From: Planctomycetota bacterium
GTDB lineage: Bacteria > Planctomycetota > Phycisphaerae > SM23-33
DNA length: 56,191 nt
Direction: 5' to 3'
Assembly: GCA_034190305.1 (NCBI GenBank)
Contig: JAXHSV010000001.1
Location: 1-56,191 of the forward strand
Shown: positions 1-56,191 of the stretch, one piece after another
How the letters are laid out: the number at the start of each line of letters is the position of its first letter
Numbering within the stretch: the stretch's first letter is position 1
Position numbers and translations under genes: made by a program
The notes under the pieces: generated by a model
What the model saw: the letters and a program-made list of their open reading frames with translations, nothing else
The model's database searches: none
Told to the model about the DNA's origin: nothing

Positions 1-2
1 GG

Positions 3-1073
3 GGCTGCCGCTCCGGGGTCAGCGGACCCTCGTTGAATGAATCTCTTCGAGGGGCTCGAGCGGTGGGGGCCACATATGTGCAAGTGCAGGTAGAACCATT
101 AGGCGAGGTGCCCAATAGCGGACTGCTGCTGCCGGTCGTCTCGCCCGATGGGCAATGGATCGCGTATCTTCAGTTTCGCGGCGAACAGTCGGTTGAACTG
201 GATAGCCTGTTCACCGGCAAAGGGTTGGAGGCAGTCTCGCTGCATGTGCAGGAGGTGCGGACGAACGCCCAAGTCCGATTGCTTTGTGCGGTAGGTGCTG
301 CCTGGCCGGCCTGGTCGACCGACAGCAAGCAGTTAACATTCGTTGCCTATAATGAGGCCGGCCGATGTGACCTGATAGTTTACGACATCACTACCGGAAA
401 TACCCGCCGCGTAAGCACAGGGCTGAAGCGGATGATGATGCCGGCGATATCGCCGACTGGCAAGGAAGTAGCCATCGTCGTTCCCTCTGTCGATCCGAAA
501 CCTTCACTACTGTACGTTGTGAGCCTGGATACCGGTAAGATGAAGCCTTGCCCGGATGATGACCCCAGCGTCCGCCAGCTCTGGCCACACTGGACGGCAG
601 ATGGGCGGATCGTGTACGTTCTCGGCCAGGGCGTACGAACGTGGCTGGCACAATGGAGCCCGGGGAAATTCCCACCGGAGAAATTGTGCGAAATCAATGT
701 GCCGTCTTCACGTATCGGGATGTACCAGACTTTAGCCGGCATGGGCCGGCCGATCAGCCCTGATGATCGTCGCTTTGCATACTACGACACCGCCCGCGAC
801 CGCATCGTTCTGGTGAACCTGCTGGATGGGCAGCGGACGGAATTGAAGGCGGAAACCCGTTCCGGCTGCTGGCTTGATTCGCGACGGTTTGTCGCGGCTA
901 CCGATGAGGAATTGCTTCTTTTCGCAGGTGCAGCCGAACCGTCCCGCCTCATGCGCGGCCCCTGGCTGCCGCGCCAAAGCGCCGACAAGACCGACCAACT
1001 CATTGCCTTGACACGCGGTCAGCATCGGCGGGTGTTCAACATGGTGCGAATGAAAGTGATTTCAGCAAGGTAG
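3..1073 (+). CDS. TolB-like periplasmic beta-propeller protein (PD40/WD40-like repeats); 5' end probably outside the window
   Basis: Recurring PD40-type signatures: SPDGQWIAY, STDSKQLTFVAY, SPTGKEVAIV, WTADGRIVYV, SPDDRRFAYY. The frame stays open back to nt 3. The listed TTG at 33 is not followed by a signal peptide. Confidence 0.6.
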   Translation, partial: GCRSGVSGPSLNESLRGARAVGATYVQVQVEPLGEVPNSGLLLPVVSPDGQWIAYLQFRGEQSVELDSLFTGKGLEAVSLHVQEVRTNAQVRLLCAVGAAWPAWSTDSKQLTFVAYNEAGRCDLIVYDITTGNTRRVSTGLKRMMMPAISPTGKEVAIVVPSVDPKPSLLYVVSLDTGKMKPCPDDDPSVRQLWPHWTADGRIVYVLGQGVRTWLAQWSPGKFPPEKLCEINVPSSRIGMYQTLAGMGRPISPDDRRFAYYDTARDRIVLVNLLDGQRTELKAETRSGCWLDSRRFVAATDEELLLFAGAAEPSRLMRGPWLPRQSADKTDQLIALTRGQHRRVFNMVRMKVISAR

Positions 1074-1255
1074 TTCTGCCCACGGCAACCTTTTAGGTTG
1101 ATATCTTCTGTGCCGGCAACAGTGCATTAGCAGCCTGTGGCGATGAAAAACACAGGGAAATGACGAGGATATCCATCATCCGAAGATTCCCGGAATACCT
1201 TTCCAGGCGGCGCTTTCTGCGCCACCGCACCGGCGACAGTTAAACAGACTACCGA

Positions 1256-1576
1256 TTACTGTGCAAAGCGGACGCCCACCGGTATATGTCCGATGTCCAG
1301 CATCTTCTTGCGGTCCACGCGGACGATTGTGGCGTCCACCGGTTGTTCGCTCAAACCGGCGAACTCAGGCCTGTTGTGGCTGCCGAGGGTTACGTATATG
1401 GGCTGGCCCGGCGATACCGGCGTTCCGACGGGAACATACATCAACATTCCACCGGCTGAAACGTCAACACTCCGCGCGGGGTATTCACGCTGGGACGGTC
1501 CATGATAGAATTGCACAGTTATCGAGAGGGGATGCCGGCTGTGCTTTCGACGTTCTGTCGGCACCTTCTGAACCAT
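1256..1576 (-). CDS. PilZ domain protein (putative c-di-GMP receptor)
   Basis: Single-domain protein of about 106 aa. RRKHSRHPL (RxxxR-type) is followed by DVSAGGMLM (DxSxxG-type). Confidence 0.7.
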   Translation of the reverse strand: MVQKVPTERRKHSRHPLSITVQFYHGPSQREYPARSVDVSAGGMLMYVPVGTPVSPGQPIYVTLGSHNRPEFAGLSEQPVDATIVRVDRKKMLDIGHIPVGVRFAQ

Positions 1577-1799
1577 AGGTCATATCCTAAACGCTAACGA
1601 GTAACCCCGACAGGCGGATTCTACACAATGCTCCTTTCCTTGGCCAGTATTGTAAAGAGAATATTTTAGTTGAGTGATTCTTCTGGCGTGTGATGAATGG
1701 TAGCCTACAATCGAAATTCGTAAGTTACGTCGTTTTCCCGCCGGCAAACGTCATGGTGGAGGCAGGAGTCGGCGGCGATTGGCGATTACGGAGAAAGCA

Positions 1800-2909
1800 A
1801 TGGCAAAGAGCAAAGTAAGTCGCATAGGCGTGTTGACCGGCGGCGGGGACTGCCCGGGCCTGAATGCCGTTATCCGGGCCGTCGCAAAGACCGGGATTTT
1901 CAAGTTCGGCATGGAAATTTTCGGTATCGAGGACGGGTTTCTGGGCTTGATCGAGGGCCGCATCCGCCCGTTGGACGTTTCGGACGTTTCGGGAATTCTG
2001 ACGGTCGGCGGGACGATACTGGGCGCGTCGAACAAGGCCAATCCCTCCCGGTTCAAGGTATTGGAGAACGGAAAGTGGGTCGAGAAGGACGTAACCGACC
2101 GGGTGCTTGAGAACTTCCGGAAGCACAAACTCGACGCCCTGGTCGTAGTCGGTGGCGACGGGACAATGGCCGGCGCCGCCAAACTTGTCGATCGCGGCAT
2201 AAGGATTGTCGGCGTGCCGAAGACGATCGACAACGACCTTCCCGGTACGGAGATAACCTTCGGGCACGACACAGCGGTTGCGACCGGTACGGATGCACTG
2301 GATAAGGTTCACTCCACAGCCTCCAGTCACCACCGCGTGATGGTGGTTGAACTGATGGGGCGATACGCCGGATGGCTTGCGCTGCGGAGCGGGCTTGCCA
2401 GCGGCGCCGACGTAATCCTCATTCCCGAGATACCTTTCAGTCTGGACGTAGTGGCCGAAGCCTGCCGGCGTCGCAGCATGCACGGTAAGCGTTTTACTCT
2501 CATCGCCGCAGGCGAGGGCGCTCACGAGGCGGGAGAAGGCATGATCATCGACCACGTGGATGAGTCCAGCCCCGAGCCGATCCGCCTTGGTGGGGTGGCG
2601 AAGTACGTCGCCGACAAAATCGAAACCCTCACGGGTCTGGAAAGCCGGGCCATCGTGCTGGGGCATGTGCAGCGAGGCGGGACGCCGACCGCATTCGATC
2701 GCATCCTGGCGACCGTACTGGCCCATCACGCCACGGAACTCCTGGCGGCGGGGAGGTTCGGAGAACTTGTCGTCGTCAGGGATGGGAAGATCGATTCTGT
2801 CCCGATAGGTTCCATTGCCGGCAGGATCCGCACGGTCCGGAACGATGATCCGCTGATGCTTGCGGCCAGGGCGGTGGGAACCTGCTTCGGCGATGTTATT
2901 GAGCGTTGA
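1800..2909 (+). CDS. pfkA: ATP-dependent 6-phosphofructokinase
   Basis: IGVLTGGGDCPGLNAVIRAV, VVGGDGTMAG, GVPKTIDNDL and MGRYAGWLAL motifs. An ATG at 1800 is preceded by GGAG; the ORF-track start at 1779 is an upstream TTG. Confidence 0.9.
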   Translation: MAKSKVSRIGVLTGGGDCPGLNAVIRAVAKTGIFKFGMEIFGIEDGFLGLIEGRIRPLDVSDVSGILTVGGTILGASNKANPSRFKVLENGKWVEKDVTDRVLENFRKHKLDALVVVGGDGTMAGAAKLVDRGIRIVGVPKTIDNDLPGTEITFGHDTAVATGTDALDKVHSTASSHHRVMVVELMGRYAGWLALRSGLASGADVILIPEIPFSLDVVAEACRRRSMHGKRFTLIAAGEGAHEAGEGMIIDHVDESSPEPIRLGGVAKYVADKIETLTGLESRAIVLGHVQRGGTPTAFDRILATVLAHHATELLAAGRFGELVVVRDGKIDSVPIGSIAGRIRTVRNDDPLMLAARAVGTCFGDVIER

Positions 2910-2919
2910 TAACCGTCGG

Positions 2920-3966
2920 TTACCATTCTTCCAGCTCGCCGACTATCTCCTCGACGAGGTCCTTGACCGTTACCAGTCCGACGTACTTGCCGGTCTGCGA
3001 GACGACCAGACCCATCACCTCTCGCCGCTGCTGCATTCGCACAAGCGCCTCGATGACTGAAAGATGTTCGCCCAGCGTCAGCGGTTCGGTGATGTGTGCC
3101 GCCGGTGATGCTTCGGGACCATTATCCAGCAGGACGTCGTAAGCGTTAAGAACGCCGACGATGTTGTCCCTGCCGCCGGAATAAACGCCGAATCGAGGAT
3201 GCCCGTGCCGGCGCAGCAGTTCGCGCACTTGCTCGATCGAAGCCGATTCTTCAACGAGCACCGCCTCATCCAGCGGAACCATAACGTCCGGCATTTTGAC
3301 GCGCGAGATATTGACGATGCGTTCGGCTATTGCCGATTGCGTATGCGTCAGCGCACCACCGGCCCGACCTTCGGCGAGAATGCCCGTTACATGCCGGCTG
3401 TGAAAAAACGGCATCTCCTCCTGTGAAGAGGCTCCAAATCGCGAACTTTGCGATTTGGAGTCCTCGCCCCATCGTTGTCCGGCGAGTTTCATTACCATCC
3501 ACATCATTCCGTGAATCATGCCCGCAAGCCCCAGCGCCGAGAATACCCGACGGGAAAAATCCAGAAAAATTGAAAAGGCGTAGGTGAGCGTCTCGGCATG
3601 GCGATGAAAAAGGTTCTTGGGAAGCAGTTCGCAGAAGATGAAGATTACCGGCGTCAGGATCGCCACGGAATACCACTCGGCGTGTAACCATCCTCTGTGG
3701 GTCAATATCACCACCATCCCGGCGGAGGCGAGGTAATTGGCAAAGTTGTTCCCGACAAGCAGGACGACGATTGCTCTTCCGAGGTGGCGATGAATGTCTA
3801 ATAACCTGCGAGCCGACCGGTTTCCGGAGGCCGAGCGAAGGTCCAGGCGAATCTTGTTGACCGCGTAGCATCCCGTCTCCATCCCGCTGTAGAGGAACGA
3901 CAGGACCATTCCTGTCAGCAGCATCGCCCATCCGGCGGCTTGAACAATATATACCGAGGCAATCAT
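2920..3966 (-). CDS. CNNM/hemolysin-family membrane protein (DUF21 + CBS pair, no CorC_HlyC tail)
   Basis: Starts MIASVYIVQAAGWAMLL...GMETGCYAVNKIRL (DUF21), followed by CBS-like segments. The ATG overlaps the stop of the upstream paralog (ATGA at 3963-3966). The longer ORF-track start at 4191 lies inside the upstream gene. Confidence 0.75.
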   Translation of the reverse strand: MIASVYIVQAAGWAMLLTGMVLSFLYSGMETGCYAVNKIRLDLRSASGNRSARRLLDIHRHLGRAIVVLLVGNNFANYLASAGMVVILTHRGWLHAEWYSVAILTPVIFIFCELLPKNLFHRHAETLTYAFSIFLDFSRRVFSALGLAGMIHGMMWMVMKLAGQRWGEDSKSQSSRFGASSQEEMPFFHSRHVTGILAEGRAGGALTHTQSAIAERIVNISRVKMPDVMVPLDEAVLVEESASIEQVRELLRRHGHPRFGVYSGGRDNIVGVLNAYDVLLDNGPEASPAAHITEPLTLGEHLSVIEALVRMQQRREVMGLVVSQTGKYVGLVTVKDLVEEIVGELEEW

Positions 3967-5246
3967 TCCGGGCCCTCCAGCAATTGCACCCGCAGCAGTG
4001 CGATCCGCCTTCGCCGCATCTCCTCGACCGTAAAGGTTACGTTGCGATATTCTGCCTGTTCGCCGACGCTCGGAATGTGCCCCAGCAGAGACACTACAAA
4101 TCCACCGACGGTGTTGAAGCGAGCGCCGGCCAGGTCGGTCGGAAAAGCGTCGGTCCATTCGTGAATCGGAAGGTCGGCATCGACAAGCCACTGTCCCGGC
4201 CCCACCCGCCTGACGACCGGTACAGGCCTGTGGTCCATGCCTTCGGTAATCTCGCCGACAATTTCCTCAAGGACGTCTTCGAGGGTTACAAGCCCGGCTG
4301 TTCCGCCGTATTCATCAACCACAACGGCCAGTTGGCTACCCGTCGCCCGAAAGTGCACCAGCAGGCGTTCGAGCGGGGCCGATTCAGGGACGAATCTGAT
4401 CTCATCGGCGGCGGCGCGCAGGGTCAGTTCAGAATCGGCCAGAAGATGTTTGACGTGCACCACACCGACGATGTGGTCGAGATCACCTTCATATACCGGC
4501 GCGCGAGTAATGTGTTTTTCGCGGGCCAGTTCCAGCAATTCATCGACAGGCGAATTCACGTCGCAGGCAACGATGTCCACGCGAGGCGCCATGATGTCTC
4601 TTGCCTTTCGGTCCGTCAGTTCAAGGACTTCCTGGAGCAGTTCGCCCTCATCGGCATTGATCAGTCCCCGCTTCTGGGAAAGGGTCAGCAGGGCGCTCAT
4701 TTCTTCGGCGACAAGATTGCTCCGACTGTCTCCCGACGGCGCCATCAGGCGGGTCAGCGGATTAATCAGCCCGGTGATGAGTATGCGCCGGATCGGTTTG
4801 ATGCCTCGGTCCAGCACCGCCAGGAACGGCGCCGCCGGAGGCGCCAGACGCCAAGCCCAGATATAGGCCAGTGTTTTGGGGATAATCTCGGCTGCGATTA
4901 CCATAGCGACGAACGTTACAACCGCCATCCCAATCGCCCAGAATTCGCCGCCGCGAACCTGTGTACGAACTTTTATGATCAGTAAAGTCGAGACCACGAA
5001 GTAGAGAATGTTAACGATATCGGTCCCCAGCAAGACCGTAGTAAGCACGCTTGCCGGTCTGCGCATCAGCGATGCAGCCAGTCGGGCGCTGCGACGGGAG
5101 TCTCGCTCCAACTGGTACAACTGGCTTCGGGACAGGCTGAACAGCGCAGTTTCAGCCCCGGCGAAATAGGCAGACGCCGTCAGAAGAACCAACAGCAAGC
5201 CCACCTGCCAGACCTGCTCAACAAGAAATTCCCCGATAGTCAACAC
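3963..5246 (-). CDS. Hemolysin/CorC-family protein (DUF21 + CBS pair + CorC_HlyC domain)
   Basis: Has AGAETALFSLSRSQL (DUF21), a CBS pair (DIMAPRVDIV..., VDEYGGTAGLVTLEDVLEEIVGEI) and a C-terminal transporter-associated domain. Confidence 0.8.
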   Translation of the reverse strand: MLTIGEFLVEQVWQVGLLLVLLTASAYFAGAETALFSLSRSQLYQLERDSRRSARLAASLMRRPASVLTTVLLGTDIVNILYFVVSTLLIIKVRTQVRGGEFWAIGMAVVTFVAMVIAAEIIPKTLAYIWAWRLAPPAAPFLAVLDRGIKPIRRILITGLINPLTRLMAPSGDSRSNLVAEEMSALLTLSQKRGLINADEGELLQEVLELTDRKARDIMAPRVDIVACDVNSPVDELLELAREKHITRAPVYEGDLDHIVGVVHVKHLLADSELTLRAAADEIRFVPESAPLERLLVHFRATGSQLAVVVDEYGGTAGLVTLEDVLEEIVGEITEGMDHRPVPVVRRVGPGQWLVDADLPIHEWTDAFPTDLAGARFNTVGGFVVSLLGHIPSVGEQAEYRNVTFTVEEMRRRRIALLRVQLLEGPE

Positions 5247-5249
5247 TAT

Positions 5250-5936
5250 CTATCTCATCCAATATGATGGTGAAAGCATGTAGTTATCATGTCCACAGAC
5301 GATTACATCGGCGATTTCAATCAGGTCGGTCAGGCTTTCGGCGGCGGTTTCGGCGTCGGCGCAGCCGCTCCAGACACGCCCTGCCAGGACGTGATCGGAG
5401 GTGATTGCCGCATCGCCGGCCACTAGGACCGTCCGGACAGGACCGGCCAAAAGAAGACCGGCCGAACCGACAGAGGCGCCTCGCAGCGGATATAAATGAA
5501 CTGCGGGGGTGAACTTCTCAGGGGAAGGCTCAAACCGCTCCACTATCTTCATGTCCGCCGACAAAGCCGATTCGACAGCACTATCCAGCCGTTCGGATGA
5601 ATTGGCCATCCCCTCCAGGTGCTGCCTATATGCCGATAGTTCAGCCTCATCGCACGTCCACCGGGCGCATCCAAACGCTTCTATCCCTCGCCGGTGCGTC
5701 GGGCGCAAAGTCGTGCAGAATATGTCGGTGATGCTTTCCGCCTTTAGGCCTGTACGCTCGAACAGACGCGCCTCCAGCGCCGCTTCCGGTAAAGACGGGT
5801 CCACAAGGATTAACCGCTCGCCGTCGCGGATAAGCGTCGTTGTCGCATGAGCCGTCCTAACCCCCGGACCATCGGACCAGAACGGGTTGCTCGATAGCGT
5901 ACCTATACTTACAACTGTGAACTCAACGCTCATCAC
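5250..5936 (-). CDS. MBL-fold-like protein with a degenerate metal-binding motif
   Basis: Beta-lactamase-fold-like layout (LILVDPSLP..., LVAGDAAITSDH..., VCGHD). The position of HxHxDH reads TTLRPTHRRG. Confidence 0.5.
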   Translation of the reverse strand: MMSVEFTVVSIGTLSSNPFWSDGPGVRTAHATTTLIRDGERLILVDPSLPEAALEARLFERTGLKAESITDIFCTTLRPTHRRGIEAFGCARWTCDEAELSAYRQHLEGMANSSERLDSAVESALSADMKIVERFEPSPEKFTPAVHLYPLRGASVGSAGLLLAGPVRTVLVAGDAAITSDHVLAGRVWSGCADAETAAESLTDLIEIADVIVCGHDNYMLSPSYWMR

Positions 5937-5944
5937 TTCCTACC

Positions 5945-6874
5945 TTACACCCCTGACTCGAAATAATTAATCGCTTTTTCGGCAATATCTTCGGCAGTCG
6001 CATCTTCTGCCGCGTCAATCCATCGAACGTCTCTAAACCGCCGGAACCACGTCCGCTGACGCTTTGCGAATTGACGCGTGTTTATTTTTATCTGCTCAAC
6101 GGCTTCATCGAGGCTTAATTTGCCTTCCAGGTGTTCTATCATCTCGGCGTATCCAAGCGCCTGAGCAGCCTGGTGAGACAATCCGGCAGGTTCGTCGAGC
6201 AGCGCCGCCACTTCGTCGCGCAGGCCTTGTTCAATCATTCGCCTGACACGGGCGTTTATTCGCCAGTTCGTATCTTCCCTGCTTCGCCGCAGGCCGATGA
6301 AGAGACAGTCGTATCGCCGCGCGGGCTTATCCCACTGCCTTTGAAGTCGGCTGATAGGTTCGCCCGTCAGCAAATAGACCTCCAGGGCGCGGACGATGCG
6401 CTTCTCGTCGTTGGGATGGATTCGACCGGCGGATTCCGGGTCAATCCGGGTCAATTCATCGTGCAGGACCGCCAGACCTTCGGCGGCGGCGCGACGCTTC
6501 AGTTCGCCGCGAATCTCCGCATCCGCGCCCGGACCTTCGAAAAGACCCTCCGAAAGCGACTTGAGGTACAAGGCTGTTCCGCCGACGGCAAGGACAACGT
6601 CTCCTGCTGTGGATATATCGTCAACGGCCCGATCGGCAAATTCAACGTAACGAGCCACGCTGAAAGATTCGCTCGGTTCGACGATGTCGATGCAGTGATG
6701 CGAAATTTCCGCCCGGTCGGCAAGACTTGGCTTGCCCGTTCCGATGTCCATCCGGCGATAGACCTTCATCGAATCGACGCTGACGATCTGTCCGCCCAAC
6801 CTGCGGGCCAGAACTCGCCCGACAGCACCCTTGCCGCAGGCAGTGCAACCCAGTATGAAAAATATGCGCGCCAT
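5945..6874 (-). CDS. miaA: tRNA dimethylallyltransferase
   Basis: MARIFFILGCTACGKGAV P-loop, SVDSMKVYRRMDIGTGKP, and the C-terminal FAKRQRTWFRR motif. Start taken at the internal ATG (M35 of the ORF-track protein). Confidence 0.9.
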   Translation of the reverse strand: MARIFFILGCTACGKGAVGRVLARRLGGQIVSVDSMKVYRRMDIGTGKPSLADRAEISHHCIDIVEPSESFSVARYVEFADRAVDDISTAGDVVLAVGGTALYLKSLSEGLFEGPGADAEIRGELKRRAAAEGLAVLHDELTRIDPESAGRIHPNDEKRIVRALEVYLLTGEPISRLQRQWDKPARRYDCLFIGLRRSREDTNWRINARVRRMIEQGLRDEVAALLDEPAGLSHQAAQALGYAEMIEHLEGKLSLDEAVEQIKINTRQFAKRQRTWFRRFRDVRWIDAAEDATAEDIAEKAINYFESGV

Positions 6875-7002
6875 AAATTCCATTAATATCCGCAAACTGC
6901 ATAAACAAAAAGAAATATCAAAGGAGAAAAAGTTCGCTCCGTCTTCGGACCATACCATCCTTCCTTGACAAATCATTGTTTCAGCAATACTTTCTCGCGG
7001 AC

Positions 7003-8043
7003 ATGAATACCCAAAGCGATATTTCTGTAGAGCGGGACCAAAGCGGGCGAGTTGTCCGCGTCGTCGGTCCGGGACTGGTGGACCTTCAGATTAACGGATA
7101 CGCAGGGACGAGTTTCAACCATCCGCCGGAGGACATCAACGTCGAAACCCTCCGGCCTGCTTTTGAGAAGATGCGCCGCCGGGGTGTGGTTGCGATTCTG
7201 GCGACTGTTGGAACCGCCCCGATGGATGAAATGCTCGCCGGTATCCGGCGCATCACTTCCTTGCGGAAGCAGGATTCGCTGCTCGCTTCGATGATCGCCG
7301 GTTTCCACATCGAGGGACCCATGATCAGTTCCGAGGACGGCCCGCGCGGGGCTCACGAAGCAGAATACATTATTGCCCCAAACGACGCGCCGGGATTCCT
7401 TGACGACCTCCAGGACGCTTCCGGCGGAACGATTCGCATCTTTACGCTCGCACCGGAACTGCCCGGCGCGATGGAACTTATCGCCAGGGCCGACGCCGCC
7501 GGTATCGTCGTGGCGCTGGGACACCTGAACGCCGACGCCGGGTCAATCGACCGGGCGGTCCGGGCAGGCGCCAAAATGTGCACACACCTGGGCAACGGTT
7601 CGCACGCGATGCTGCCTCGCCTGGATAACTATGTTCAGTATCAACTTGCCGACGACCGTCTTGCAGCCAGTTTCATCGCCGACGGGCATCATGTACCCTT
7701 CCCGACGCTGAAAAACTTTATTCGCGCCAAGACTCCTCAGCGGAGCGTGCTGATAACCGATGCGATCATAGCGGCGGACATGCCGCCGGGATATACCTAC
7801 GGCCACGGCAGGCGGGTTCGCAAGGTCGATCCGGACGGAGCAGTCCGCCTTCCGGGAACGCCCTACCTGGCCGGTTCGGCTCTGACGTTGGATATGGCCG
7901 TTGTGAACACATTCCGGAACTGCGACGTACCATTCGAGACGGCATGGGCAATGGCATCGACCCAACCGGCGGAACTGGTGGGCCTGCCCGTTCCGGAAAT
8001 GGTCCAGGTGGATGTTACCGACAAGGGTTTTACCAGACATTAA
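7003..8043 (+). CDS. N-acetylglucosamine-6-phosphate deacetylase-family amidohydrolase (paralog 1)
   Basis: LVDLQINGYAG (E. coli-type QxN in place of HxH), LAPELPGAMELI, VALGHLNA, CTHLGNGS, IADGHHV and LITDAI. Confidence 0.75.
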   Translation: MNTQSDISVERDQSGRVVRVVGPGLVDLQINGYAGTSFNHPPEDINVETLRPAFEKMRRRGVVAILATVGTAPMDEMLAGIRRITSLRKQDSLLASMIAGFHIEGPMISSEDGPRGAHEAEYIIAPNDAPGFLDDLQDASGGTIRIFTLAPELPGAMELIARADAAGIVVALGHLNADAGSIDRAVRAGAKMCTHLGNGSHAMLPRLDNYVQYQLADDRLAASFIADGHHVPFPTLKNFIRAKTPQRSVLITDAIIAADMPPGYTYGHGRRVRKVDPDGAVRLPGTPYLAGSALTLDMAVVNTFRNCDVPFETAWAMASTQPAELVGLPVPEMVQVDVTDKGFTRH

Positions 8044-8186
8044 ACCATAGGCTGGAACGGAGCGAAGATATAAGGTGAAACTCTGCGGAGTTTATCCACC
8101 TTTGCCTCCAGACCGGCGGGTTCGCTCGTCGCCGTACCGGCAACGGCTAAACAAAAGGACAAAATTTTCGGAAATTCTGCTCAAAG

Positions 8187-9227
8187 ATGAATACAGATAA
8201 CGATATTTCGGTAATGCGGGACGAAAACGGACGAATTGTCGGCGCTTCGGGGTCCGGACTGGTGGACCTCCAGGTCAACGGATACGCCGGCGTGGATTTC
8301 AACGATTCGGATGTCGAACGCCTTACCCTTGATAAGGTCAGGGGCGCATTCGAGGCGATGCGGCGCTGCGGCGTGGTGAGCGTACTGGTGACAATCGTTA
8401 CCGGCCCGATAAAGGAGATGATCGCCCGGGTCGCCCGGATGGTCGAGTTGCAAAAGCAGGATGATCTGCTGAAAACAATGATTGCAGGCTTTCACATTGA
8501 AGGTCCGCTTATCAGCGGCGAGGACGGCCCGCGTGGTGCGCATCCCGCCGAAAACGTAATGACGCCGCAGGATACTCCAAACCTGCTGGACGAACTGCAA
8601 TCTGCCGCCGAAGGTGCGGTTCGCCTGCTCACCCTTGCGCCGGAACTGCCCGGCGCGATGGAACTGATCGCCAAGGCCGCTGCCGACGGTATCACCGTGG
8701 CGCTGGGCCATCATAACGCCGACGCCGAGACAATCGACCGGGCGGTCCGGGCCGGCGCTAGGATGTGCACGCATCTGGGAAACGGTTCGCACATGATGCT
8801 CCCCCGGCTGGACAATTACCTCCAGCGACAACTTGCCGACGACCGCCTGTCAGCCAGTTTCATCGCAGACGGACACCACATCCCCTTCACAACGCTGAAG
8901 AACTTCATCCGCGCCAAGACTCCTCGCCGAAGCATACTTGTAACCGATGCTATCATGGCGGCAAACATGCCGCCGGGACAGTATCAGGTCGGAGAAGTTA
9001 CCTGCCGGGTCGAACCGAACGGAATGGTCTGGAAACCGGGAGAAGCATTCCTGGTCGGTTCAGCCCTGACAATGGACCGAGCCGTACTGAACGTCGCCGG
9101 GCGCTGCGACGTATCGTTCGAGACGGCGTGGGCCATGGCATCGACCCAGCCGGCTGAACTGGTGGGCATGCCGAAACCGGCGAGAATCGAAGTGGACGTC
9201 ATCGACAACAACTTCGTCAGAAAATAA
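8187..9227 (+). CDS. N-acetylglucosamine-6-phosphate deacetylase-family amidohydrolase (paralog 2, tandem duplicate)
   Basis: Colinear with the 7003-8043 product over its full length (LVDLQVNGYAG, LAPELPGAMELI, CTHLGNGS, IADGHHIPF, LVTDAI). Confidence 0.75.
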   Translation: MNTDNDISVMRDENGRIVGASGSGLVDLQVNGYAGVDFNDSDVERLTLDKVRGAFEAMRRCGVVSVLVTIVTGPIKEMIARVARMVELQKQDDLLKTMIAGFHIEGPLISGEDGPRGAHPAENVMTPQDTPNLLDELQSAAEGAVRLLTLAPELPGAMELIAKAAADGITVALGHHNADAETIDRAVRAGARMCTHLGNGSHMMLPRLDNYLQRQLADDRLSASFIADGHHIPFTTLKNFIRAKTPRRSILVTDAIMAANMPPGQYQVGEVTCRVEPNGMVWKPGEAFLVGSALTMDRAVLNVAGRCDVSFETAWAMASTQPAELVGMPKPARIEVDVIDNNFVRK

Positions 9228-9246
9228 GGTTATTTATAAACCCGCT

Positions 9247-10498
9247 TTATAAGGGGCGTCCCGCCGACCGGCCGCAGCAATTCTTGAACTTACGTCCCGA
9301 ACCGCACGGGCAGGGTTCGTTCCTGCCGACCCTGCCGGCGGTGGTTCGTTGTCTTCCGCCCGTCTCGGGCAGGCGACCGTCTTTGACGTACGCGGCGATG
9401 CGATTCAGTTCCGGAAGCGCAGCCTTGAAAAACATCTTGTATCCTTCGCAAAAGTGATTTACCCGCTCAGGTCCGCCGCCGATTGGAACGTGGTGCTTCG
9501 GACATCCGCCCCAACAGTATCGCAGGAATTCGCAATCTTTACACGCAGCCGGTAGTTCGGTCTTCAATTCGGCGAATTTTTCCAATTTTGTGTCGAGTAA
9601 CAGTTCGGCCAGCGGGCGATCCATAATGTTTCCAATCCGCCAGTCAGCCAAGACGAAATGATCGCAAGCGTAGAGGTCGCCGTTGAATTCCAGCACGTGT
9701 GCGTTGGCGCACCGTTGCGAATTGGTGCACATCGCCGCCCGGCCGTAAATGATTGTCTGTATTACGCTGTCGATAAAGCGCTCGGAGACTTTCCCGACGT
9801 CCCTGCCGGACCACAACTCAAAGACCTCCAGATAGAACCGCCCGAACTGCTCGGCGGTGCACGAAAATTACCGCCGGTTTGCCGGTGGCGTTGCGCTCCA
9901 GAATCGGGATGAACTGAAGGTTCCGCAGGCCGCGATTGACAAAATAGCGGTAGATGTCGCCGGCGTGCGGGGCGTTGGCGCTGTTGAGCGTCGCCAGGAC
10001 GTTGAATTCCACGTTGTGCTTCCGCAGCAGTTCCAGTCCGGCCCAGGCTCGATGGAAAGTCGCCTCGCCGGCGCGGTCGCGACGGTAATGGTCGTGCCAC
10101 TGATGCGGGCCATCGATGCTGATTCCGATAAGGAACTTATTCTCGGCGAAGAACTCGCACCACGCCTCGTCCAGCAGCGTGCCGTTGGTCTGGAGTGCGT
10201 TTGTGACGGTCTGACCGGCGAGGCGATTCTCCGCCTGGAATGCTACCGCCCGGCGAAAGAAATCCATCCCCGCAAGCAAAGGCTCTCCTCCCTGCCAGTG
10301 AAATTCGCACCGCTCCGACATCGCATCCATGTATTGTTTCGTAAATGCGGCAAGGACATCGTCCGGCATTATGAAATTCTCAACCGGCGGGTAGAGTTCC
10401 TTCGGCTTGGCGGTGTAGTAGCAGTAACGGCAGGAGAGGTTACAGACGCCGCTGACCGGCTTGGCCATTATGTTGAACGGACGGATAAATTCACTCAT
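9247..10498 (-). pseudogene. Anaerobic sulfatase-maturating enzyme (radical SAM/SPASM), split by a frameshift near 9864-9870
   Basis: The N-terminal ORF (9818-10498) has CNLSCRYCYY (CX3CX2C) and GGEPLL. The C-terminal ORF (9247-9816) has SPASM-like Cys clusters (CANAHVLEFNGDLYACDH, CKDCEFLRYCWGGCPKH). The second frame resumes as FSCTAEQFGRFYLEVFELW right at an A4/T4 run. Confidence 0.8.
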
Positions 10499-10525
10499 GC
10501 GCCCTTGCCCGCACCTTTTCGACTT

Positions 10526-11177
10526 TTACGCCGGCGCGATTCGCGGCATCCTTACCGGTTCGCTCTGCAAAGTGGCCTGGAGAAACTCGTGCAGCAGTTG
10601 GGATTTCAACTCGGTGGCGGATGAGTCGTGTTTTTTCCTCATCCGGCGGCCAGGGCTCGAAATAATCGGACCAGTCGGCCAGGCCCTTCTGTTCCATCCA
10701 TATCGCGTAGTGTTGTCCGACGAGGTATTCGCTGCCGTGCATCCTTGCGGTTTCCAGGTGCTCGAAGCCGTAGAAAGGCCCGTGAAAGTTCCGCCAGAAA
10801 TCCAGGTCGCGGATGAGGGGAAGACATTCGATGGATTAGGCGCCCGGTTGCGACGCCAGAGGCTGGAAATGGGCTTTACCAATAAGCGCCGTGAAATATC
10901 CTGCCTGTTTTAACATGTCGGTGATTCTCGGAACATCCTCGAAAAGTTTCGTTCCGAGCGCCCAGGCGCCGTGCTGTGAGGGATACATTCCGGTGATTAT
11001 GCTGGCCCGCGAAGGCGTGCAGGTCGGATTGGGGCAATAGGCGCGGTCGAACCGCACGCCTTCACTGCAAAGCCGATCCAGCGCCGGTGTCTTAATCCGA
11101 TCATTTACCGACCCCAGCGTGCTGTAATGCTGCTGGTCGGAAGTAATCAGGAGTATATTGGGTCTATTCGACGGCAT
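10526..11177 (-). pseudogene. Cys-type sulfatase remnant (in-frame TAA, internal deletion, frameshift)
   Basis: The N-terminus is MPSNRPNILLITSDQQH...CTPSRASIITG (FGly motif at 11007-11021). A TAA at 10836-10838 is in frame with the continuing homology SIECLPLIRDLDFWRNFHGPFYGFEHLE. The frame changes at the T6 run (10631-10636) into a typical sulfatase C-terminus, ELKSQLLHEFLQATLQSEPVRMPRIAPA. About 217 codons remain, against 450 or more expected. Confidence 0.8.
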
Positions 11178-11226
11178 CTTTTTTTCACCTTTTCTCATCT
11201 CGCGGGCAAGGCGCATCTGCGGCGAT

Positions 11227-13260
11227 TCAGGATCGCAATTCGGCGCCGAGTTGTCCGGCCAGGGCTTCGATAACCTGTCCGACCATCTCATCGACCTGAT
11301 CCGACCGGAGCGTCCCGTCGTCCGAACGATAAGTCAGCGAGACCGTTACGGACTTCTTCCCGCTCTGTATCTGCCTGCCGTGATACGTTCCGACATATCG
11401 AAGCGATTCCCGCATAGGCTGGTCGGTCGAATCTATCGCGCCGGCCAATTCACGCCAGGTAACGGCTTCGTCCACCACGAGCGAAAGGTCGCGTACAACG
11501 GCGGGAAACTTCGGCAGAGGTCCGTAGGTCCGTTCGGCGCCGGCATAGTCCATCAGCATATCGAAATTAATCATCGCTGCGGCGTGGGGCTTCTCCAGGC
11601 CGAAGTAGTCCAGCGCTGCGTCGGCGACCATTCCGATTAATCCGATGCGACGCCCATCGAGATGGATTTCCGCTGCCTGTCCTTCGGAAAGACCAGCCAC
11701 CGGACCGGCGAGAACCTCCAATTTCGCCGCCGGCGCAGATAGGCTTATCACCGCCTCAAGTGCGCCTCGCAGGTCCGAGATATTACGTTGTGTAACCATC
11801 CCAAGGGCGGTGTATTCCTCCGGAAGGTCGCCGGAGTCAGCCGGTCGTTCATCTCGTCTCACGGCAGGCGGGAATACCGCAGCCAATTCATACAGGTTCA
11901 CATCTTCGTTTCCGACGTCCTGATTGGTCTTGCATGCCCGTAGCAACGAGCCGAGCAGCGTGGGGCGGAGCATGTTATTCGTCCGCCGGACGGCGGCATC
12001 GACGTGCAGACCCGTCTGGAAGCCGAAAAGGGCGGCGGCTTCATCGTCGGTGAAAGTGTAGGTAATAGCCTCGTCGAATCCGGCGGCGGACAGGATGTCA
12101 CGGACGCCCTGCCGTAAAGATTCGGACTCACTTGCGCCCGTCACCGGATGCGTTACTTCATTGTGGACGGGTATCTTGTCGTAACCGTGCAGACGGGCAA
12201 CTTCCTCTATAAGGTCGATCTCGCGCCGCAGGTCCGCCCGCCATGCGGGAATCCGGCAGACGATCCTGCCACTTTTGAGTTCGGCTGACAACCCTAGACG
12301 ATTGAGAATTTCAGCCTGCGCCGCATCGTTAACCTCAACGCCCAGCAGCGACCGGCAGCGATCGGTCCGCAGAGTTACTTTCGGCGGTCTGTAAGGATCG
12401 GCCCAAACGTCGATGACGCCGCAGGCAGGTTCACCCCCGGCAGTCTGGAGTAACAACTGGCAGGCGCGTAATGATGCAGTCTCAACCGCGACAGGGTCCA
12501 CACCCCGTTCGAAACGGTAGGACGATTCGCTCATCAGCGACAGGGCGCGGGCGGCTTTGCGAATGGTCAGCGGGTCGAATCGGGCGCTTTCCATGAGGAT
12601 ATCGGTCGTATCGTCGCCGACTTCGCTTTCAAGCCCGCCCATGATACCGGCCACTGCAACGGGCTTGTCGGCGTCGGCGATGACGAGCATTTCTTCGGTC
12701 AGCGTGCAGCGCGTCCCGTCGATACTGACGATCTGCTCGCCGGGCAGGCCCCGGCGAACGATGATTCGCCCGCCGGATAAACGATTCTGGTCGAATGCGT
12801 GCAGCGGCTGACCGAACTCCATCAGGACGTAGTTGGTAACATCGACGACGTTGTTAATCCCCCGCAGGCCGACGGCCTCGAGTCGCTCGACCATCCACGA
12901 CGGCGATGGGCCGACCTTCACGCCGCGGATTATACGCGCGGTGTAGCGAGGACACATGTCAGGGGCAAGCACTTCGACGCTGGTGAGTTTCTCAACGCCC
13001 GTCGATCCGACAGACACAGCCGACAGGTCCGGAAGTTTCAATTCCAGACCCAGCGCCGCAGCCGCTTCCCGCGCCACGCCGATGTGACCCAGACAGTCCG
13101 GGCGATTGGATGTAACCTCCAGGTCAAGAACTATGTCGGTGTCGGTTTCCTCGGCGGACTCGCAGCACAAGCCGATGCGCGTAAAGACATCGGCCAGTTC
13201 GCCCGCCGGCATTGCCGATACGTCAACGTAATCCGTCAGCCAGTTCAGTGATACCTTCAT
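11227..13260 (-). CDS. pheT: Phenylalanine--tRNA ligase beta subunit
   Basis: MKVSLNWLTDYVD start, B3/4, B5 and FDX-ACB-like C-terminal regions, about 677 aa. Confidence 0.9.
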   Translation of the reverse strand: MKVSLNWLTDYVDVSAMPAGELADVFTRIGLCCESAEETDTDIVLDLEVTSNRPDCLGHIGVAREAAAALGLELKLPDLSAVSVGSTGVEKLTSVEVLAPDMCPRYTARIIRGVKVGPSPSWMVERLEAVGLRGINNVVDVTNYVLMEFGQPLHAFDQNRLSGGRIIVRRGLPGEQIVSIDGTRCTLTEEMLVIADADKPVAVAGIMGGLESEVGDDTTDILMESARFDPLTIRKAARALSLMSESSYRFERGVDPVAVETASLRACQLLLQTAGGEPACGVIDVWADPYRPPKVTLRTDRCRSLLGVEVNDAAQAEILNRLGLSAELKSGRIVCRIPAWRADLRREIDLIEEVARLHGYDKIPVHNEVTHPVTGASESESLRQGVRDILSAAGFDEAITYTFTDDEAAALFGFQTGLHVDAAVRRTNNMLRPTLLGSLLRACKTNQDVGNEDVNLYELAAVFPPAVRRDERPADSGDLPEEYTALGMVTQRNISDLRGALEAVISLSAPAAKLEVLAGPVAGLSEGQAAEIHLDGRRIGLIGMVADAALDYFGLEKPHAAAMINFDMLMDYAGAERTYGPLPKFPAVVRDLSLVVDEAVTWRELAGAIDSTDQPMRESLRYVGTYHGRQIQSGKKSVTVSLTYRSDDGTLRSDQVDEMVGQVIEALAGQLGAELRS

Positions 13261-13343
13261 AGAGAATTCTCTCGCCAAAAAGTTCTATAAAAAGGACATC
13301 GTACCGAACCTTTCGGGCGAGTCAAACCCTATGTTCGAATCGG

Positions 13344-13826
13344 TTACTGTCCCGCCGCCGGCTGACCGGAGGCGAGGTCAGGATACGCCTCGGCGAATTC
13401 CTTCGAGCAGAACTTATCGGCTACGAAAAAGTACTTGAACGGCTTGCCCTGCGAGGTCTGAACGGTGGCGACAATCCCATACACAACATGGGCTAACCAA
13501 ATCAGCGAAAGAAAACAAGGGAACGTGAACGCCAGTACTCCAACCGTAATAACTGTCAGCAACAACGACAAGATTATGGCGACAATGAGCACAACCGTCG
13601 CGAAGATCCCCTGGACCATCGCTTGTTTGCCGTGGAAGGCGGCGAATTTGTCCTCATCTTTCTTCACGAGCCAAATAATCAGTGGCCCAAGCCACCACGT
13701 CAGGACCATCAGGAGGTGTGGCAGCCAGGCCATGGTCAAGTCCGGTTTGACGGGCTGTTGGACGGGTGACTGAGGCGGAGGCTGCTGGGAAGGTGGGACT
13801 TCCGGCGGTGGAGATGTGTCTGTCAT
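13344..13826 (-). CDS. DUF4870-like small membrane protein with a Pro/Gln-rich N-terminus
   Basis: LVKKDEDKFAAFHGKQAM followed by hydrophobic helices. Confidence 0.6.
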   Translation of the reverse strand: MTDTSPPPEVPPSQQPPPQSPVQQPVKPDLTMAWLPHLLMVLTWWLGPLIIWLVKKDEDKFAAFHGKQAMVQGIFATVVLIVAIILSLLLTVITVGVLAFTFPCFLSLIWLAHVVYGIVATVQTSQGKPFKYFFVADKFCSKEFAEAYPDLASGQPAAGQ

Positions 13827-13986
13827 GGCTCAATCCTTTCATGTTATAACGACACCAATCCCGAACTGAACTTGCACTGAAACTATACCGACATGCCGTA
13901 TATAAGTATCGGCTTGCCCGCCGATATATGTCAAATGCTAAATGCCAAACCGGTAATACAGGTTTGAAACATGTGTTACCGGCAAA

Positions 13987-14793
13987 TTGACAAAAACTGT
14001 TTTTGCGGGTCTATTATTGCGACGAGAAAGGAGTTTCACCATCAATCAAACAGCACCGATAGACGCTGAAAAACCGTGTCCACGATGCAAGATGTCCAAC
14101 GCTCCGGACACCGAGTTCTGCGCCCACTGCGGCCTGCGGATGGGCCGGCACAAACCGGTGGCATGGTGGCATATCCACAGGAGACTCTATGACTGGACGG
14201 TGGGTTGGACGTATCGCCCGTCGTCGTCGGTTGCGCTGTTTGCGTTGAGTTTTTCCGAGAGCATAATTTTCCCCGTCCCCCCGGACGTTCTGCTGATACC
14301 GTTAGTATTGGGCAACCGCCGCAAGTGGCTGAAATACGCCGCTCTGTGCAGCATCGCCAGCGTAGCCGGCGCAGTGGCTGCCTTTCTTATAGGCTGGCTG
14401 GCGTGGTGGGCCGTCAAGGATTTCGCCTTCGAGTATCTGGGATGGACCGGATTGGCAGAGGACAACTTCGACACCATCTCGCTGTGGTTCGAACGGTGGA
14501 ATTTCTGGATTATTTTTGCAGCCGGTTTTACACCCCTTCCCTTCAAGGTGTTCAACATCTTCGCCGGCGTATTCGGCACCGGGCCTGAGGTGTCCAGCCC
14601 GGTAATTTTCTTCGTCCTTTTCCTTACAGCCGCCACCGTCAGCCGGACCGCAAGGTTCTTTCTGGTCGCAGGCCTGATGCGGGCCTTCGGTGCGAAGATG
14701 ACGCCGTTCATCGAGAAATATTTCAACTGGCTGTCGATAGCCTTTGCAGCCCTGCTTATCGGCGGGTTTGTAGTGGCGAAATACGCCTTTTGA
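13987..14793 (+). CDS. YqaA/DedA-like (VTT/SNARE-associated domain) membrane protein with an N-terminal zinc ribbon
   Basis: CPRCKMSNAPDTEFCAHCG zinc ribbon, then FSESIIFPVPPDVLLIPL typical of YqaA-type proteins. The start codon is uncertain (TTG at 13987). Confidence 0.65.
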   Translation: MTKTVFAGLLLRRERSFTINQTAPIDAEKPCPRCKMSNAPDTEFCAHCGLRMGRHKPVAWWHIHRRLYDWTVGWTYRPSSSVALFALSFSESIIFPVPPDVLLIPLVLGNRRKWLKYAALCSIASVAGAVAAFLIGWLAWWAVKDFAFEYLGWTGLAEDNFDTISLWFERWNFWIIFAAGFTPLPFKVFNIFAGVFGTGPEVSSPVIFFVLFLTAATVSRTARFFLVAGLMRAFGAKMTPFIEKYFNWLSIAFAALLIGGFVVAKYAF

Positions 14794-14804
14794 GTAAAAT
14801 GCGG
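14771..14804 (+). repeat. Direct repeat copy 1: functional 3' end of the YqaA-like gene (VVAKYAF-stop plus 11 nt)
   Basis: TAGTGGCGAAATACGCCTTTTGAGTAAAATGCGG, repeated at 15807-15841. Confidence 0.8.
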
Positions 14805-14936
14805 ATTAGACATCGATGGCGGAGGGATTTGTTACGAAATGCCTTATGGAAAAATCTCACGGTTTGAGAGAATATTATCTTGCGTTGACGAAAAAAAGAT
14901 GTACACTAAAGATGTCCAACTTAGCGGAGGCCGGTA

Positions 14937-15173
14937 ATGAAGGCTCTTAGTGTAAAAGAAATACGAACGCGCCTGAGCAAGGTAATTCACGAGGCCGAAT
15001 GCGGCGAATCGACCACAATCACCCGCTATGGGAAACCGGTGGCTCGAATTGTCCCGGCCGATACTCATCGCCCCGCTTTTCCGGACCTGTCGGAATTCCG
15101 CGCTTCGATCAAACCTCGCGGCAAGACCCTGACCGACACGCTCCGTGAAATGCGCGAGGAGGAACGGCTTTGA
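14937..15173 (+). CDS. Phd/YefM-family antitoxin
   Basis: MKALSVKEIRTRLSKVIHEAECGESTTITRYGKPVARIVP. GGAGG RBS. 4-nt overlap with the downstream PIN gene. Confidence 0.85.
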   Translation: MKALSVKEIRTRLSKVIHEAECGESTTITRYGKPVARIVPADTHRPAFPDLSEFRASIKPRGKTLTDTLREMREEERL

Positions 15174-15589
15174 GGGCGTATGTCGACACCAGTATATTAA
15201 CCGGAGCGTACTGCGCCGAGCCGGGCAGCGCACGCTCGCAGAAAGTGTTGCAGCGTTACATGCCTGTAATCTCCCGCCTGACGTGCCTGGAGTTCAGTTC
15301 CTCGGTGGCTAGGAAACTTCGCATGAAAACCTTCTCAAAAACCGAGGCGCTCAGGGTGATTCACCAGTTTCATTCTCACCTCCAACAGGACATCTTCGAA
15401 CTCAAGCCGGTTCAGGACATGCACCTGGTATTGGCCGGCGAATGGATCGACTTGTTTGCGACCGGACTGCGCCCGTTGGATGCAATGCACCTCGCGATTG
15501 CCCATTCCAATAAACTGCTACTGGTTACAGCCGACGTATCGCTTGCCAAGTCGGCCCGGCAACTCGGCGCAGCAGTGGAACGAATCTGA
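15170..15589 (+). CDS. vapC: VapC-type PIN-domain toxin
   Basis: YVDTSIL (first acidic residue), LDAMHLAIA and LVTADVSLAKSA. TTG start overlapping the antitoxin stop. Confidence 0.8.
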   Translation: MRAYVDTSILTGAYCAEPGSARSQKVLQRYMPVISRLTCLEFSSSVARKLRMKTFSKTEALRVIHQFHSHLQQDIFELKPVQDMHLVLAGEWIDLFATGLRPLDAMHLAIAHSNKLLLVTADVSLAKSARQLGAAVERI

Positions 15590-15687
15590 TCCGTCGTAGT
15601 AAAAAAATTGAGGTCTTTCCGGTCGGTGGGTTCGTAATAGTCTGTCAATCTTAAATCTGTGAACAAAATCTTCAGACGTCGGTTTTT

Positions 15688-15769
15688 CGACACAGAGACA
15701 CAGAGGAACAGAGACATAAAAACAGATTTGTCTTTTTTCTATTCTCTGAATCTCTGCGTCTCTGTGTCG
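15688..15769. repeat. Palindromic element, CAGAGA family (copy A1)
   Basis: Arms CGACACAGAGACACAGAGGAACAGAGA and TCTCTGAATCTCTGCGTCTCTGTGTCG around an AT-rich loop. Confidence 0.85.
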
Positions 15770-15806
15770 CATAATCCTGCTGACAAATTTGAAGTTAACG
15801 GAGTAA

Positions 15807-15841
15807 TAGTAGCCAAATATGCCTTTTGAGTAAAGTGCAGG
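15807..15841 (+). repeat. Direct repeat copy 2: orphan 3' end of the YqaA-like gene (VIVAKYAF-stop)
   Basis: TAGTAGCCAAATATGCCTTTTGAGTAAAGTGCAGG. Differs from copy 1 mostly at third codon positions. Confidence 0.8.
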
Positions 15842-15867
15842 TCGAACGGCAAGCCGCTCGGTTCCGC

Positions 15868-17616
15868 TCACGACAGGCCGTTCGGCGATTTTTCTTCCTC
15901 GCCTTCGCTTTTCGGTTTTTCCTGCATGGGGTACTTCAGACGGACGTGGTACATTCCACAGAGGCTTTTGACCAGCGACGTTTCGATGGCGTGGACCTCC
16001 CGCAGCGTCAATTCGCAGTCGTCCAGTTGCCCGTCCATAAGGCGCTTGGAAATCACGAAGTGGACCTGCGTTTCGATTCGCCCGGCGGTTGGTTCCGGTG
16101 TGGCGCGGATGGATGATTCAGCCGCGTCGGCGAGCATGAGAATGGCTGCCTCTTTCATTCGCGGCTTGGGACCCGGATAGCGGAACTCGACTTCATCGGG
16201 CGCACTTTCGCCGTTATCGGCTCGCTGCTCGGCTGCGGCGTGGTAGAAATACTCCACCAGCGTCGTACCGTGGTGCGTGGCGATGAATTCCCGAAGTACC
16301 CTTGGCAGACCATACTGCCTGGCCATTTCAACGCCGTCCTTGACGTGTCCCTTGATTACCAGCAGGCTCATTGCCGGCGAAAGTTTCTCGTGGCGCGAGG
16401 CGGAACCGGCCTGGTTCTCCACGAAATAATCGGGCTTGTTGATTTTTCCGACATCGTGGTAGTAGGCGCCGACCCTCGCCAGCAGACCCCGAGCGCCAAT
16501 GGCCTCGGCGGCGGATTCGCACATCGCCCCCAGCACGAGCGAGTGATTATACGTCCCCGGCGCTTCCAGCGCCAGGCGCTTCAGCAGCGGTTTGTTGGCG
16601 TCGCACCATTCCAGCAGCGTCAGCGATGTGGCGACGGAGAATACCCGTTCAATCAGAGGCAGAATGCCCTGTGTGAGGAACCCGCCGGCGATAGCTGCCC
16701 CTGCGGCATAACAGCCGTCCACGAGAACAAATCGCCCCGGCATGCCGGCGGCGGATTCAACCAGCCAGACGGTAATGAACACCACCACCGCAACCACGCC
16801 GCCGGTCTCGATGAGTTTGCTTCGAGTCCGAACCTCGTGCAACTGGAAAACGATCGTCGCCGCGGCCGACCAGAGCACCAACAGTCCCCCCACTCCCAGA
16901 CGAACCTGCAAGGCCGTCAGGATCACCAGCGCACCGGTAACCGCGAAGGCGAAACGCTGGTCGTAGGCGATGGCGAGCATGGTGGCGGCTACGAATATCC
17001 CGAAAACCGACAGGTACGGATTCATGCTTCCTGCGCCGACGACCACCCGACTCAACAACAGCACCAGAAAGATCAGCATCACAATGGCCAGGCCCCGCCA
17101 GTGGTTCTTCACGATCCGCGGGCTGTACTTGGCGACATATAACCCCAGCATGGCAACGACGCCGGCGATAATTCCCGCCCTGCCAAGGAATATCCAGAAC
17201 CGCCTTAGGGGCGAATCGGCGTTTCGCTGTTGCAGGAATGCCACGTGTTCAGCAGACAGGATTGCCACCTGTGCCTCTTTCAGTCCACCGTCGGCGGTCC
17301 CGGTTACAAGGAGTCTTCCTTTAGGGATGCTCTGTCCGACCGGCTGGGTCGCAGGAATTGTGGTCGGTCTTTCAGCATCGGCAAAGTGGAATTCAACACG
17401 GGCGTATGCGTCACGGGGAAGGTATCCGCCGAGGCGGTAGGGCGCAGGCTCCAGCGGGCAGGCGTCCATTATCAGCGCCGCGACAAACAGACCCGTCGCC
17501 AATAAGACCGACCCGACACCGCCGGCGTCGCGGAACCGCTGCCATCGGCCGGGTCCGGCCGGGGCGATCTTGCGAATCTCCCGCCGCTGACGATTTTTCT
17601 TCTTAAAAGGCCACAT
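15868..17616 (-). CDS. pgpH: 7TM-HD membrane phosphohydrolase (PgpH/YqfF family, c-di-AMP phosphodiesterase-like)
   Basis: Multi-TM central region, then an HD domain (GAYYHDVGK, ATHHGTTL). Lies downstream of phoH, as in many bacteria. Confidence 0.8.
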   Translation of the reverse strand: MWPFKKKNRQRREIRKIAPAGPGRWQRFRDAGGVGSVLLATGLFVAALIMDACPLEPAPYRLGGYLPRDAYARVEFHFADAERPTTIPATQPVGQSIPKGRLLVTGTADGGLKEAQVAILSAEHVAFLQQRNADSPLRRFWIFLGRAGIIAGVVAMLGLYVAKYSPRIVKNHWRGLAIVMLIFLVLLLSRVVVGAGSMNPYLSVFGIFVAATMLAIAYDQRFAFAVTGALVILTALQVRLGVGGLLVLWSAAATIVFQLHEVRTRSKLIETGGVVAVVVFITVWLVESAAGMPGRFVLVDGCYAAGAAIAGGFLTQGILPLIERVFSVATSLTLLEWCDANKPLLKRLALEAPGTYNHSLVLGAMCESAAEAIGARGLLARVGAYYHDVGKINKPDYFVENQAGSASRHEKLSPAMSLLVIKGHVKDGVEMARQYGLPRVLREFIATHHGTTLVEYFYHAAAEQRADNGESAPDEVEFRYPGPKPRMKEAAILMLADAAESSIRATPEPTAGRIETQVHFVISKRLMDGQLDDCELTLREVHAIETSLVKSLCGMYHVRLKYPMQEKPKSEGEEEKSPNGLS

Positions 17617-17624
17617 ACCAAATC

Positions 17625-17706
17625 AATAGTCAGTAATCGGTGGTTAGTAGTCAGATAAAAGATATTTTCTTCACCGGCTACCGGCTACCATCTACCGATT
17701 ACTATT
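17625..17706. repeat. Palindromic element, GGTAGTC/GGTAGCC heptad family (copy C1)
   Basis: Arms AATAGTCAGTAATCGGTGGTTAGTAGTCAG and CCGGCTACCGGCTACCATCTACCGATTACTATT. The right arm encodes the last codons and the stop of phoH. Confidence 0.75.
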
Positions 17707-18630
17707 TTCTCCATATGCATCAACGATATTCTGCACCAGGCGGTGGCGAACAATGTCATGCCTGTCCAGGCGAATGAAAATTAATCCTTTGATGCCTTTT
17801 AGTCGGCGTGCCGAGTCGATCAATCCGCTGGTGGTATTTTCGGGCAAGTCGATCTGCGAATCGTCGCCTGTAATAATCATTTTCGACCCGTGTCCCATAC
17901 GGGTCAAGAACATCAACATCTGCGCCGGTGTGGTGTTCTGGGCTTCATCGAGGATGATTACCGAATCATTGAGCGTTCTGCCCCGCATAAACGCCAGCGG
18001 AATGACCTCGATAATGTCGTTTGCCATGAATCTGCGGGACTGCTCGAAGTCCATCATGTCGTGCAGGGCGTCGAAGAGCGGACGGAGATAAGGGTTGACC
18101 TTTGCCTGCATATCACCCGGAAGGAAGCCGAGTTTTTCGCCGGCTTCAACCGCCGGACGGGCCAGCACCATGCGTTTGGCGCGTTCCGCCTTGAGCATGT
18201 GAACCGCCATTGCCACGGCGAGGTATGTCTTTCCGGTCCCCGCCGGTCCGGTGCAGAATACCATATCATGCTTTCTTATCGCCTCGACGTACCGCCTCTG
18301 CCCCGGCGAGCGCGGGTGAACGGCCTGGCCGTTATATACAGTGATGCTCTCGGACGTATCGGAAGAATCTACTCCCGCAGACACCTCGGCCAGAGCGTCG
18401 GCCACTTCCCTGGCGCCTATGGGCTTATTGTGTCTCATCCGCCGCTGAAGAGCCGCCAGAACCGCCGCAGCGCCGGAGACACCCCTGGCCGCTCCGGTTA
18501 TCCGAACAACCCCGCCGCGGGCGAACATCTGAACGCCCATCACATGGCGTATCGTCTTGAGATGTTCATCAGCCGGTCCGAACAGAACCGAAGACCGCTC
18601 CGGCTGCTCCAGTGTAACAGTTAGTTCCAA
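17692..18630 (-). CDS. phoH: PhoH-family ATPase
   Basis: GPAGTGKTYLAVAMAV Walker A and ILDEAQN Walker B. Start proposed at the TTG at 18630 (GGAG 7 nt upstream), because the longer ORF-track N-terminus (MLRISDFES) is a translated repeat element. Confidence 0.85.
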   Translation of the reverse strand: MELTVTLEQPERSSVLFGPADEHLKTIRHVMGVQMFARGGVVRITGAARGVSGAAAVLAALQRRMRHNKPIGAREVADALAEVSAGVDSSDTSESITVYNGQAVHPRSPGQRRYVEAIRKHDMVFCTGPAGTGKTYLAVAMAVHMLKAERAKRMVLARPAVEAGEKLGFLPGDMQAKVNPYLRPLFDALHDMMDFEQSRRFMANDIIEVIPLAFMRGRTLNDSVIILDEAQNTTPAQMLMFLTRMGHGSKMIITGDDSQIDLPENTTSGLIDSARRLKGIKGLIFIRLDRHDIVRHRLVQNIVDAYGENSNR

Positions 18631-18650
18631 TTTGAAACTCCATCTTTGCT

Positions 18651-18816
18651 GAGATTCAAAATCCGAAATACGAAGCACGAAGGCCGAAACAATATCGAAT
18701 GACCAAAATCCGAATGTTCAAAACCCTTTCTCGGCAGGTCTTGATGAAACTTTTTTGAACATTTGAATTTCGTATTTCGAATTTGTTTCGAGTTTCGGAT
18801 TTCGATATTCGGATTT
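18651..18816. repeat. Palindromic element, AATCCGAAA heptad family (copy B1)
   Basis: The left arm contains AAATCCGAAATACGAAG...CCGAAACAATATCGAA...CCGAATGTTCAAAA. The right arm is TTTTTTGAACATTTGAATTTCGTATTTCGAATTTGTTTCGAGTTTCGGATTTCGATATTCGGATTT. Confidence 0.85.
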
Positions 18817-18827
18817 CCGCTTCATAC

Positions 18828-19691
18828 CTACAGAAGCATCGCCAGGACGACATACGCAACCGGCGCCGCCAGCAGCGGTGAATCGATCATGTCCAGGACC
18901 CCGCCGAAGGGTCCCGCCGACGTTCCGGCATCCTTGATACCCGCATCGCGTTTCATCGTCGATTCGCACATGTCGGCAATCTGACCGAACAGACCGACCA
19001 TCGCCGCAAAGCAGGCCGCTCCGAGAAATCCGACGCGCCCGGCGAGATCATCCCCGCCCGGCAGATGGTCCGCCGCCGCGACAAAGCCCACAGCCACAGC
19101 CGCCGAAAAAACAAGTCCGCCGACCAGGCCTTCCCAGGTCTTTCCGGGACTGACACTGGGCGCAATCTTATGCCGCCCGAAGGCCGAACCCGTAAAGTAA
19201 GCGCCTATGTCGGTGGCCTTGACCGCCAGAAGGAACAGCACGAACGCCTTTACGCCGAACTGCATCCTTATGTCCAGCACCACCGCCCCGCAAACGCCAA
19301 GATAACACACCGCTAAAAGCGATACGCCGACGCGCTTTATAGCGCCGGCAGTTCGATAACGGACAATCTGATCGGCGAACAGAGCCAATACCACCGCCGC
19401 CATAATCACATGAGCAAACCGGGCCCAATGCCCGCTTACCAGCGCCCGCCCCCAAAACGGCAGCGTTGCAACCATGATCGTGCAGGCCATTCCCATGAAG
19501 CGGGATATGGACACATCCGATCCTGCCGCCAGACGGGACAACTCCAGATACCCCTGTGAAACCAGCACTAGAATGACTATCGCCAACGGCAGCCCGCCAA
19601 GCCCCGCCGACTCGACACGCCAGTCAAACCAGAGCAGCACGCCCATCAGGACAATCAGAACAGCACCGACTATTGTTCGTTTGAACATCAA
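18828..19691 (-). CDS. cdsA: Phosphatidate cytidylyltransferase
   Basis: Polytopic membrane protein with SPGKTWEG and a C-terminal SxxKRDxGxKD signature (STMKRDAGIKD). Confidence 0.85.
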   Translation of the reverse strand: MMFKRTIVGAVLIVLMGVLLWFDWRVESAGLGGLPLAIVILVLVSQGYLELSRLAAGSDVSISRFMGMACTIMVATLPFWGRALVSGHWARFAHVIMAAVVLALFADQIVRYRTAGAIKRVGVSLLAVCYLGVCGAVVLDIRMQFGVKAFVLFLLAVKATDIGAYFTGSAFGRHKIAPSVSPGKTWEGLVGGLVFSAAVAVGFVAAADHLPGGDDLAGRVGFLGAACFAAMVGLFGQIADMCESTMKRDAGIKDAGTSAGPFGGVLDMIDSPLLAAPVAYVVLAMLL

Positions 19692-19750
19692 GCGTATATT
19701 ACAGACTCTTATCGATCAAATTGGAAGCGCAAGTCAAAAAGGAACAAACA

Positions 19751-19836
19751 AAATGATAAATGCCAAATGACAAATGTCTTGCGAGGCTGTTTTCGCCCGT
19801 TTGGCGTTTGGCATTTAACGTTTTTCATTTATCATT
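19751..19836. repeat. Palindromic element, AAATGCC heptad family (copy D1)
   Basis: Arms AAATGATAAATGCCAAATGACAAATG and CGTTTGGCGTTTGGCATTTAACGTTTTTCATTTATCATT. The right arm supplies the last codons (NNDK) and the stop of uppS. Confidence 0.75.
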
Positions 19837-20598
19837 GTTTTCAAGCCCGCCGAAGCGACGATGGCGATCGGCGAATGCTCGAATTGCCTCGCCGAAGTCC
19901 TTTTCGTCGAAGTCCGGCCAGAGTGTATCGGTTACGTAAAACTCGGCGTAAGAGACCTGCCAGAGAAGGAAGTTACTTACCCTCATCTCCCCGGCCGTTC
20001 GAATCAGCAGGTCCGGGTCGGGCAGCCCGGCTGTATCCAGCGCATCGGAGATGACCCGCTCATCGACCTGTTCTGGTGTGATTTTTCCCTCGGCTGCGCG
20101 TTCGGAAATAGCGCGAACGGCGGCGGTCAGTTCCGCACGCCCGCCGTAATTCAATGCGAGGTTCAGCCACATTCCCGTATTGTCGCGCGAGACGTCCACC
20201 GAGTGGTCCAGTTCGGTCAAGACGCTTACGGGCAATCCTTCGCGCCGACCCAGGTGGCGGAGGCGAATATTGTGCTCCATTACCGTTACTCGCTCGCGGA
20301 TGAGGTATTCGGCGTAGAGCCCCATCAGGGCGTTGACCTCGTCGCGCGGGCGCCGCCAGTTCTCTATGGAAAATGAATAGAGCGTCAGCGCTTCGAGCCC
20401 AAGACGGGCCGCTTCGGTTACGATTTTGCGAACGACCTTTGCCCCCTCGGCGTGACCGGCAGGCCTAGGCAGGCCTCGATGGGACGCCCAACGACCGTTA
20501 CCGTCCATTATAATCGCCACGTGTCGTGGAAATCGCTCCCCCGGTATGCCAATCCCGGCCCGGGCGGCAGCAACAGATTGCGGAGAAATATCGACCAT
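19825..20598 (-). CDS. uppS: Isoprenyl transferase (undecaprenyl diphosphate synthase)
   Basis: HVAIIMDGNGRWA, FSIENWRRP, RTAGEMRVSNFLLWQ. Confidence 0.9.
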   Translation of the reverse strand: MVDISPQSVAAARAGIGIPGERFPRHVAIIMDGNGRWASHRGLPRPAGHAEGAKVVRKIVTEAARLGLEALTLYSFSIENWRRPRDEVNALMGLYAEYLIRERVTVMEHNIRLRHLGRREGLPVSVLTELDHSVDVSRDNTGMWLNLALNYGGRAELTAAVRAISERAAEGKITPEQVDERVISDALDTAGLPDPDLLIRTAGEMRVSNFLLWQVSYAEFYVTDTLWPDFDEKDFGEAIRAFADRHRRFGGLENNDK

Positions 20599-20613
20599 AG
20601 AGAATGCTAAACG

Positions 20614-21999
<1,386 letters not shown>

Positions 22000-22079
22000 T
22001 CAAGAAATGTCTTATCCGAACGACAACGCAACCGCCTTTCTTAAATCAGTCGAGGACTTCTCGCAGGCTGATGCCCGAA

Positions 22080-22103
22080 GCCCAGCCATTGAAATGGCTG
22101 GGC
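22080..22103. repeat. GCCCAGCCATT hairpin (copy H1) in the divergent purA/phasin-like intergenic region
   Basis: GCCCAGCCATT-GA-AATGGCTGGGC. Confidence 0.7.
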
Positions 22104-22294
22104 CTGGAGCAAATAAACTTTTGGGGAATTCCCACTGACTCACACAATGTTTGACACCATAACCCTAACGGCGACGATACTATTAGTCGATTATGAGTAT
22201 TATTGTGGTACGATAGAGAGGGTTGGCGCCTGTCGTCGTACGATGACAGGTTGACGGGATGAAAGTTACTTTATCTGACTTGAAGGAGATAATT

Positions 22295-22597
22295 GTGTTC
22301 GAGGTAATCAACAAGGCGTTTCTGGTCGGTGTTGGTCTGGCGGCGATGGCGGGTGAAAAGGTTGAGGAGTTCGCCAAGGAACTGGCAGAGAAGGGAAAAC
22401 TCTCCGAAGCCGATGCCCGCAAACTGGCTGAAAACATGCTGAAGAAATCCGCCAAGGCCAGGCGCGACCTCCAGGCTCAGGTTGAGAAGTGGCTGGAGCA
22501 GTCGATTCACAAGATGCACCTTCCGACAAAAGGCGATCTGGACAGTCTCAAGTCCCGCGTCGCCAAATTGGAAAAGGCCTGCAAGAAAAAGAAATAG
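22295..22597 (+). CDS. Phasin-like (COG3937-type) coiled-coil protein
   Basis: FEVINKAFLVGVGLAAMAGEKVEEFAKELAEKGKLS. GTG start 6 nt after AAGGAG. Paired with a downstream ABC1 kinase. Confidence 0.65.
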   Translation: MFEVINKAFLVGVGLAAMAGEKVEEFAKELAEKGKLSEADARKLAENMLKKSAKARRDLQAQVEKWLEQSIHKMHLPTKGDLDSLKSRVAKLEKACKKKK

Positions 22598-22609
22598 CGG
22601 AGAGTTCAG

Positions 22610-24304
22610 ATGCCCATTCGCGGACTAGGCTTCCTGAGCCGGCAATATCGCCACATCAACCGATACCGTCAGATCGTATCTGTCCTGCTGAAGCACGGAT
22701 TCGGGGACCTGATGGGGACTCTGGGTCTGCATCGGCGCCTCGGCATGGACAAGCGCCGCGCAGACCGGCCCGAAGCGATTGTCACACAGACACTGACGCG
22801 GTGGCAGCGCGTGCGAATGGCAATGGAGGAACTCGGCCCGTCCTTCGTCAAGTTGGGGCAGATCGCTGCAACCCGTCCTGACATGATCCCGCAGGAACTG
22901 TGCAGCGAACTGGAAAAACTTCAGGATACGGTTCCACCCTTCGGCTTCAGCCAGGTCGGACAAACAGTAAAGGCCGAACTCGGCGATTCGCTCGAAGCGC
23001 TGTTCGAGCGGTTCGATCAAAAGCCCGTAGCGTCCGCATCCATCGCCCAGGTTCACCGCGCTGTCCTTCCCGGCGGCGAAGTGGTGGCTGTTAAAGTCCA
23101 GCGTCCCGAAATAGACCGGACAATTGCGGTTGACCTGGAGATTATGCTCGATCTGGCCGCTCTTATGGAAAAGCACATTCACGGACTCGATGCGGTAAAT
23201 CCGGTCGGGATAGTTCAGGAATTCGCTCGCACGATTCGCAAGGAACTGGACTTTACAATCGAGGCCGATCATATCGAGCGTTTCGCCCGGAATTTTAAAT
23301 CGAACGATAACGTGCACGTCCCGCGGGTCTTCCGTCGTTACTCGACCAGAAAAGTCCTGACGATGGAGTTTGTCGAGGGGGTTAAGGTTTCGGACCTTCC
23401 GGCTTTGCGCGAGGGCGGTTTTGACCTGGAGTTAATCGCCGGCAGAGGCGCCGATCTCGTCCTCGAACAGATATTCGTGCACGGGTTCTTTCACGCTGAT
23501 CCGCATCCGGGCAACATCCTCATCCTGCCCGACAACGTTATCTGCTTCCTCGATTACGGCATGATGGGGACCGTGAAGCCTCGCTACCGCCAAAGCCTCG
23601 CCGATCTGGTTGTAGGAATCGTCCGCCGCGACGAGAGCCAAATAACAAAGGCGGTTCTGAGTCTTTCGGAGAACGACAATCCCGAGACATACGAGAGGCT
23701 CGAAGCGGACGTGGACGATTTCATCGAGCAGCACTTTTATCGTCCGCTAAAGGACATCCACATGGGAAGCCTCATATCGCAGCTGGTTCAAATTCTGGTG
23801 CGCCACCGGTTAAGGATTATCCCGGATTTCTACCTTCTCACCAAGGCGTTGGCTATCGCCGAGGGAAACGGGCGCAAACTCTGGCCTGATTTCGATATGA
23901 TCAAAAATACCGAGCCGTTCGCCAGGAAAATCATGACTGAACGCCTCAGCCCCCGAACACTTGCGAAAGACCTTTATCGCTCCGGTATCGATATGGGAAA
24001 CCTTATGCGGGACCTGCCCGGCGACGTGAAGGAAATACTCGCCCAGATAAAGCGGGGGCGAATTCACGTCGAGTTCGAACACAGGGGTTTGGAACCGATG
24101 CTCAAGACGCACGACCAGATAAGCAACCGCATAGTATTCGCCATCGTCCTGGCGGCCATTGTTATCGCCTCGTCGGTTATTGTTCTTTCGGGTATTCCGC
24201 CGAAATGGTACGGCATTCCGGTCCTTGGAATTGTCGGATACCTCGCTGCCGGTGCGATGGGCTTCTGGCTGCTGATTTCAATCATCAGGCACGGGAAGAT
24301 GTGA
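22610..24304 (+). CDS. ABC1/UbiB-family atypical kinase
   Basis: LGPSFVKLGQIAATRPDMIP, ASIAQVHRA, VAVKVQRP, FFHADPHPGNI, and two C-terminal TM helices. Confidence 0.85.
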   Translation: MPIRGLGFLSRQYRHINRYRQIVSVLLKHGFGDLMGTLGLHRRLGMDKRRADRPEAIVTQTLTRWQRVRMAMEELGPSFVKLGQIAATRPDMIPQELCSELEKLQDTVPPFGFSQVGQTVKAELGDSLEALFERFDQKPVASASIAQVHRAVLPGGEVVAVKVQRPEIDRTIAVDLEIMLDLAALMEKHIHGLDAVNPVGIVQEFARTIRKELDFTIEADHIERFARNFKSNDNVHVPRVFRRYSTRKVLTMEFVEGVKVSDLPALREGGFDLELIAGRGADLVLEQIFVHGFFHADPHPGNILILPDNVICFLDYGMMGTVKPRYRQSLADLVVGIVRRDESQITKAVLSLSENDNPETYERLEADVDDFIEQHFYRPLKDIHMGSLISQLVQILVRHRLRIIPDFYLLTKALAIAEGNGRKLWPDFDMIKNTEPFARKIMTERLSPRTLAKDLYRSGIDMGNLMRDLPGDVKEILAQIKRGRIHVEFEHRGLEPMLKTHDQISNRIVFAIVLAAIVIASSVIVLSGIPPKWYGIPVLGIVGYLAAGAMGFWLLISIIRHGKM

Positions 24305-24307
24305 GCG
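24272..24307 (+). repeat. Direct repeat copy 1: functional 3' end of the ABC1-kinase gene (LISIIRHGKM-stop)
   Basis: CTGATTTCAATCATCAGGCACGGGAAGATGTGAGCG, repeated at 24876-24911 with one mismatch. Confidence 0.9.
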
Positions 24308-24429
24308 GGCCGACACCGGGCGCACTAGCCCTGCACAGGTCTTGTTTTACCCAATCGGTCGGTTTATCATAATAAAGAACAGTCGGTTAGCAGGGAAGCA
24401 ACAGTGGCTGTGGGGCAAGGAGTTTGGTG

Positions 24430-24642
24430 ATGGGATATCATATACCTGTATTGATTGAGCAGGATGAAGACGACGTTTTTATCGTTTCGGCGCCGACGCT
24501 TCGCGGCTGCCACAGTTACGGAGATACACTTGAAGAGGCCATGAAAAACATCGCTGAAGCGGTGATGCTTTGCCTGCAGGATGAAGTCCCTGATCAAAAC
24601 CGGCGGTTTGTCGGCGTGCGCGACCTGGAGGTAACGGTGTGA
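24430..24642 (+). CDS. hicB: HicB-family antitoxin
   Basis: YHIPVLIEQDEDDVFIVSAPTLRGCHSYGDTLEEAMKNIAEAV (UPF0150/HicB N-domain). AAGGAG RBS. Confidence 0.8.
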   Translation: MGYHIPVLIEQDEDDVFIVSAPTLRGCHSYGDTLEEAMKNIAEAVMLCLQDEVPDQNRRFVGVRDLEVTV

Positions 24643-24866
24643 CGACCGTGCCGGTCATCCCAGCACGCAGGCTTATCCGGGTCTTGGCCAAGTTGGGCTT
24701 CGAGGAAATTCGCTGTCGCGGCTCTCATCATCGGTTTGCTCATCCGGATGGTCGAAAAACTACTGTGCCGGTTCATCAGGGGCGGGAAATTCCCCGCGGG
24801 CTGCTGCGAAAAATTGTTACTGTCGATCTGGGCATGGATATGAAAGAATTTGTTTCGATGCTGTAG
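24639..24866 (+). CDS. hicA: HicA-family mRNA interferase toxin
   Basis: ARRLIRVLAKLGFEEIRCRGSHHRFAHPDGRKTTVPVHQGREIPRGLLRKI. GTGA start/stop overlap with hicB. Confidence 0.85.
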   Translation: MTTVPVIPARRLIRVLAKLGFEEIRCRGSHHRFAHPDGRKTTVPVHQGREIPRGLLRKIVTVDLGMDMKEFVSML

Positions 24867-24875
24867 GTGTTTCTT

Positions 24876-24911
24876 CTGATTTCAATTATCAGGCACGGGA
24901 AGATGTGAGCG
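24876..24911 (+). repeat. Direct repeat copy 2: orphan 3' end of the ABC1-kinase gene
   Basis: CTGATTTCAATTATCAGGCACGGGAAGATGTGAGCG. Begins 10 nt after the hicA stop and still reads LISIIRHGKM-stop. Confidence 0.9.
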
Positions 24912-24929
24912 AACCGGCTGCCGAGGCGA

Positions 24930-25649
24930 TTACATCATCGCTACGACGACATTGTAGCAGGCATGAGCGCCGACGGCGACACCGAAGCCGCGACCGATAT
25001 AGACTATCGCCAGGTAGGCCCCGGCAATTCCGCGAAACACAAACAGGCGCCAGTCGAAATCGGCTGGGCCTATGAAATGATATAAACTGAACAGCACCGA
25101 AGCGGAAACGACGGCCACCACTGCGGTGGGCTTCCTGGCTGCCTTCAGCAGGTCCACAAAAAGCAGCATAATCAGGCCGATAGCCGCCAGGCGGAAGATG
25201 AACTCCTCGTATATTCCCGCCCCTATTCCCGTGAGTATTTCAGCGGCCAGTGCCTGGTCCCCCGCCCCGGCTGCCAGAGCCTCAGGAGCAATCAGCCTGT
25301 CGGTCAGAAACGCCAGGGCGACCAGCGGCGCCATCCCGACGACGCTTTCGGCAAACATTCCCGCTACGGCGTCGGCATCGACGTGCCGCTTTTCCCGGCT
25401 GGCGATGTGCCATGCCAGAAGGACGACGACAATCAACGCCGCCGGAAGAAACCTCGCCGCGGCCCCGAGACTATTGAGCACAACAGCAAGATGCCGAGGA
25501 GCCAGCAGGCAATCGCTGTAAAAAATGGACCCGACCTCATAGGCCACAAGGAGAGGAAGAATGAACATCAGGCAGTTGAGCGGGCGATGGGTCCGCCTCA
25601 GGTATTCCGACGCGGCTTTACTGAATCGGCTTTTTTTCTTCGAAGCCAT
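24930..25649 (-). CDS. CPBP-family intramembrane metalloprotease (CAAX protease-like)
   Basis: EEFIFRLAAIG, SVLFSLYHF and HACYNVVV motifs. Start taken at MASKKK, because the longer N-terminus runs into a repeat element. Confidence 0.75.
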   Translation of the reverse strand: MASKKKSRFSKAASEYLRRTHRPLNCLMFILPLLVAYEVGSIFYSDCLLAPRHLAVVLNSLGAAARFLPAALIVVVLLAWHIASREKRHVDADAVAGMFAESVVGMAPLVALAFLTDRLIAPEALAAGAGDQALAAEILTGIGAGIYEEFIFRLAAIGLIMLLFVDLLKAARKPTAVVAVVSASVLFSLYHFIGPADFDWRLFVFRGIAGAYLAIVYIGRGFGVAVGAHACYNVVVAMM

Positions 25650-25671
25650 ACCGGCAAACTGACATACAAGA

Positions 25672-25787
25672 GGCCACAGAGACGCAGAGAGCGCAGAGAT
25701 TAACAAGACAAAAGAAACAAAATAACGCAGGGATTTTTGATTCTATCTAACTTATTTGTTCTCTGCGCTCTCTGTGCCTCTGCGGCC
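25672..25787. repeat. Palindromic element, CAGAGA family (copy A2)
   Basis: Arms GGCCACAGAGACGCAGAGAGCGCAGAGA and TCTCTGCGCTCTCTGTGCCTCTGCGGCC. Confidence 0.85.
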
Positions 25788-25800
25788 TATTTTCCCAAAC

Positions 25801-25875
25801 TGATCCCAGCGGGATTTGAACCCGCGTTGCCGGGATGAAAACCCGGTGTCCTGGACCTGGCTAGACGATGGGATC
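25801..25875 (-). tRNA. tRNA-Glu (anticodon UUC), no encoded CCA
   Basis: GATCCCATCGTCTAGCCAGGTCCAGGACACCGGGTTTTCATCCCGGCAACGCGGGTTCAAATCCCGCTGGGATCA folds as a cloverleaf. Anticodon loop TTTTCAT, T-loop GGTTCAAATCC. Confidence 0.9.
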
Positions 25876-25917
25876 GTGTACTAGCATTCAGCAATCAGCG
25901 GTCAGCAATCAAACTGC

Positions 25918-26085
25918 AAAATCCGAAATCCGAATTTCGAAATCCGAAACAATATCGAAACTCAAATGACTAAAAAATCCAAAACATAAACAAGCATAAA
26001 TACTTGCGATGTTCGATGTTTGGAACATTAGAAAATTCGAACTTCGAATTTGTTTCGTATTTCGTATTTCGATATTCGGATTTTT
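25918..26085. repeat. Palindromic element, AATCCGAAA heptad family (copy B2), between the two tRNA genes
   Basis: The left arm is AAAATCCGAAATCCGAATTTCGAAATCCGAAACAATATCGAAAC... The right arm is ...CGAATTTGTTTCGTATTTCGTATTTCGATATTCGGATTTTT. Shares CCGAAACAATATCGAA and TTCGATATTCGGATTT with B1. Confidence 0.85.
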
Positions 26086-26089
26086 CCTG

Positions 26090-26120
26090 CTACAAACTAC
26101 CGGCTGCCGGCTACCAATTC
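26090..26120. repeat. GGTAGCC heptad family arm (C2, left of tRNA-Lys)
   Basis: CTACAAACTACCGGCTGCCGGCTACCAATTC. Complementary to the arm at 26201-26243. Confidence 0.7.
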
Positions 26121-26122
26121 AA

Positions 26123-26195
26123 TGAGGGAGCTGGGACTCGAACCCAGAACCTACGCCTTAAAAGGGCGTTGCTCTGCCAGTTGAGCTACTCCCCC
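26123..26195 (-). tRNA. tRNA-Lys (anticodon UUU), no encoded CCA
   Basis: GGGGGAGTAGCTCAACTGGCAGAGCAACGCCCTTTTAAGGCGTAGGTTCTGGGTTCGAGTCCCAGCTCCCTCA. Anticodon loop CTTTTAA. 7-bp acceptor stem with one G-U pair. Confidence 0.9.
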
Positions 26196-26200
26196 AAGCC

Positions 26201-26243
26201 ACAGACAGTAATCAGTAGCCGGTGGTCAGTAGTCGGTAAAAAA
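26201..26243. repeat. GGTAGTC/GGTAGCC heptad family arm (C2, right of tRNA-Lys)
   Basis: ACAGACAGTAATCAGTAGCCGGTGGTCAGTAGTCGGTAAAAAA. Confidence 0.7.
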
Positions 26244-26290
26244 AGGAAGTAATCAGCAATCCGGTTTTTTGTCCGGTCCTTAGTTCCTGA

Positions 26291-26851
26291 CTACGATTCC
26301 ATTACCTCATGGTTTTTTTCATCGAGGATTTTGTCGATTTCTTTTACGTACTGGTCGGTCAGTCTTTGAACCTCCTCTTTACATTGTATCACGTCGTCTT
26401 CGGTAAGCAGATTTTCGTTTTCTTCCTTGTCGGCGGTTTTATTTGCTTCTCTTCTAACGTTGCGGACGGTTACGCGCGCCTGCTCGGCCATTTTCTTCAG
26501 CTGCGCCACCATGTGTTGTCGGCGTTCGCCGGACAGCGCGGGTATCGGCAAGCGGATGACCTTACCCGCCGTCGCAGGCGTGATACCCAGTTCGGAGGAC
26601 TGAATGGCCTTTTCGATCTCCTTTTTACTGGCGGGGTCGAACGGCTTGATGACGATCATATCCGGTTCGGGCACCGAAATAGACGCCAACTGCCGAAGGT
26701 CCGTCGGCGAACCGTAGTAATCGACTTTTATATGCTCGACCAGTCCCGCCGAGGCTCTGCCTGTGCGAATTACACGCAACTCGTCGCCGAAAAACTCGAC
26801 GGCCTTCTCCATCTTCTCTTCACATTCCAGCAAAATATCGTCTATCGGCAT
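26291..26851 (-). CDS. frr: Ribosome recycling factor
   Basis: LRVIRTGRASAGLVEHIKVDYYG and IRLPIPALSGERR. Confidence 0.92.
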   Translation of the reverse strand: MPIDDILLECEEKMEKAVEFFGDELRVIRTGRASAGLVEHIKVDYYGSPTDLRQLASISVPEPDMIVIKPFDPASKKEIEKAIQSSELGITPATAGKVIRLPIPALSGERRQHMVAQLKKMAEQARVTVRNVRREANKTADKEENENLLTEDDVIQCKEEVQRLTDQYVKEIDKILDEKNHEVMES

Positions 26852-26872
26852 GGCTATATCCCAGAAACAGAT

Positions 26873-26961
26873 TTAACCACAAAGGACACAAAGAACACAA
26901 AGAAAAGAAAGACTATTTTTGTTTTTTTACTCTTTGTGCCCTTTGTGTTCTTTGTGGTTAA
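26873..26961. repeat. Palindromic element, CAAAGA variant of the CAGAGA family (copy A')
   Basis: Arms TTAACCACAAAGGACACAAAGAACACAAAGA and CTCTTTGTGCCCTTTGTGTTCTTTGTGGTTAA. Lies in the pyrH-frr spacer. Confidence 0.85.
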
Positions 26962-26966
26962 TTTTT

Positions 26967-27716
26967 TCAGTTATCCGATACGATAGTTCCTGCGTTTTCA
27001 CCGGCGACGGCTGCGGCTAGGTTGCCCGGCTTGTCCATACGAAAAACGATAATCGGTATTGCCGCCTCCATGCACATCGAGACGGCAGACAGGTCCATCA
27101 CGCCCAACCGTCGGGCCAACACCTCGTCATAGGTTATGCGGTCGAACTTTTTTGCTTCCGGGTTGTCGGCTGGGTCGGAATCGAACACGCCATCGACCTT
27201 TGTAGCCTTCATCAGGACTTCAGCGCCGATTTCGCCCGCCCGCAATGCCGCACATGTATCGGTCGTGAAGAACGGGTTTCCCGTCCCGCCGGCGAGGATG
27301 ACGATCCGCCCGGCTTCCAGGTGCTCTATTGCCCGGCTGCGGGTGAACGGCTCACAGACATCGGCGGTAGGCCTGGCAGACATGACGCTCACTTTCACTC
27401 CGCGCCCGGACGGGTGGCCGTATTGCCGACCGGCCAGGGCGTCACCCAGAGCAAGGGCGTTCATTACCGTCGCCAGCATTCCCATCGCGTCGGCGGTCGG
27501 GCGGGCGATCAGGCCTGCTTCGGCGAGACTCCTGCCGCGAAAAATATTCCCGCCTCCGACGACAAGCCCAATCTGCACACCCATCTGACGGACCGGCAGC
27601 AACTCGGTAATGAAGGCCTCCAGCGCCGAAGGATCGATACCGAATCCGCCGGAGCCGCAAAACGCCTCCCCGGAAACCTTTATCAACACGCGATGATATG
27701 CCGCCTTGGGAATCAT
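26967..27716 (-). CDS. pyrH: UMP kinase
   Basis: YHRVLIKVSGEAF, VVGGGNIFRG, ILAGGTGNPFFTTDT. Confidence 0.92.
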   Translation of the reverse strand: MIPKAAYHRVLIKVSGEAFCGSGGFGIDPSALEAFITELLPVRQMGVQIGLVVGGGNIFRGRSLAEAGLIARPTADAMGMLATVMNALALGDALAGRQYGHPSGRGVKVSVMSARPTADVCEPFTRSRAIEHLEAGRIVILAGGTGNPFFTTDTCAALRAGEIGAEVLMKATKVDGVFDSDPADNPEAKKFDRITYDEVLARRLGVMDLSAVSMCMEAAIPIIVFRMDKPGNLAAAVAGENAGTIVSDN

Positions 27717-27740
27717 TGTTTTTCTAACAAAATAATTTTC

Positions 27741-27850
27741 GCCGCAGAGGCACAGAGAGCGCAGAGATGTAAAAAATTAGAGAAAAAATAAGAAACGAAA
27801 GTCTTTTTTTGATTCTATTTATTCTCTGCGTCCTCTGCGTCTCTGCGGCC
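27741..27850. repeat. Palindromic element, CAGAGA family (copy A3), in the tsf-pyrH spacer
   Basis: Arms GCCGCAGAGGCACAGAGAGCGCAGAGA and TCTCTGCGTCCTCTGCGTCTCTGCGGC. Confidence 0.85.
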
Positions 27851-27858
27851 AATTTTCT

Positions 27859-28650
27859 TTACTGCCCGACCTGGAACCTGGCGAAGGTCGTTATCTTCGC
27901 AGCCCCCAGGATGTCCTTTACCTTTTTCTTCTCATCTCGGACGAAGGGCTGTTCCAACAGCGAGTTTGCAGCGAGGAACTTGTTTATTTTTCCGCCGACC
28001 ATTTTCTCGGCGATCTCTTTCGGTTTACCGGACTCGATTGCCTGCTCGGTTGCGATTCTCTTTTCTTTTTCGACAAGATCTGCCGGGACGTCGTCTTTGG
28101 TAAGCCCCATCGGATTGGCGAATGCGATGTGCATACACAGGTCGCTGAGGGTCTGGCTGTCGATTTCGCCGTCGATCCCCACCAATACACCGACTTTTCC
28201 GTTGTGGTGGGTGTATGAGCCGACCTTCGGCGCAGAGACCTTTACGCCTCGGACATATCGCATGTTCTCGCCGATCTTGTTGAAGCAGTCCTGGACGGCG
28301 GCGGTTATTTCATCTGTGGCCTGTATCTCGCCGTCGCCTTCTGCGCCGACGGCAAGGGCGGCGACATTTCCGACCATCGCCCTGAATTCGTCGTTGCGGG
28401 CGCAGAAATCCGTCTCGCAGACAACTTCGACCATGGCGGCCGAGCCGTTGGCTTGCCGGATGGCTACGAGTCCTTCTGCCGCTGTGCGGGCCGCCTTTGT
28501 TTCGGCGGCAGCCATTCCTTTCTTACGCAGCAGTTCAACGGCGGCTTCGACGTCTCCGCCGGTTTCCGCCAGCGCCTTTTTGCAGTCCATCATGCCCTGC
28601 CCGGTTTCGTCCCGCAGAGCCTTTACCATCTTCGCAGTAATTTCAGCCAT
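27859..28650 (-). CDS. tsf: Translation elongation factor Ts
   Basis: MAEITAKMVKALRDETGQGMMDCKKALAETGGDVEAAVELLRKKG. Confidence 0.92.
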   Translation of the reverse strand: MAEITAKMVKALRDETGQGMMDCKKALAETGGDVEAAVELLRKKGMAAAETKAARTAAEGLVAIRQANGSAAMVEVVCETDFCARNDEFRAMVGNVAALAVGAEGDGEIQATDEITAAVQDCFNKIGENMRYVRGVKVSAPKVGSYTHHNGKVGVLVGIDGEIDSQTLSDLCMHIAFANPMGLTKDDVPADLVEKEKRIATEQAIESGKPKEIAEKMVGGKINKFLAANSLLEQPFVRDEKKKVKDILGAAKITTFARFQVGQ

Positions 28651-28722
28651 GATTGTTCTCGTCGTTGTACATGGTCCATCCGAAGGGGCGGACCGTTGGT
28701 TAGAGAAACGATTAATCGCCTG

Positions 28723-29553
28723 TCAGGCGGATGCACTTTCGTTATCTTCAGTAGCCTGGGTTTCCGGAACCTTTGGTTCGACGGTTTCGGCAGGCGCGGG
28801 GGGTTCCGAAGCGGCAGGTTCTGAAACGGCAGGCTCCGAAGCGGCGGGTTGAACTTCGGTCTTGTCTGTCCGCCCGGCTTTGCCTAGCTCGATTGCGTCG
28901 CAGATTTCCTTTGTTACCAGCGTAATCGCCCGCATTGCATCGTCGTTTCCGGGGATGGGAATATCAACCATATCCGGATCGCTGTCGGTGTCTATCAGAG
29001 CCACTGTCGGGATTCCCAGTTTCCGCGCCTCCCGAAGCGCAATGGCCTCCCGACTGGCATCGATGACAAATACCGCCCCAGGGAGACGATTCATGTTCCG
29101 GACGCCTTCGAGGTTCCGTTTTATCTTGCGCATTTCCCGCCGAAGGCGAGCATCTTCCTTTTTACTGCGCTGCGCCATCAGGCCTTCGGCGTCAAGTTGT
29201 TCGAGTTTCTCCAGCCTCGTAAGGCGCGAACGGATAGTCTGTAAATTCGTCAGCGTTCCGCCCAGCCACCGTTCGTTCACATAGTGCATGCCAATCCGCA
29301 GCGCGCCGGATTCGACGCTTTTTCGCGCCTGACGCTTTGTGCCGACCAGCAGCACTTCCTTTCCTTCGCCGGCAAGACGGGTTAAAAACTTCTTCGCCGC
29401 AAGCAGGCCCTTTAGCGTCTCCTTCGGGTCGATGATGTGGATGGAATTACGCTTTGTCAGGATGTAAGGCTTCATCTTCGGGTTCCATCGGCTGACACGA
29501 TGCCCGAAGTGAATTCCGGCGTCAATCAGATTACGAATTATATTTTCCGTCAA
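28723..29553 (-). CDS. rpsB: 30S ribosomal protein S2 with a Pro/Ala/Glu-rich C-terminal extension
   Basis: LIDAGIHFGHRVSRWNPKMKPYI and GTKRQA. The tail is QPAASEPAVSEPAASEPPAPAE. Confidence 0.92.
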   Translation of the reverse strand: MTENIIRNLIDAGIHFGHRVSRWNPKMKPYILTKRNSIHIIDPKETLKGLLAAKKFLTRLAGEGKEVLLVGTKRQARKSVESGALRIGMHYVNERWLGGTLTNLQTIRSRLTRLEKLEQLDAEGLMAQRSKKEDARLRREMRKIKRNLEGVRNMNRLPGAVFVIDASREAIALREARKLGIPTVALIDTDSDPDMVDIPIPGNDDAMRAITLVTKEICDAIELGKAGRTDKTEVQPAASEPAVSEPAASEPPAPAETVEPKVPETQATEDNESASA

Positions 29554-29743
29554 TATACACCTCCCCTGCGCTCCGTTATTAATTCATATCGGAAGCGGGT
29601 AGATTTTCAGGCCCCTGGCCTGTTACAAGTTAGTACGGTGCGCCACATAGACTGCACCGACATGTCTTCAAAGACAGGTAACATAGGTTTATACTTGCCC
29701 GACGTCAAGAGTTTTTATTCTTATTGAAGGTTGCCTTGTGAGA

Positions 29744-29860
29744 TCTAAGCGGTCTCATGTAAGTCTTTTGGGGTGGAACAGCCTTTCCAGGCTGTATCGT
29801 CGTGAAGAACAGGCAAGAATGCCTGTTCCACCATGCAGAACTTATGTAAGACCGCTTAGA
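29744..29860. repeat. Nested composite palindrome in the long rpsB-upstream intergenic region
   Basis: Outer stem TCTAAGCGGTCT/AGACCGCTTAGA. Inner stem GGTGGAACAG/CTGTTCCACC. Local hairpins ACAGCCT-TTCC-AGGCTGT and GAACAGGCA-AGAA-TGCCTGTTC. Confidence 0.7.
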
Positions 29861-30146
29861 GGAGCGGATGCGTTGCACCCAATCGCAAAGAAATGCTTTC
29901 CACTGTTCGCGACCCTAAGAAAAGTTGATTATGATATTTTCTCAGTCAAGACACAAAACTACGCACCTGCCACTTAAGCAGATTCCGGCAGGCCCAGCCA
30001 GCCGGTTACGACAGTTTTGACAGGCTCGCTCACCCGCGACTAGTAGCTAACATGCTGCCAGTAAAGACGTTAGCAATAGCGGCATCAGAGTTGCTAAAGT
30101 TTGAGTAGTCGGAGTGTATATCCACTGCGATTAGGCGAGCAGAATA

Positions 30147-30581
30147 ATGGTTGCTCACGCATTACATAATAATCGTAATAATCGTTCAGGCCCGTTCGGC
30201 CTGGTGGTCAGCGGCGAGGCCGGTGAGTTTGCCGACGCCTTGTCCCTGATCGTAGGTCCGCGCTGGCTGGAAACCTACAAGGTCGATTCCGACGGCGAGG
30301 TAATACACCTTGTTCAGGCGGGCCTGATCGATGCGGTCGTGCTGGATGAAGCCGTCGCGGAAATCGACGTCCTTGCGCTGTTGCGTATGATACGCTTTTT
30401 GAACGAGTCCTTACTGGTGGTGCTTCTGGCGACGCGAGTCGATCGGCGGCGCCTCGCTGAAGCGCTGAGACTGGCTGCTTTCAGCGTCATCACGAAGCCG
30501 CTTGGGCTGGAAGAATTACTGGCGCAGATTCACCGGATGATGGTTCGCTTAGAGACCACCATCCGAACAGACAGATTGTAA
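30147..30581 (+). CDS. Stand-alone receiver (REC)-like domain protein with an atypical acidic pocket
   Basis: VVLDEAV (phospho-acceptor Asp position), VVLLAT (Thr) and ITKP (Lys) are conserved. The N-terminal DD pair is replaced by SGE. Confidence 0.55.
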   Translation: MVAHALHNNRNNRSGPFGLVVSGEAGEFADALSLIVGPRWLETYKVDSDGEVIHLVQAGLIDAVVLDEAVAEIDVLALLRMIRFLNESLLVVLLATRVDRRRLAEALRLAAFSVITKPLGLEELLAQIHRMMVRLETTIRTDRL

Positions 30582-30584
30582 ATA

Positions 30585-30656
30585 GGTAGCCGGTAGTCAG
30601 TAGTCGGTAAAGGCGGGGTGTTCTTCCCGATTACTGACTAGCGACTACTAACTACC
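30585..30656. repeat. Palindromic element, GGTAGTC/GGTAGCC heptad family (copy C3), just upstream of groES
   Basis: Arms GGTAGCCGGTAGTCAGTAGTCGGTAA and CGATTACTGACTAGCGACTACTAACTACC. Confidence 0.8.
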
Positions 30657-30677
30657 AACCAAAGAAAGGAGCAAACA

Positions 30678-31004
30678 ATGGCCAAGGCCAAGAGCAGCAG
30701 GAAAAAAGCAGCAAAGACAAAGATTCGCCCGCTGGGCGAGAAGGTTCTCATCAAGCGTCTGGAAGCGGAAACCAAGACCAGCGGAGGCATCGTACTTCCT
30801 GACACAGCCAAGGAAAAACCCCAGAAGGGCAAGGTTCTCGCACTGGGAGACGGTAAACTGCTCGACGACGGCAGCCGGGCGGATTTCCAGGTAAAGGTCG
30901 GACAGACCGTACTGTTCACTTCCTACGCCGGGACCGAAATAAAGGTCGATGGCGAAGAGGTGATGCTTATGGACGAAAGCGACATACTCGCAATTTTGGA
31001 TTAA
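30678..31004 (+). CDS. groES: Co-chaperonin GroES with a Lys-rich N-terminal extension
   Basis: IRPLGEKVLIKRLEAETKTSGGIVLPDTAKEKPQKGKVLALG, preceded by MAKAKSSRKKAAKTK. Strong AAAGGAG RBS before the ATG. Confidence 0.9.
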   Translation: MAKAKSSRKKAAKTKIRPLGEKVLIKRLEAETKTSGGIVLPDTAKEKPQKGKVLALGDGKLLDDGSRADFQVKVGQTVLFTSYAGTEIKVDGEEVMLMDESDILAILD

Positions 31005-31039
31005 TATTTTGTCAACATTGAATTCGTGAGTAAAGGATT

Positions 31040-31110
31040 GCGACACAGAAACGCAGAGGGACAAAGATAAAAAGAAATAAATCTTTTCTTTTCTCTGCGT
31101 CTCTGTGTCG
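31040..31110. repeat. Palindromic element, CAGAGA family (copy A4), inside the groES-groEL spacer
   Basis: Arms GCGACACAGAAACGCAGAGGGACAAAGA and TCTCTGCGTCTCTGTGTCG. Confidence 0.8.
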
Positions 31111-31167
31111 AAAAAAAATGTCCGAAATCACTATATCGATTCTGAAGATTAGACAGGAGCAGTAAAA

Positions 31168-32799
31168 ATGGCGAAGAAAAAAATCACGTTTGACATTGAG
31201 GCCCGCGAGGCCATCCGTCAGGGCGTAAGAAAACTCGCCCAGGCGGTTAAAGTTACACTCGGACCGACGGGGCGCGTCGTGGTGCTGGAAAAATCCTTCG
31301 GCAGCCCGACCGTTACAAAGGATGGAGTTACGGTAGCCAAGGAAATCGAACTGGAAAACCCGGAAGAGAACATGGGCGCGCAAATGGTGCGCGAGGTCGC
31401 CTCCAAGACATCCAACGTCGCCGGCGACGGTACGACGACTGCGACAATCTACGCCGAAGCAATCTTCGAGGAAGGGCTCAAAAACGTAACAGCCGGCGCA
31501 AAAGCGATGCAGTTGAAACGAGGCATCGAAAAGGCGACAGACGCAATCGTGGCTGAACTTCAGCGGATGAGCAAACCGGTGAAGCGGTCCGAGGAGATTG
31601 CGCAAGTCGGAACCTGCGCAGCCAACCAGGACGCGGAAATCGGCAGGATGATAGCCGAGGCGATGGATAAGGTCGGCAAAGACGGCGTTATAACAGTCGA
31701 AGAAGGCAAAGGCCTGGAGACCAGCGTCGAACTGGTCGAGGGTATGCAGTTCGACAAGGGCTACATCTCACCGCACTTCGTTAACAAAATGGAGACGATG
31801 GAATGCGACCTGGAGAACCCGTTCATCCTGATTAACGAGAAGAAGATTTCAAACATTAAGGACCTGGTTCCGCTTCTGGAGAAGATTGCCCAGGCCGGCA
31901 GACCGCTTCTGATAGTGGCTGAAGACGTCGAGGGCGAGGCCCTGGCGACTCTGGTGGTCAACAAACTCCGAGGCACGCTCCAGTGCTGCACGGTCAAGGC
32001 CCCCGGATTCGGCGACCGCCGAAAGGAAATGCTCCGCGACATTGCCATTTTGACCGGCGGAAACGCCGTCATGGAAGACATGGGCGTGTCGCTGGAAAGC
32101 ATCCAGATGACCGATCTCGGCTCGGCCAAGCGGGTTCGAATCGACAAGGACAACACCACAATTATCGAAGGCGGCGGAAAGACCGCCGACATAAAGGGTC
32201 GAATCGAGCAGATTAGAAACGAAATCGAAGCCACAACCTCCGACTACGACCGTGAGAAACTCGAAGAGCGCCTGGCCAAACTGGCCGGCGGGGTCGCGCA
32301 GATTAACGTCGGAGCCGCCACCGAAGTGGAGATGAAAGAGAAGAAGGCCCGCGTCGAGGACGCCCTTCACGCCTGCCGAGCGGCTGTCGAAGAAGGTATC
32401 CTGCCCGGCGGCGGCGTAGCAGTGCTGCGGGCGAGAAAGACCCTTGATAAAGTCAAATGCAGCAGCGACGACGAAGCCACCGGCGTCGATATCGTCCGCC
32501 GGTCGCTGGTGATGCCGATTAAGCAGATCGCTATCAACTCAGGGCTCGATGGTTCCATCGTTGCAGCCAAGGTCGATGAATCCGACAAGGAAAACTTCGG
32601 ATACGACGCACTGGTCGGTAAATACTGTGACCTGGTCAAGGCCGGAGTCATCGTCCCGACCAAGGTCGAGCGAACCGCGCTTCAGAACGCAGCCTCGGTT
32701 GCCGGTCTGCTTCTGACGACCGACGCGATGGTCAGTGAAATCCCGGAAAAGAAGCCGCCTATGCCCCCGGGCGGCGGCGGAATGGAAGGGATGTATTAA
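31168..32799 (+). CDS. groEL: Chaperonin GroEL
   Basis: [44 protein letters not shown], and the C-terminal [11 protein letters not shown]. Confidence 0.95.
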
Positions 32800-32861
32800 C
32801 GTAGCACGGGCGTCTCGCCCGTGAATCTGCAGGGTTTAGGTAACAGGGAGTAGGGTTTAGG

Positions 32862-32895
32862 AAGCCCAGCCATTCGAATGGCTGGGCTTTTTTTT
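32862..32895 (+). terminator. Rho-independent terminator after groEL (GCCCAGCCATT hairpin copy H2 plus a T8 run)
   Basis: AAGCCCAGCCATTCGAATGGCTGGGCTTTTTTTT. Preceded by a second hairpin, CACGGGCG-TCT-CGCCCGTG, at 32805-32823. Confidence 0.8.
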
Positions 32896-32972
32896 ACATT
32901 GCACACGAGATGCTCTATACTGCGCCGATTGTTTTCCATACCTTTAAATGGTTTTAATGGTATTTTTGATTT

Positions 32973-33725
32973 ATGCTGCCGATTGTTGTTCCAGACAATT
33001 TCAGAATAATCGCTCACAGGGGCGCCTCAGCCTACGCACCCGAAAATACGTTCGCCGCCTTCGAGTTAGCCGTCAAAATGGGGGTGCACGAGGTTGAACT
33101 CGATACACAACTGTCCACCGATGGGGAAGTCGTTCTTTGCCATGACCTGACACTGGAAAGGTACGGCCACGGGCGGCGGACTGTCGAAGAGATGGCCTGC
33201 GATGATTTGCTTTCGCTCGACATGGGATCGTGGTTCTCGCCGTTTCTCTTCGCGGGCGAGAAGATGATTACGCTTGATGCACTGTTTAACCAATATAGCG
33301 ATACGCTGACATATCATGTGGAGATAAAGGGCAAAAATCCTGCTTTGCCAGAAGCGGTTACTCGGCTTATCGGCAAGCATGGTCTGGCGAAGTCCTGTAT
33401 CATCACGTCATTTTCCTACGATGCCCTGACCAGGATAAAGCGGGCCAATCCCAGGCTTCGGCTAAGCTGGCTTGTAGATGAGATTGCTGATGACGTGCTG
33501 GTTGTTGCCAATGAGTTTGGCCTGTTTCAGATATGCCCACGTGCCGGTGTCATCGTTAACGATGCGACAAGTAAGGCGCACCGGGCTGTCCCCGAAGTAC
33601 GAGCATGGGGGCTTGGCAACAGTCCCGCCGATGCCCTCGAATTAATCCCCCGCGTCCTTGAGGCGGGATGCGATGGAATGACTATCAACTGGCCGGATTG
33701 GGTAGTACACGAATCACATCTGTAG
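32973..33725 (+). CDS. Glycerophosphodiester phosphodiesterase
   Basis: IIAHRGASAYAPENTFAAFELAV and HEVELDTQLSTDGEVVLCHD. Confidence 0.8.
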   Translation: MLPIVVPDNFRIIAHRGASAYAPENTFAAFELAVKMGVHEVELDTQLSTDGEVVLCHDLTLERYGHGRRTVEEMACDDLLSLDMGSWFSPFLFAGEKMITLDALFNQYSDTLTYHVEIKGKNPALPEAVTRLIGKHGLAKSCIITSFSYDALTRIKRANPRLRLSWLVDEIADDVLVVANEFGLFQICPRAGVIVNDATSKAHRAVPEVRAWGLGNSPADALELIPRVLEAGCDGMTINWPDWVVHESHL

Positions 33726-33728
33726 TGC

Positions 33729-34400
33729 TTACGCTGCCGCGAAGAGCGAGGGGATTGCTTCGGCGAGTCCGTCGAGCATGAACTGTACCGCCAGGGCCGC
33801 CAGGATCAGGCCCATCACGCAGGAGAACGTTACCATGGCGGTTCGCCCAAAAAGGTTCATCAACGGGATTGCCGCACGGTAGAAGATGTAAGAAATCACA
33901 CAGACCAGCAGGACAGACAGCAGAACTGCTCCCAGGTCCGCCGGCCCGGAAGCCTGGGCCGATAGGGCTAAAACACTGGACATCGCTCCCGGACCGGCCA
34001 TCATGGGAATCGCCATCGGAACGATTCCGGCGCTTCGGTCGGACTGATCAGGCGAAACACGCTCGCGCCGCCAGTGGAACTGGCGTCCCGAAAGCATCTG
34101 AAGCGCGATGACCAGCAGTATGATCCCGCCGGCGATTCGAATTGCCGGCATTGACAGGTGGAACGCCCACAGCACGGCGGTTCCGCCGACGGCAAAGACA
34201 GACAGTACGCCGGTCGCTATCAGACAAACCCTCCCCGCCAGGCGGCGGCGATGCGCCGCATCCAGCGAATGCGTAACCATAACGAAGACCGGAACGTTAC
34301 CCACCGGGTCAACGATCGCAAAAAGCATCACGAATGCACGCAGTGCGAAATTCAGTAATTCATTATCCACGGGATTCCCATAAGCCTTTGGCCCGAACAT
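33729..34400 (-). CDS. MarC/UPF0056-family integral membrane protein
   Basis: FVMLFAIVDPVGNVPVF N-terminal signature, six predicted TM segments. Confidence 0.7.
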   Translation of the reverse strand: MFGPKAYGNPVDNELLNFALRAFVMLFAIVDPVGNVPVFVMVTHSLDAAHRRRLAGRVCLIATGVLSVFAVGGTAVLWAFHLSMPAIRIAGGIILLVIALQMLSGRQFHWRRERVSPDQSDRSAGIVPMAIPMMAGPGAMSSVLALSAQASGPADLGAVLLSVLLVCVISYIFYRAAIPLMNLFGRTAMVTFSCVMGLILAALAVQFMLDGLAEAIPSLFAAA

Positions 34401-34555
34401 TCCGGGCCGGTGACGATTCTATGCTTTCACCCCGCCCGCTGACAAGGTCAAAAAATGCCTATAAATCGCGTTTTTTCGACTTGACGCACACTCACCTGGC
34501 GTGCATTATACCGGCACGTTAGTATTGGAAACCTCTTTTTGAAGGAGCGATGCAC

Positions 34556-34834
34556 ATGGCAAAAGCAATGACAAAGTCGCAGATTCTCAAGACGCTCGCG
34601 GAAGCGACAGACCTGCCGAAGAAAAAAATGGCCGAAGTCCTCGAGGCGCTGACGGACCTGGCCTATAAGGAAGCCGTGAACGGCTTTACCATTCCCGGCC
34701 TGGGCAAACTCGTGTTGCGCGACCGTAAGGCCAGGATCGGGCGTAACCCCCAGACGGGCGAGGCGATCAACATACCGGCCAAGAAGGTTTTGAAATTCCG
34801 CATAGCCAAGGCTGCCAAGGACGCCGTCCTCTAA
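34556..34834 (+). CDS. HU-family DNA-binding protein
   Basis: GFTIPGLGKLVLRDRKARIGRNPQTGEAINIPAKKVLKFR. The ATG at 34556 has better GGAG spacing than the one at 34550. Confidence 0.88.
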   Translation: MAKAMTKSQILKTLAEATDLPKKKMAEVLEALTDLAYKEAVNGFTIPGLGKLVLRDRKARIGRNPQTGEAINIPAKKVLKFRIAKAAKDAVL

Positions 34835-34874
34835 GCAACAGAGTGCCTCTCCCTGAATAATTACTACGGGTCCC

Positions 34875-34931
34875 GAAGCCCAGCCATTCGAACCGATCCC
34901 GTTGGGATGGTTGGGCTTCAAACCGTTTTTT
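34875..34931 (+). terminator. Probable terminator after the HU gene (GCCCAGCCATT hairpin copy H3 with an enlarged loop, then a T6 run)
   Basis: GAAGCCCAGCCAT...ATGGTTGGGCTTC followed by AAACCGTTTTTT. Confidence 0.55.
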
Positions 34932-34969
34932 GTGCGCCGATTCTTCCTTCCGCACATACGCCGGAGGTT

Positions 34970-35221
34970 TCATTTCGTAACGGGCTTTTTCTCTGCGGCG
35001 GGTTTGCTTTCGGGCGCCCGTTTTGTCGTGGGGATGGGTTTCCGAAACGGCAGCGCCAGTTTTTCCCGGGCGACGATTTTGCCGTCAATGCTGCGGACTA
35101 CAAGATCATACGTCAATCCGCCGGCAACCGACAGTTGCCATCGCCCGGCGAACAAACATTGTTTTCTCCACAAAAAAACAGGCGGCTGTATTCGGTTGAC
35201 CGCCTTGAGTTTAACCGTCAC
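34970..35221 (-). CDS. Small hypothetical protein with a Lys/Pro-rich tail
   Basis: 83-codon ORF with a GTG start, directly downstream of the M55 peptidase gene. No recognisable motif. Confidence 0.3.
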   Translation of the reverse strand: MTVKLKAVNRIQPPVFLWRKQCLFAGRWQLSVAGGLTYDLVVRSIDGKIVAREKLALPFRKPIPTTKRAPESKPAAEKKPVTK

Positions 35222-35244
35222 AAAAATTATTTGGGATGATGGAT

Positions 35245-36036
35245 CTAGTATATTATTTCCCGAATGTCATCGCTGCGGAAGATAACGGTCTGGCTGTCGA
35301 TTCGCTCTGCCCCGGGTGTTGCAGCGGCTCTGTCGGCGTCATCGTTGTGAAAGAATCGTTTTTCCAGAAAATACGGACTTTCCCACTTCAAAGGAGGCAC
35401 GGGGGTTTCCTTATGTTTTTTAATGGCATTGCGCACTCCTTTGCGGATTCGTCTGTGCGATTCTTCAGCCGACAGTGAAACAGCGCAATTTCGACTTAGT
35501 CCCTGCTTGACGGCGACGGTGGTGATTTCGGGGATGAGTTCCTCTGCCTCGCGGCATGCGGCTTCGTCGCCGCTGAGGAAAATCAAAGGCATGCCCGTCG
35601 CGCCCTGATACAGGGCAAACTGGGCGATTTCTCCGATCATCCTGCCATTAAGTTTGTAGTAATCGACGGTTTTGCTGTTCTGCGTATGATTCAAATTACC
35701 GTCGGCGGTCCCAGCCATGGCGTGCTGGCCTATCATCATGCACACGTCGAAGGTATCCACAACTTTGTCACGAATTTCTCTCGGGGCAAGCGGACGACCG
35801 TGCAAAAGTCTGGCAGGCGGGTGCAGGTCCTCAAATACGACTGCTCCGGGTCCATGTCCGTCGAGGATCAAAACGTCCTCGACTTCCATCTCAACCATGC
35901 CCGCAACGGCGGCGTTTATCTCGGCCGTCAGAAGTTTTCGCGCATCTTCGAAGTATTTCCCCTCAGGTGAGGTCTGGACGTAAAAAGTGCAGACTCCGGA
36001 AACGCCTTCAATATCCGTACACACATAAACTTTCAT
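35245..36036 (-). CDS. M55-family D-aminopeptidase (DppA-like)
   Basis: MKVYVCTDIEGVSGV start, LILDGHGPG, MIGQHAMAG. Confidence 0.75.
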   Translation of the reverse strand: MKVYVCTDIEGVSGVCTFYVQTSPEGKYFEDARKLLTAEINAAVAGMVEMEVEDVLILDGHGPGAVVFEDLHPPARLLHGRPLAPREIRDKVVDTFDVCMMIGQHAMAGTADGNLNHTQNSKTVDYYKLNGRMIGEIAQFALYQGATGMPLIFLSGDEAACREAEELIPEITTVAVKQGLSRNCAVSLSAEESHRRIRKGVRNAIKKHKETPVPPLKWESPYFLEKRFFHNDDADRAAATPGAERIDSQTVIFRSDDIREIIY

Positions 36037-36258
36037 AGTCCGCCCTTCCTTTGTTGAGACTCATTATCCCGTCGTATTTACCGCCAGGAAACTCAAAACT
36101 CGACAACAACTTCATAAAAATTGAATTCGTGGAAACTTCATTTTCAACGAAGAACCGTCCTGCGAAAGTTCCAGTCGTCGGGCGGGCCGGACCGACCCGC
36201 GATTCGTATGTCCTTGCATACAGTGAGCATTTTGCGGGCTGATTGGTCCGGATTACGA

Positions 36259-39207
36259 CTACTGGTTACCAAGTTCGTCGATCATTTGCAGGACTTCCCC
36301 CGCCTGGCTTTGGGGGTCAAGTTCAAGGGCTTTTTGAGCGGCTGTGCGTGCTTCGGAAAGTTCTTCGGAATTTTTCGATGCTCGTGCGGCGCGATAGTAC
36401 ACCATGGCCAGTTGAGTCCATAAATCTGCGTTTTTCGGTTCGATCAGACACGCGTTTCGCATCGACCGGACAGCCAGGTCGTAGTTGTCCCCTGCGACGT
36501 ACAGGCCTGTCATCGCCTTATGGACGCCGGCGTCGTAGGGATTGATGTTGAGGACCTGTTTGTAATAGTGCAGCGCCTGGTCGGCCTTTCCGGTGGTGCG
36601 ATAGATGTCGGCAATCTGTCGTGCGTATTTGGGGTCCGTCATTGTCCGCCGGTGCAGTTCGATTAGGTTCGGCAGGGCCTTATCAGCCCGCCCCATCTGC
36701 ATGTAGAGTTTGGCGAGTTTCTCATAGCCGTAGGGGTCGAACCGAAGACGCAATTTGTACGCCTCCAGGGCGGCGATGGCTTCGGGCCAGCGATGCTTGC
36801 ACAGGTAGCAGTCAGCCAATATCCTGGCGGAGGTGGCAGAGCGGGGCTTGACCTTCTGAAGCCTTTGGGCGATTGCGATTGCTTCGTCATAGTTCTTCCG
36901 CCCGACCAGCACGCTTCCCAGAACCGCCAGCGCCCTTGGATGATCGGGGTCGATTTTCAGCGCCCTTCGTGCGGGCGCTTCAGCCTGACCGGCCCGGCGC
37001 GCCATCAGCATCGCATAAGCGAGGTCCGCCTGAGCGTCGGCGGATTCTGGTTTTTCCTTAGCCGCTTTTTCCGCCTGGGCAATGCCGGGAATTGGTTCCG
37101 GGTCGAAACCCCACGATGTAACCTGTTTAATCGCCCAGGTGCGGAAATCCTTGTCGAATTGCTCCTCGGTAACGCCGAGTATTTCCCTGAAAACCTTCGT
37201 CTGGGTCCACCCGTTGCCGAAGCCATTAAGCATTTTGATAATGGCGTCGTATCCTTTTTTCTCGACGACATATTCGAATATCCATTCGGACTGTGCATAG
37301 GCGAGGGTGCGGGCGCCGCGCCCGCGACGCCTGGGATCCGGGCGGATGAAGCCCCAGATGAGCGATTTTATCGGATACAATCCATTGTTTCTTACGGCAT
37401 TGACCAGGAGCCCGACTGCCTGGAAGTTTCGACGGTCAGGCTGCTCCCAGACTGCGCATGACTCGGTGAACCAATGCGGGATGCGGTTATTCGTTGCAGA
37501 GAGCGTTACGGCGTGAGTGAATTCATGCCTCAGCACCACCGCCCAGTTGAACATACCCAGCCCGCTGCGCAGCGGGTCCGGAGCCGGCATGCCGATTACC
37601 CGCCCGGTGCAGGCCCCGACGGTTCCGACCCATCCTCTGCCGCTGATACGCACGGAAAAATCGCCGTGCTGGGAGAACATCTCCACGATGGTTCTTTCTT
37701 CCGGTTCGTGGTCGAAATCCCGACATATTTCCGGATAGATTCTCTCCGCCTCTTCGACCAGCATCTCCAGCAGCACCGCGTCGTGCTCACCGTCAACCTT
37801 AATGATGAAGTGTTCGGTTTCCTTGACCTGGTATTTTTTCAGTCTCCGCAGCAGGTTGACGTAGTTGATAACGTCCTGGCGGTAATCATCCAGACCGGCG
37901 GCTTTGTTGAGCGTTTCTTCGGCGAGTTTTTCCCGACCGGTCTGCATGTAGAGCAGCCCCAGACCGGTTACGGGACCGGCCGATTCGGGCGCCATTTTCA
38001 TTGCCTTCTTAAAGTATGTCTCCGCCTCATCGAACTGTCGGGCGGCGGAAAGCCACTGGGCAATGGTGTTGTACAGTTCACTACAGTTCGGATTGACCTT
38101 CTTGACGCGATCTATAAAAGGCCTGGCCTGGTCCGGATTAAATGACCGGATGTGAAGCGCCGCCATCAGCGACAGAGCCTCGATGTGGCGGGGGTTGACC
38201 TTTAAAATCTTCTCAATAACCGGCGTTGCCTGTTCAAACTTGCGCCAACGCATAAGCGTAGCAGCCTTGAGCAAATGCGCATCGGCGCAGTTGGGATTAA
38301 TCTGGAGGGCTTTTTCAGCCTCGGAAATGGCCTGCTCGAAACGCCACGTTTGCAGCAATACTATCCCTCGCCCGACAAATACGGCGGGGATGCGCTTATT
38401 AATTTTATGAGCGAGTTTGAACTCCTCATTTGCCTCATTAGGCTTGTGCTTGCTGAGCAGGAACATCCCAGCCGCTACGTTGGCGGGCCAGTATTTCTTG
38501 TCAACATCCAGATAGGCCTTCTGGAGGTAGTTGTGCAGTATGTTCCGCGCCTGTTCGGACGCTTTCTGCCCGGTAAGTACACCGTATCGGTCAATGATTT
38601 TACCGGCAGCGACCAGGCTTCTCGCATCGGTGATGAAATCGTCTTTGATTAAGGCCTTCTCCAAAGACCTATACACTGTTATCGCCTCAGCCTTCCTGCC
38701 GAGGATTTCGAGAACTTCTCCAAGCCGCAAAATGATCGGTGTCCAGTCGTCGCGGAGTTCGAATCCTTTTCGGGCGACCGACAGCGCCTCATCGTATTTA
38801 CCCGTCTCGATCAGCAGGTCCGACATCTGCACGAACCAATCGGCGTTGTTGGCCGCACGGGCGCCGACGGCATTGAGTGCTGCCGACGCCTCATCGTATT
38901 TGCCGACAGCAGCATATGCCTCCGCCAGACCCAAACCTGAGGATACCGCTTCGGCGGGGTTGGTCTGCAACTTTTTGTACATCTCGGCGGCCTGGGCGTA
39001 CCGGCCCGTCCAGTATAATTTTTTCGCCTCCTCGAGAGTCGGTTTGACATCGGTCGGACGTGTCGCGGCGGTTTTTGTAGTCGGCTTCGACGCCGCCTGC
39101 TCGCCGGTCAAGTTGACGTATCTCGGTACGCCGGCGTTCAGGCCGGAATATAAGGCTGCAATCAGAACGATTGTTATTGCGGATTTACGCATGAATGTTG
39201 CTCTCAT
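36259..39207 (-). CDS. Large secreted TPR-repeat protein with an embedded HExxH (peptidase MA-like) segment
   Basis: Signal-peptide-like N-terminus (MRKSAITIVLIAALYSG), many TPR-like repeats on both sides, and VLRHEFTHAV in the centre. The start could be 39207 or 39192. Confidence 0.7.
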   Translation of the reverse strand: MRATFMRKSAITIVLIAALYSGLNAGVPRYVNLTGEQAASKPTTKTAATRPTDVKPTLEEAKKLYWTGRYAQAAEMYKKLQTNPAEAVSSGLGLAEAYAAVGKYDEASAALNAVGARAANNADWFVQMSDLLIETGKYDEALSVARKGFELRDDWTPIILRLGEVLEILGRKAEAITVYRSLEKALIKDDFITDARSLVAAGKIIDRYGVLTGQKASEQARNILHNYLQKAYLDVDKKYWPANVAAGMFLLSKHKPNEANEEFKLAHKINKRIPAVFVGRGIVLLQTWRFEQAISEAEKALQINPNCADAHLLKAATLMRWRKFEQATPVIEKILKVNPRHIEALSLMAALHIRSFNPDQARPFIDRVKKVNPNCSELYNTIAQWLSAARQFDEAETYFKKAMKMAPESAGPVTGLGLLYMQTGREKLAEETLNKAAGLDDYRQDVINYVNLLRRLKKYQVKETEHFIIKVDGEHDAVLLEMLVEEAERIYPEICRDFDHEPEERTIVEMFSQHGDFSVRISGRGWVGTVGACTGRVIGMPAPDPLRSGLGMFNWAVVLRHEFTHAVTLSATNNRIPHWFTESCAVWEQPDRRNFQAVGLLVNAVRNNGLYPIKSLIWGFIRPDPRRRGRGARTLAYAQSEWIFEYVVEKKGYDAIIKMLNGFGNGWTQTKVFREILGVTEEQFDKDFRTWAIKQVTSWGFDPEPIPGIAQAEKAAKEKPESADAQADLAYAMLMARRAGQAEAPARRALKIDPDHPRALAVLGSVLVGRKNYDEAIAIAQRLQKVKPRSATSARILADCYLCKHRWPEAIAALEAYKLRLRFDPYGYEKLAKLYMQMGRADKALPNLIELHRRTMTDPKYARQIADIYRTTGKADQALHYYKQVLNINPYDAGVHKAMTGLYVAGDNYDLAVRSMRNACLIEPKNADLWTQLAMVYYRAARASKNSEELSEARTAAQKALELDPQSQAGEVLQMIDELGNQ

Positions 39208-39347
39208 AAAGGATGTCAATTTTGCGAGCGAACTGACTACCACTTCGCCATTAGCGCACGAATCACGCTTCCTTTCATAGTATTCGACGATATTTGGTCG
39301 TAAAAAGTTCCCAAATTCGAAAAATTTATCGGACTTGCGCGTAATTA

Positions 39348-40538
39348 CTACAGCCTCGGCACATCTGTGTCTTTTCCGCCATTTTCTGCAGAGAGATATG
39401 CGGCGTAGATAGTCGCTATCGTATCCAGCGCCAATTCAAGCCCTGCCTGTGGGGCTGAACCTGTGGCTGCACATGAAATGAAATCCTGCATCTCGGCGTG
39501 GTACCCGAGTGTGAAATTCTCATCAGGCACAGCCGGGGACCAGCCTTCCTTGGTGCTTATCTTCTCGATGGTGTAGATGTCCTCGTACTGGTCGCCTCGC
39601 GGGTTGAACGTATCGACCAGGTTTGTCGGGCTGATCCGGCAGAGCGTTCGGTGATTGTTGGCGAAGACCTCGACGTAATCGGTCAGCCCGCCGAGGGACA
39701 GTTCGCTGGCGATAACGTCGGCTATCGTGCCGTCATCAAAGACCACGTGCATTATGCCGTAGTCCTCGATGTCGTGATAATCGGTGCGGATAAATCCGGC
39801 GTCGCGATATCCGGGCAATCGTGTTATTTCGTGGACGCGGGCGCTGACACTCGCCGGCCTGATGGGTTTGCCGTTTCGCGCCAAGCCTTCGGCTTCTTTC
39901 AGATACAGCACGCCGCCGAGCGGGTGACAGGCCTTGCCCATCAGCGCCCCGCCGCCGGCGAACCGCCAGATACCATATACCGGCGAACCGGAACCGTTGT
40001 GCGACTCCTCCCCGACCATCCGAAGTATCTGCGCACCGGTCTTTTCGACGATCTCGCGCTCCTTCTGAATGCTGGGGGCATAGACGTAATTCTCGGCATA
40101 CCCAAGAACGACGTTATTATCCCGCACAGCCTCTGCGATGCGCTTAAGACGCTCGATAATCTCATTGAGCATCTTTTTCTTGTCAGCCTTGTTGCCAAAG
40201 AATTCATCCCCCGCGCCCGCCGGCCCGAAGCAACCCGTCAGCGGCTTTTCACAAATAATCCCGACACCTGCCGAGGCGGCTGCGAGGATTCCCTCTTCGT
40301 GAACGTATGGCGGCGAACAGATGTCCAAAACATCGATTTGCTCGAGCATCGCGTTGATGTTTTCATAGACAGGAATATCGTGCTCAGCACCGAACGCCTG
40401 CCGGCTCTCTGCCCGAAGTGACGTAACACCCGCCAATTCGACGTCGAACCCATAAACCCGCCGCAATGATTCGACATGAAAACTCGCAGCAAAGCCCGCA
40501 CCGACTATACCGACTCGCACCTTTTTAACTGTAGTCAT
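39348..40538 (-). CDS. Gfo/Idh/MocA-family oxidoreductase
   Basis: VRVGIVGAGFAASFH Rossmann N-terminus, ICEKPL motif. Confidence 0.8.
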   Translation of the reverse strand: MTTVKKVRVGIVGAGFAASFHVESLRRVYGFDVELAGVTSLRAESRQAFGAEHDIPVYENINAMLEQIDVLDICSPPYVHEEGILAAASAGVGIICEKPLTGCFGPAGAGDEFFGNKADKKKMLNEIIERLKRIAEAVRDNNVVLGYAENYVYAPSIQKEREIVEKTGAQILRMVGEESHNGSGSPVYGIWRFAGGGALMGKACHPLGGVLYLKEAEGLARNGKPIRPASVSARVHEITRLPGYRDAGFIRTDYHDIEDYGIMHVVFDDGTIADVIASELSLGGLTDYVEVFANNHRTLCRISPTNLVDTFNPRGDQYEDIYTIEKISTKEGWSPAVPDENFTLGYHAEMQDFISCAATGSAPQAGLELALDTIATIYAAYLSAENGGKDTDVPRL

Positions 40539-40668
40539 TGTTTGTTGTGCTCCTATAGAAACTAATGATAAATTAAATGAAAAATGTTAATAGATGCAAT
40601 ATAAGACACAACAAGCATCCGGTAATTAGCACTTAGCATTTTACGTTCAGCATTTTACGTTCGGTATT

Positions 40669-40756
40669 TTACTCTTCCTGAATATGTTTTCACGACATAA
40701 GGAATGTGATATTCCAGAGGATATCGGCTGGGGGGGGGCTTTTTGATGTTATTTGC
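40669..40756 (-). repeat. Orphan, decayed copy of the 3' end of the MBL/RNase Z-like gene (direct repeat of 44983-45066)
   Basis: Reads PADILWNITFLMS-stop-KHIQEE-stop, against PADIRQRVTFLMSWKHIQDE-stop in the intact gene. Contains a G9 run at 40730-40738. Confidence 0.8.
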
Positions 40757-40861
40757 TTGCCGCAAACTGATCGCCGAACAGGATCGCCCTTGACCTCCGA
40801 TTGATAAACCCATAGCGTTAATGTGCCGTATCCTTGTAACGTTTGTGCGAAAGAACGGACT

Positions 40862-42118
40862 ATGACTCCAAACCAGTCCATGTTGTGGACCGACCGGCTG
40901 CGGAACATAATGCCATGGGGGTCCAGCACGATTTCAAAGGCTCCGAAATTTGCGCCCGACGAGCCGGGCGCAATCGTTCGCGGTAAGGGTTGTCGGGTCT
41001 GGGACGCCGACGGGCGGGAGTACATCGATTTCCGCAACGCCCTGGGTCCTGTAACATTGGGATATTGCTTCGACGCCGTTAACGAAGCGATCCGTGAGCA
41101 GATGGTCAACGGGATTGTCTTCGGCCAGCCGCACCCCATCGAGTGCCTGGTGGCGGAGATGCTGTGTGAGGTGATTCCGTGCGCGGAGCAGGCAAGATTC
41201 CTCAAGACCGGCGGCGAGGCGCTCGCCGCTTGCATCCGCCTGGCGCGACACCACACGGGACGCGAGCATGTGATACAGATCGGATACAACGGCTGGCTGA
41301 ACAGCCTGTCCGCTGCAGGGGCGGTGCTCCCCGGCCGCATTGGGCCAGCAGCGCCGGCAGGTGTGCCCGAATCGCTCTGTATGCTTCACCATGCCTGCCG
41401 GTGGAACGACCTCTCGCAGATGCAGGCGATTTTCGACAGGTACGACGACCAGATCGCCGCCGTGGTCATTGCGGCGGACTACTCCAAAATGGAAGATGGG
41501 CGGACGTTCTATCCGGCTGTGCGCGAGTTAACGCGGCGGAACGGAACCGTGTTGATCTTCGACGAGATCGTAACGGGATTTCGGATCGCCATTGGGGGAG
41601 TTCAGGAGTACTTCGGCGTCAGCCCGGACATGGCGGTCTTTGCCAAGGGCATGGCCAACGGAATGCCGATATCTGTCTATGTCGGCAGGCGGGAATTAAT
41701 GCAGGATTTCGGAGATGTAATAGTATCTTCGACGTATGGTGGCGAAACGTTGTCGCTAGCCGCCGCCGAGGCTGCAATCCGGACTTATAGAGATCAGGAT
41801 GTGGTGGGACACCTTTGGCGGCAGGGCAGAAGGCTGGTTACAGAGGCGAACAGCCTGTTTGAACAATATGCCTTGGGCATCCGCCTGGAAGGCATGGCCC
41901 CTTGCCCGATTTTCGTCTTTGAAGCAGAAACCGGCAAAACTGATACCGACCGGCTGCAAGATGTTTTCTTTCGCGCCTCGTATCGGCACGGCCTGAGTTT
42001 CTACAACGTCTCCTATGTTAACTTCAGCCACCGTGATGAGGACATCACAGAGGCGATGGATCGGCTTGACGCCGCCTGTGGAGAAATTGCTTCGGAGGGG
42101 GCCGACGGATGCGGGTGA
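40862..42118 (+). CDS. Class-III (GSA-aminomutase-like) PLP aminotransferase
   Basis: GKGCRVWDADGREYIDF, LIFDEIVTGFR, FAKGMANG (PLP-Lys). Start at MTPNQ. Confidence 0.8.
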   Translation: MTPNQSMLWTDRLRNIMPWGSSTISKAPKFAPDEPGAIVRGKGCRVWDADGREYIDFRNALGPVTLGYCFDAVNEAIREQMVNGIVFGQPHPIECLVAEMLCEVIPCAEQARFLKTGGEALAACIRLARHHTGREHVIQIGYNGWLNSLSAAGAVLPGRIGPAAPAGVPESLCMLHHACRWNDLSQMQAIFDRYDDQIAAVVIAADYSKMEDGRTFYPAVRELTRRNGTVLIFDEIVTGFRIAIGGVQEYFGVSPDMAVFAKGMANGMPISVYVGRRELMQDFGDVIVSSTYGGETLSLAAAEAAIRTYRDQDVVGHLWRQGRRLVTEANSLFEQYALGIRLEGMAPCPIFVFEAETGKTDTDRLQDVFFRASYRHGLSFYNVSYVNFSHRDEDITEAMDRLDAACGEIASEGADGCG

Positions 42119-42146
42119 AAAGAGCGTTAATCTTTTCCAATAGCGA

Positions 42147-42911
42147 ATGAGAATTCCTAAAGACATTATCGACGTGCATACTCATATCTGGAGCGATGCC
42201 ACAGGAATGCACGTACGTCCGGGCGAGGAAGAAGCGATCATCGCCATGTCCGATTGTTACGGCATCAATGCTATGGTGGTAATGCCTTTGTGCGGGTCGC
42301 ATCGGCCGACGGCAGAGCAAGTCCGAGCGAGCAACGATGCGGTTGCATCCTTTGCCGAAAAGGACAGGCGGGTCCGACCATTTGGCCAGATCGATCCTCG
42401 GCACGGATCTGTAGCCCTCCAGGAAATTCGTCGCTGCGTGGAAGAGTTGGGCCTGGTCGGATTCAAGGTGTGGGTTGCATTGGCGGACGCACCCGATATG
42501 TACCCGCTCATTGAGCGGATGATCCACTATGACAGGCCCGTCCTGATACACGCGATGCACAAGACTGTGGGGCAGTATCCGTCCGAGAGCGACCCTGTAA
42601 ACGTGGCAAATCTTGCCGGACGATATCCTGAAGCCACCATTATCATGGCGCATATGGGCGGTGATTTCATCTATGGTTGTAACGCCATCGCCGACCTGCC
42701 CAATATCCTGACCGACCCCAGCGGCACTTACTGTGAGACGGGGATGTTGGAATGGGCGGTGGGTGTGCTGGGTGCGGATCGAATCCTCTTCGGCAGCGAT
42801 GCGCCGGGCGCCGACTTCGTGAACAATCTAGCCAAGGTAATGGCGGCGGACATTACCGATCAGGATAAGCGCAAGATCATGTACACCAATGCCAAGAGGC
42901 TTCTGGGATGA
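42147..42911 (+). CDS. Amidohydrolase_2 (PF04909-like) TIM-barrel metal hydrolase
   Basis: IIDVHTHIW HxH motif, IMAHMGG, FGSDAP. Confidence 0.75.
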   Translation: MRIPKDIIDVHTHIWSDATGMHVRPGEEEAIIAMSDCYGINAMVVMPLCGSHRPTAEQVRASNDAVASFAEKDRRVRPFGQIDPRHGSVALQEIRRCVEELGLVGFKVWVALADAPDMYPLIERMIHYDRPVLIHAMHKTVGQYPSESDPVNVANLAGRYPEATIIMAHMGGDFIYGCNAIADLPNILTDPSGTYCETGMLEWAVGVLGADRILFGSDAPGADFVNNLAKVMAADITDQDKRKIMYTNAKRLLG

Positions 42912-43687
42912 ACGAAGCGATGTCTATCACGGACGTATCTGCCTGGGTCGGCGCGTATCCGTTCCGCGGAATCCATCGCAGTTCGTTCGACGACCTGGAG
43001 GCAAAAGCCGAGGAACTGGGTATAGGCCGAATCGTAGTAAGTTCGTTTGAAAACCTGTTTTGGGAAAATAATCTCGACGGATTTAACCTGTGGTGGCAGA
43101 GGCTCACGGGCCGGAACCGATTCGAGCACTGGCCGGTTATCAACCCGGCAATGCCCGGGCAGATTAAGCGTTTGAAAGAACTAATCGAGGAGGCGCAACC
43201 TCGCGGCCTGCGACTCCTGCCGAATTACCACGGATATCAGCTTTCCGACCCGTGTCTCGAAAACCTGATGGGTTTGGTAAAGGACCACGGCCTCGTCGTA
43301 CAGGTGTTTCAACGCATCGCCGATGAGCGATGGCATTGGATGCTGCATACGCCGGCGGTCGAGGACTCTGATATTGTCTCTTTCGTCAGGAATTATCCCG
43401 AGCATCACATCTTGATCAGCGCGATGAACCAACCGAATATCCTGGTGGAGTACCTAGCTGATTGCCCGCACCTGTACGTTGATGTTTCGCGGGTACGTGG
43501 GCCGGTCTTTGCCGTCGAACAGATGCTTGGGAACCTTCCGGCAAACAAGGTTGTTTTCGGCTCGCTCTGGCCGGTACAGATAATCGAAGCGACCCTCTGG
43601 CAGGTTCAGGAAGCACGCATATCCGAGAAGACCCGAAAGGCCGTGCTGCACGAGAACTTTGAGGCGCTTGTGGGATCAGAGGCGTGA
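42908..43687 (+). CDS. Amidohydrolase_2-like protein lacking the N-terminal HxH
   Basis: ITDVSAWVGAYPFRG in place of HxH, C-terminal VFGSLWP. ATGA overlap with the upstream gene. Confidence 0.6.
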   Translation: MNEAMSITDVSAWVGAYPFRGIHRSSFDDLEAKAEELGIGRIVVSSFENLFWENNLDGFNLWWQRLTGRNRFEHWPVINPAMPGQIKRLKELIEEAQPRGLRLLPNYHGYQLSDPCLENLMGLVKDHGLVVQVFQRIADERWHWMLHTPAVEDSDIVSFVRNYPEHHILISAMNQPNILVEYLADCPHLYVDVSRVRGPVFAVEQMLGNLPANKVVFGSLWPVQIIEATLWQVQEARISEKTRKAVLHENFEALVGSEA

Positions 43688-44961
43688 GCAAGTCGGGCGT
43701 AATGCAAACTGATATTCTGGACGCGAAAGTAAGGTTCGTCAGTCAACATTTCGTCAATCCGCTGGTACTCAGTACCGGCTCGATTTCGGAACTTACCGAG
43801 GCCCGTGTTGAAGTGACTGTTCGCGCAGGTGGGCGCGAGGCGACCGGTCGCGGCTCAATATATCTTTCTGACCTATGGGCGTGGCCGGATGCGGCGCTCT
43901 CGCATGAGCATCGCGATGCGGCGCTCAGGCGGTTATGCAAGCGGATTGCCGGCGATCTGCCTGCGCTTTGCGGAGGTCAAGCGGCTCATCCGACGGAATT
44001 GGGCCTGAGGCTGCATGAAAACGTCTGCGACGAGCCTGCACCACCCGCCCTGGCCAGGGCAATGTGCGCCAGCCCGTTCGACGCGGCAATTCATGATGCG
44101 GTCGGCATCGCCTTGAATAAGTCGGCATTCGAGTTTTACAAAGACTCGACCCCACTTCCCAGCGCCGACCGATATTTCGCCCATAGGGATGCCTGTGATG
44201 CAATTGCTCGAACTATTCGCTCGCCCAGACGCACGCTACGAGCGTGGTATATTGTGGGCAAGAATGACTCAATGGAAAAGGACGTCGCTCCGTGGGTCCG
44301 CAACCGTGGCTACCGCTGTTTCAAGATCAAGGTTCTCGGCAGGGATAACGCCTTCGACGTTGCCAGGACGGTGGAGGTCTTTCGGACGGTCAAGGACCTT
44401 GGGGCCAGGAATCCCTGGCTGTCCGTGGATGCCAATGAGGCAAACCCCGACGCGGACAGCGTGCTTGATTACCTGAAGCGGCTGAAGGCCACTGATGCTG
44501 AGGCTTTTGCGGCGCTGCAAAATCTTGAGCAGCCGACCGGCCGGGACATAGCGGTGCACCGATTTGATTGGCGCGAGGTTACCAAACTCAAGCCGGTAAT
44601 GCTGGACGAAGGCCTGACCGGCTTGGACCTGATGGAAGAGGCGGCTGGACAGGGTTGGAGCGGCTTTGCGCTCAAGACGTGCAAAGGTCACAGCGTCGCA
44701 CTCGTCGCAGCCGCATGGGCCAAAGAGCGAGGGCTGCTCGTCTCATTGCAGGACCTGACCAACCCGGGTCTGTCGCTGATTCACGCGGCATTGTTCGCGG
44801 CATACGTACCCATGATTAATGACGTTGAACTGAACTCGCCGCAGTTCACGCCGGCGGCCAACGCAGATTGGCTCCCCAGGCTCAGCGGTCTGTTTGAGCC
44901 GACCGGTGGAGTGCATCGCCTGCCGGAGAAGGTCCCGCCTGGTCTCGGATCGATACTGTAA
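43684..44961 (+). CDS. Enolase-superfamily (mandelate racemase / muconate lactonizing enzyme-like) protein
   Basis: FKIKV (KxK), VDANE, LEQP, MLDE and ALKTCK spacing typical of the MR/MLE metal ligands and general-base Lys. GTGA overlap with the upstream gene. Confidence 0.7.
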   Translation: MSKSGVMQTDILDAKVRFVSQHFVNPLVLSTGSISELTEARVEVTVRAGGREATGRGSIYLSDLWAWPDAALSHEHRDAALRRLCKRIAGDLPALCGGQAAHPTELGLRLHENVCDEPAPPALARAMCASPFDAAIHDAVGIALNKSAFEFYKDSTPLPSADRYFAHRDACDAIARTIRSPRRTLRAWYIVGKNDSMEKDVAPWVRNRGYRCFKIKVLGRDNAFDVARTVEVFRTVKDLGARNPWLSVDANEANPDADSVLDYLKRLKATDAEAFAALQNLEQPTGRDIAVHRFDWREVTKLKPVMLDEGLTGLDLMEEAAGQGWSGFALKTCKGHSVALVAAAWAKERGLLVSLQDLTNPGLSLIHAALFAAYVPMINDVELNSPQFTPAANADWLPRLSGLFEPTGGVHRLPEKVPPGLGSIL

Positions 44962-44982
44962 GCGCAGTCGGCAATTGCAGAC

Positions 44983-45846
44983 TCACTCATCCTGAATATG
45001 TTTCCACGACATGAGGAATGTAACTCTCTGGCGGATGTCGGCTGGCAGTGTCTTTTTGAGGATTTTTCGGGCCTCGGCCAGGTTTGTCCGGCGGGTTACG
45101 TGGGTCAGGACGATCCGCTCGTTATTCATCCCTTCGAGGACTTCTGCCAGGTCGTTTATGTGCAGGTGTCTGCCCGCGCGAGCCCGGCTGATGTGGTCGT
45201 CGTCAAAGAAGGTGCACTCAATAAGCAGCACCCTTGCGTCGCGGACGTGTGGGATGGCGGAGTAATTGGCCCTGGCTGTATCGCCCAGATAAGTTACCAG
45301 CGGAATCTCGACGCTGCGGGTGATCTCGACGCCTTTTTTCTTCAGTTCCACCAGTTCAGGCCCGTCCAGGCCGATGAATTCATCCTTGAGTTTATGGCGG
45401 ACGTCGATAAGCGCAAAACCAAGCGAGTTTCCGATATGCCGCGTTGCGAAGGCCCGCGCGATCAGGCCGCGACGGATTTCATAATCGTCGCCGTCCCCCA
45501 TTCCTACGAACTTGTGCGGCGAGGGATGTCCTTCGACCCGCGCGACCGCGTCCATCAGGTTCTCCAGCGGTCCGACGATGGAATGGGCTACAAGCGCGAC
45601 CCCGCCGGTGATGCCCTGAAAATCCCGCTGGCTGAAGTAATAAGCGATACCGGCTGCATGGTCCATGTGCCCGTGGCTAAGCAGGACGTGGTTGACTCGC
45701 AGCGCCTCGCGCGGGCATCGGCCGATGTCGAAAACCACGTCCAGTTCGGGAACCACGATGACTGACTCCTCCCCGGCGACGCTGTAACCGGCAAGAGTGA
45801 AGTCGTCGAATTCCATGCAACTGAGTTTGAATGCTTGCCTTTTCAT
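44983..45846 (-). CDS. MBL-fold metallo-hydrolase, RNase Z/BN-like
   Basis: VLLSHGHMDHAAG (HxHxDH), THVTRR C-terminal motif. Confidence 0.75.
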   Translation of the reverse strand: MKRQAFKLSCMEFDDFTLAGYSVAGEESVIVVPELDVVFDIGRCPREALRVNHVLLSHGHMDHAAGIAYYFSQRDFQGITGGVALVAHSIVGPLENLMDAVARVEGHPSPHKFVGMGDGDDYEIRRGLIARAFATRHIGNSLGFALIDVRHKLKDEFIGLDGPELVELKKKGVEITRSVEIPLVTYLGDTARANYSAIPHVRDARVLLIECTFFDDDHISRARAGRHLHINDLAEVLEGMNNERIVLTHVTRRTNLAEARKILKKTLPADIRQRVTFLMSWKHIQDE

Positions 45847-45892
45847 GGGACGGCTATCGTAAGGAACGCCACCAGGCGGGTCAAGCAGATGA

Positions 45893-45945
45893 AATTAATG
45901 GGGTGCATAAAGGTTCCGCCAAGACCTTTATGCACCCAAATTAAT
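45893..45945. promoter_or_regulatory. 22-bp-arm palindrome in a divergent promoter region (candidate operator)
   Basis: AATTAATGGGGTGCATAAAGGT-N9-ACCTTTATGCACCCAAATTAAT, between divergently oriented genes. Confidence 0.35.
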
Positions 45946-46013
45946 GTAATGCTTCGCGCAAGAAAGCGTTTAAAATAGTAGAATTATTATAGCCGCTGAA
46001 AGGAAGGGTATGC

Positions 46014-47813
46014 ATGCGAAAAATACCGGTACTGGTCGTTCTGGCCGGGTTGATATTCGCAGCCGTTGCCGCCGGCGACACTGTTTATAAGCGCAATGGG
46101 CATAAACTTGTCGGGAACGTTACCGATAAGGGTGATAAATACATCATCAGAATGCCTAACGGAACCTTTTCGATCGATAAGTCCGACGTCAGCTACGTCG
46201 CCTATGGTGCAGGTGCGACAGCGCCGGCTTCGGCGCCTGCTACGCTTCCGAGTGATTACAAACCGATTAATCCCGGCGTTTCCCGCGCCGGATATTGGGA
46301 CATCAACGACGCAACGCTGCCCGACCCCATTGTCTTCATGCTTTCCCGCCGGATAGAGCTGCTCGGACAAGTCGCTACCGACACGATGCGAACGCAACTT
46401 CGACAATGGAAAATCGCAGCCCATGACGGTAAACGCAAACTCGGTAAAAAATGGCTTACGCGCGACCAGCAGCGCCGATACCGCGCATATTTCGAGGAAC
46501 ATATCCGTCAGGGCGATAAATTTGCACGCCAGGCAGATGGTGTTTCCATGCAAACAGGGTCCGACCGCGCCAAAAAGAAGAAACTCTTTGCAAGCGCAGA
46601 GCGGGAATATGCCACAGCCGTTCGGTCCTGGCCTGATGCAGACATGCGTGAATTTTTCACAGCTATTCTTAACCTGCGCAACAGGAAGTATGAAGAGGCC
46701 CAGAACGACTTCGCGCGGTGCATCCTGAAAAAGCCGCTTGTGGCGGCCTTCAGGCAGGGACGTGGAATCGCGCTGTCGAAACTCAAACAACCGCTGGCGG
46801 CGTTAACGGAATTCACCTTCTGCCTGCAACTGCGGGACGATGATTACGAAACGATCCGGTTGGTAGAGGCTGCGATGAAGGACGTACCGGGTTCCAAACT
46901 GGCGGATCCGGCATATTTGAAAGCCCGGGACCTGCTGGATCGATATGAAAAACCGCAGCGCAACAATCATGGGCGAAATACCGGCGTGGTCTGGCTGATG
47001 CCCGGGTCGTCCTGGCGACAGCAGTGGCACAGGCAATCGAGAGGGACAGGAGACAACCACAAAAACGAGCAATTGCCTGATACGCGATTTGCCCTGCCTC
47101 TGGCTCCATACGACCGGATCATCAATAAGCAGGCCCTTGCGATACCCGTTTCGGAAACGGCGCTTCTGGTCGATAAAAATGCGATTGCCGGTGCGGAAAT
47201 ATTATACGTTCAGGTCGCCCCGGACGTACTCATCAGGGCATGGGCGAACCGGAGCATAAGGCGCTCAGGTCGGCGCAAAACGCCCGACCTGCCGCTGGCG
47301 ATAATTCACACCGAAGGCGTAATTTTCTCGCCGGTGAACGTCGAAAAGACAGCCGACCTGAAAGCCGGTCAGGCCCTGACCGTTCGCGGAGTCAACCTGT
47401 ACAGGCAGATGGGAACGAAAATACGAAACGGTATAGCCACCGTAACTCCCACGGGAACCACCACAACTCAATCAGGCTCGCAAAAGGACGGCATAACACT
47501 CAGTGCAGGCCTGCTTCCGGGGGAGACCGTCGGAGCAGCAATGGCGGGCGATACCTTCGCAGGTCTGCTGACCGCACGCACCAGTCCACAGGAAGAAGGA
47601 TGCGGAAAGAGCACATTTATAACACCGGCGGAAATCGCAGCCTGGATTAAACCGATTAAGCGTTCGCTTGACCGAAAAACTTCCGGAAAATCCTCCCGCG
47701 GGCGCGGGCCTGTTAAAAAAGACACCCCCGAACTAACGGTAACGGGAAAAGTTTTCCTTGTTCACATCCTCTTCTGCGAAAAGCCCCCCTCCAGCGAGGT
47801 AATTAAAAAATAA
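46014..47813 (+). CDS. Secreted hypothetical protein (signal peptide, TPR-like middle, degenerate trypsin-like C-terminal region)
   Basis: MRKIPVLVVLAGLIFAAVAAG signal. TPR-like ILNLRNRKYEEAQNDFARCI. The C-terminal region has GETVGAAM where a GDSGGP-type serine motif would sit. Confidence 0.6.
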   Translation: MRKIPVLVVLAGLIFAAVAAGDTVYKRNGHKLVGNVTDKGDKYIIRMPNGTFSIDKSDVSYVAYGAGATAPASAPATLPSDYKPINPGVSRAGYWDINDATLPDPIVFMLSRRIELLGQVATDTMRTQLRQWKIAAHDGKRKLGKKWLTRDQQRRYRAYFEEHIRQGDKFARQADGVSMQTGSDRAKKKKLFASAEREYATAVRSWPDADMREFFTAILNLRNRKYEEAQNDFARCILKKPLVAAFRQGRGIALSKLKQPLAALTEFTFCLQLRDDDYETIRLVEAAMKDVPGSKLADPAYLKARDLLDRYEKPQRNNHGRNTGVVWLMPGSSWRQQWHRQSRGTGDNHKNEQLPDTRFALPLAPYDRIINKQALAIPVSETALLVDKNAIAGAEILYVQVAPDVLIRAWANRSIRRSGRRKTPDLPLAIIHTEGVIFSPVNVEKTADLKAGQALTVRGVNLYRQMGTKIRNGIATVTPTGTTTTQSGSQKDGITLSAGLLPGETVGAAMAGDTFAGLLTARTSPQEEGCGKSTFITPAEIAAWIKPIKRSLDRKTSGKSSRGRGPVKKDTPELTVTGKVFLVHILFCEKPPSSEVIKK

Positions 47814-47814
47814 C

Positions 47815-47843
47815 TTGACACTCAACATATAGTTACATATCTT
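47815..47843 (+). promoter_or_regulatory. Putative sigma-70-type promoter of nrdR
   Basis: TTGACA, 17 nt, TATCTT, about 60 nt upstream of the nrdR ATG. Confidence 0.35.
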
Positions 47844-47901
47844 TCCCCCAAGCCCCTATATACGCGAAATCCGTTTTTGAATCCTGTTTGAGAGCGTAAT
47901 T

Positions 47902-48429
47902 ATGCAATGCCCCTTCTGTGGCGGCGATGACGATAAGGTTATTGATTCTCGCAGCAGCGACGGTGGACGGGCTGTTCGACGGCGCCGACGATGCCTCTGT
48001 TGCAACCGGCGGTTCACCACATACGAACGCTTCGAGGAGGCAGCCCGCATCACCATAGTCAAAAAGGACGGTTCGCGAGTTCCCTATGATCGCCAGCGCC
48101 TCTTATCCGGTCTGCAAAAGGCCTGCTACAAACGCCCTGTAAGCGACAGGCAACTCCTGCAAATTGTCGAGACCATCGAGGAAAACATATTCCGCAATTA
48201 TGAGAAGGACGTACCGTCCTCATACATCGGCGATGCTGCAAGCGACTGCCTGCGCAATCTGGACAAGGTCGCCTACATCCGCTTTGCGAGTGTTTATCGC
48301 GAATTCCAGGATGTCGGGGAATTGATACAGGAGGCTTCCGCCATCCGCGACATTCCCGAAGAGGCGCCGGGACAGAAAGAACTTTTCAACGCGAATAATA
48401 AAAATTCTCAACAGAAGGCAGGGAAATGA
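47902..48429 (+). CDS. nrdR: Transcriptional repressor NrdR
   Basis: MQCPFCGGDDDKVIDSR...RRRRRCLCCNRRFTTYE zinc ribbon plus an ATP-cone. Confidence 0.92.
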   Translation: MQCPFCGGDDDKVIDSRSSDGGRAVRRRRRCLCCNRRFTTYERFEEAARITIVKKDGSRVPYDRQRLLSGLQKACYKRPVSDRQLLQIVETIEENIFRNYEKDVPSSYIGDAASDCLRNLDKVAYIRFASVYREFQDVGELIQEASAIRDIPEEAPGQKELFNANNKNSQQKAGK

Positions 48430-50150
48430 GTCAGGAAATTATCGATGCGATTTTCAATATAATTTTCCCACTGCTGGGCGGTCTGGCGTTATTTTTGTTC
48501 GGAATGAGCATGCTTTCGGACGGTCTGAAAAAGGTCGCCGGCAACCGCCTTCGACAACTACTTGAAAAGGTAACGAAACGTCCGATAACCGCCCTGATAG
48601 TCGGCGCAGGGATAACCGCCCTCATTCAATCAAGTTCAGGCACTACGGTAATCGTCGTCGGGCTGGTCAACGCCGGGCTGCTCGCCCTCCGCCAGGCCAT
48701 CTGCGTCGTAATGGGCGCCAATATCGGAACGACAATGACGGCGTGGCTGGTAGGCCTGGCCATGTTGAAGATATCGCTCTACGCCATGCCTATAATCGTG
48801 CTTGGCATAATATTTCAGTTTGCCGGCAAGAGGCAGCGGACGAAAAATATCGGGCAGATATTGCTGGGTTTCGGAATCCTGTTCGTGGGAATCGGTTTTA
48901 TGAAGGGCGCCTTTGCCCCGTTGCGGAACGACGAGGGCGTCAAACAGTTTCTTGCCTCATTCTCCGACAATCCAATACTGGCGGTCTTTATCGGGGCGGG
49001 TATCACCGTCCTGATCCAGAGCAGTTCCGCCTCGATTGCGATCATCCAGGCGATCGCCGTCGGCGGGCTTTTCGGGTCGGACCCGGAAGTCGCATTTCGC
49101 GTCGCTATCCCGTTTGTCCTCGGCGACAACATCGGCACGACCATAACCGCTCAACTCGCCGCTCTGCAGTCAAACGTCCACGCGCGCCGCGCCGCCATGG
49201 CGCATACTCTGTTCAACGTCTTCGGTACATGCTGGGTCCTTCCGCTTGTGCTCCTCGGTTTTTTCCCCGACATCGTCAGTCGCATCACGCCGTGGACGCT
49301 TAGTTTCAACAACATAGCCCTGGAAATCGCCGCCGCCCACAGCGTCTTCAACGTCATAAACGCCCTGGTTTTTCTTCCTCTGGTTGGCGTGCTGGAAAGG
49401 ATGGTCGTGCGATTTGTCCCTGCGAGAAAGGGCGACATCCAGTTGCAGCCTGTAACACTTGACCGGAACCTGCTGGCGACACCCCCCGTGGCGATGGACC
49501 AGGCAAGGCGGGAACTTGTCCGTATGACCAATGCCGCCCGCGATGCGCTTAACGACGCTATCGAATCTATTCTCCACGACGACCGCGCAGCACTGAAGCG
49601 AGTCGCCTTCAAGGAAGACGCCGTGGATGAATTCCAGACCGAGATTACCCGATACCTGGTGGAACTGTCACAGAGGACGCTCTCGGCGGAGGCAGCCAGC
49701 GAAGTGCCCGTGCTTCTCCACACGGTCAACGACGTCGAGCGCATCGGCGACCATGCAGTGAACATCACCGAAATCGCCACGCGCAAACTGGACCAGCGAT
49801 ACGCTTTCAGTCAATCGGCTGCGGCGGACATGGAACGTATGCGAAACGAGATTACCCTGATGTTCGAAGACGTACTCGAAGCAATAGCCGACAACGATAC
49901 ATCGTCAGCCGAAAACGCCCTGAAACATGAACATGCTATCAACATGATGCAGATGGAGTTTCGCCGAAGCCACGTCCGGCGTCTGGGCGAAGGGACCTGC
50001 TCGGCAATGGCAGGACTGCTGTTCGTCGATTTTGTCGACAACATGGAAAAGATCGGCGACCACCTGACCAACATCGCTCAGGCAGTCATCGGCGGATTGC
50101 AGTGGGACAAAAAAACCGTACCGGAACCGGTCAAAATGAACATTGAATAG
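48426..50150 (+). CDS. Na/Pi cotransporter family protein with C-terminal PhoU-like repeats
   Basis: Duplicated QSSSGTTV / QSSSASIAI motifs and a C-terminal ERIGDHAVNI / EKIGDHLTNI pair. ATGA overlap with nrdR. Confidence 0.85.
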   Translation: MSQEIIDAIFNIIFPLLGGLALFLFGMSMLSDGLKKVAGNRLRQLLEKVTKRPITALIVGAGITALIQSSSGTTVIVVGLVNAGLLALRQAICVVMGANIGTTMTAWLVGLAMLKISLYAMPIIVLGIIFQFAGKRQRTKNIGQILLGFGILFVGIGFMKGAFAPLRNDEGVKQFLASFSDNPILAVFIGAGITVLIQSSSASIAIIQAIAVGGLFGSDPEVAFRVAIPFVLGDNIGTTITAQLAALQSNVHARRAAMAHTLFNVFGTCWVLPLVLLGFFPDIVSRITPWTLSFNNIALEIAAAHSVFNVINALVFLPLVGVLERMVVRFVPARKGDIQLQPVTLDRNLLATPPVAMDQARRELVRMTNAARDALNDAIESILHDDRAALKRVAFKEDAVDEFQTEITRYLVELSQRTLSAEAASEVPVLLHTVNDVERIGDHAVNITEIATRKLDQRYAFSQSAAADMERMRNEITLMFEDVLEAIADNDTSSAENALKHEHAINMMQMEFRRSHVRRLGEGTCSAMAGLLFVDFVDNMEKIGDHLTNIAQAVIGGLQWDKKTVPEPVKMNIE

Positions 50151-50322
50151 TGAACAGGGAACCTGCCCGCGGCAAGCGGGAAGGGGAGTTCTGTGTTCGA
50201 AATTCAATATTCTTTTTTCTATTGACTGTGTCCTGCCTGTTCGGTTAGTCTTTATCGGCAACCTATGGTCATCAATTCGACCTCGATAATTCGGTTGCTC
50301 ATTTCCAGCAGGGAGGTTCGCT

Positions 50323-51783
50323 ATGGATAAAATCGTAGCCGACGGTATAACTTTTGACGATGTTCTGCTGATTCCCGCCAGGTCCGATGTCATTCCCCGC
50401 GACGTGGACACGTCCACAAACCTGACGCGGCAGATCAGGTTGAATATTCCTCTCATCTCGGCCCCGATGGACACTGTTACCGAGGCGGTGCTGGCTATCG
50501 CCCTTGCCCAGGCAGGGGGTATTGGGATCATTCACAAGAATCTTTCGCCCAAAGCCCAGGCAAGAGAAGTCGAGAAGGTCAAACGCAGTGAGAACGGCGT
50601 AATCGTCGATCCGGTAACGCTCGGGCCTGAGGAATCCACTGCGACGGCCAGGCAGAAGATGGCCGATCACAACGTTTCCGGCTTCCCTATCGTCGGAGCG
50701 GACGGAAAACTCGTCGGCATCCTGACCCGGCGCGACATGAAGTTCCTCTCCGACGACCGCCCCATCAGCGAGGTGATGACCGCCGAGAATCTCGTAACCG
50801 CCAAGCCGGACACAACGCTCGATGAGGCGGAAAAAATCCTCAATCGCCACAAGGTTGAAAAACTCCTGCTGGTCGATGGGACCGGCAAACTAGCCGGTCT
50901 GATTACGATGCGGGACATCGAGAAACTGCGGCAGTTTCCGCGAAGTTGCAAGGATGCCCGCGGGCGCCTGCGAGTCGGAGCGGCCGTGGGGGTCCGCGAC
51001 GATGAGCGGGCCGAGATGCTCATCGAGGCGGGCGCAGACGTAATCGTGGTCGATACGGCACACGGACACAGCAGCAATGTCATCGGCGCGGTTGAGCGGA
51101 TCAAGTCCGCCCATGACATAGACGTCATCGCCGGAAATGTCGCCACAGCCAAAGGCGCCGCCGACCTTATCGCCGCCGGCGCCGACGCCGTCAAGGTCGG
51201 CATCGGTCCGGGGGCTATCTGCACAACGCGTATTGTCTCCGGCGTGGGGGTTCCGCAGGTATCAGCCATATACGAATGTGCCCGCGCCGCCGACGCCAAA
51301 GGCATCCCCGTCATCGCCGACGGCGGAATTCGCCACAGCGGCGACATTACCAAGGCAATCGCCGCCGGGGCGTCGGCCGTTATGATGGGAAGTCTCATGG
51401 CCGGGCTGGACGAATCGCCCGGGCAACTGGTGATCTTCAAGGGCAGGCGGTTTAAAACCTATCGAGGAATGGGTTCGATCGGCGCGATGGTCGCCGGATC
51501 AGCCGACCGTTACGGTCAATCCGAAAAGGAAAAACTCGTCCCCGAAGGCGTCGAGGGGCGGGTTCCCTACCGAGGCCCGCTGGGCGAGTTCGTCTATCAA
51601 CTTGTCGGCGGGCTTAGAGGCGGAATGGGATACTGCGGCGCCGGGACTATCGAAGACCTGCGAACAAAGGCGCAATTCATACGCATCAGTACAGCCTCGC
51701 TCATCGAAGGCCATCCACACGACATTACAATAACACACGAAGCACCAAACTACTCCGCCGGACAGAAAAACAACCTGGAATGA
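50323..51783 (+). CDS. guaB: IMP dehydrogenase
   Basis: [13 protein letters not shown] pair, [11 protein letters not shown] catalytic loop, YRGMGS. Confidence 0.95.
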
Positions 51784-51789
51784 GACGAC

Positions 51790-52766
51790 ATGCGAACCCG
51801 CACCTTTCGCTATAAGAATCTATAAGAATCTATAAGAATCTATAAGAATCCTATCTACAGCCTCGCAATCGACGCCATCCGAGACTGCCAGATTACCGAA
51901 GTTGACGGCGTGTACTACCTGACAGGAACCAGCCCGCCCGTCTGGGGGGAAGGGCCGAACCCGGGAGTCAAATTGTACTCCTCGCCGGACCTGCTGAACT
52001 GGAAGTTTGAGACGTTCCTTACAGACCGGGCCGGACTGGACCCGGGCGTGTGGTATTACGACCGGTTCTGGGCGCCGGAAATCCACCGCAAGGATGGGCG
52101 GTTCTGGCTGACGTTCAACTGCCGCAACGAAACCGCCGAAATACCATACCCTCATTCGTCCGGCCTGGCGGTGGCAGATAGCATCACCGGTCCTTACGAA
52201 ATACTCACGCACGACAAGCCCCTGATTGACCGAACGAACGATGCAACCCTGTTCGCGGACGATGACGGAAGGACATACATCTACGTTACCGGCATCATAG
52301 GCTGGGAGATGAACCTGGAGGCGTGCAGGCTGATTGACGGGCCTTTTTAAAGTCGCCGGGGCGCTGGGACGGCATCGGCATAGAAGGCCCGTTTGTAATC
52401 AAGCGGGACGGCATGTATTACATGTTCTATTCCTCGTGGACGCGGGGATATGAAGTCGGCTATGCGACCGCGTCTCACCCCAAAGGCCCCTGGAAAAAGT
52501 ACGAAGGAAACCCGATATTCGGGGCGCAGAACAGAAAAACCTGTGCAGGATACGGCGGACGGTTCACGGGGAACCCCCCCGGCTGCCCGTACGCCGCAGC
52601 CGGGCACAACGCAATATTCACCGGTCCGGACGGACGAGGCTGGATCGTCTGCCACTACCAGGAAACAGACAAGCCCGATTCCCTCGGCTTCGACCCGATA
52701 TGGATCGAAGACGGCGTCATCAAAACCAACGGCCCGACCTGGACCGAACAGACAATCGAAATTTGA
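51790..52766 (+). pseudogene. GH43-family glycoside hydrolase, disrupted by a 10-bp x4 tandem repeat (in-frame TAA) and a frameshift near 52344-52351
   Basis: ATG at 51790 (MRTRTFRYKN) is in the same frame as NPIYSLAIDAIRDCQITEVDGVYYLTG, but TAA at 51823-51825 lies inside the repeat. The second half (FLKSPGRWDGIGIEGPFVIKRDGMYYMFYSSW...) resumes in the -1 frame at a T5A3 run. Confidence 0.8.
51810..51849 (+). repeat. Perfect tandem repeat (CTATAAGAAT) x4
   Basis: Read directly from the sequence. The unit equals codons 8-10 of the GH43 ORF. Confidence 0.95.
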
Positions 52767-52806
52767 TTTTCCGGTCAGGTAATGCCGAAAAGCAAGGGGA
52801 GAAAAG

Positions 52807-53413
52807 ATGAACCGATGGACAATTATGCTATTCGTAACGGCTGCTGTAATCGTCGGATGCAGGGAAAAGTTTCAAGACAATGCAACATCCCGTATTTACA
52901 ACGAACTTGAGCATAGGAAGCAGGAAGTTATCGACCTTCGAGCAGCCAGTCCGATCAGGGAGGACAATCCGCTTTTCGACAGTTACGAGGTGGAGGCTGC
53001 CAATTCACTTGCCCGGCTGGCCAAGGGGGTGGATCTTGCCGGGGCAAACGACTACTTCGGGAAGTGGGGTCCCGCCCGCGACCGGAGCCAGAACCACGAC
53101 AACTTCACCTACACATTCTGGATATGGGGACTACAGGCTTGCTTTCCGTCTTACCGGTCCGGAAAGTAGAAAAACGTTTTTCATCGAGACCAAAACTTCG
53201 ATTAAAGGCTGGTTGCCCGATAGCAAGATCGAGTTTACCGAGTTACTCAAAATACCGGACGATCTCAAGCCGGGCCGATACAAACTCGCACTCGCTGTTG
53301 TTGAGTCGGAAACGGAAAATCCCGCCGTCCGTTTGGCAATAACCGGCCGAGCAAGGGATGGCTGGTATCATATCAGCGAGTTTGACGTGACGGCGCTCGG
53401 CGCGAAAAGATAG
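52807..53413 (+). pseudogene. DUF4832-like lipoprotein, frameshifted at a G4 run (53126-53129)
   Basis: Lipobox-like MLFVTAAVIVGC at the N-terminus. FTYTFWIWG continues in the +1 frame as DYRLAFRLTGPE...LKPGRYKLALAVVE...GWYHISEFDV. Confidence 0.65.
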
Positions 53414-53583
53414 CGTAAGGTATTTTGTGTAAGTTTGCGGCGGCATCAGAAATGACGAACAAGTTATAACGCCAGACCCAGCCCAGCCATAGCCATGGCT
53501 GGGCTGTAATGTCCGCTCTTCGACCGATTTTGCGAAAACCTGCGGTTGTCCGCTTTCGGAACTTACACAAAATACTTGACGCT
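53412..53583. repeat. MITE-like unit: 24-bp terminal inverted repeats enclosing a GCCCAGCCAT hairpin (H4)
   Basis: AGCGTAAGGTATTTTGTGTAAGTT (53412-53435) versus AACTTACACAAAATACTTGACGCT (53560-53583), 22/24 complementary. Internal CAGCCCAGCCAT-AGCC-ATGGCTGGGCTG at 53479-53506. Confidence 0.6.
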
Positions 53584-53810
53584 ATCGAGTGTTTCAGCCA
53601 TTTGTGATGTCCTTTCGCAACGAATATAATCTCGACATGAATCTTGCGCCCGGGCCTGTCCCGCCGGCAGCATAAATATGCAGGAACAACCTCCGCCGGG
53701 GCAAGAAAAAGATGTGGATTAATCATTACTGGTTGCAAAAATGACGGCTTCGGGGCATGATATAGTTACAGTTTGCTACCCGATCAAAACAGGTGAAAGG
53801 ATTCCGATAA

Positions 53811-56191
53811 ATGAGTCCCGGTTCGCGACTGACTAGGTGGTCCGCTCGTCATTACAAGACGGTAACAGCGATCGTCTCTACGGTAACGATCCTGACGGCT
53901 CTTGTGTCGGTATTACCGTCGCTGTTGCCAGATTCCCTGCCTTTCATGCACGCTGTCCGCGTCGATACCGATCCGGAGAATATGCTGTCGGCTGACGAAC
54001 CGGTGCGCATCTTCCACGACGAGATGAAAAAGACTCTCTCGCTGCACGATATTGTCGTAGTGGGCGTGGTTAACGAGCAGCATCCCGACGGCGTATTCAA
54101 CCCGGAATCTCTGCGAAAGGTCCACGAACTTACCGAATTCGCAAAAAAACTCACGGGTTATTCGGACGAGGGTAGAAAGGCGGGTCTTAAACCGGGCGAG
54201 GGAGTCATCGCCGCCGACATTATCGCGCCATCTACGGTCGATAACATCATTCCCATTGCCGGCGGGGTAAAATTTGAATGGCTGATGCCTGAACCGCCGA
54301 AGACCGCACAGGCCGCTCGAGAGGTTCTTGCAAATGCACAGCGAATTCCGTTTTTTCGAGGAACTATGGTCCCGCCGAAAGACGGCGATGCCCAGGCAGT
54401 CTGCATTTACCTGCCTATTACCTCCAAGAACATCAGTTATAAGATTTACCGCGCCGTCAACGGCGAGATCGCAAAACTCGGCGGCCCCGAGAAATTTCAC
54501 GTTACGGGCCTGCCGGTCGCCGAGGACACCTTCGGCGTGGAGATGTTTATTCAGATGGGCATCTCCGCACCGGCAGCGATGTTTATCATCTTCGTCCTGA
54601 TGCTGGCGTTCTTCCGAAAACTTCTGCTGGTTATCTCGCCGATGATCGTTGCGCTGGTCTCGGTGATTATTACTATGGGATCGCTGATAATCGCGGGCTT
54701 TCCCGTTCATATAATGAGCAGCATGATCCCTATCTTCATCATGCCCATTGCCGTACTGGACAGCATCCACATTATCAGCGAGTTCTTCGAGAAGTATCAG
54801 GCTACCAGGGACCGCAGAAGGACGATCATGGCGGTAATGGACGATTTGTTCATGCCGATGCTGTACACTTCGCTGACATCGGCGGCGGGTTTCGCCTCCC
54901 TCGCACTTACACCGATCCCGCCGGTGCAGGTATTCGGCATATTCGTAGCGGCCGGTATAATGGTCGCCTGGCTGCTTACGGTAACGTTTATCCCCGCTTA
55001 CGTTATGTTCATTTCGCCAAAGACGCTTGAGAACTTCGGCGCGAAATACCACAGACCCAAAGGCAAAACCGCAAGAGGGACGCGGGGTGGTTCGCTGATG
55101 TCGAAGTTCCTCGACTGGATGGGCGGGGCGACCTGGCGGCGGGCAAAACCGATTCTTGCGTTTTCGTTGGTGTTGCTGGTCGTCGCAGGATGGGGCATCA
55201 GCCGGATAAACATCAACGATAACCCCATCAAATGGTTTACGCCGACTCATCCCATCCGCGAGGCTGATCGCGTCCTGAACAACCATTTCGGCGGGACATA
55301 CATGGCCTATCTTGCGATGGAATATACCGAGCCGCCGTTTGACGCGGCTCAATACGCCGCCGATCTGGCCAAACGGGCGGACAAAAGATCAGGCGATATC
55401 GCTGCGCTGGTGGAAAAAATAGCGCCGAACGCCAAGGCCTCTGCCGCTGAAAGCGACTCGTTCGAGACCTTTTTCAGCAAGTTGAAAGACAGGCTTCGAC
55501 CGAATCCCGATACCGCCGGCGATGGGGACCTGTCGGCCTGGACGGCAGTGGAGGGATTTTTGGACAGAGAACTGGACCGCCTGGAATTTGCCGAACCTCA
55601 TGCCGATTTCGACAAGAATAAAACACCCCTTGCCTTGGGTGAAATGGCCAAAGCATTCAGCGAAACATTCAAGGCCCTGGTCGTAAGGATGAAAAGTAAG
55701 GCAGAGTCGATTGCTTCAAAACCACCAGCGTCGCGTGCTGTTTTTCTGGATGGACTTGAAGACCTTGACGGGCTTCTGCTTGTTTCCGGACCGGACGCAA
55801 CTATGACAAGGGAAGGACGCCTGACTATTGACGCTGCTAAGGCCGCCGCAAGGTTCCTTATTGGCGAAGAACGGCAATTGCATGAAGTTTTCAAGCGGCC
55901 TGAGGTCTTGGCGCACATGAAGGGACTTTCCGGGGCAATGGCGGGGACAGGCATCGTCGGAAAGAGCAATTCTCTGGTGGAGATTGTCGAGACGGTCAAC
56001 CGCGATCTGCACGCCGGCCGGAGCGAGTACGAACGGATTCCCGGCAACCGTAAGGCCGTCGGTTCATGCATCACGCAGTTCACCTCCAGCCACCGCCCTC
56101 AGGACCTCTCGCACTTCGTTACCACGGACGATTACCAGACGGCGAGCATGTGGGTTCAACTCAAAAGCGGCGACAATAAGGACATGTCCGC
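53811..56191 (+). CDS. MMPL/RND-superfamily (HpnN-like) membrane transporter, 3' end outside the window; absent from the supplied ORF track
   Basis: I translated it by hand from the ATG at 53811 with no stop up to 56191. The protein has VRVDTDPENML, a TM bundle (GISAPAAMFIIFVLMLAFFRKLLLVISPMIVALVSVIITMGSLIIAGFPVHIMSSMIPIFIMPIAVLDSIHIISEF) and TSLTSAAGFASLALTPIPPVQVFG. Confidence 0.8.
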   Translation, partial: MSPGSRLTRWSARHYKTVTAIVSTVTILTALVSVLPSLLPDSLPFMHAVRVDTDPENMLSADEPVRIFHDEMKKTLSLHDIVVVGVVNEQHPDGVFNPESLRKVHELTEFAKKLTGYSDEGRKAGLKPGEGVIAADIIAPSTVDNIIPIAGGVKFEWLMPEPPKTAQAAREVLANAQRIPFFRGTMVPPKDGDAQAVCIYLPITSKNISYKIYRAVNGEIAKLGGPEKFHVTGLPVAEDTFGVEMFIQMGISAPAAMFIIFVLMLAFFRKLLLVISPMIVALVSVIITMGSLIIAGFPVHIMSSMIPIFIMPIAVLDSIHIISEFFEKYQATRDRRRTIMAVMDDLFMPMLYTSLTSAAGFASLALTPIPPVQVFGIFVAAGIMVAWLLTVTFIPAYVMFISPKTLENFGAKYHRPKGKTARGTRGGSLMSKFLDWMGGATWRRAKPILAFSLVLLVVAGWGISRININDNPIKWFTPTHPIREADRVLNNHFGGTYMAYLAMEYTEPPFDAAQYAADLAKRADKRSGDIAALVEKIAPNAKASAAESDSFETFFSKLKDRLRPNPDTAGDGDLSAWTAVEGFLDRELDRLEFAEPHADFDKNKTPLALGEMAKAFSETFKALVVRMKSKAESIASKPPASRAVFLDGLEDLDGLLLVSGPDATMTREGRLTIDAAKAAARFLIGEERQLHEVFKRPEVLAHMKGLSGAMAGTGIVGKSNSLVEIVETVNRDLHAGRSEYERIPGNRKAVGSCITQFTSSHRPQDLSHFVTTDDYQTASMWVQLKSGDNKDMS

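Follow-up and report, generated by a model that had tools for sequence, protein, structure and literature searches.

The window analysed here is the whole stretch of 56,191 nucleotides (56 kb) of planctomycete DNA. It holds five intergenic hairpins, at 15688-15769, 25671-25788, 26873-26961, 27741-27849 and 31041-31110. A preliminary description of this DNA had reported them as CAGAGA/CAAAGA palindromes with periodic arms. They are indeed there, with ends shifted by 1 nt at most, and the periodicity is real: each arm has three units of the consensus C-R-C-R-R-A-G at 8- and 9-nt spacing. The step from unit to unit is 8 and then 9 nt, or 9 and 9 in the copy built from CACAAAG. The arms are 18-31 nt long and 85-94% complementary. 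The AT-rich loop that had also been described measures 27-60 nt between strictly paired stems, and its first half is A-rich, its second half T-rich.

The hairpin at 15688-15769 separates two convergent genes, a PIN-domain gene (15170-15589, +) and a 7TM-HD gene (15868-17616, -). Its arms are CGACACAGAGACACAGAG (15688-15705) and CTCTGCGTCTCTGTGTCG (15752-15769), the third unit being degenerate on each side. The hairpin at 25671-25788 lies between a CAAX-protease gene (24930 to about 25665, -) and tRNA-Glu (25801-25875, -); its 29-nt arms (25671-25699 and 25760-25788) are 90% complementary and enclose a loop of 60 nt. The CACAAAG variant, at 26873-26961, occupies the spacer between frr (26291-26851, -) and pyrH (26967-27716, -). 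Here the arms (26873-26903 and 26931-26961) are TTAACCACAAAGGACACAAAGAACACAAAGA and its complement, around a loop of 27 nt. The spacer from pyrH to tsf (27859-28650, -) is occupied by the hairpin at 27741-27849 (arms 27741-27767 and 27823-27849, loop 55 nt). The last, at 31041-31110, has arms at 31041-31058 and 31093-31110, together with a degenerate third unit, and is found between groES (30678-31004, +) and groEL (31168-32799, +); downstream of it stands a run of eight A, and no T-tract. RNA folding gives z-scores against shuffles of -7.6, -11.3, -10.2, -8.0 and -8.2 for the five elements in this order, a range of -7.6 to -11.3.

Chance is excluded as the source of these elements by the excess of unit pairs over shuffled sequence. 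The patterns CRCRRAG-N-CRCRRAG and CRCRRAG-NN-CRCRRAG match the window 7 and 8 times, where dinucleotide shuffles lead one to expect 0.03 and 0.03. All 15 matches (0.06 expected) fall inside the five elements, and none elsewhere in the window.

An assembly artefact, or a low-complexity one, can also be set aside. The elements at 25671-25788 and 31041-31110 recur with 100% identity in independent Logan assemblies (SRR24907504/5; the second in contig L284), and the same type of element is present in finished genomes of cultured strains. Cultured carriers are Gemmatirosa kalamazoonensis KBS708, Sphingopyxis indica MC4, Anabaena cylindrica PCC 7122 and Bacteroides finegoldii. The elements thus survive the artefact test proposed when they were first described. 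A Pfam scan of the annotated window genes, covering 56 kb of the genome, found no transposase and no RAYT.

Another six or seven hairpins in the window, missed in the preliminary description, have the same architecture built from other, 7-nt, units. One, at 17632-17703 between the 7TM-HD gene and phoH (both -), sets units CAGTAAT, CGGTGGT and TAGTAGT against ACCGGCT, ACCATCT and ACCGATT. Another, at 18656-18816 between phoH and cdsA (both -), has 7-nt units of CGAAAT type (AAATCCG and AAATACG, with TTTCGGA and TTTCGAT), and the one at 19747-19841, between cdsA and uppS (both -), has the 7-nt units AAATGAC and AAATGCC. Between tRNA-Glu and tRNA-Lys, a hairpin at 25918-26084 has 42-nt arms of AAATCCG and CGAAAT units; it is nested, being bracketed at 25883-25911 and about 26098-26125 by arrays of AGCAATC and CAGCGGT type. 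A degenerate companion at 26205-26290, between tRNA-Lys and frr, uses CAGTAAT, CAGTAGC, CGGTGGT and CAGTAGT. Finally, a hairpin at 30586-30648 (fold z -6.6), between a response-regulator gene (30147-30581, +) and groES (+), uses GGTAGCC, GGTAGTC and AGTAGTC. These heptamer hairpins resemble the STRR repeats of cyanobacteria, and head-to-tail 7-nt units of STRR type are present in the companions that begin at 17632, 18656, 19747, 25918 and 30586.

A family across phyla, plasmids and phages

The five window elements are members of a large, apparently unnamed family of intergenic hairpin repeats of about 60-200 bp. Its layout runs from an A-rich flank through TTCAC and three units to a variable loop of 2-129 nt and then to the mirrored arm. 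A fixed 18-position pattern matches at least 120 stretches in a viral collection, many of them with a mirrored arm 50-130 nt off, and the family set now includes at least 88 non-redundant hairpins, which agree in this A-rich flank, the TTCAC end and the three units. A weak richness in A marks the upstream flank and one in T the downstream flank, the outer ends read TTCAC or TTCGC, and on the purine arm the bases C0, C2, A5 and G6 of the unit are invariant. Among the matches listed, the 8,9 spacing is exact in 84 of 175 arms, a fraction to be read with the search in mind, since a fixed-gap pattern run on a viral collection biases the sample towards that spacing. Several arm variants can stand side by side in one contig.

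The carriers are diverse. In plasmid records they include Bacteroides finegoldii, Gemmatirosa, Nostocales, Gloeocapsa, Sphingomonadaceae and Thiodictyon, and the copies lie in unannotated intergenic DNA in every case. A gammaproteobacterial MAG has a copy, and true tailed phages (uncultivated, with terminase, portal, major head and tail genes) have several per compact genome. Five phyla at the least are represented, by Planctomycetota-like, Bacteroidota, Cyanobacteriota, Gemmatimonadota and Pseudomonadota DNA, and the family architecture is conserved across distant bacteria, plasmids and tailed phages. The E. coli genomes searched gave no family match, and the CGCAGAG consensus is without a match in cultured phages. 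The CACAGAG consensus, searched against phages, matched three unverified faecal-virome scaffolds and, weakly and in part (23-29 nt), sequences within genes of cultured Campylobacter and Enterobacteria phages.

The preliminary description could assign the elements to no named repeat family, and this agrees with the present searches, in which no Rfam match and no paper with the arm sequences was found. At the gathering threshold of Rfam 15, two tRNAs only pass in the window; at a permissive threshold, the sub-threshold matches are to generic long-hairpin (miRNA precursor) models. One of the small dispersed repeat families of cyanobacteria (Elhai et al., 2008) may overlap with this one.

Symmetry, homogenisation and position

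All copies had been said to share one absolute orientation. This is a consequence of palindromic symmetry, the elements being 68-79% identical to their own reverse complements. A CAGAG-type left arm, followed by a loop that is first A-rich and then T-rich, reads alike on both strands, and the shared orientation is therefore automatic. Judged instead by the asymmetries of their arms, the hairpins at 25671-25788 and 27741-27849 are mutually inverted: the right arm of the former, reverse-complemented, equals the left arm of the latter at 27 of 27 nt.

The preliminary description had further argued, from compensatory changes, that the hairpin is the selected feature, and had proposed a test of arm covariation. 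Over 43 family members the arms do covary. Cells are paired in 88.1% of cases, against 82.8% in shuffles; double-sided changes number 116, against 57; and not one of 500 shuffles reaches the observed covariation values. The step from covariation to selection is less secure, since the A/G variants are concerted in all six units. The units within one arm carry the same variant in 72% of cases, where 28% is expected. Units are, in short, homogenised within an element.

Selection on a folded transcript might leave a mark on one strand. Mismatches on the sense strand, counted family-wide, show no preference (46 G.U and 45 A.C). Folding of the window on both strands gives four elements for a strand bias, five against and one tie, and the composition of sense 5' arms and 3' arms differs at no position at p<0.01. 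Concerted units without strand bias fit copying or homogenisation at the DNA level as well as they fit selection on a folded strand; with strand-neutral mismatches and sense arms that are alike, selection on the transcript fold is a candidate only. Loops, too, are related by neighbourhood, with a similarity of 0.31 within a contig and 0.17 between contigs (p ~1e-14), and in one phage seven copies are alike both in the asymmetry of their arms and in the direction in which it points.

Where the elements sit is also informative. Of the 60 copies among the matches listed that could be classified by their neighbours, 59 are flanked by genes of one direction and none by divergent genes; most of these figures come from phage contigs, in which genes usually run the same way. 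Distances to the stop and start codons are a few to tens of nt, and the median copy (again among the matches listed) begins about 23 nt past a stop codon and ends about 29 nt ahead of the next start. In the window, 10 of about 12 periodic hairpins are between co-directional genes and one between convergent genes, and the seven divergent spacers have none. Such positions, in short co-directional spacers, imply that the element is co-transcribed with its neighbours.

Gain and loss were followed in distant relatives of the window and in related phage contigs. A check for empty spacers had been suggested in the preliminary description: in three distant relatives the pyrH-frr spacer is 0-87 nt long and free of the element, and in a fourth it is 203 nt long, with no hairpin. 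The window spacers, less their elements, would measure 33 and 26 nt. Among the matches listed in searches with PyrH, which conserved peptides dominated, none exceeded 56% identity, and exact-protein matches came from the same population only. Related phage contigs have other palindromes, or other arm variants, at the same site; between contigs L166 and L113 the whole spacer is replaced, rather than cleanly interrupted by an insertion. The element is gained and lost: relatives lack it in the corresponding spacers, and in close relatives one version stands in place of another at a given site.

Copies also nest. In contigs L181, L089, L290 and L291 the element sits inside itself and around other palindromes, and CGTC-tagged hairpins are found only as separate elements inside loops (L181). 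The loop in L106 has a possible ORF of about 70 amino acids. At the borders, direct repeats in the flanks reach a mean best length of 3.31 nt, and in shifted controls 3.13 and 2.95 nt; a 2-bp palindromic target-site duplication may be present there.

Likely origin and possible roles

Several known systems invite comparison. REP, BIME and REPIN sequences of Enterobacteria and Pseudomonas, mobilised by RAYT, are likewise short imperfect palindromes, extragenic and in many copies. They too are frequent within operons and at 3' ends, form hairpins in mRNA, and are nested or clustered with other palindromes. The usual description of a REP (an imperfect palindrome of 20-40 bp, extragenic and multicopy) covers the window elements, with arms of 18-31 nt and five copies in 56 kb, all intergenic. 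One end of REP and REPIN sequences is marked by a conserved tetranucleotide, GTAG or CGTC (PMC3733652). The CRCRRAG family lacks this tag, and has TTCAC or TTCGC at the outer end. Its arms are three tandem units, not unique sequence; it is found in at least five phyla and in phages, whereas REP sequences are lineage-specific; and RAYT, the cognate Y1 transposase whose gene usually has REPs on its flanks, is absent among the Pfam-scanned genes of the window (56 kb of genome).

MITEs are like the family in that a short core without coding function is enclosed by terminal inverted repeats, but target-site duplications give no signal over shifted controls in the family. STRR repeats and the GGGAATC arrays of Xanthomonas are tandem 7-nt units in intergenic DNA, in Xanthomonas with inverted pairs able to form stem-loops, and the window companions use units also present in Nostoc spacers (actgac, ttgttag; PMC2408588). 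The CRCRRAG family differs in that its units are always three, their step is 8/9 nt and the outer end is conserved, in place of a variable 7-nt array. It is neither G-rich nor quadruplex-forming, and occurs far beyond cyanobacteria and xanthomonads.

The Correia or NEMIS elements of Neisseria, ERIC of enterobacteria, and BOX and RUP of pneumococcus are likewise palindromic and non-autonomous, and are inserted in spacers as stretches of 60-200 bp. They are co-transcribed with their neighbours, and several are substrates of RNase III or RNase E, or modulate mRNA stability. These are conserved internally, have duplicated target sites (TA for Correia) and keep to a narrow set of hosts, whereas the CRCRRAG family is conserved in its arms only, has no detected duplication, and has a very wide host range. 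The foldback (FB) transposons of Drosophila, with long inverted termini of short tandem subrepeats and a variable or missing centre, belong to eukaryotes, measure kilobases and in some copies have a known transposase; here the likeness is of architecture only. A CRISPR array, with direct repeats of 24-48 nt and unique spacers of similar length, does not fit, as the repeats are inverted and the copies dispersed, one per spacer.

The reading that we favour, at about even confidence, is that the five elements belong to a palindromic, non-coding family of dispersed repeats, of the general REP/MITE/STRR type. Each copy is two inverted arms of about 26-31 bp, with an outer TTCAC-like end and three CRCRRAG units at steps of 8 and 9 nt. 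The DNA itself would be copied, or inserted without target-site duplication, plausibly through single-strand (hairpin) intermediates; slippage and templated correction from arm to arm would keep them symmetric. Transcribed within an operon, the element would fold as a helix of about 30 bp broken by one or two small internal loops. Its likeliest effect in cis would be that of an intercistronic hairpin of the REP, ERIC or Correia type, serving as a barrier to 3'-5' exonucleases, as a processing site for a double-strand RNase (RNase III-type), or as both. It would then uncouple the stability of neighbouring cistrons, and would not be an intrinsic terminator.

Against this dispersed-repeat reading count the lack of a mobilising enzyme among the window genes and the lack of a target-site duplication. 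REP-like elements are, moreover, normally lineage-specific. It is unusual among them that the unit and its 8/9 spacing should be conserved over several phyla, a point that also weighs against the reading and hints at a conserved interacting machine outside it.

The hairpins could of course have no role. Replication slippage might lengthen short tandem arrays (7-9 nt) in AT-rich spacers, and template switching by fold-back (quasi-palindrome correction) might turn them into inverted pairs, the products persisting where harmless; we judge this account unlikely, though a serious minority view. It would fit the presence of many unit families with one architecture in the same genomes, as well as the concerted units, the mismatches without strand bias and the missing duplication. 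Heptamer repeats are over-represented in bacteria: Xanthomonas has 70-75 GGGAATC arrays as convergent (inverted) pairs, of unknown function (Rehm et al., 2015, PMC4692102), and Nostoc operon spacers hold ttgttag, ttgtcag and actgac arrays (PMC2408588). But slippage alone predicts a variable number of units and a constant period, whereas the CRCRRAG family keeps three units, an 8-then-9 step and a TTCAC end across phyla and phages. One unit sequence recurs from Bacteroides to cyanobacteria, and compact phage genomes have several copies each, which also count against this account.

Alternatively, the arms may be terminal inverted repeats, or the hairpin substrate, of a putative mobile element, with the DNA between them as cargo. 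The three units per arm would then be putative transposase or recombinase sites, perhaps for an HUH/RAYT-like single-strand enzyme that leaves no duplication. This reading is distinctly unlikely. The conserved outer end and the three repeated sites per arm suit it, as do the loops of 2 nt to about 300 nt with the possible ORF in L106, the nesting around REP-like hairpins, the relatedness of loops within a contig, the seven phage copies alike in asymmetry and orientation, and the spread over plasmids and phages. Yet no candidate enzyme lies beside any copy examined, no duplication is seen, the replacement of the whole spacer between L166 and L113 is no clean insertion, and arm variants that coexist in one contig would need several specificities.

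A long shot is that the hairpin is a portable, orientation-independent module for transcriptional pausing or attenuation, read by a universally conserved machine for which RNA polymerase would be the most specific candidate. The elemental pause consensus is G-11 G-10 T-3 G-2 Y-1 G+1 (PMC6062546), and is reported active on RNA polymerases from bacteria to mammals (PMC6336406). The descending arm, CTCTGYG at 8-nt steps, could be read as a tandem of this consensus (G-10 ... T-3 G-2 Y-1 G+1), and the upper stem, folded about 10-12 nt behind each site, would stabilise the pause in a hairpin-stabilised geometry. By our own derivation, the invariant unit bases (CT..G.G on the other arm) correspond to the G's of the consensus, and with a step of 8 nt a G falls at -10. 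Such a module would explain the conservation of unit and spacing across phyla and in phages, which ordinary REP families do not show. The argument is at present one of sequence coincidence; the companion heptamer families lack the motif, yet share architecture and location. One phage lineage has CTCTGGG in seven copies, which breaks Y-1, and the CTTCGYG and CTCCGYG variants lack T-3. If the idea were true, bacteria of many phyla and their phages would hold polymerase at cistron boundaries with the same cassette, for example to re-couple translation or to gate access by Rho or RNase.

That the elements are bidirectional intrinsic (Rho-independent) terminators is very improbable: stable stems, flanks weakly A-rich upstream and T-rich downstream, and sites 3' of stop codons are in keeping with it, but a terminator is a G+C-rich stem with a 3-8 nt loop and a T-tract 0-2 nt from the stem, and the elements fail on these points, having no T-tract at the stem and loops (27-60 nt in the window) far too long, being passed over by a canonical terminator scan that found no excess, and lying within obligate operons (groES-groEL, phage late genes), while canonical terminators occur close by, as a hairpin with T8 after groEL at 32862-32889 and directly before the Bacteroides element.

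The roles of dispersed palindromes have been hard to generalise, in part because REP, ERIC, Correia and STRR palindromes are usually private to one genus. The CRCRRAG hairpin keeps its unit, its three-plus-three layout and its 8/9-nt step over at least five phyla and in the spacers of phage late genes. If a shared interacting machine is responsible, be it RNA polymerase, a single-strand DNA enzyme or a double-strand RNase, the hairpin would be a ready means of testing intercistronic control in bacteria that are not model organisms. If horizontal spread is responsible, it would be an unusually promiscuous non-autonomous element, moving via phages and plasmids.

The hairpins also have a practical side. 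They break short-read assemblies, Logan contigs terminating within them, and they seed spurious ORF calls.

Hairpins in a housekeeping chromosome

The window does contain all five of the palindromes first read from it. They lie at 15688-15769 (in a convergent spacer), 25671-25788 (between genes for tRNA-Glu and a CAAX protease), 26873-26961 (pyrH/frr), 27741-27849 (tsf/pyrH) and 31041-31110 (groES/groEL). Each arm carries, as proposed, three periodic units, here given the consensus C-R-C-R-R-A-G (R = A or G), plus an outer few bases. The units are CACAGAG and CGCAGAG, with CACAAAG in the copy at 26873-26961; successive units are stepped by 8 and then 9 nt (9 and 9 in the CACAAAG copy). In the loops, an A-rich part precedes a T-rich part. 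A scan of the whole window with two-unit patterns gave 7 + 8 matches, all confined to the five elements, against 0.03 + 0.03 expected from dinucleotide shuffles. Folded as RNA, the elements reach -35 to -66 kcal/mol (z-scores -7.6 to -11.3).

Repeats of this kind might, of course, be artefacts of assembly. They are real: independent Logan assemblies (SRR24907504/5) span two of the elements end to end with 100% identity to the window. Other Logan contigs terminate within 26873-26961, which marks these hairpins as sequence on which assemblies tend to break.

The copies had also been said to share one absolute orientation. This is automatic, because the reverse complement of an element laid out as CAGAG arm, A-rich, T-rich, CTCTG arm is a string of the same type. 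Each window element matches its own reverse complement at 68-79% identity, and the small asymmetries among them are mutually inconsistent. Thus, the left arm of 27741-27849 matches the right arm of 25671-25788 in reverse complement (27 of 27 nt), yet the two have TTTTTGATTCTAT in common in the right half of the loop.

The gene content is that of an ordinary housekeeping chromosome (pfk, miaA, pheT, phoH, cdsA, uppS, purA, rpsB-tsf-pyrH-frr, two tRNAs, groES-groEL), with no transposase among the window genes. PyrH is at most 56% identical to any match in the genome collection, where the best come from Tepidisphaerales, Pirellulales and Phycisphaeraceae MAGs; the source is probably a planctomycete with no near relative among sequenced genomes.

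The family in other genomes

A viral collection searched with the fixed pattern CAGAGR NN CAGAGR NNN CAGAGR gave at least 120 matches, many loci having a + and a - match separated by 50-130 nt. Extraction from the window and from every fetched locus gave 88 non-redundant hairpins, from contigs with a G+C content of 0.48-0.72. Their consensus arm is an A-rich flank, T-T-C-A-C, CRCAGAG, a GC spacer, RCAGAG, an RNC spacer, RCAGAG and A-A. Three units are found in 116 of 175 arms and the exact 8,9 spacing in 84, a spacing towards which the search pattern biases the sample; the window copies, chosen otherwise, have it as well. Unit variants are CACAGAG, CGCAGAG, CACGGAG, CGCGGAG, CACGAAG, CGCGAAG, CACAAAG and CGCAAAG, several of which can occur on a single contig. 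Loops measure 2-129 nt and show no conservation from one contig to another.

Plasmid BLAST found hosts in Sphingopyxis, Novosphingobium, Sphingobium, Sphingomonas, Nostoc, Calothrix, Sphaerospermopsis, Gloeocapsa and Thiodictyon, and a second query added Bacteroides finegoldii, Gemmatirosa, Anabaena and Scytonema. The plasmid matches are in every case unannotated intergenic DNA; those inspected in Nostocales are single arms. One gammaproteobacterial MAG has one copy, and E. coli genomes have none. Cultured phages gave no match to the CGCAGAG consensus; matches to the CACAGAG consensus were limited to three unverified scaffolds from faecal viromes and to weak, partial hits that lie within genes of cultured Campylobacter and Enterobacteria phages. 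Three phage loci (L092, L104 and L121, with genes for terminase, portal, major head and tail proteins) each have 4-8 elements placed between their late genes, such as immediately after the portal and major-head genes. On the Thiodictyon plasmid pTs485 (L203, 1500-1570) the arm order is reversed, CTCTGCG before CGCAGAG, with the TCAC ends toward the loop, and the whole lies within a larger palindrome. Either two elements abut here, or the form is inside-out.

At the level of class, it is well supported that the hairpin is of the REP/MITE/STRR kind, a non-coding palindrome repeated at dispersed sites. The preliminary description could assign it to no named family, and the three-plus-three CRCRRAG hairpin is indeed undescribed in Rfam or, by arm sequence, in the literature, although it may overlap a cyanobacterial small dispersed repeat (Elhai et al., 2008). 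The nearest described phenomena are the STRR/tandem heptamers of cyanobacterial spacers (PMC2408588) and the convergent GGGAATC arrays of Xanthomonas (PMC4692102), both of unknown function. Short-unit vocabularies are able to cross phyla, as TAACTGA direct repeats common to Beggiatoaceae, cyanobacteria and Bacteroidetes show (PMC4679880).

Pairing, turnover and possible role

Arm covariation, suggested earlier as a test, was scored for 43 family members reduced to their arms and a dummy loop, against 500 shuffles. The score was 0.245 (0.145 in shuffles), 116 cells were changed on both sides (57 in shuffles), and 88.1% of cells were paired (82.8% in shuffles), a fraction inflated by the choice of the sample as inverted repeats. 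No shuffle attained the observed pairing, double-change or covariation values; slid controls paired at 32-58%. The three R positions alternate between A-U and G-C (24:18, 17:16 and 19:16) and, by an independent count, pair at 86-98% against 48-72% expected. Inter-unit spacer columns frequently lack a pair (in 14, 18 and 29 of the 43 members), so the helix is three 7-8-bp blocks parted by small internal loops.

Thus, the arms covary, but the "compensatory changes" first reported are not independent compensatory substitutions. They are concerted, since units of one arm have the same variant in 72% of cases, against 28% expected.

A transition mismatch that reads G.U on one strand reads A.C on its complement. 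Sense strands of the family have 46 G.U and 45 A.C mismatches, the transcribed strand in the window folds better in four elements, worse in five and equally in one, and no difference in composition was found between sense 5' and 3' arms. These comparisons give no evidence for selection specifically on the mRNA-strand fold; the symmetry is such as DNA-level copying would give. In the phage lineage L104/L114, an identical G.G mismatch in constant orientation in 7 copies shows descent from one master copy. Neutral slippage with correction of the palindrome is a rather unlikely account of the elements.

It is well supported that elements are gained and lost in spacers, and that they are placed for co-transcription. 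With the elements subtracted, the tsf/pyrH and pyrH/frr spacers are 33 and 26 nt. Whether orthologous spacers are empty had been raised as a check, and in distant relatives the pyrH/frr spacer does lack the element: it is empty in L012 (87 nt), L015 (34 nt) and L049 (0 nt), and without a hairpin in L001 (203 nt). In L006 it holds a different heptamer hairpin. The rpsB/tsf spacer of L049, a Pirellulales MAG, has one CGAAAT hairpin (3743-3837).

Closely related phage contigs differ in content at the same site. The position that carries a CGCAGAG element in L166 is occupied in L113 by another palindrome. The short CGCAGAG element of L157 has a TTCACC end and a loop unrelated to that of L106, which at this site (2565-2952) has CACAGAG arms ~300 nt apart around a possible ~70-codon ORF. 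The right arm has decayed in L129, L291 has an element within an element, and L089 and L290 have elements enclosing other hairpins. In L181 (960-1158, 3025-3274 and 4419-4621) each CRCRRAG loop holds a CGTC-tagged REP-like hairpin (CGTCGCCCCAGCGAAAGCTGGGGC...), two palindromic repeat kinds being joined in fixed order three times. Loop similarity has a median of 0.31 within contigs and 0.17 between them (p ~1e-14), a difference to which low-complexity composition contributes. Target-site duplications are not detectable at elements; that these are the ends of a mobile element that leaves no duplication is unlikely.

Genes at the fetched loci were called with a simple purpose-written caller, checked on the window. 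Among 60 classifiable copies, 59 lie between co-directional genes, one between convergent and none between divergent genes, although phage contigs, in which co-directional genes are usual anyway, make up most of these loci. The window's own hairpins point the same way, favoring co-directional spacers; none of its seven divergent, promoter-bearing spacers has a periodic-arm hairpin. The median gap is 23 nt after the upstream stop and 29 nt before the following start.

From this position, from the length of ~30 bp with small internal loops, from tolerance in obligate and phage late operons, and from the lack of terminator features, we infer as the favored mode of action a REP/ERIC/Correia-like intercistronic hairpin. 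Such a hairpin would block exonucleases or offer a site to a double-strand RNase. A pause module is quite improbable. The descending arm, CTCTGYG at 8-nt steps, fits the extended pause consensus G-11 G-10 T-3 G-2 Y-1 G+1 (PMC6062546); the elemental pause consensus is reported to be universal (PMC6336406), and pausing would account for conservation across phyla. However, the fit is so far a coincidence of sequence, and leaves the heptamer companions uncovered. Least probable is a terminator, whose features the CRCRRAG elements lack; the genome uses ordinary terminators at operon ends, as the canonical hairpin + T8 after groEL (32862-32889) indicates.

Companion hairpins and other repeats

Overlooked at first, hairpins of like design with 7-nt units are carried by almost every other co-directional spacer from 17.6 to 31.2 kb. 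These are of the CAGTAGT type (17632-17703, and a degenerate one at 26205-26290), the CGAAAT type (18656-18816 and 25918-26084), AAATGAC (19747-19841) and GGTAGTC (30586-30648). The window has 5 CRCRRAG and 6-7 heptamer hairpins in 56 kb; ~2.0 Mb from 160 PyrH loci, fetched for an unrelated reason, has 2 and about a dozen. CGGTAGC units occur beside CAGTAGT in companion arms, and two companion unit types are also found in operon spacers of Nostoc PCC 7120 (PMC2408588). Between two tRNA genes, arrays of AGCAATC/CAGCGGT and CAGCCGG/TAGCCGG type (25883-25911 and ~26098-26125) flank an AAATCCG hairpin; here, a tandem-armed palindrome appears to be nested in a degenerate second palindrome.

A hairpin core (GCCCAGCCATT..AATGGCTGGGC) is present twice, at 32862-32889 with a T8 tail, as the textbook terminator after groEL, and at 22072-22111 without a T-tract, in the purA/phasin divergent spacer. 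It may represent a further family of small repeats. Upstream of rpsB, the 593-nt divergent spacer holds a 117-nt palindrome (29744-29860) with 52-nt arms, 73% complementary and without periodic units. This palindrome folds as a long stem in which there are two internal hairpins (ACAGCC..GGCTGT and ACAGGC..GCCTGT), and nothing in Rfam matches it.

Tandem repeats include a perfect 10-nt unit, CTATAAGAAT x 4.1 (51810-51850), shortly downstream of a gene ending at 51783; a 14-nt unit, AGCATTTTACGTTC x 2.7 (40635-40672), in the divergent spacer 40539-40822; and a 15-nt unit, GGTTCCGAAGCGGCA x 3.3 (28802-28850), within the 3' end of rpsB, so that a C-terminal extension of ribosomal protein S2 would contain a repeated pentapeptide. 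The adjacent genes 6976-8043 and 8187-9227, similar in size and with long near-identical stretches (e.g., ~7441-7570 and 8581-8710), appear to be paralogues; the first has a weak amidohydrolase match.

Follow-up and report, generated by a model that had tools for sequence, protein, structure and literature searches.

A 10-nt unit that stands four times in perfect tandem just inside the start of a GH43 glycoside hydrolase gene raises the question of whether the locus is a slipped-strand ON/OFF switch or a dead gene. The window, which here means the whole stretch of 56,191 nucleotides that was analysed, belongs to a draft genome (G000) of 3.1 Mb in 379 contigs, with 91.6% completeness and 5.4% contamination. 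The host is an uncultured, environmental planctomycete with a small genome, and the assembly may be a population consensus. A preliminary description of the locus had read the array as a slipped-strand switch and named a one-off inactivating expansion as the alternative. Our analysis indicates that the GH43 gene is very probably a recently dead gene, the first of three in a decaying glycan-degradation cassette 3' of guaB, and not a switch. The features of the gene and of its upstream neighbour are as follows.

50323-51783, plus strand: guaB (IMP dehydrogenase), intact (Pfam IMPDH, 2.7e-160), which served as synteny anchor
51790-52766, plus strand: pseudogene of a GH43 glycoside hydrolase, disabled independently by two lesions (Pfam PF04616 on the read-through)
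51810-51849, plus strand: tandem array of four perfect copies of CTATAAGAAT, expanded from one ancestral copy encoding (R)YKN
51823-51825, plus strand: premature TAA at codon 12, made by the second repeat copy and lying upstream of the invariant Asp22 (from the translations)
52344-52348, plus strand: junction of a 10-bp deletion in a T run, with T-run/CTTT microhomology, relative to contigs L027, L064, L065, L066 and L042

The tandem array and its ancestral state

The stretch 51790-51860 reads ATG CGA ACC CGC ACC TTT CG, then (CTATAAGAAT)x4, then CCTATCTACAGC, and the array starts 20 nt into the GH43 gene, counted from the ATG at 51790. Tandem Repeats Finder (TRF) gives a period of 10, 4.1 copies and 100% matches over 51810-51850 (score 82), and the perfect fourfold repeat first described at 51810-51849 therefore stands. 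The window contains four occurrences of the 10-mer, where shuffles give an expectation of 0.04. Regarding its possible recurrence elsewhere, a search of the 3.1-Mb assembly with a two-copy pattern, one mismatch allowed, found no second array of this unit. From the ATG at 51790 the frame continues CGA ACC CGC ACC TTT CGC TAT AAG AAT CTA TAA, and the TAA at 51823-51825 is codon 12, as had been proposed. When copy numbers from 0 to 7 were enumerated, every array of at least two copies gave TAA at codon 12. The claim that the array inactivates the gene thus holds, and the accompanying argument that two or three copies would shift the frame is irrelevant, since all these states end at the same stop. 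Once the unit is repeated, each of the six reading frames contains a stop, and consequently the tract is untranslatable within any working allele.

Two other readings of the 5' end were rejected. The first in-frame ATG, GTG or TTG after the TAA is the GTG at 51910; reinitiation there would fall beyond the invariant Asp22, and the 10-bp deletion lies downstream in any case. The array could also be seen as a promoter, with four TATAAG boxes at 10-bp spacing, but a sigma-70 scan of 51600-52100 gave no promoter-like site.

The remainder of the genome contains further perfect arrays, with periods of 7, 14, 15 and 16 nt in a whole-genome TRF run. By a stop-to-stop ORF check only, most of the arrays whose period is not divisible by 3 (7, 14 and 16 nt) are situated between long ORFs. 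The idea of a genome-wide set of coding-region repeat tracts was discarded, as TRF combined with stop-to-stop ORFs revealed no pattern of tracts at gene starts. The striking array sites in the genome are C93:5949-6328, C56:1-121, C317:16560-16667 and C72:3655-3810. Among these arrays, one at a contig end has 4.2 copies of a 91-nt unit whose beginning resembles the 5' part of a tRNA gene (GGGCTCGTAGCTCAGCTGGTTAGAGC...), two contig ends carry 15-17 copies of the 7-mer ACAGGCT, and 9.8 copies of a 16-mer stand between ORFs that are convergent or divergent.

The repaired read-through protein matches PF04616 with 136.4 bits against a cut-off of 32.2 (E 1.6e-39), both GH43 fragments exceed this cut-off in a profile search of the genome, and the nearest solved structure to the read-through is 4qqs, a GH43 (3.6e-29). 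Intact homologues have 317-324 aa and 75-86% identity to the window; the individual values for P0001, P0002 and P0003 are 85%, 75% and 67%. Their N-termini read M(Q/K)(T/A)RTFRYKNPIY, with F6, N10 and P11 invariant, and R21 and D22 are invariant columns of the homologue alignment. Read with one copy, the window gives MRTRTFRYKNPIYSLAID, which agrees with the intact homologues MQTRTFRYKNPIYSPAID and MKARTFRYKNPIYGPAID and bears out the earlier statement that this is a normal GH43 N-terminus. Over 13 homologues D22, D141 and E189 are invariant, and all three are kept in the reading frames of the window; from GH43 motifs, we take them to be the putative catalytic base, pKa modulator and acid, respectively.

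At the DNA level, five contigs from three related taxa were compared: L027, from an ENA metagenome; L042, from the Planctomycetota MAG AUK262; and L064 (GCA_030631125.1), together with L065 and L066, two further assemblies of the L064 taxon. The unit is single-copy in all five orthologous contigs, reading CTACAAAAAT in L027, ATATAAGAAT in L064, L065 and L066, and TATAAAAAT in L042; the whole one-copy stretch of L064 reads CGATATAAGAATCCTATCTAC. The gene guaB lies directly upstream of GH43 in L027, L042, L064 and L065, and L066 begins about 40 nt before GH43 with the same spacer sequence as L064 and L065. Since the orthologous GH43 genes are intact and have a single unit, one copy is the ancestral state, in which the 10-nt stretch encodes Tyr-Lys-Asn of the conserved FxYKNP N-terminus.

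The public record splits the pseudogene into two protein entries, P0122 (165 aa, 51853-52350) and P0127 (128 aa, 52380-52766), for which the only possible starts are a non-canonical ATC at 51853 and a non-canonical ATA at 52380. The two entries are an annotation artefact and not two real genes.

The 10-bp deletion and the age of the inactivation

The preliminary description had placed a second lesion, a frameshift, near 52344-52351. The lesion is real, but comparison with the three related taxa shows that 10 bp have been deleted. These taxa have GAC GGG CCT TT(T/C) ATC TGC TTT (TTA/ACT) AAG, whereas the window reads GAC GGG CCT TTT TAA AG; in continuous sequence this is GGGCCTTT(T/C)ATCTGCTTT...AAG in the three taxa and GGGCCTTTTTAAAG in the window. 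Short T-rich direct repeats flank the deletion, which drops a conserved Ile-Cys-Phe (the Cys is nearly invariant) and shifts the frame to a TAA at 52348-52350. The same 10-bp deletion is present in two Logan contigs, L026 (run SRR24907504, 1619 nt) and L063 (run SRR24907505, 1121 nt), which are independent assemblies from two runs. A homopolymer sequencing error was rejected as its cause, as 10 bp are missing relative to three taxa and the lesion is reproduced in both other assemblies.

The consequence for the switch reading is direct. In the copy-number enumeration the one-copy reading still stops, at codon 177. An uninterrupted full-length GH43 frame is thus absent from the window, with one stop at codon 12 and, after the frameshift, another at codon 177. 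The proposal that only the one-copy state is ON stands in so far as a single copy is the functional ancestral state, but it fails for the window, where the one-copy frame ends at codon 177. A downstream frameshift had itself been named, together with a fixed copy number, as the mark of a dead gene rather than a switch, and the downstream lesion is present here.

The lesions are young. By the Nei-Gojobori method, dN/dS of the window read-through is 0.094 against L027, 0.100 against L064 and 0.080 against L042, and the values among intact GH43 genes are 0.087-0.096. The window has six lineage-specific amino acid changes, compared with 9-12 in its two nearest relatives. The low dN/dS, the lack of excess amino acid changes and the retention of D22, D141 and E189 show that inactivation was recent, and the gene was under purifying selection for nearly the whole of its branch. 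The perfect state of the four-copy array means that its expansion is very recent or ongoing; a switch would look likewise.

Decay of the neighbouring cassette

The cassette is best seen in L064, where the order is guaB, GH43 (322 aa), RGL11_C (547 aa), a 520-aa gene, a 168-aa gene and a UDP-glucose-dehydrogenase-like gene (UGDH). In the window, the guaB stop lies 7 nt before the GH43 ATG, and the guaB product has 90% amino acid identity to those of L064 and of G005, a genome from the genus of the window. In G005, guaB is followed directly by a 169-aa gene and UGDH, and the three-gene cassette is absent. Downstream of GH43 the window contains the following features.

52807-53124, plus strand: codons 1-106 of the 520-aa gene of L064 (tblastn, 82% identity over residues 1-106; blastn, 87% over 339 nt)
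53130-53413, plus strand: DUF4832-like C-terminal fragment in another frame (Pfam DUF4832, 2.7e-4, below the cut-off and covering profile positions 144-214 only)
53409-53586, unstranded: MITE-like, high-copy element with 27-nt terminal inverted repeats that are 93% complementary, directly after the gene debris

In L064 the RGL11-like gene separates GH43 from the 520-aa gene; a search of the whole of G000 gave no match to it. Positions 52786-52865 of the window align to the start regions of both the RGL11-like gene and the 520-aa gene of L064, which suggests that the RGL11-like gene may have been deleted by recombination between the two similar gene starts. Homology to the 520-aa gene ends at about 53124, and the DUF4832-like tail beyond it has no homology to the 520-aa protein of L064; this fragment is gene debris at a rearrangement point. 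A simpler view of 52724-53413 as a plain frameshifted DUF4832-like lipoprotein was dropped, as comparison with positions 3382-6769 of L064 resolves the stretch into codons 1-106 and an unrelated tail. The MITE-like element is 172-178 bp long, with an inner 12-nt perfect hairpin, and about 35 or more full or partial copies with 95-99% identity are found in G000. Many of these are at contig ends, and the element is thus a main cause of assembly breaks. An MMPL transporter gene follows it in the window.

Among six genomes of the genus, Pfam GH43 is found only in G000, in the form of the two window fragments; the profile search gave none in the five others, which are 77-96% complete. A relaxed need for the enzyme is indicated by the loss of the RGL11-like gene, the truncation of the 520-aa gene, the absence of the cassette from G005 and the lack of GH43 in the other genus genomes searched.

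Further glycan and sulfate-ester genes are broken in the same contig. In the region 9247-11291, on the minus strand, a gene resembling an anaerobic sulfatase maturase (anSME) is in two pieces, the ORFs 9818-10498 and 9247-9816, and the sulfatase ORF beside it ends after 151 aa (10836-11291, also minus strand).

Two JGI metagenome contigs contain a 47-aa relic of the same GH43 subfamily (FIIKRDGVYYMFYSSWTRGYEVGYAT...), at 1729-1872 of L067 and 1078-1221 of L068, between an M14 peptidase gene and dapB. The relic clusters at 90% identity or more with the C-terminal GH43 fragment of the window. GH43 genes of the window type seem to have decayed in other lineages too.

Gene death, copy number and the switch readings

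Both the two lesions and the decay of the cassette favour the alternative that the preliminary description had left beside the switch, a one-off inactivating expansion in a dead gene. Orthologues in the same synteny are intact, whereas the window has a 30-nt stop-bearing insertion and a 10-nt deletion, and either lesion by itself would kill the enzyme. The first duplication probably came from slippage during replication, for which the microhomology amounts to a single nucleotide, as the unit starts with C and a C follows it; with two copies present, slipped-strand mispairing would then have brought the number to four. The array would be without function and would persist neutrally, with no selection against it, and its length is probably still mutable without any phenotypic effect. 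The locus resembles an ordinary small-indel pseudogene in its intact orthologues, two disabling lesions, decayed neighbours, loss of the cassette in a relative and a dN/dS that is still coding-like, hence a recent death. It differs in having as its insertion four perfect copies in a row instead of one duplication, which points to repeated slippage after the first duplication.

The order of events leaves room for a different history, in which a reversible OFF expansion was the first hit and the deletion and cassette decay followed once selection had lapsed. The dN/dS values, by which both lesions are recent, are compatible with such a former switch. We nevertheless consider it unlikely: no strain was found to carry the array and lack the deletion, the reverse order of lesions fits the data equally well, the orthologues are without the tract, and there is no sign of selection for mutability.

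A second alternative is that the copy number itself is wrong, the array being really absent, shorter or longer than four copies. In favour of this, the source assembly is a draft of metagenome type, the number of tandem copies can come out wrong in De Bruijn assembly, and the counting limit of a Logan contig is 3-4 copies. However, the first base of L026 corresponds to window position 51821, and this contig opens with TATAAGAATCTATAAGAATCTATAAGAATCC (29 nt of the array plus the right flank). For the Logan assembly we assume k = 31. In simulated k=31 de Bruijn graphs, the first right-unitig k-mer of L026 arises only when there are at least four copies, and with one to three copies the unitig passes straight through the array. 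The independent contig thus breaks exactly where an array of four or more copies would break it, which supports at least four copies, although a Logan contig cannot count beyond 3-4. Moreover, the 40-nt array is shorter than an ordinary read, and the remainder of L026 matches the window without a difference over 1619 nt, one poly-C indel excepted. An artefact or miscount is accordingly very doubtful.

The indel is in the poly-C run at 52574-52580, which is C7 (in frame) in the window and L063 and C8 (an extra frameshift) at about 753-760 of L026. Either the population is heterogeneous at this site of a dead gene, or one of the assemblies is in error.

Heterogeneity of another kind would be needed if the array were a live hypermutable tract, with part of the population lacking the deletion and toggling between one copy (ON) and several (OFF) while the consensus records a dead allele. 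If true, a free-living planctomycete would have a carbohydrate-active enzyme under the control of an ON/OFF switch based on duplication, but we regard this reading as highly improbable. Protein searches covered 5.8 billion proteins. Exact look-ups of both GH43 ORF fragments returned only two short Logan contigs, neither of which spans the array; an exact look-up of the window guaB product gave no match, and a scan of metagenome contigs for the same species with the GH43 protein gave a best identity of only 42%.

The locus does share some features with known switches. At contingency loci, the ON state includes translation of the tract, and the tract is kept across strains. The window tract is like those of the simple-sequence-repeat contingency loci of Neisseria, Haemophilus and Campylobacter (reviewed in PMC11868660 and PMC5084427) in its position near the 5' end of a coding sequence and in a length that could change by slipped-strand mispairing. 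It is unlike them in that the unit, once repeated, has stops in every frame and can never be part of an ON allele, and in that the orthologues are without the tract. The 10-nt unit is also outside the 1-6 bp of microsatellite motifs, in the definition given in the review PMC4700210. The closer likeness is to cap3A of the type 3 capsule of Streptococcus pneumoniae, which undergoes tandem-duplication phase variation (Waite et al. 2001, as summarised in PMC11163986): in that summary a duplication inside the ORF is OFF, the unduplicated state is ON, and reversion occurs by precise loss of copies. In the window, precise loss leaves the gene broken by the 10-bp deletion downstream. The window locus also differs in belonging to an environmental planctomycete and in encoding a predicted cytoplasmic-type glycosidase.

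That copies are gained and precisely lost in a working switch, one copy being ON and two or more OFF, is likewise highly improbable: an array at the 5' end of the ORF, perfect and hence recent and mutable, whose extra copies could be lost to restore the conserved N-terminus, and the duplication-OFF, no-duplication-ON precedent documented for cap3A (PMC11163986), speak for it, but slippage cannot restore the deletion that ends the one-copy frame at codon 177 and that recurs in both independent assemblies, the orthologues (L027, L042, L064, L065 and L066) are array-free, the adjacent cassette genes are gone or truncated, the close relative G005 has lost the cassette cleanly, GH43 is otherwise absent from the genus genomes searched, and the product, as predicted from its sequence, has no signal peptide and is not a typical phase-varied surface structure. 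Overall, a tract does lie within the ORF (51810-51849), but none of the copy numbers from 0 to 7 gives a full-length product and the unit is single-copy in five of five orthologous contigs. The locus therefore lacks both a reachable ON state, which defines a switch, and a conserved tract, and it has every mark of a pseudogene; the slipped-strand switch of the preliminary description is not sustained.

As an ordinary recent pseudogene with a slippage-born array, the GH43 locus is minor in itself. It carries two cautions: the presence of short, perfect tandem copies at the 5' end of a gene is not enough to call a phase-variation switch, and in this record the public annotation has made two 'proteins' of one pseudogene. 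It is also a clean example of gene death caught early, with two small slippage-type lesions in a sequence that still looks selected, within a cassette that close relatives show as intact, decaying or gone, the three stages of its loss.
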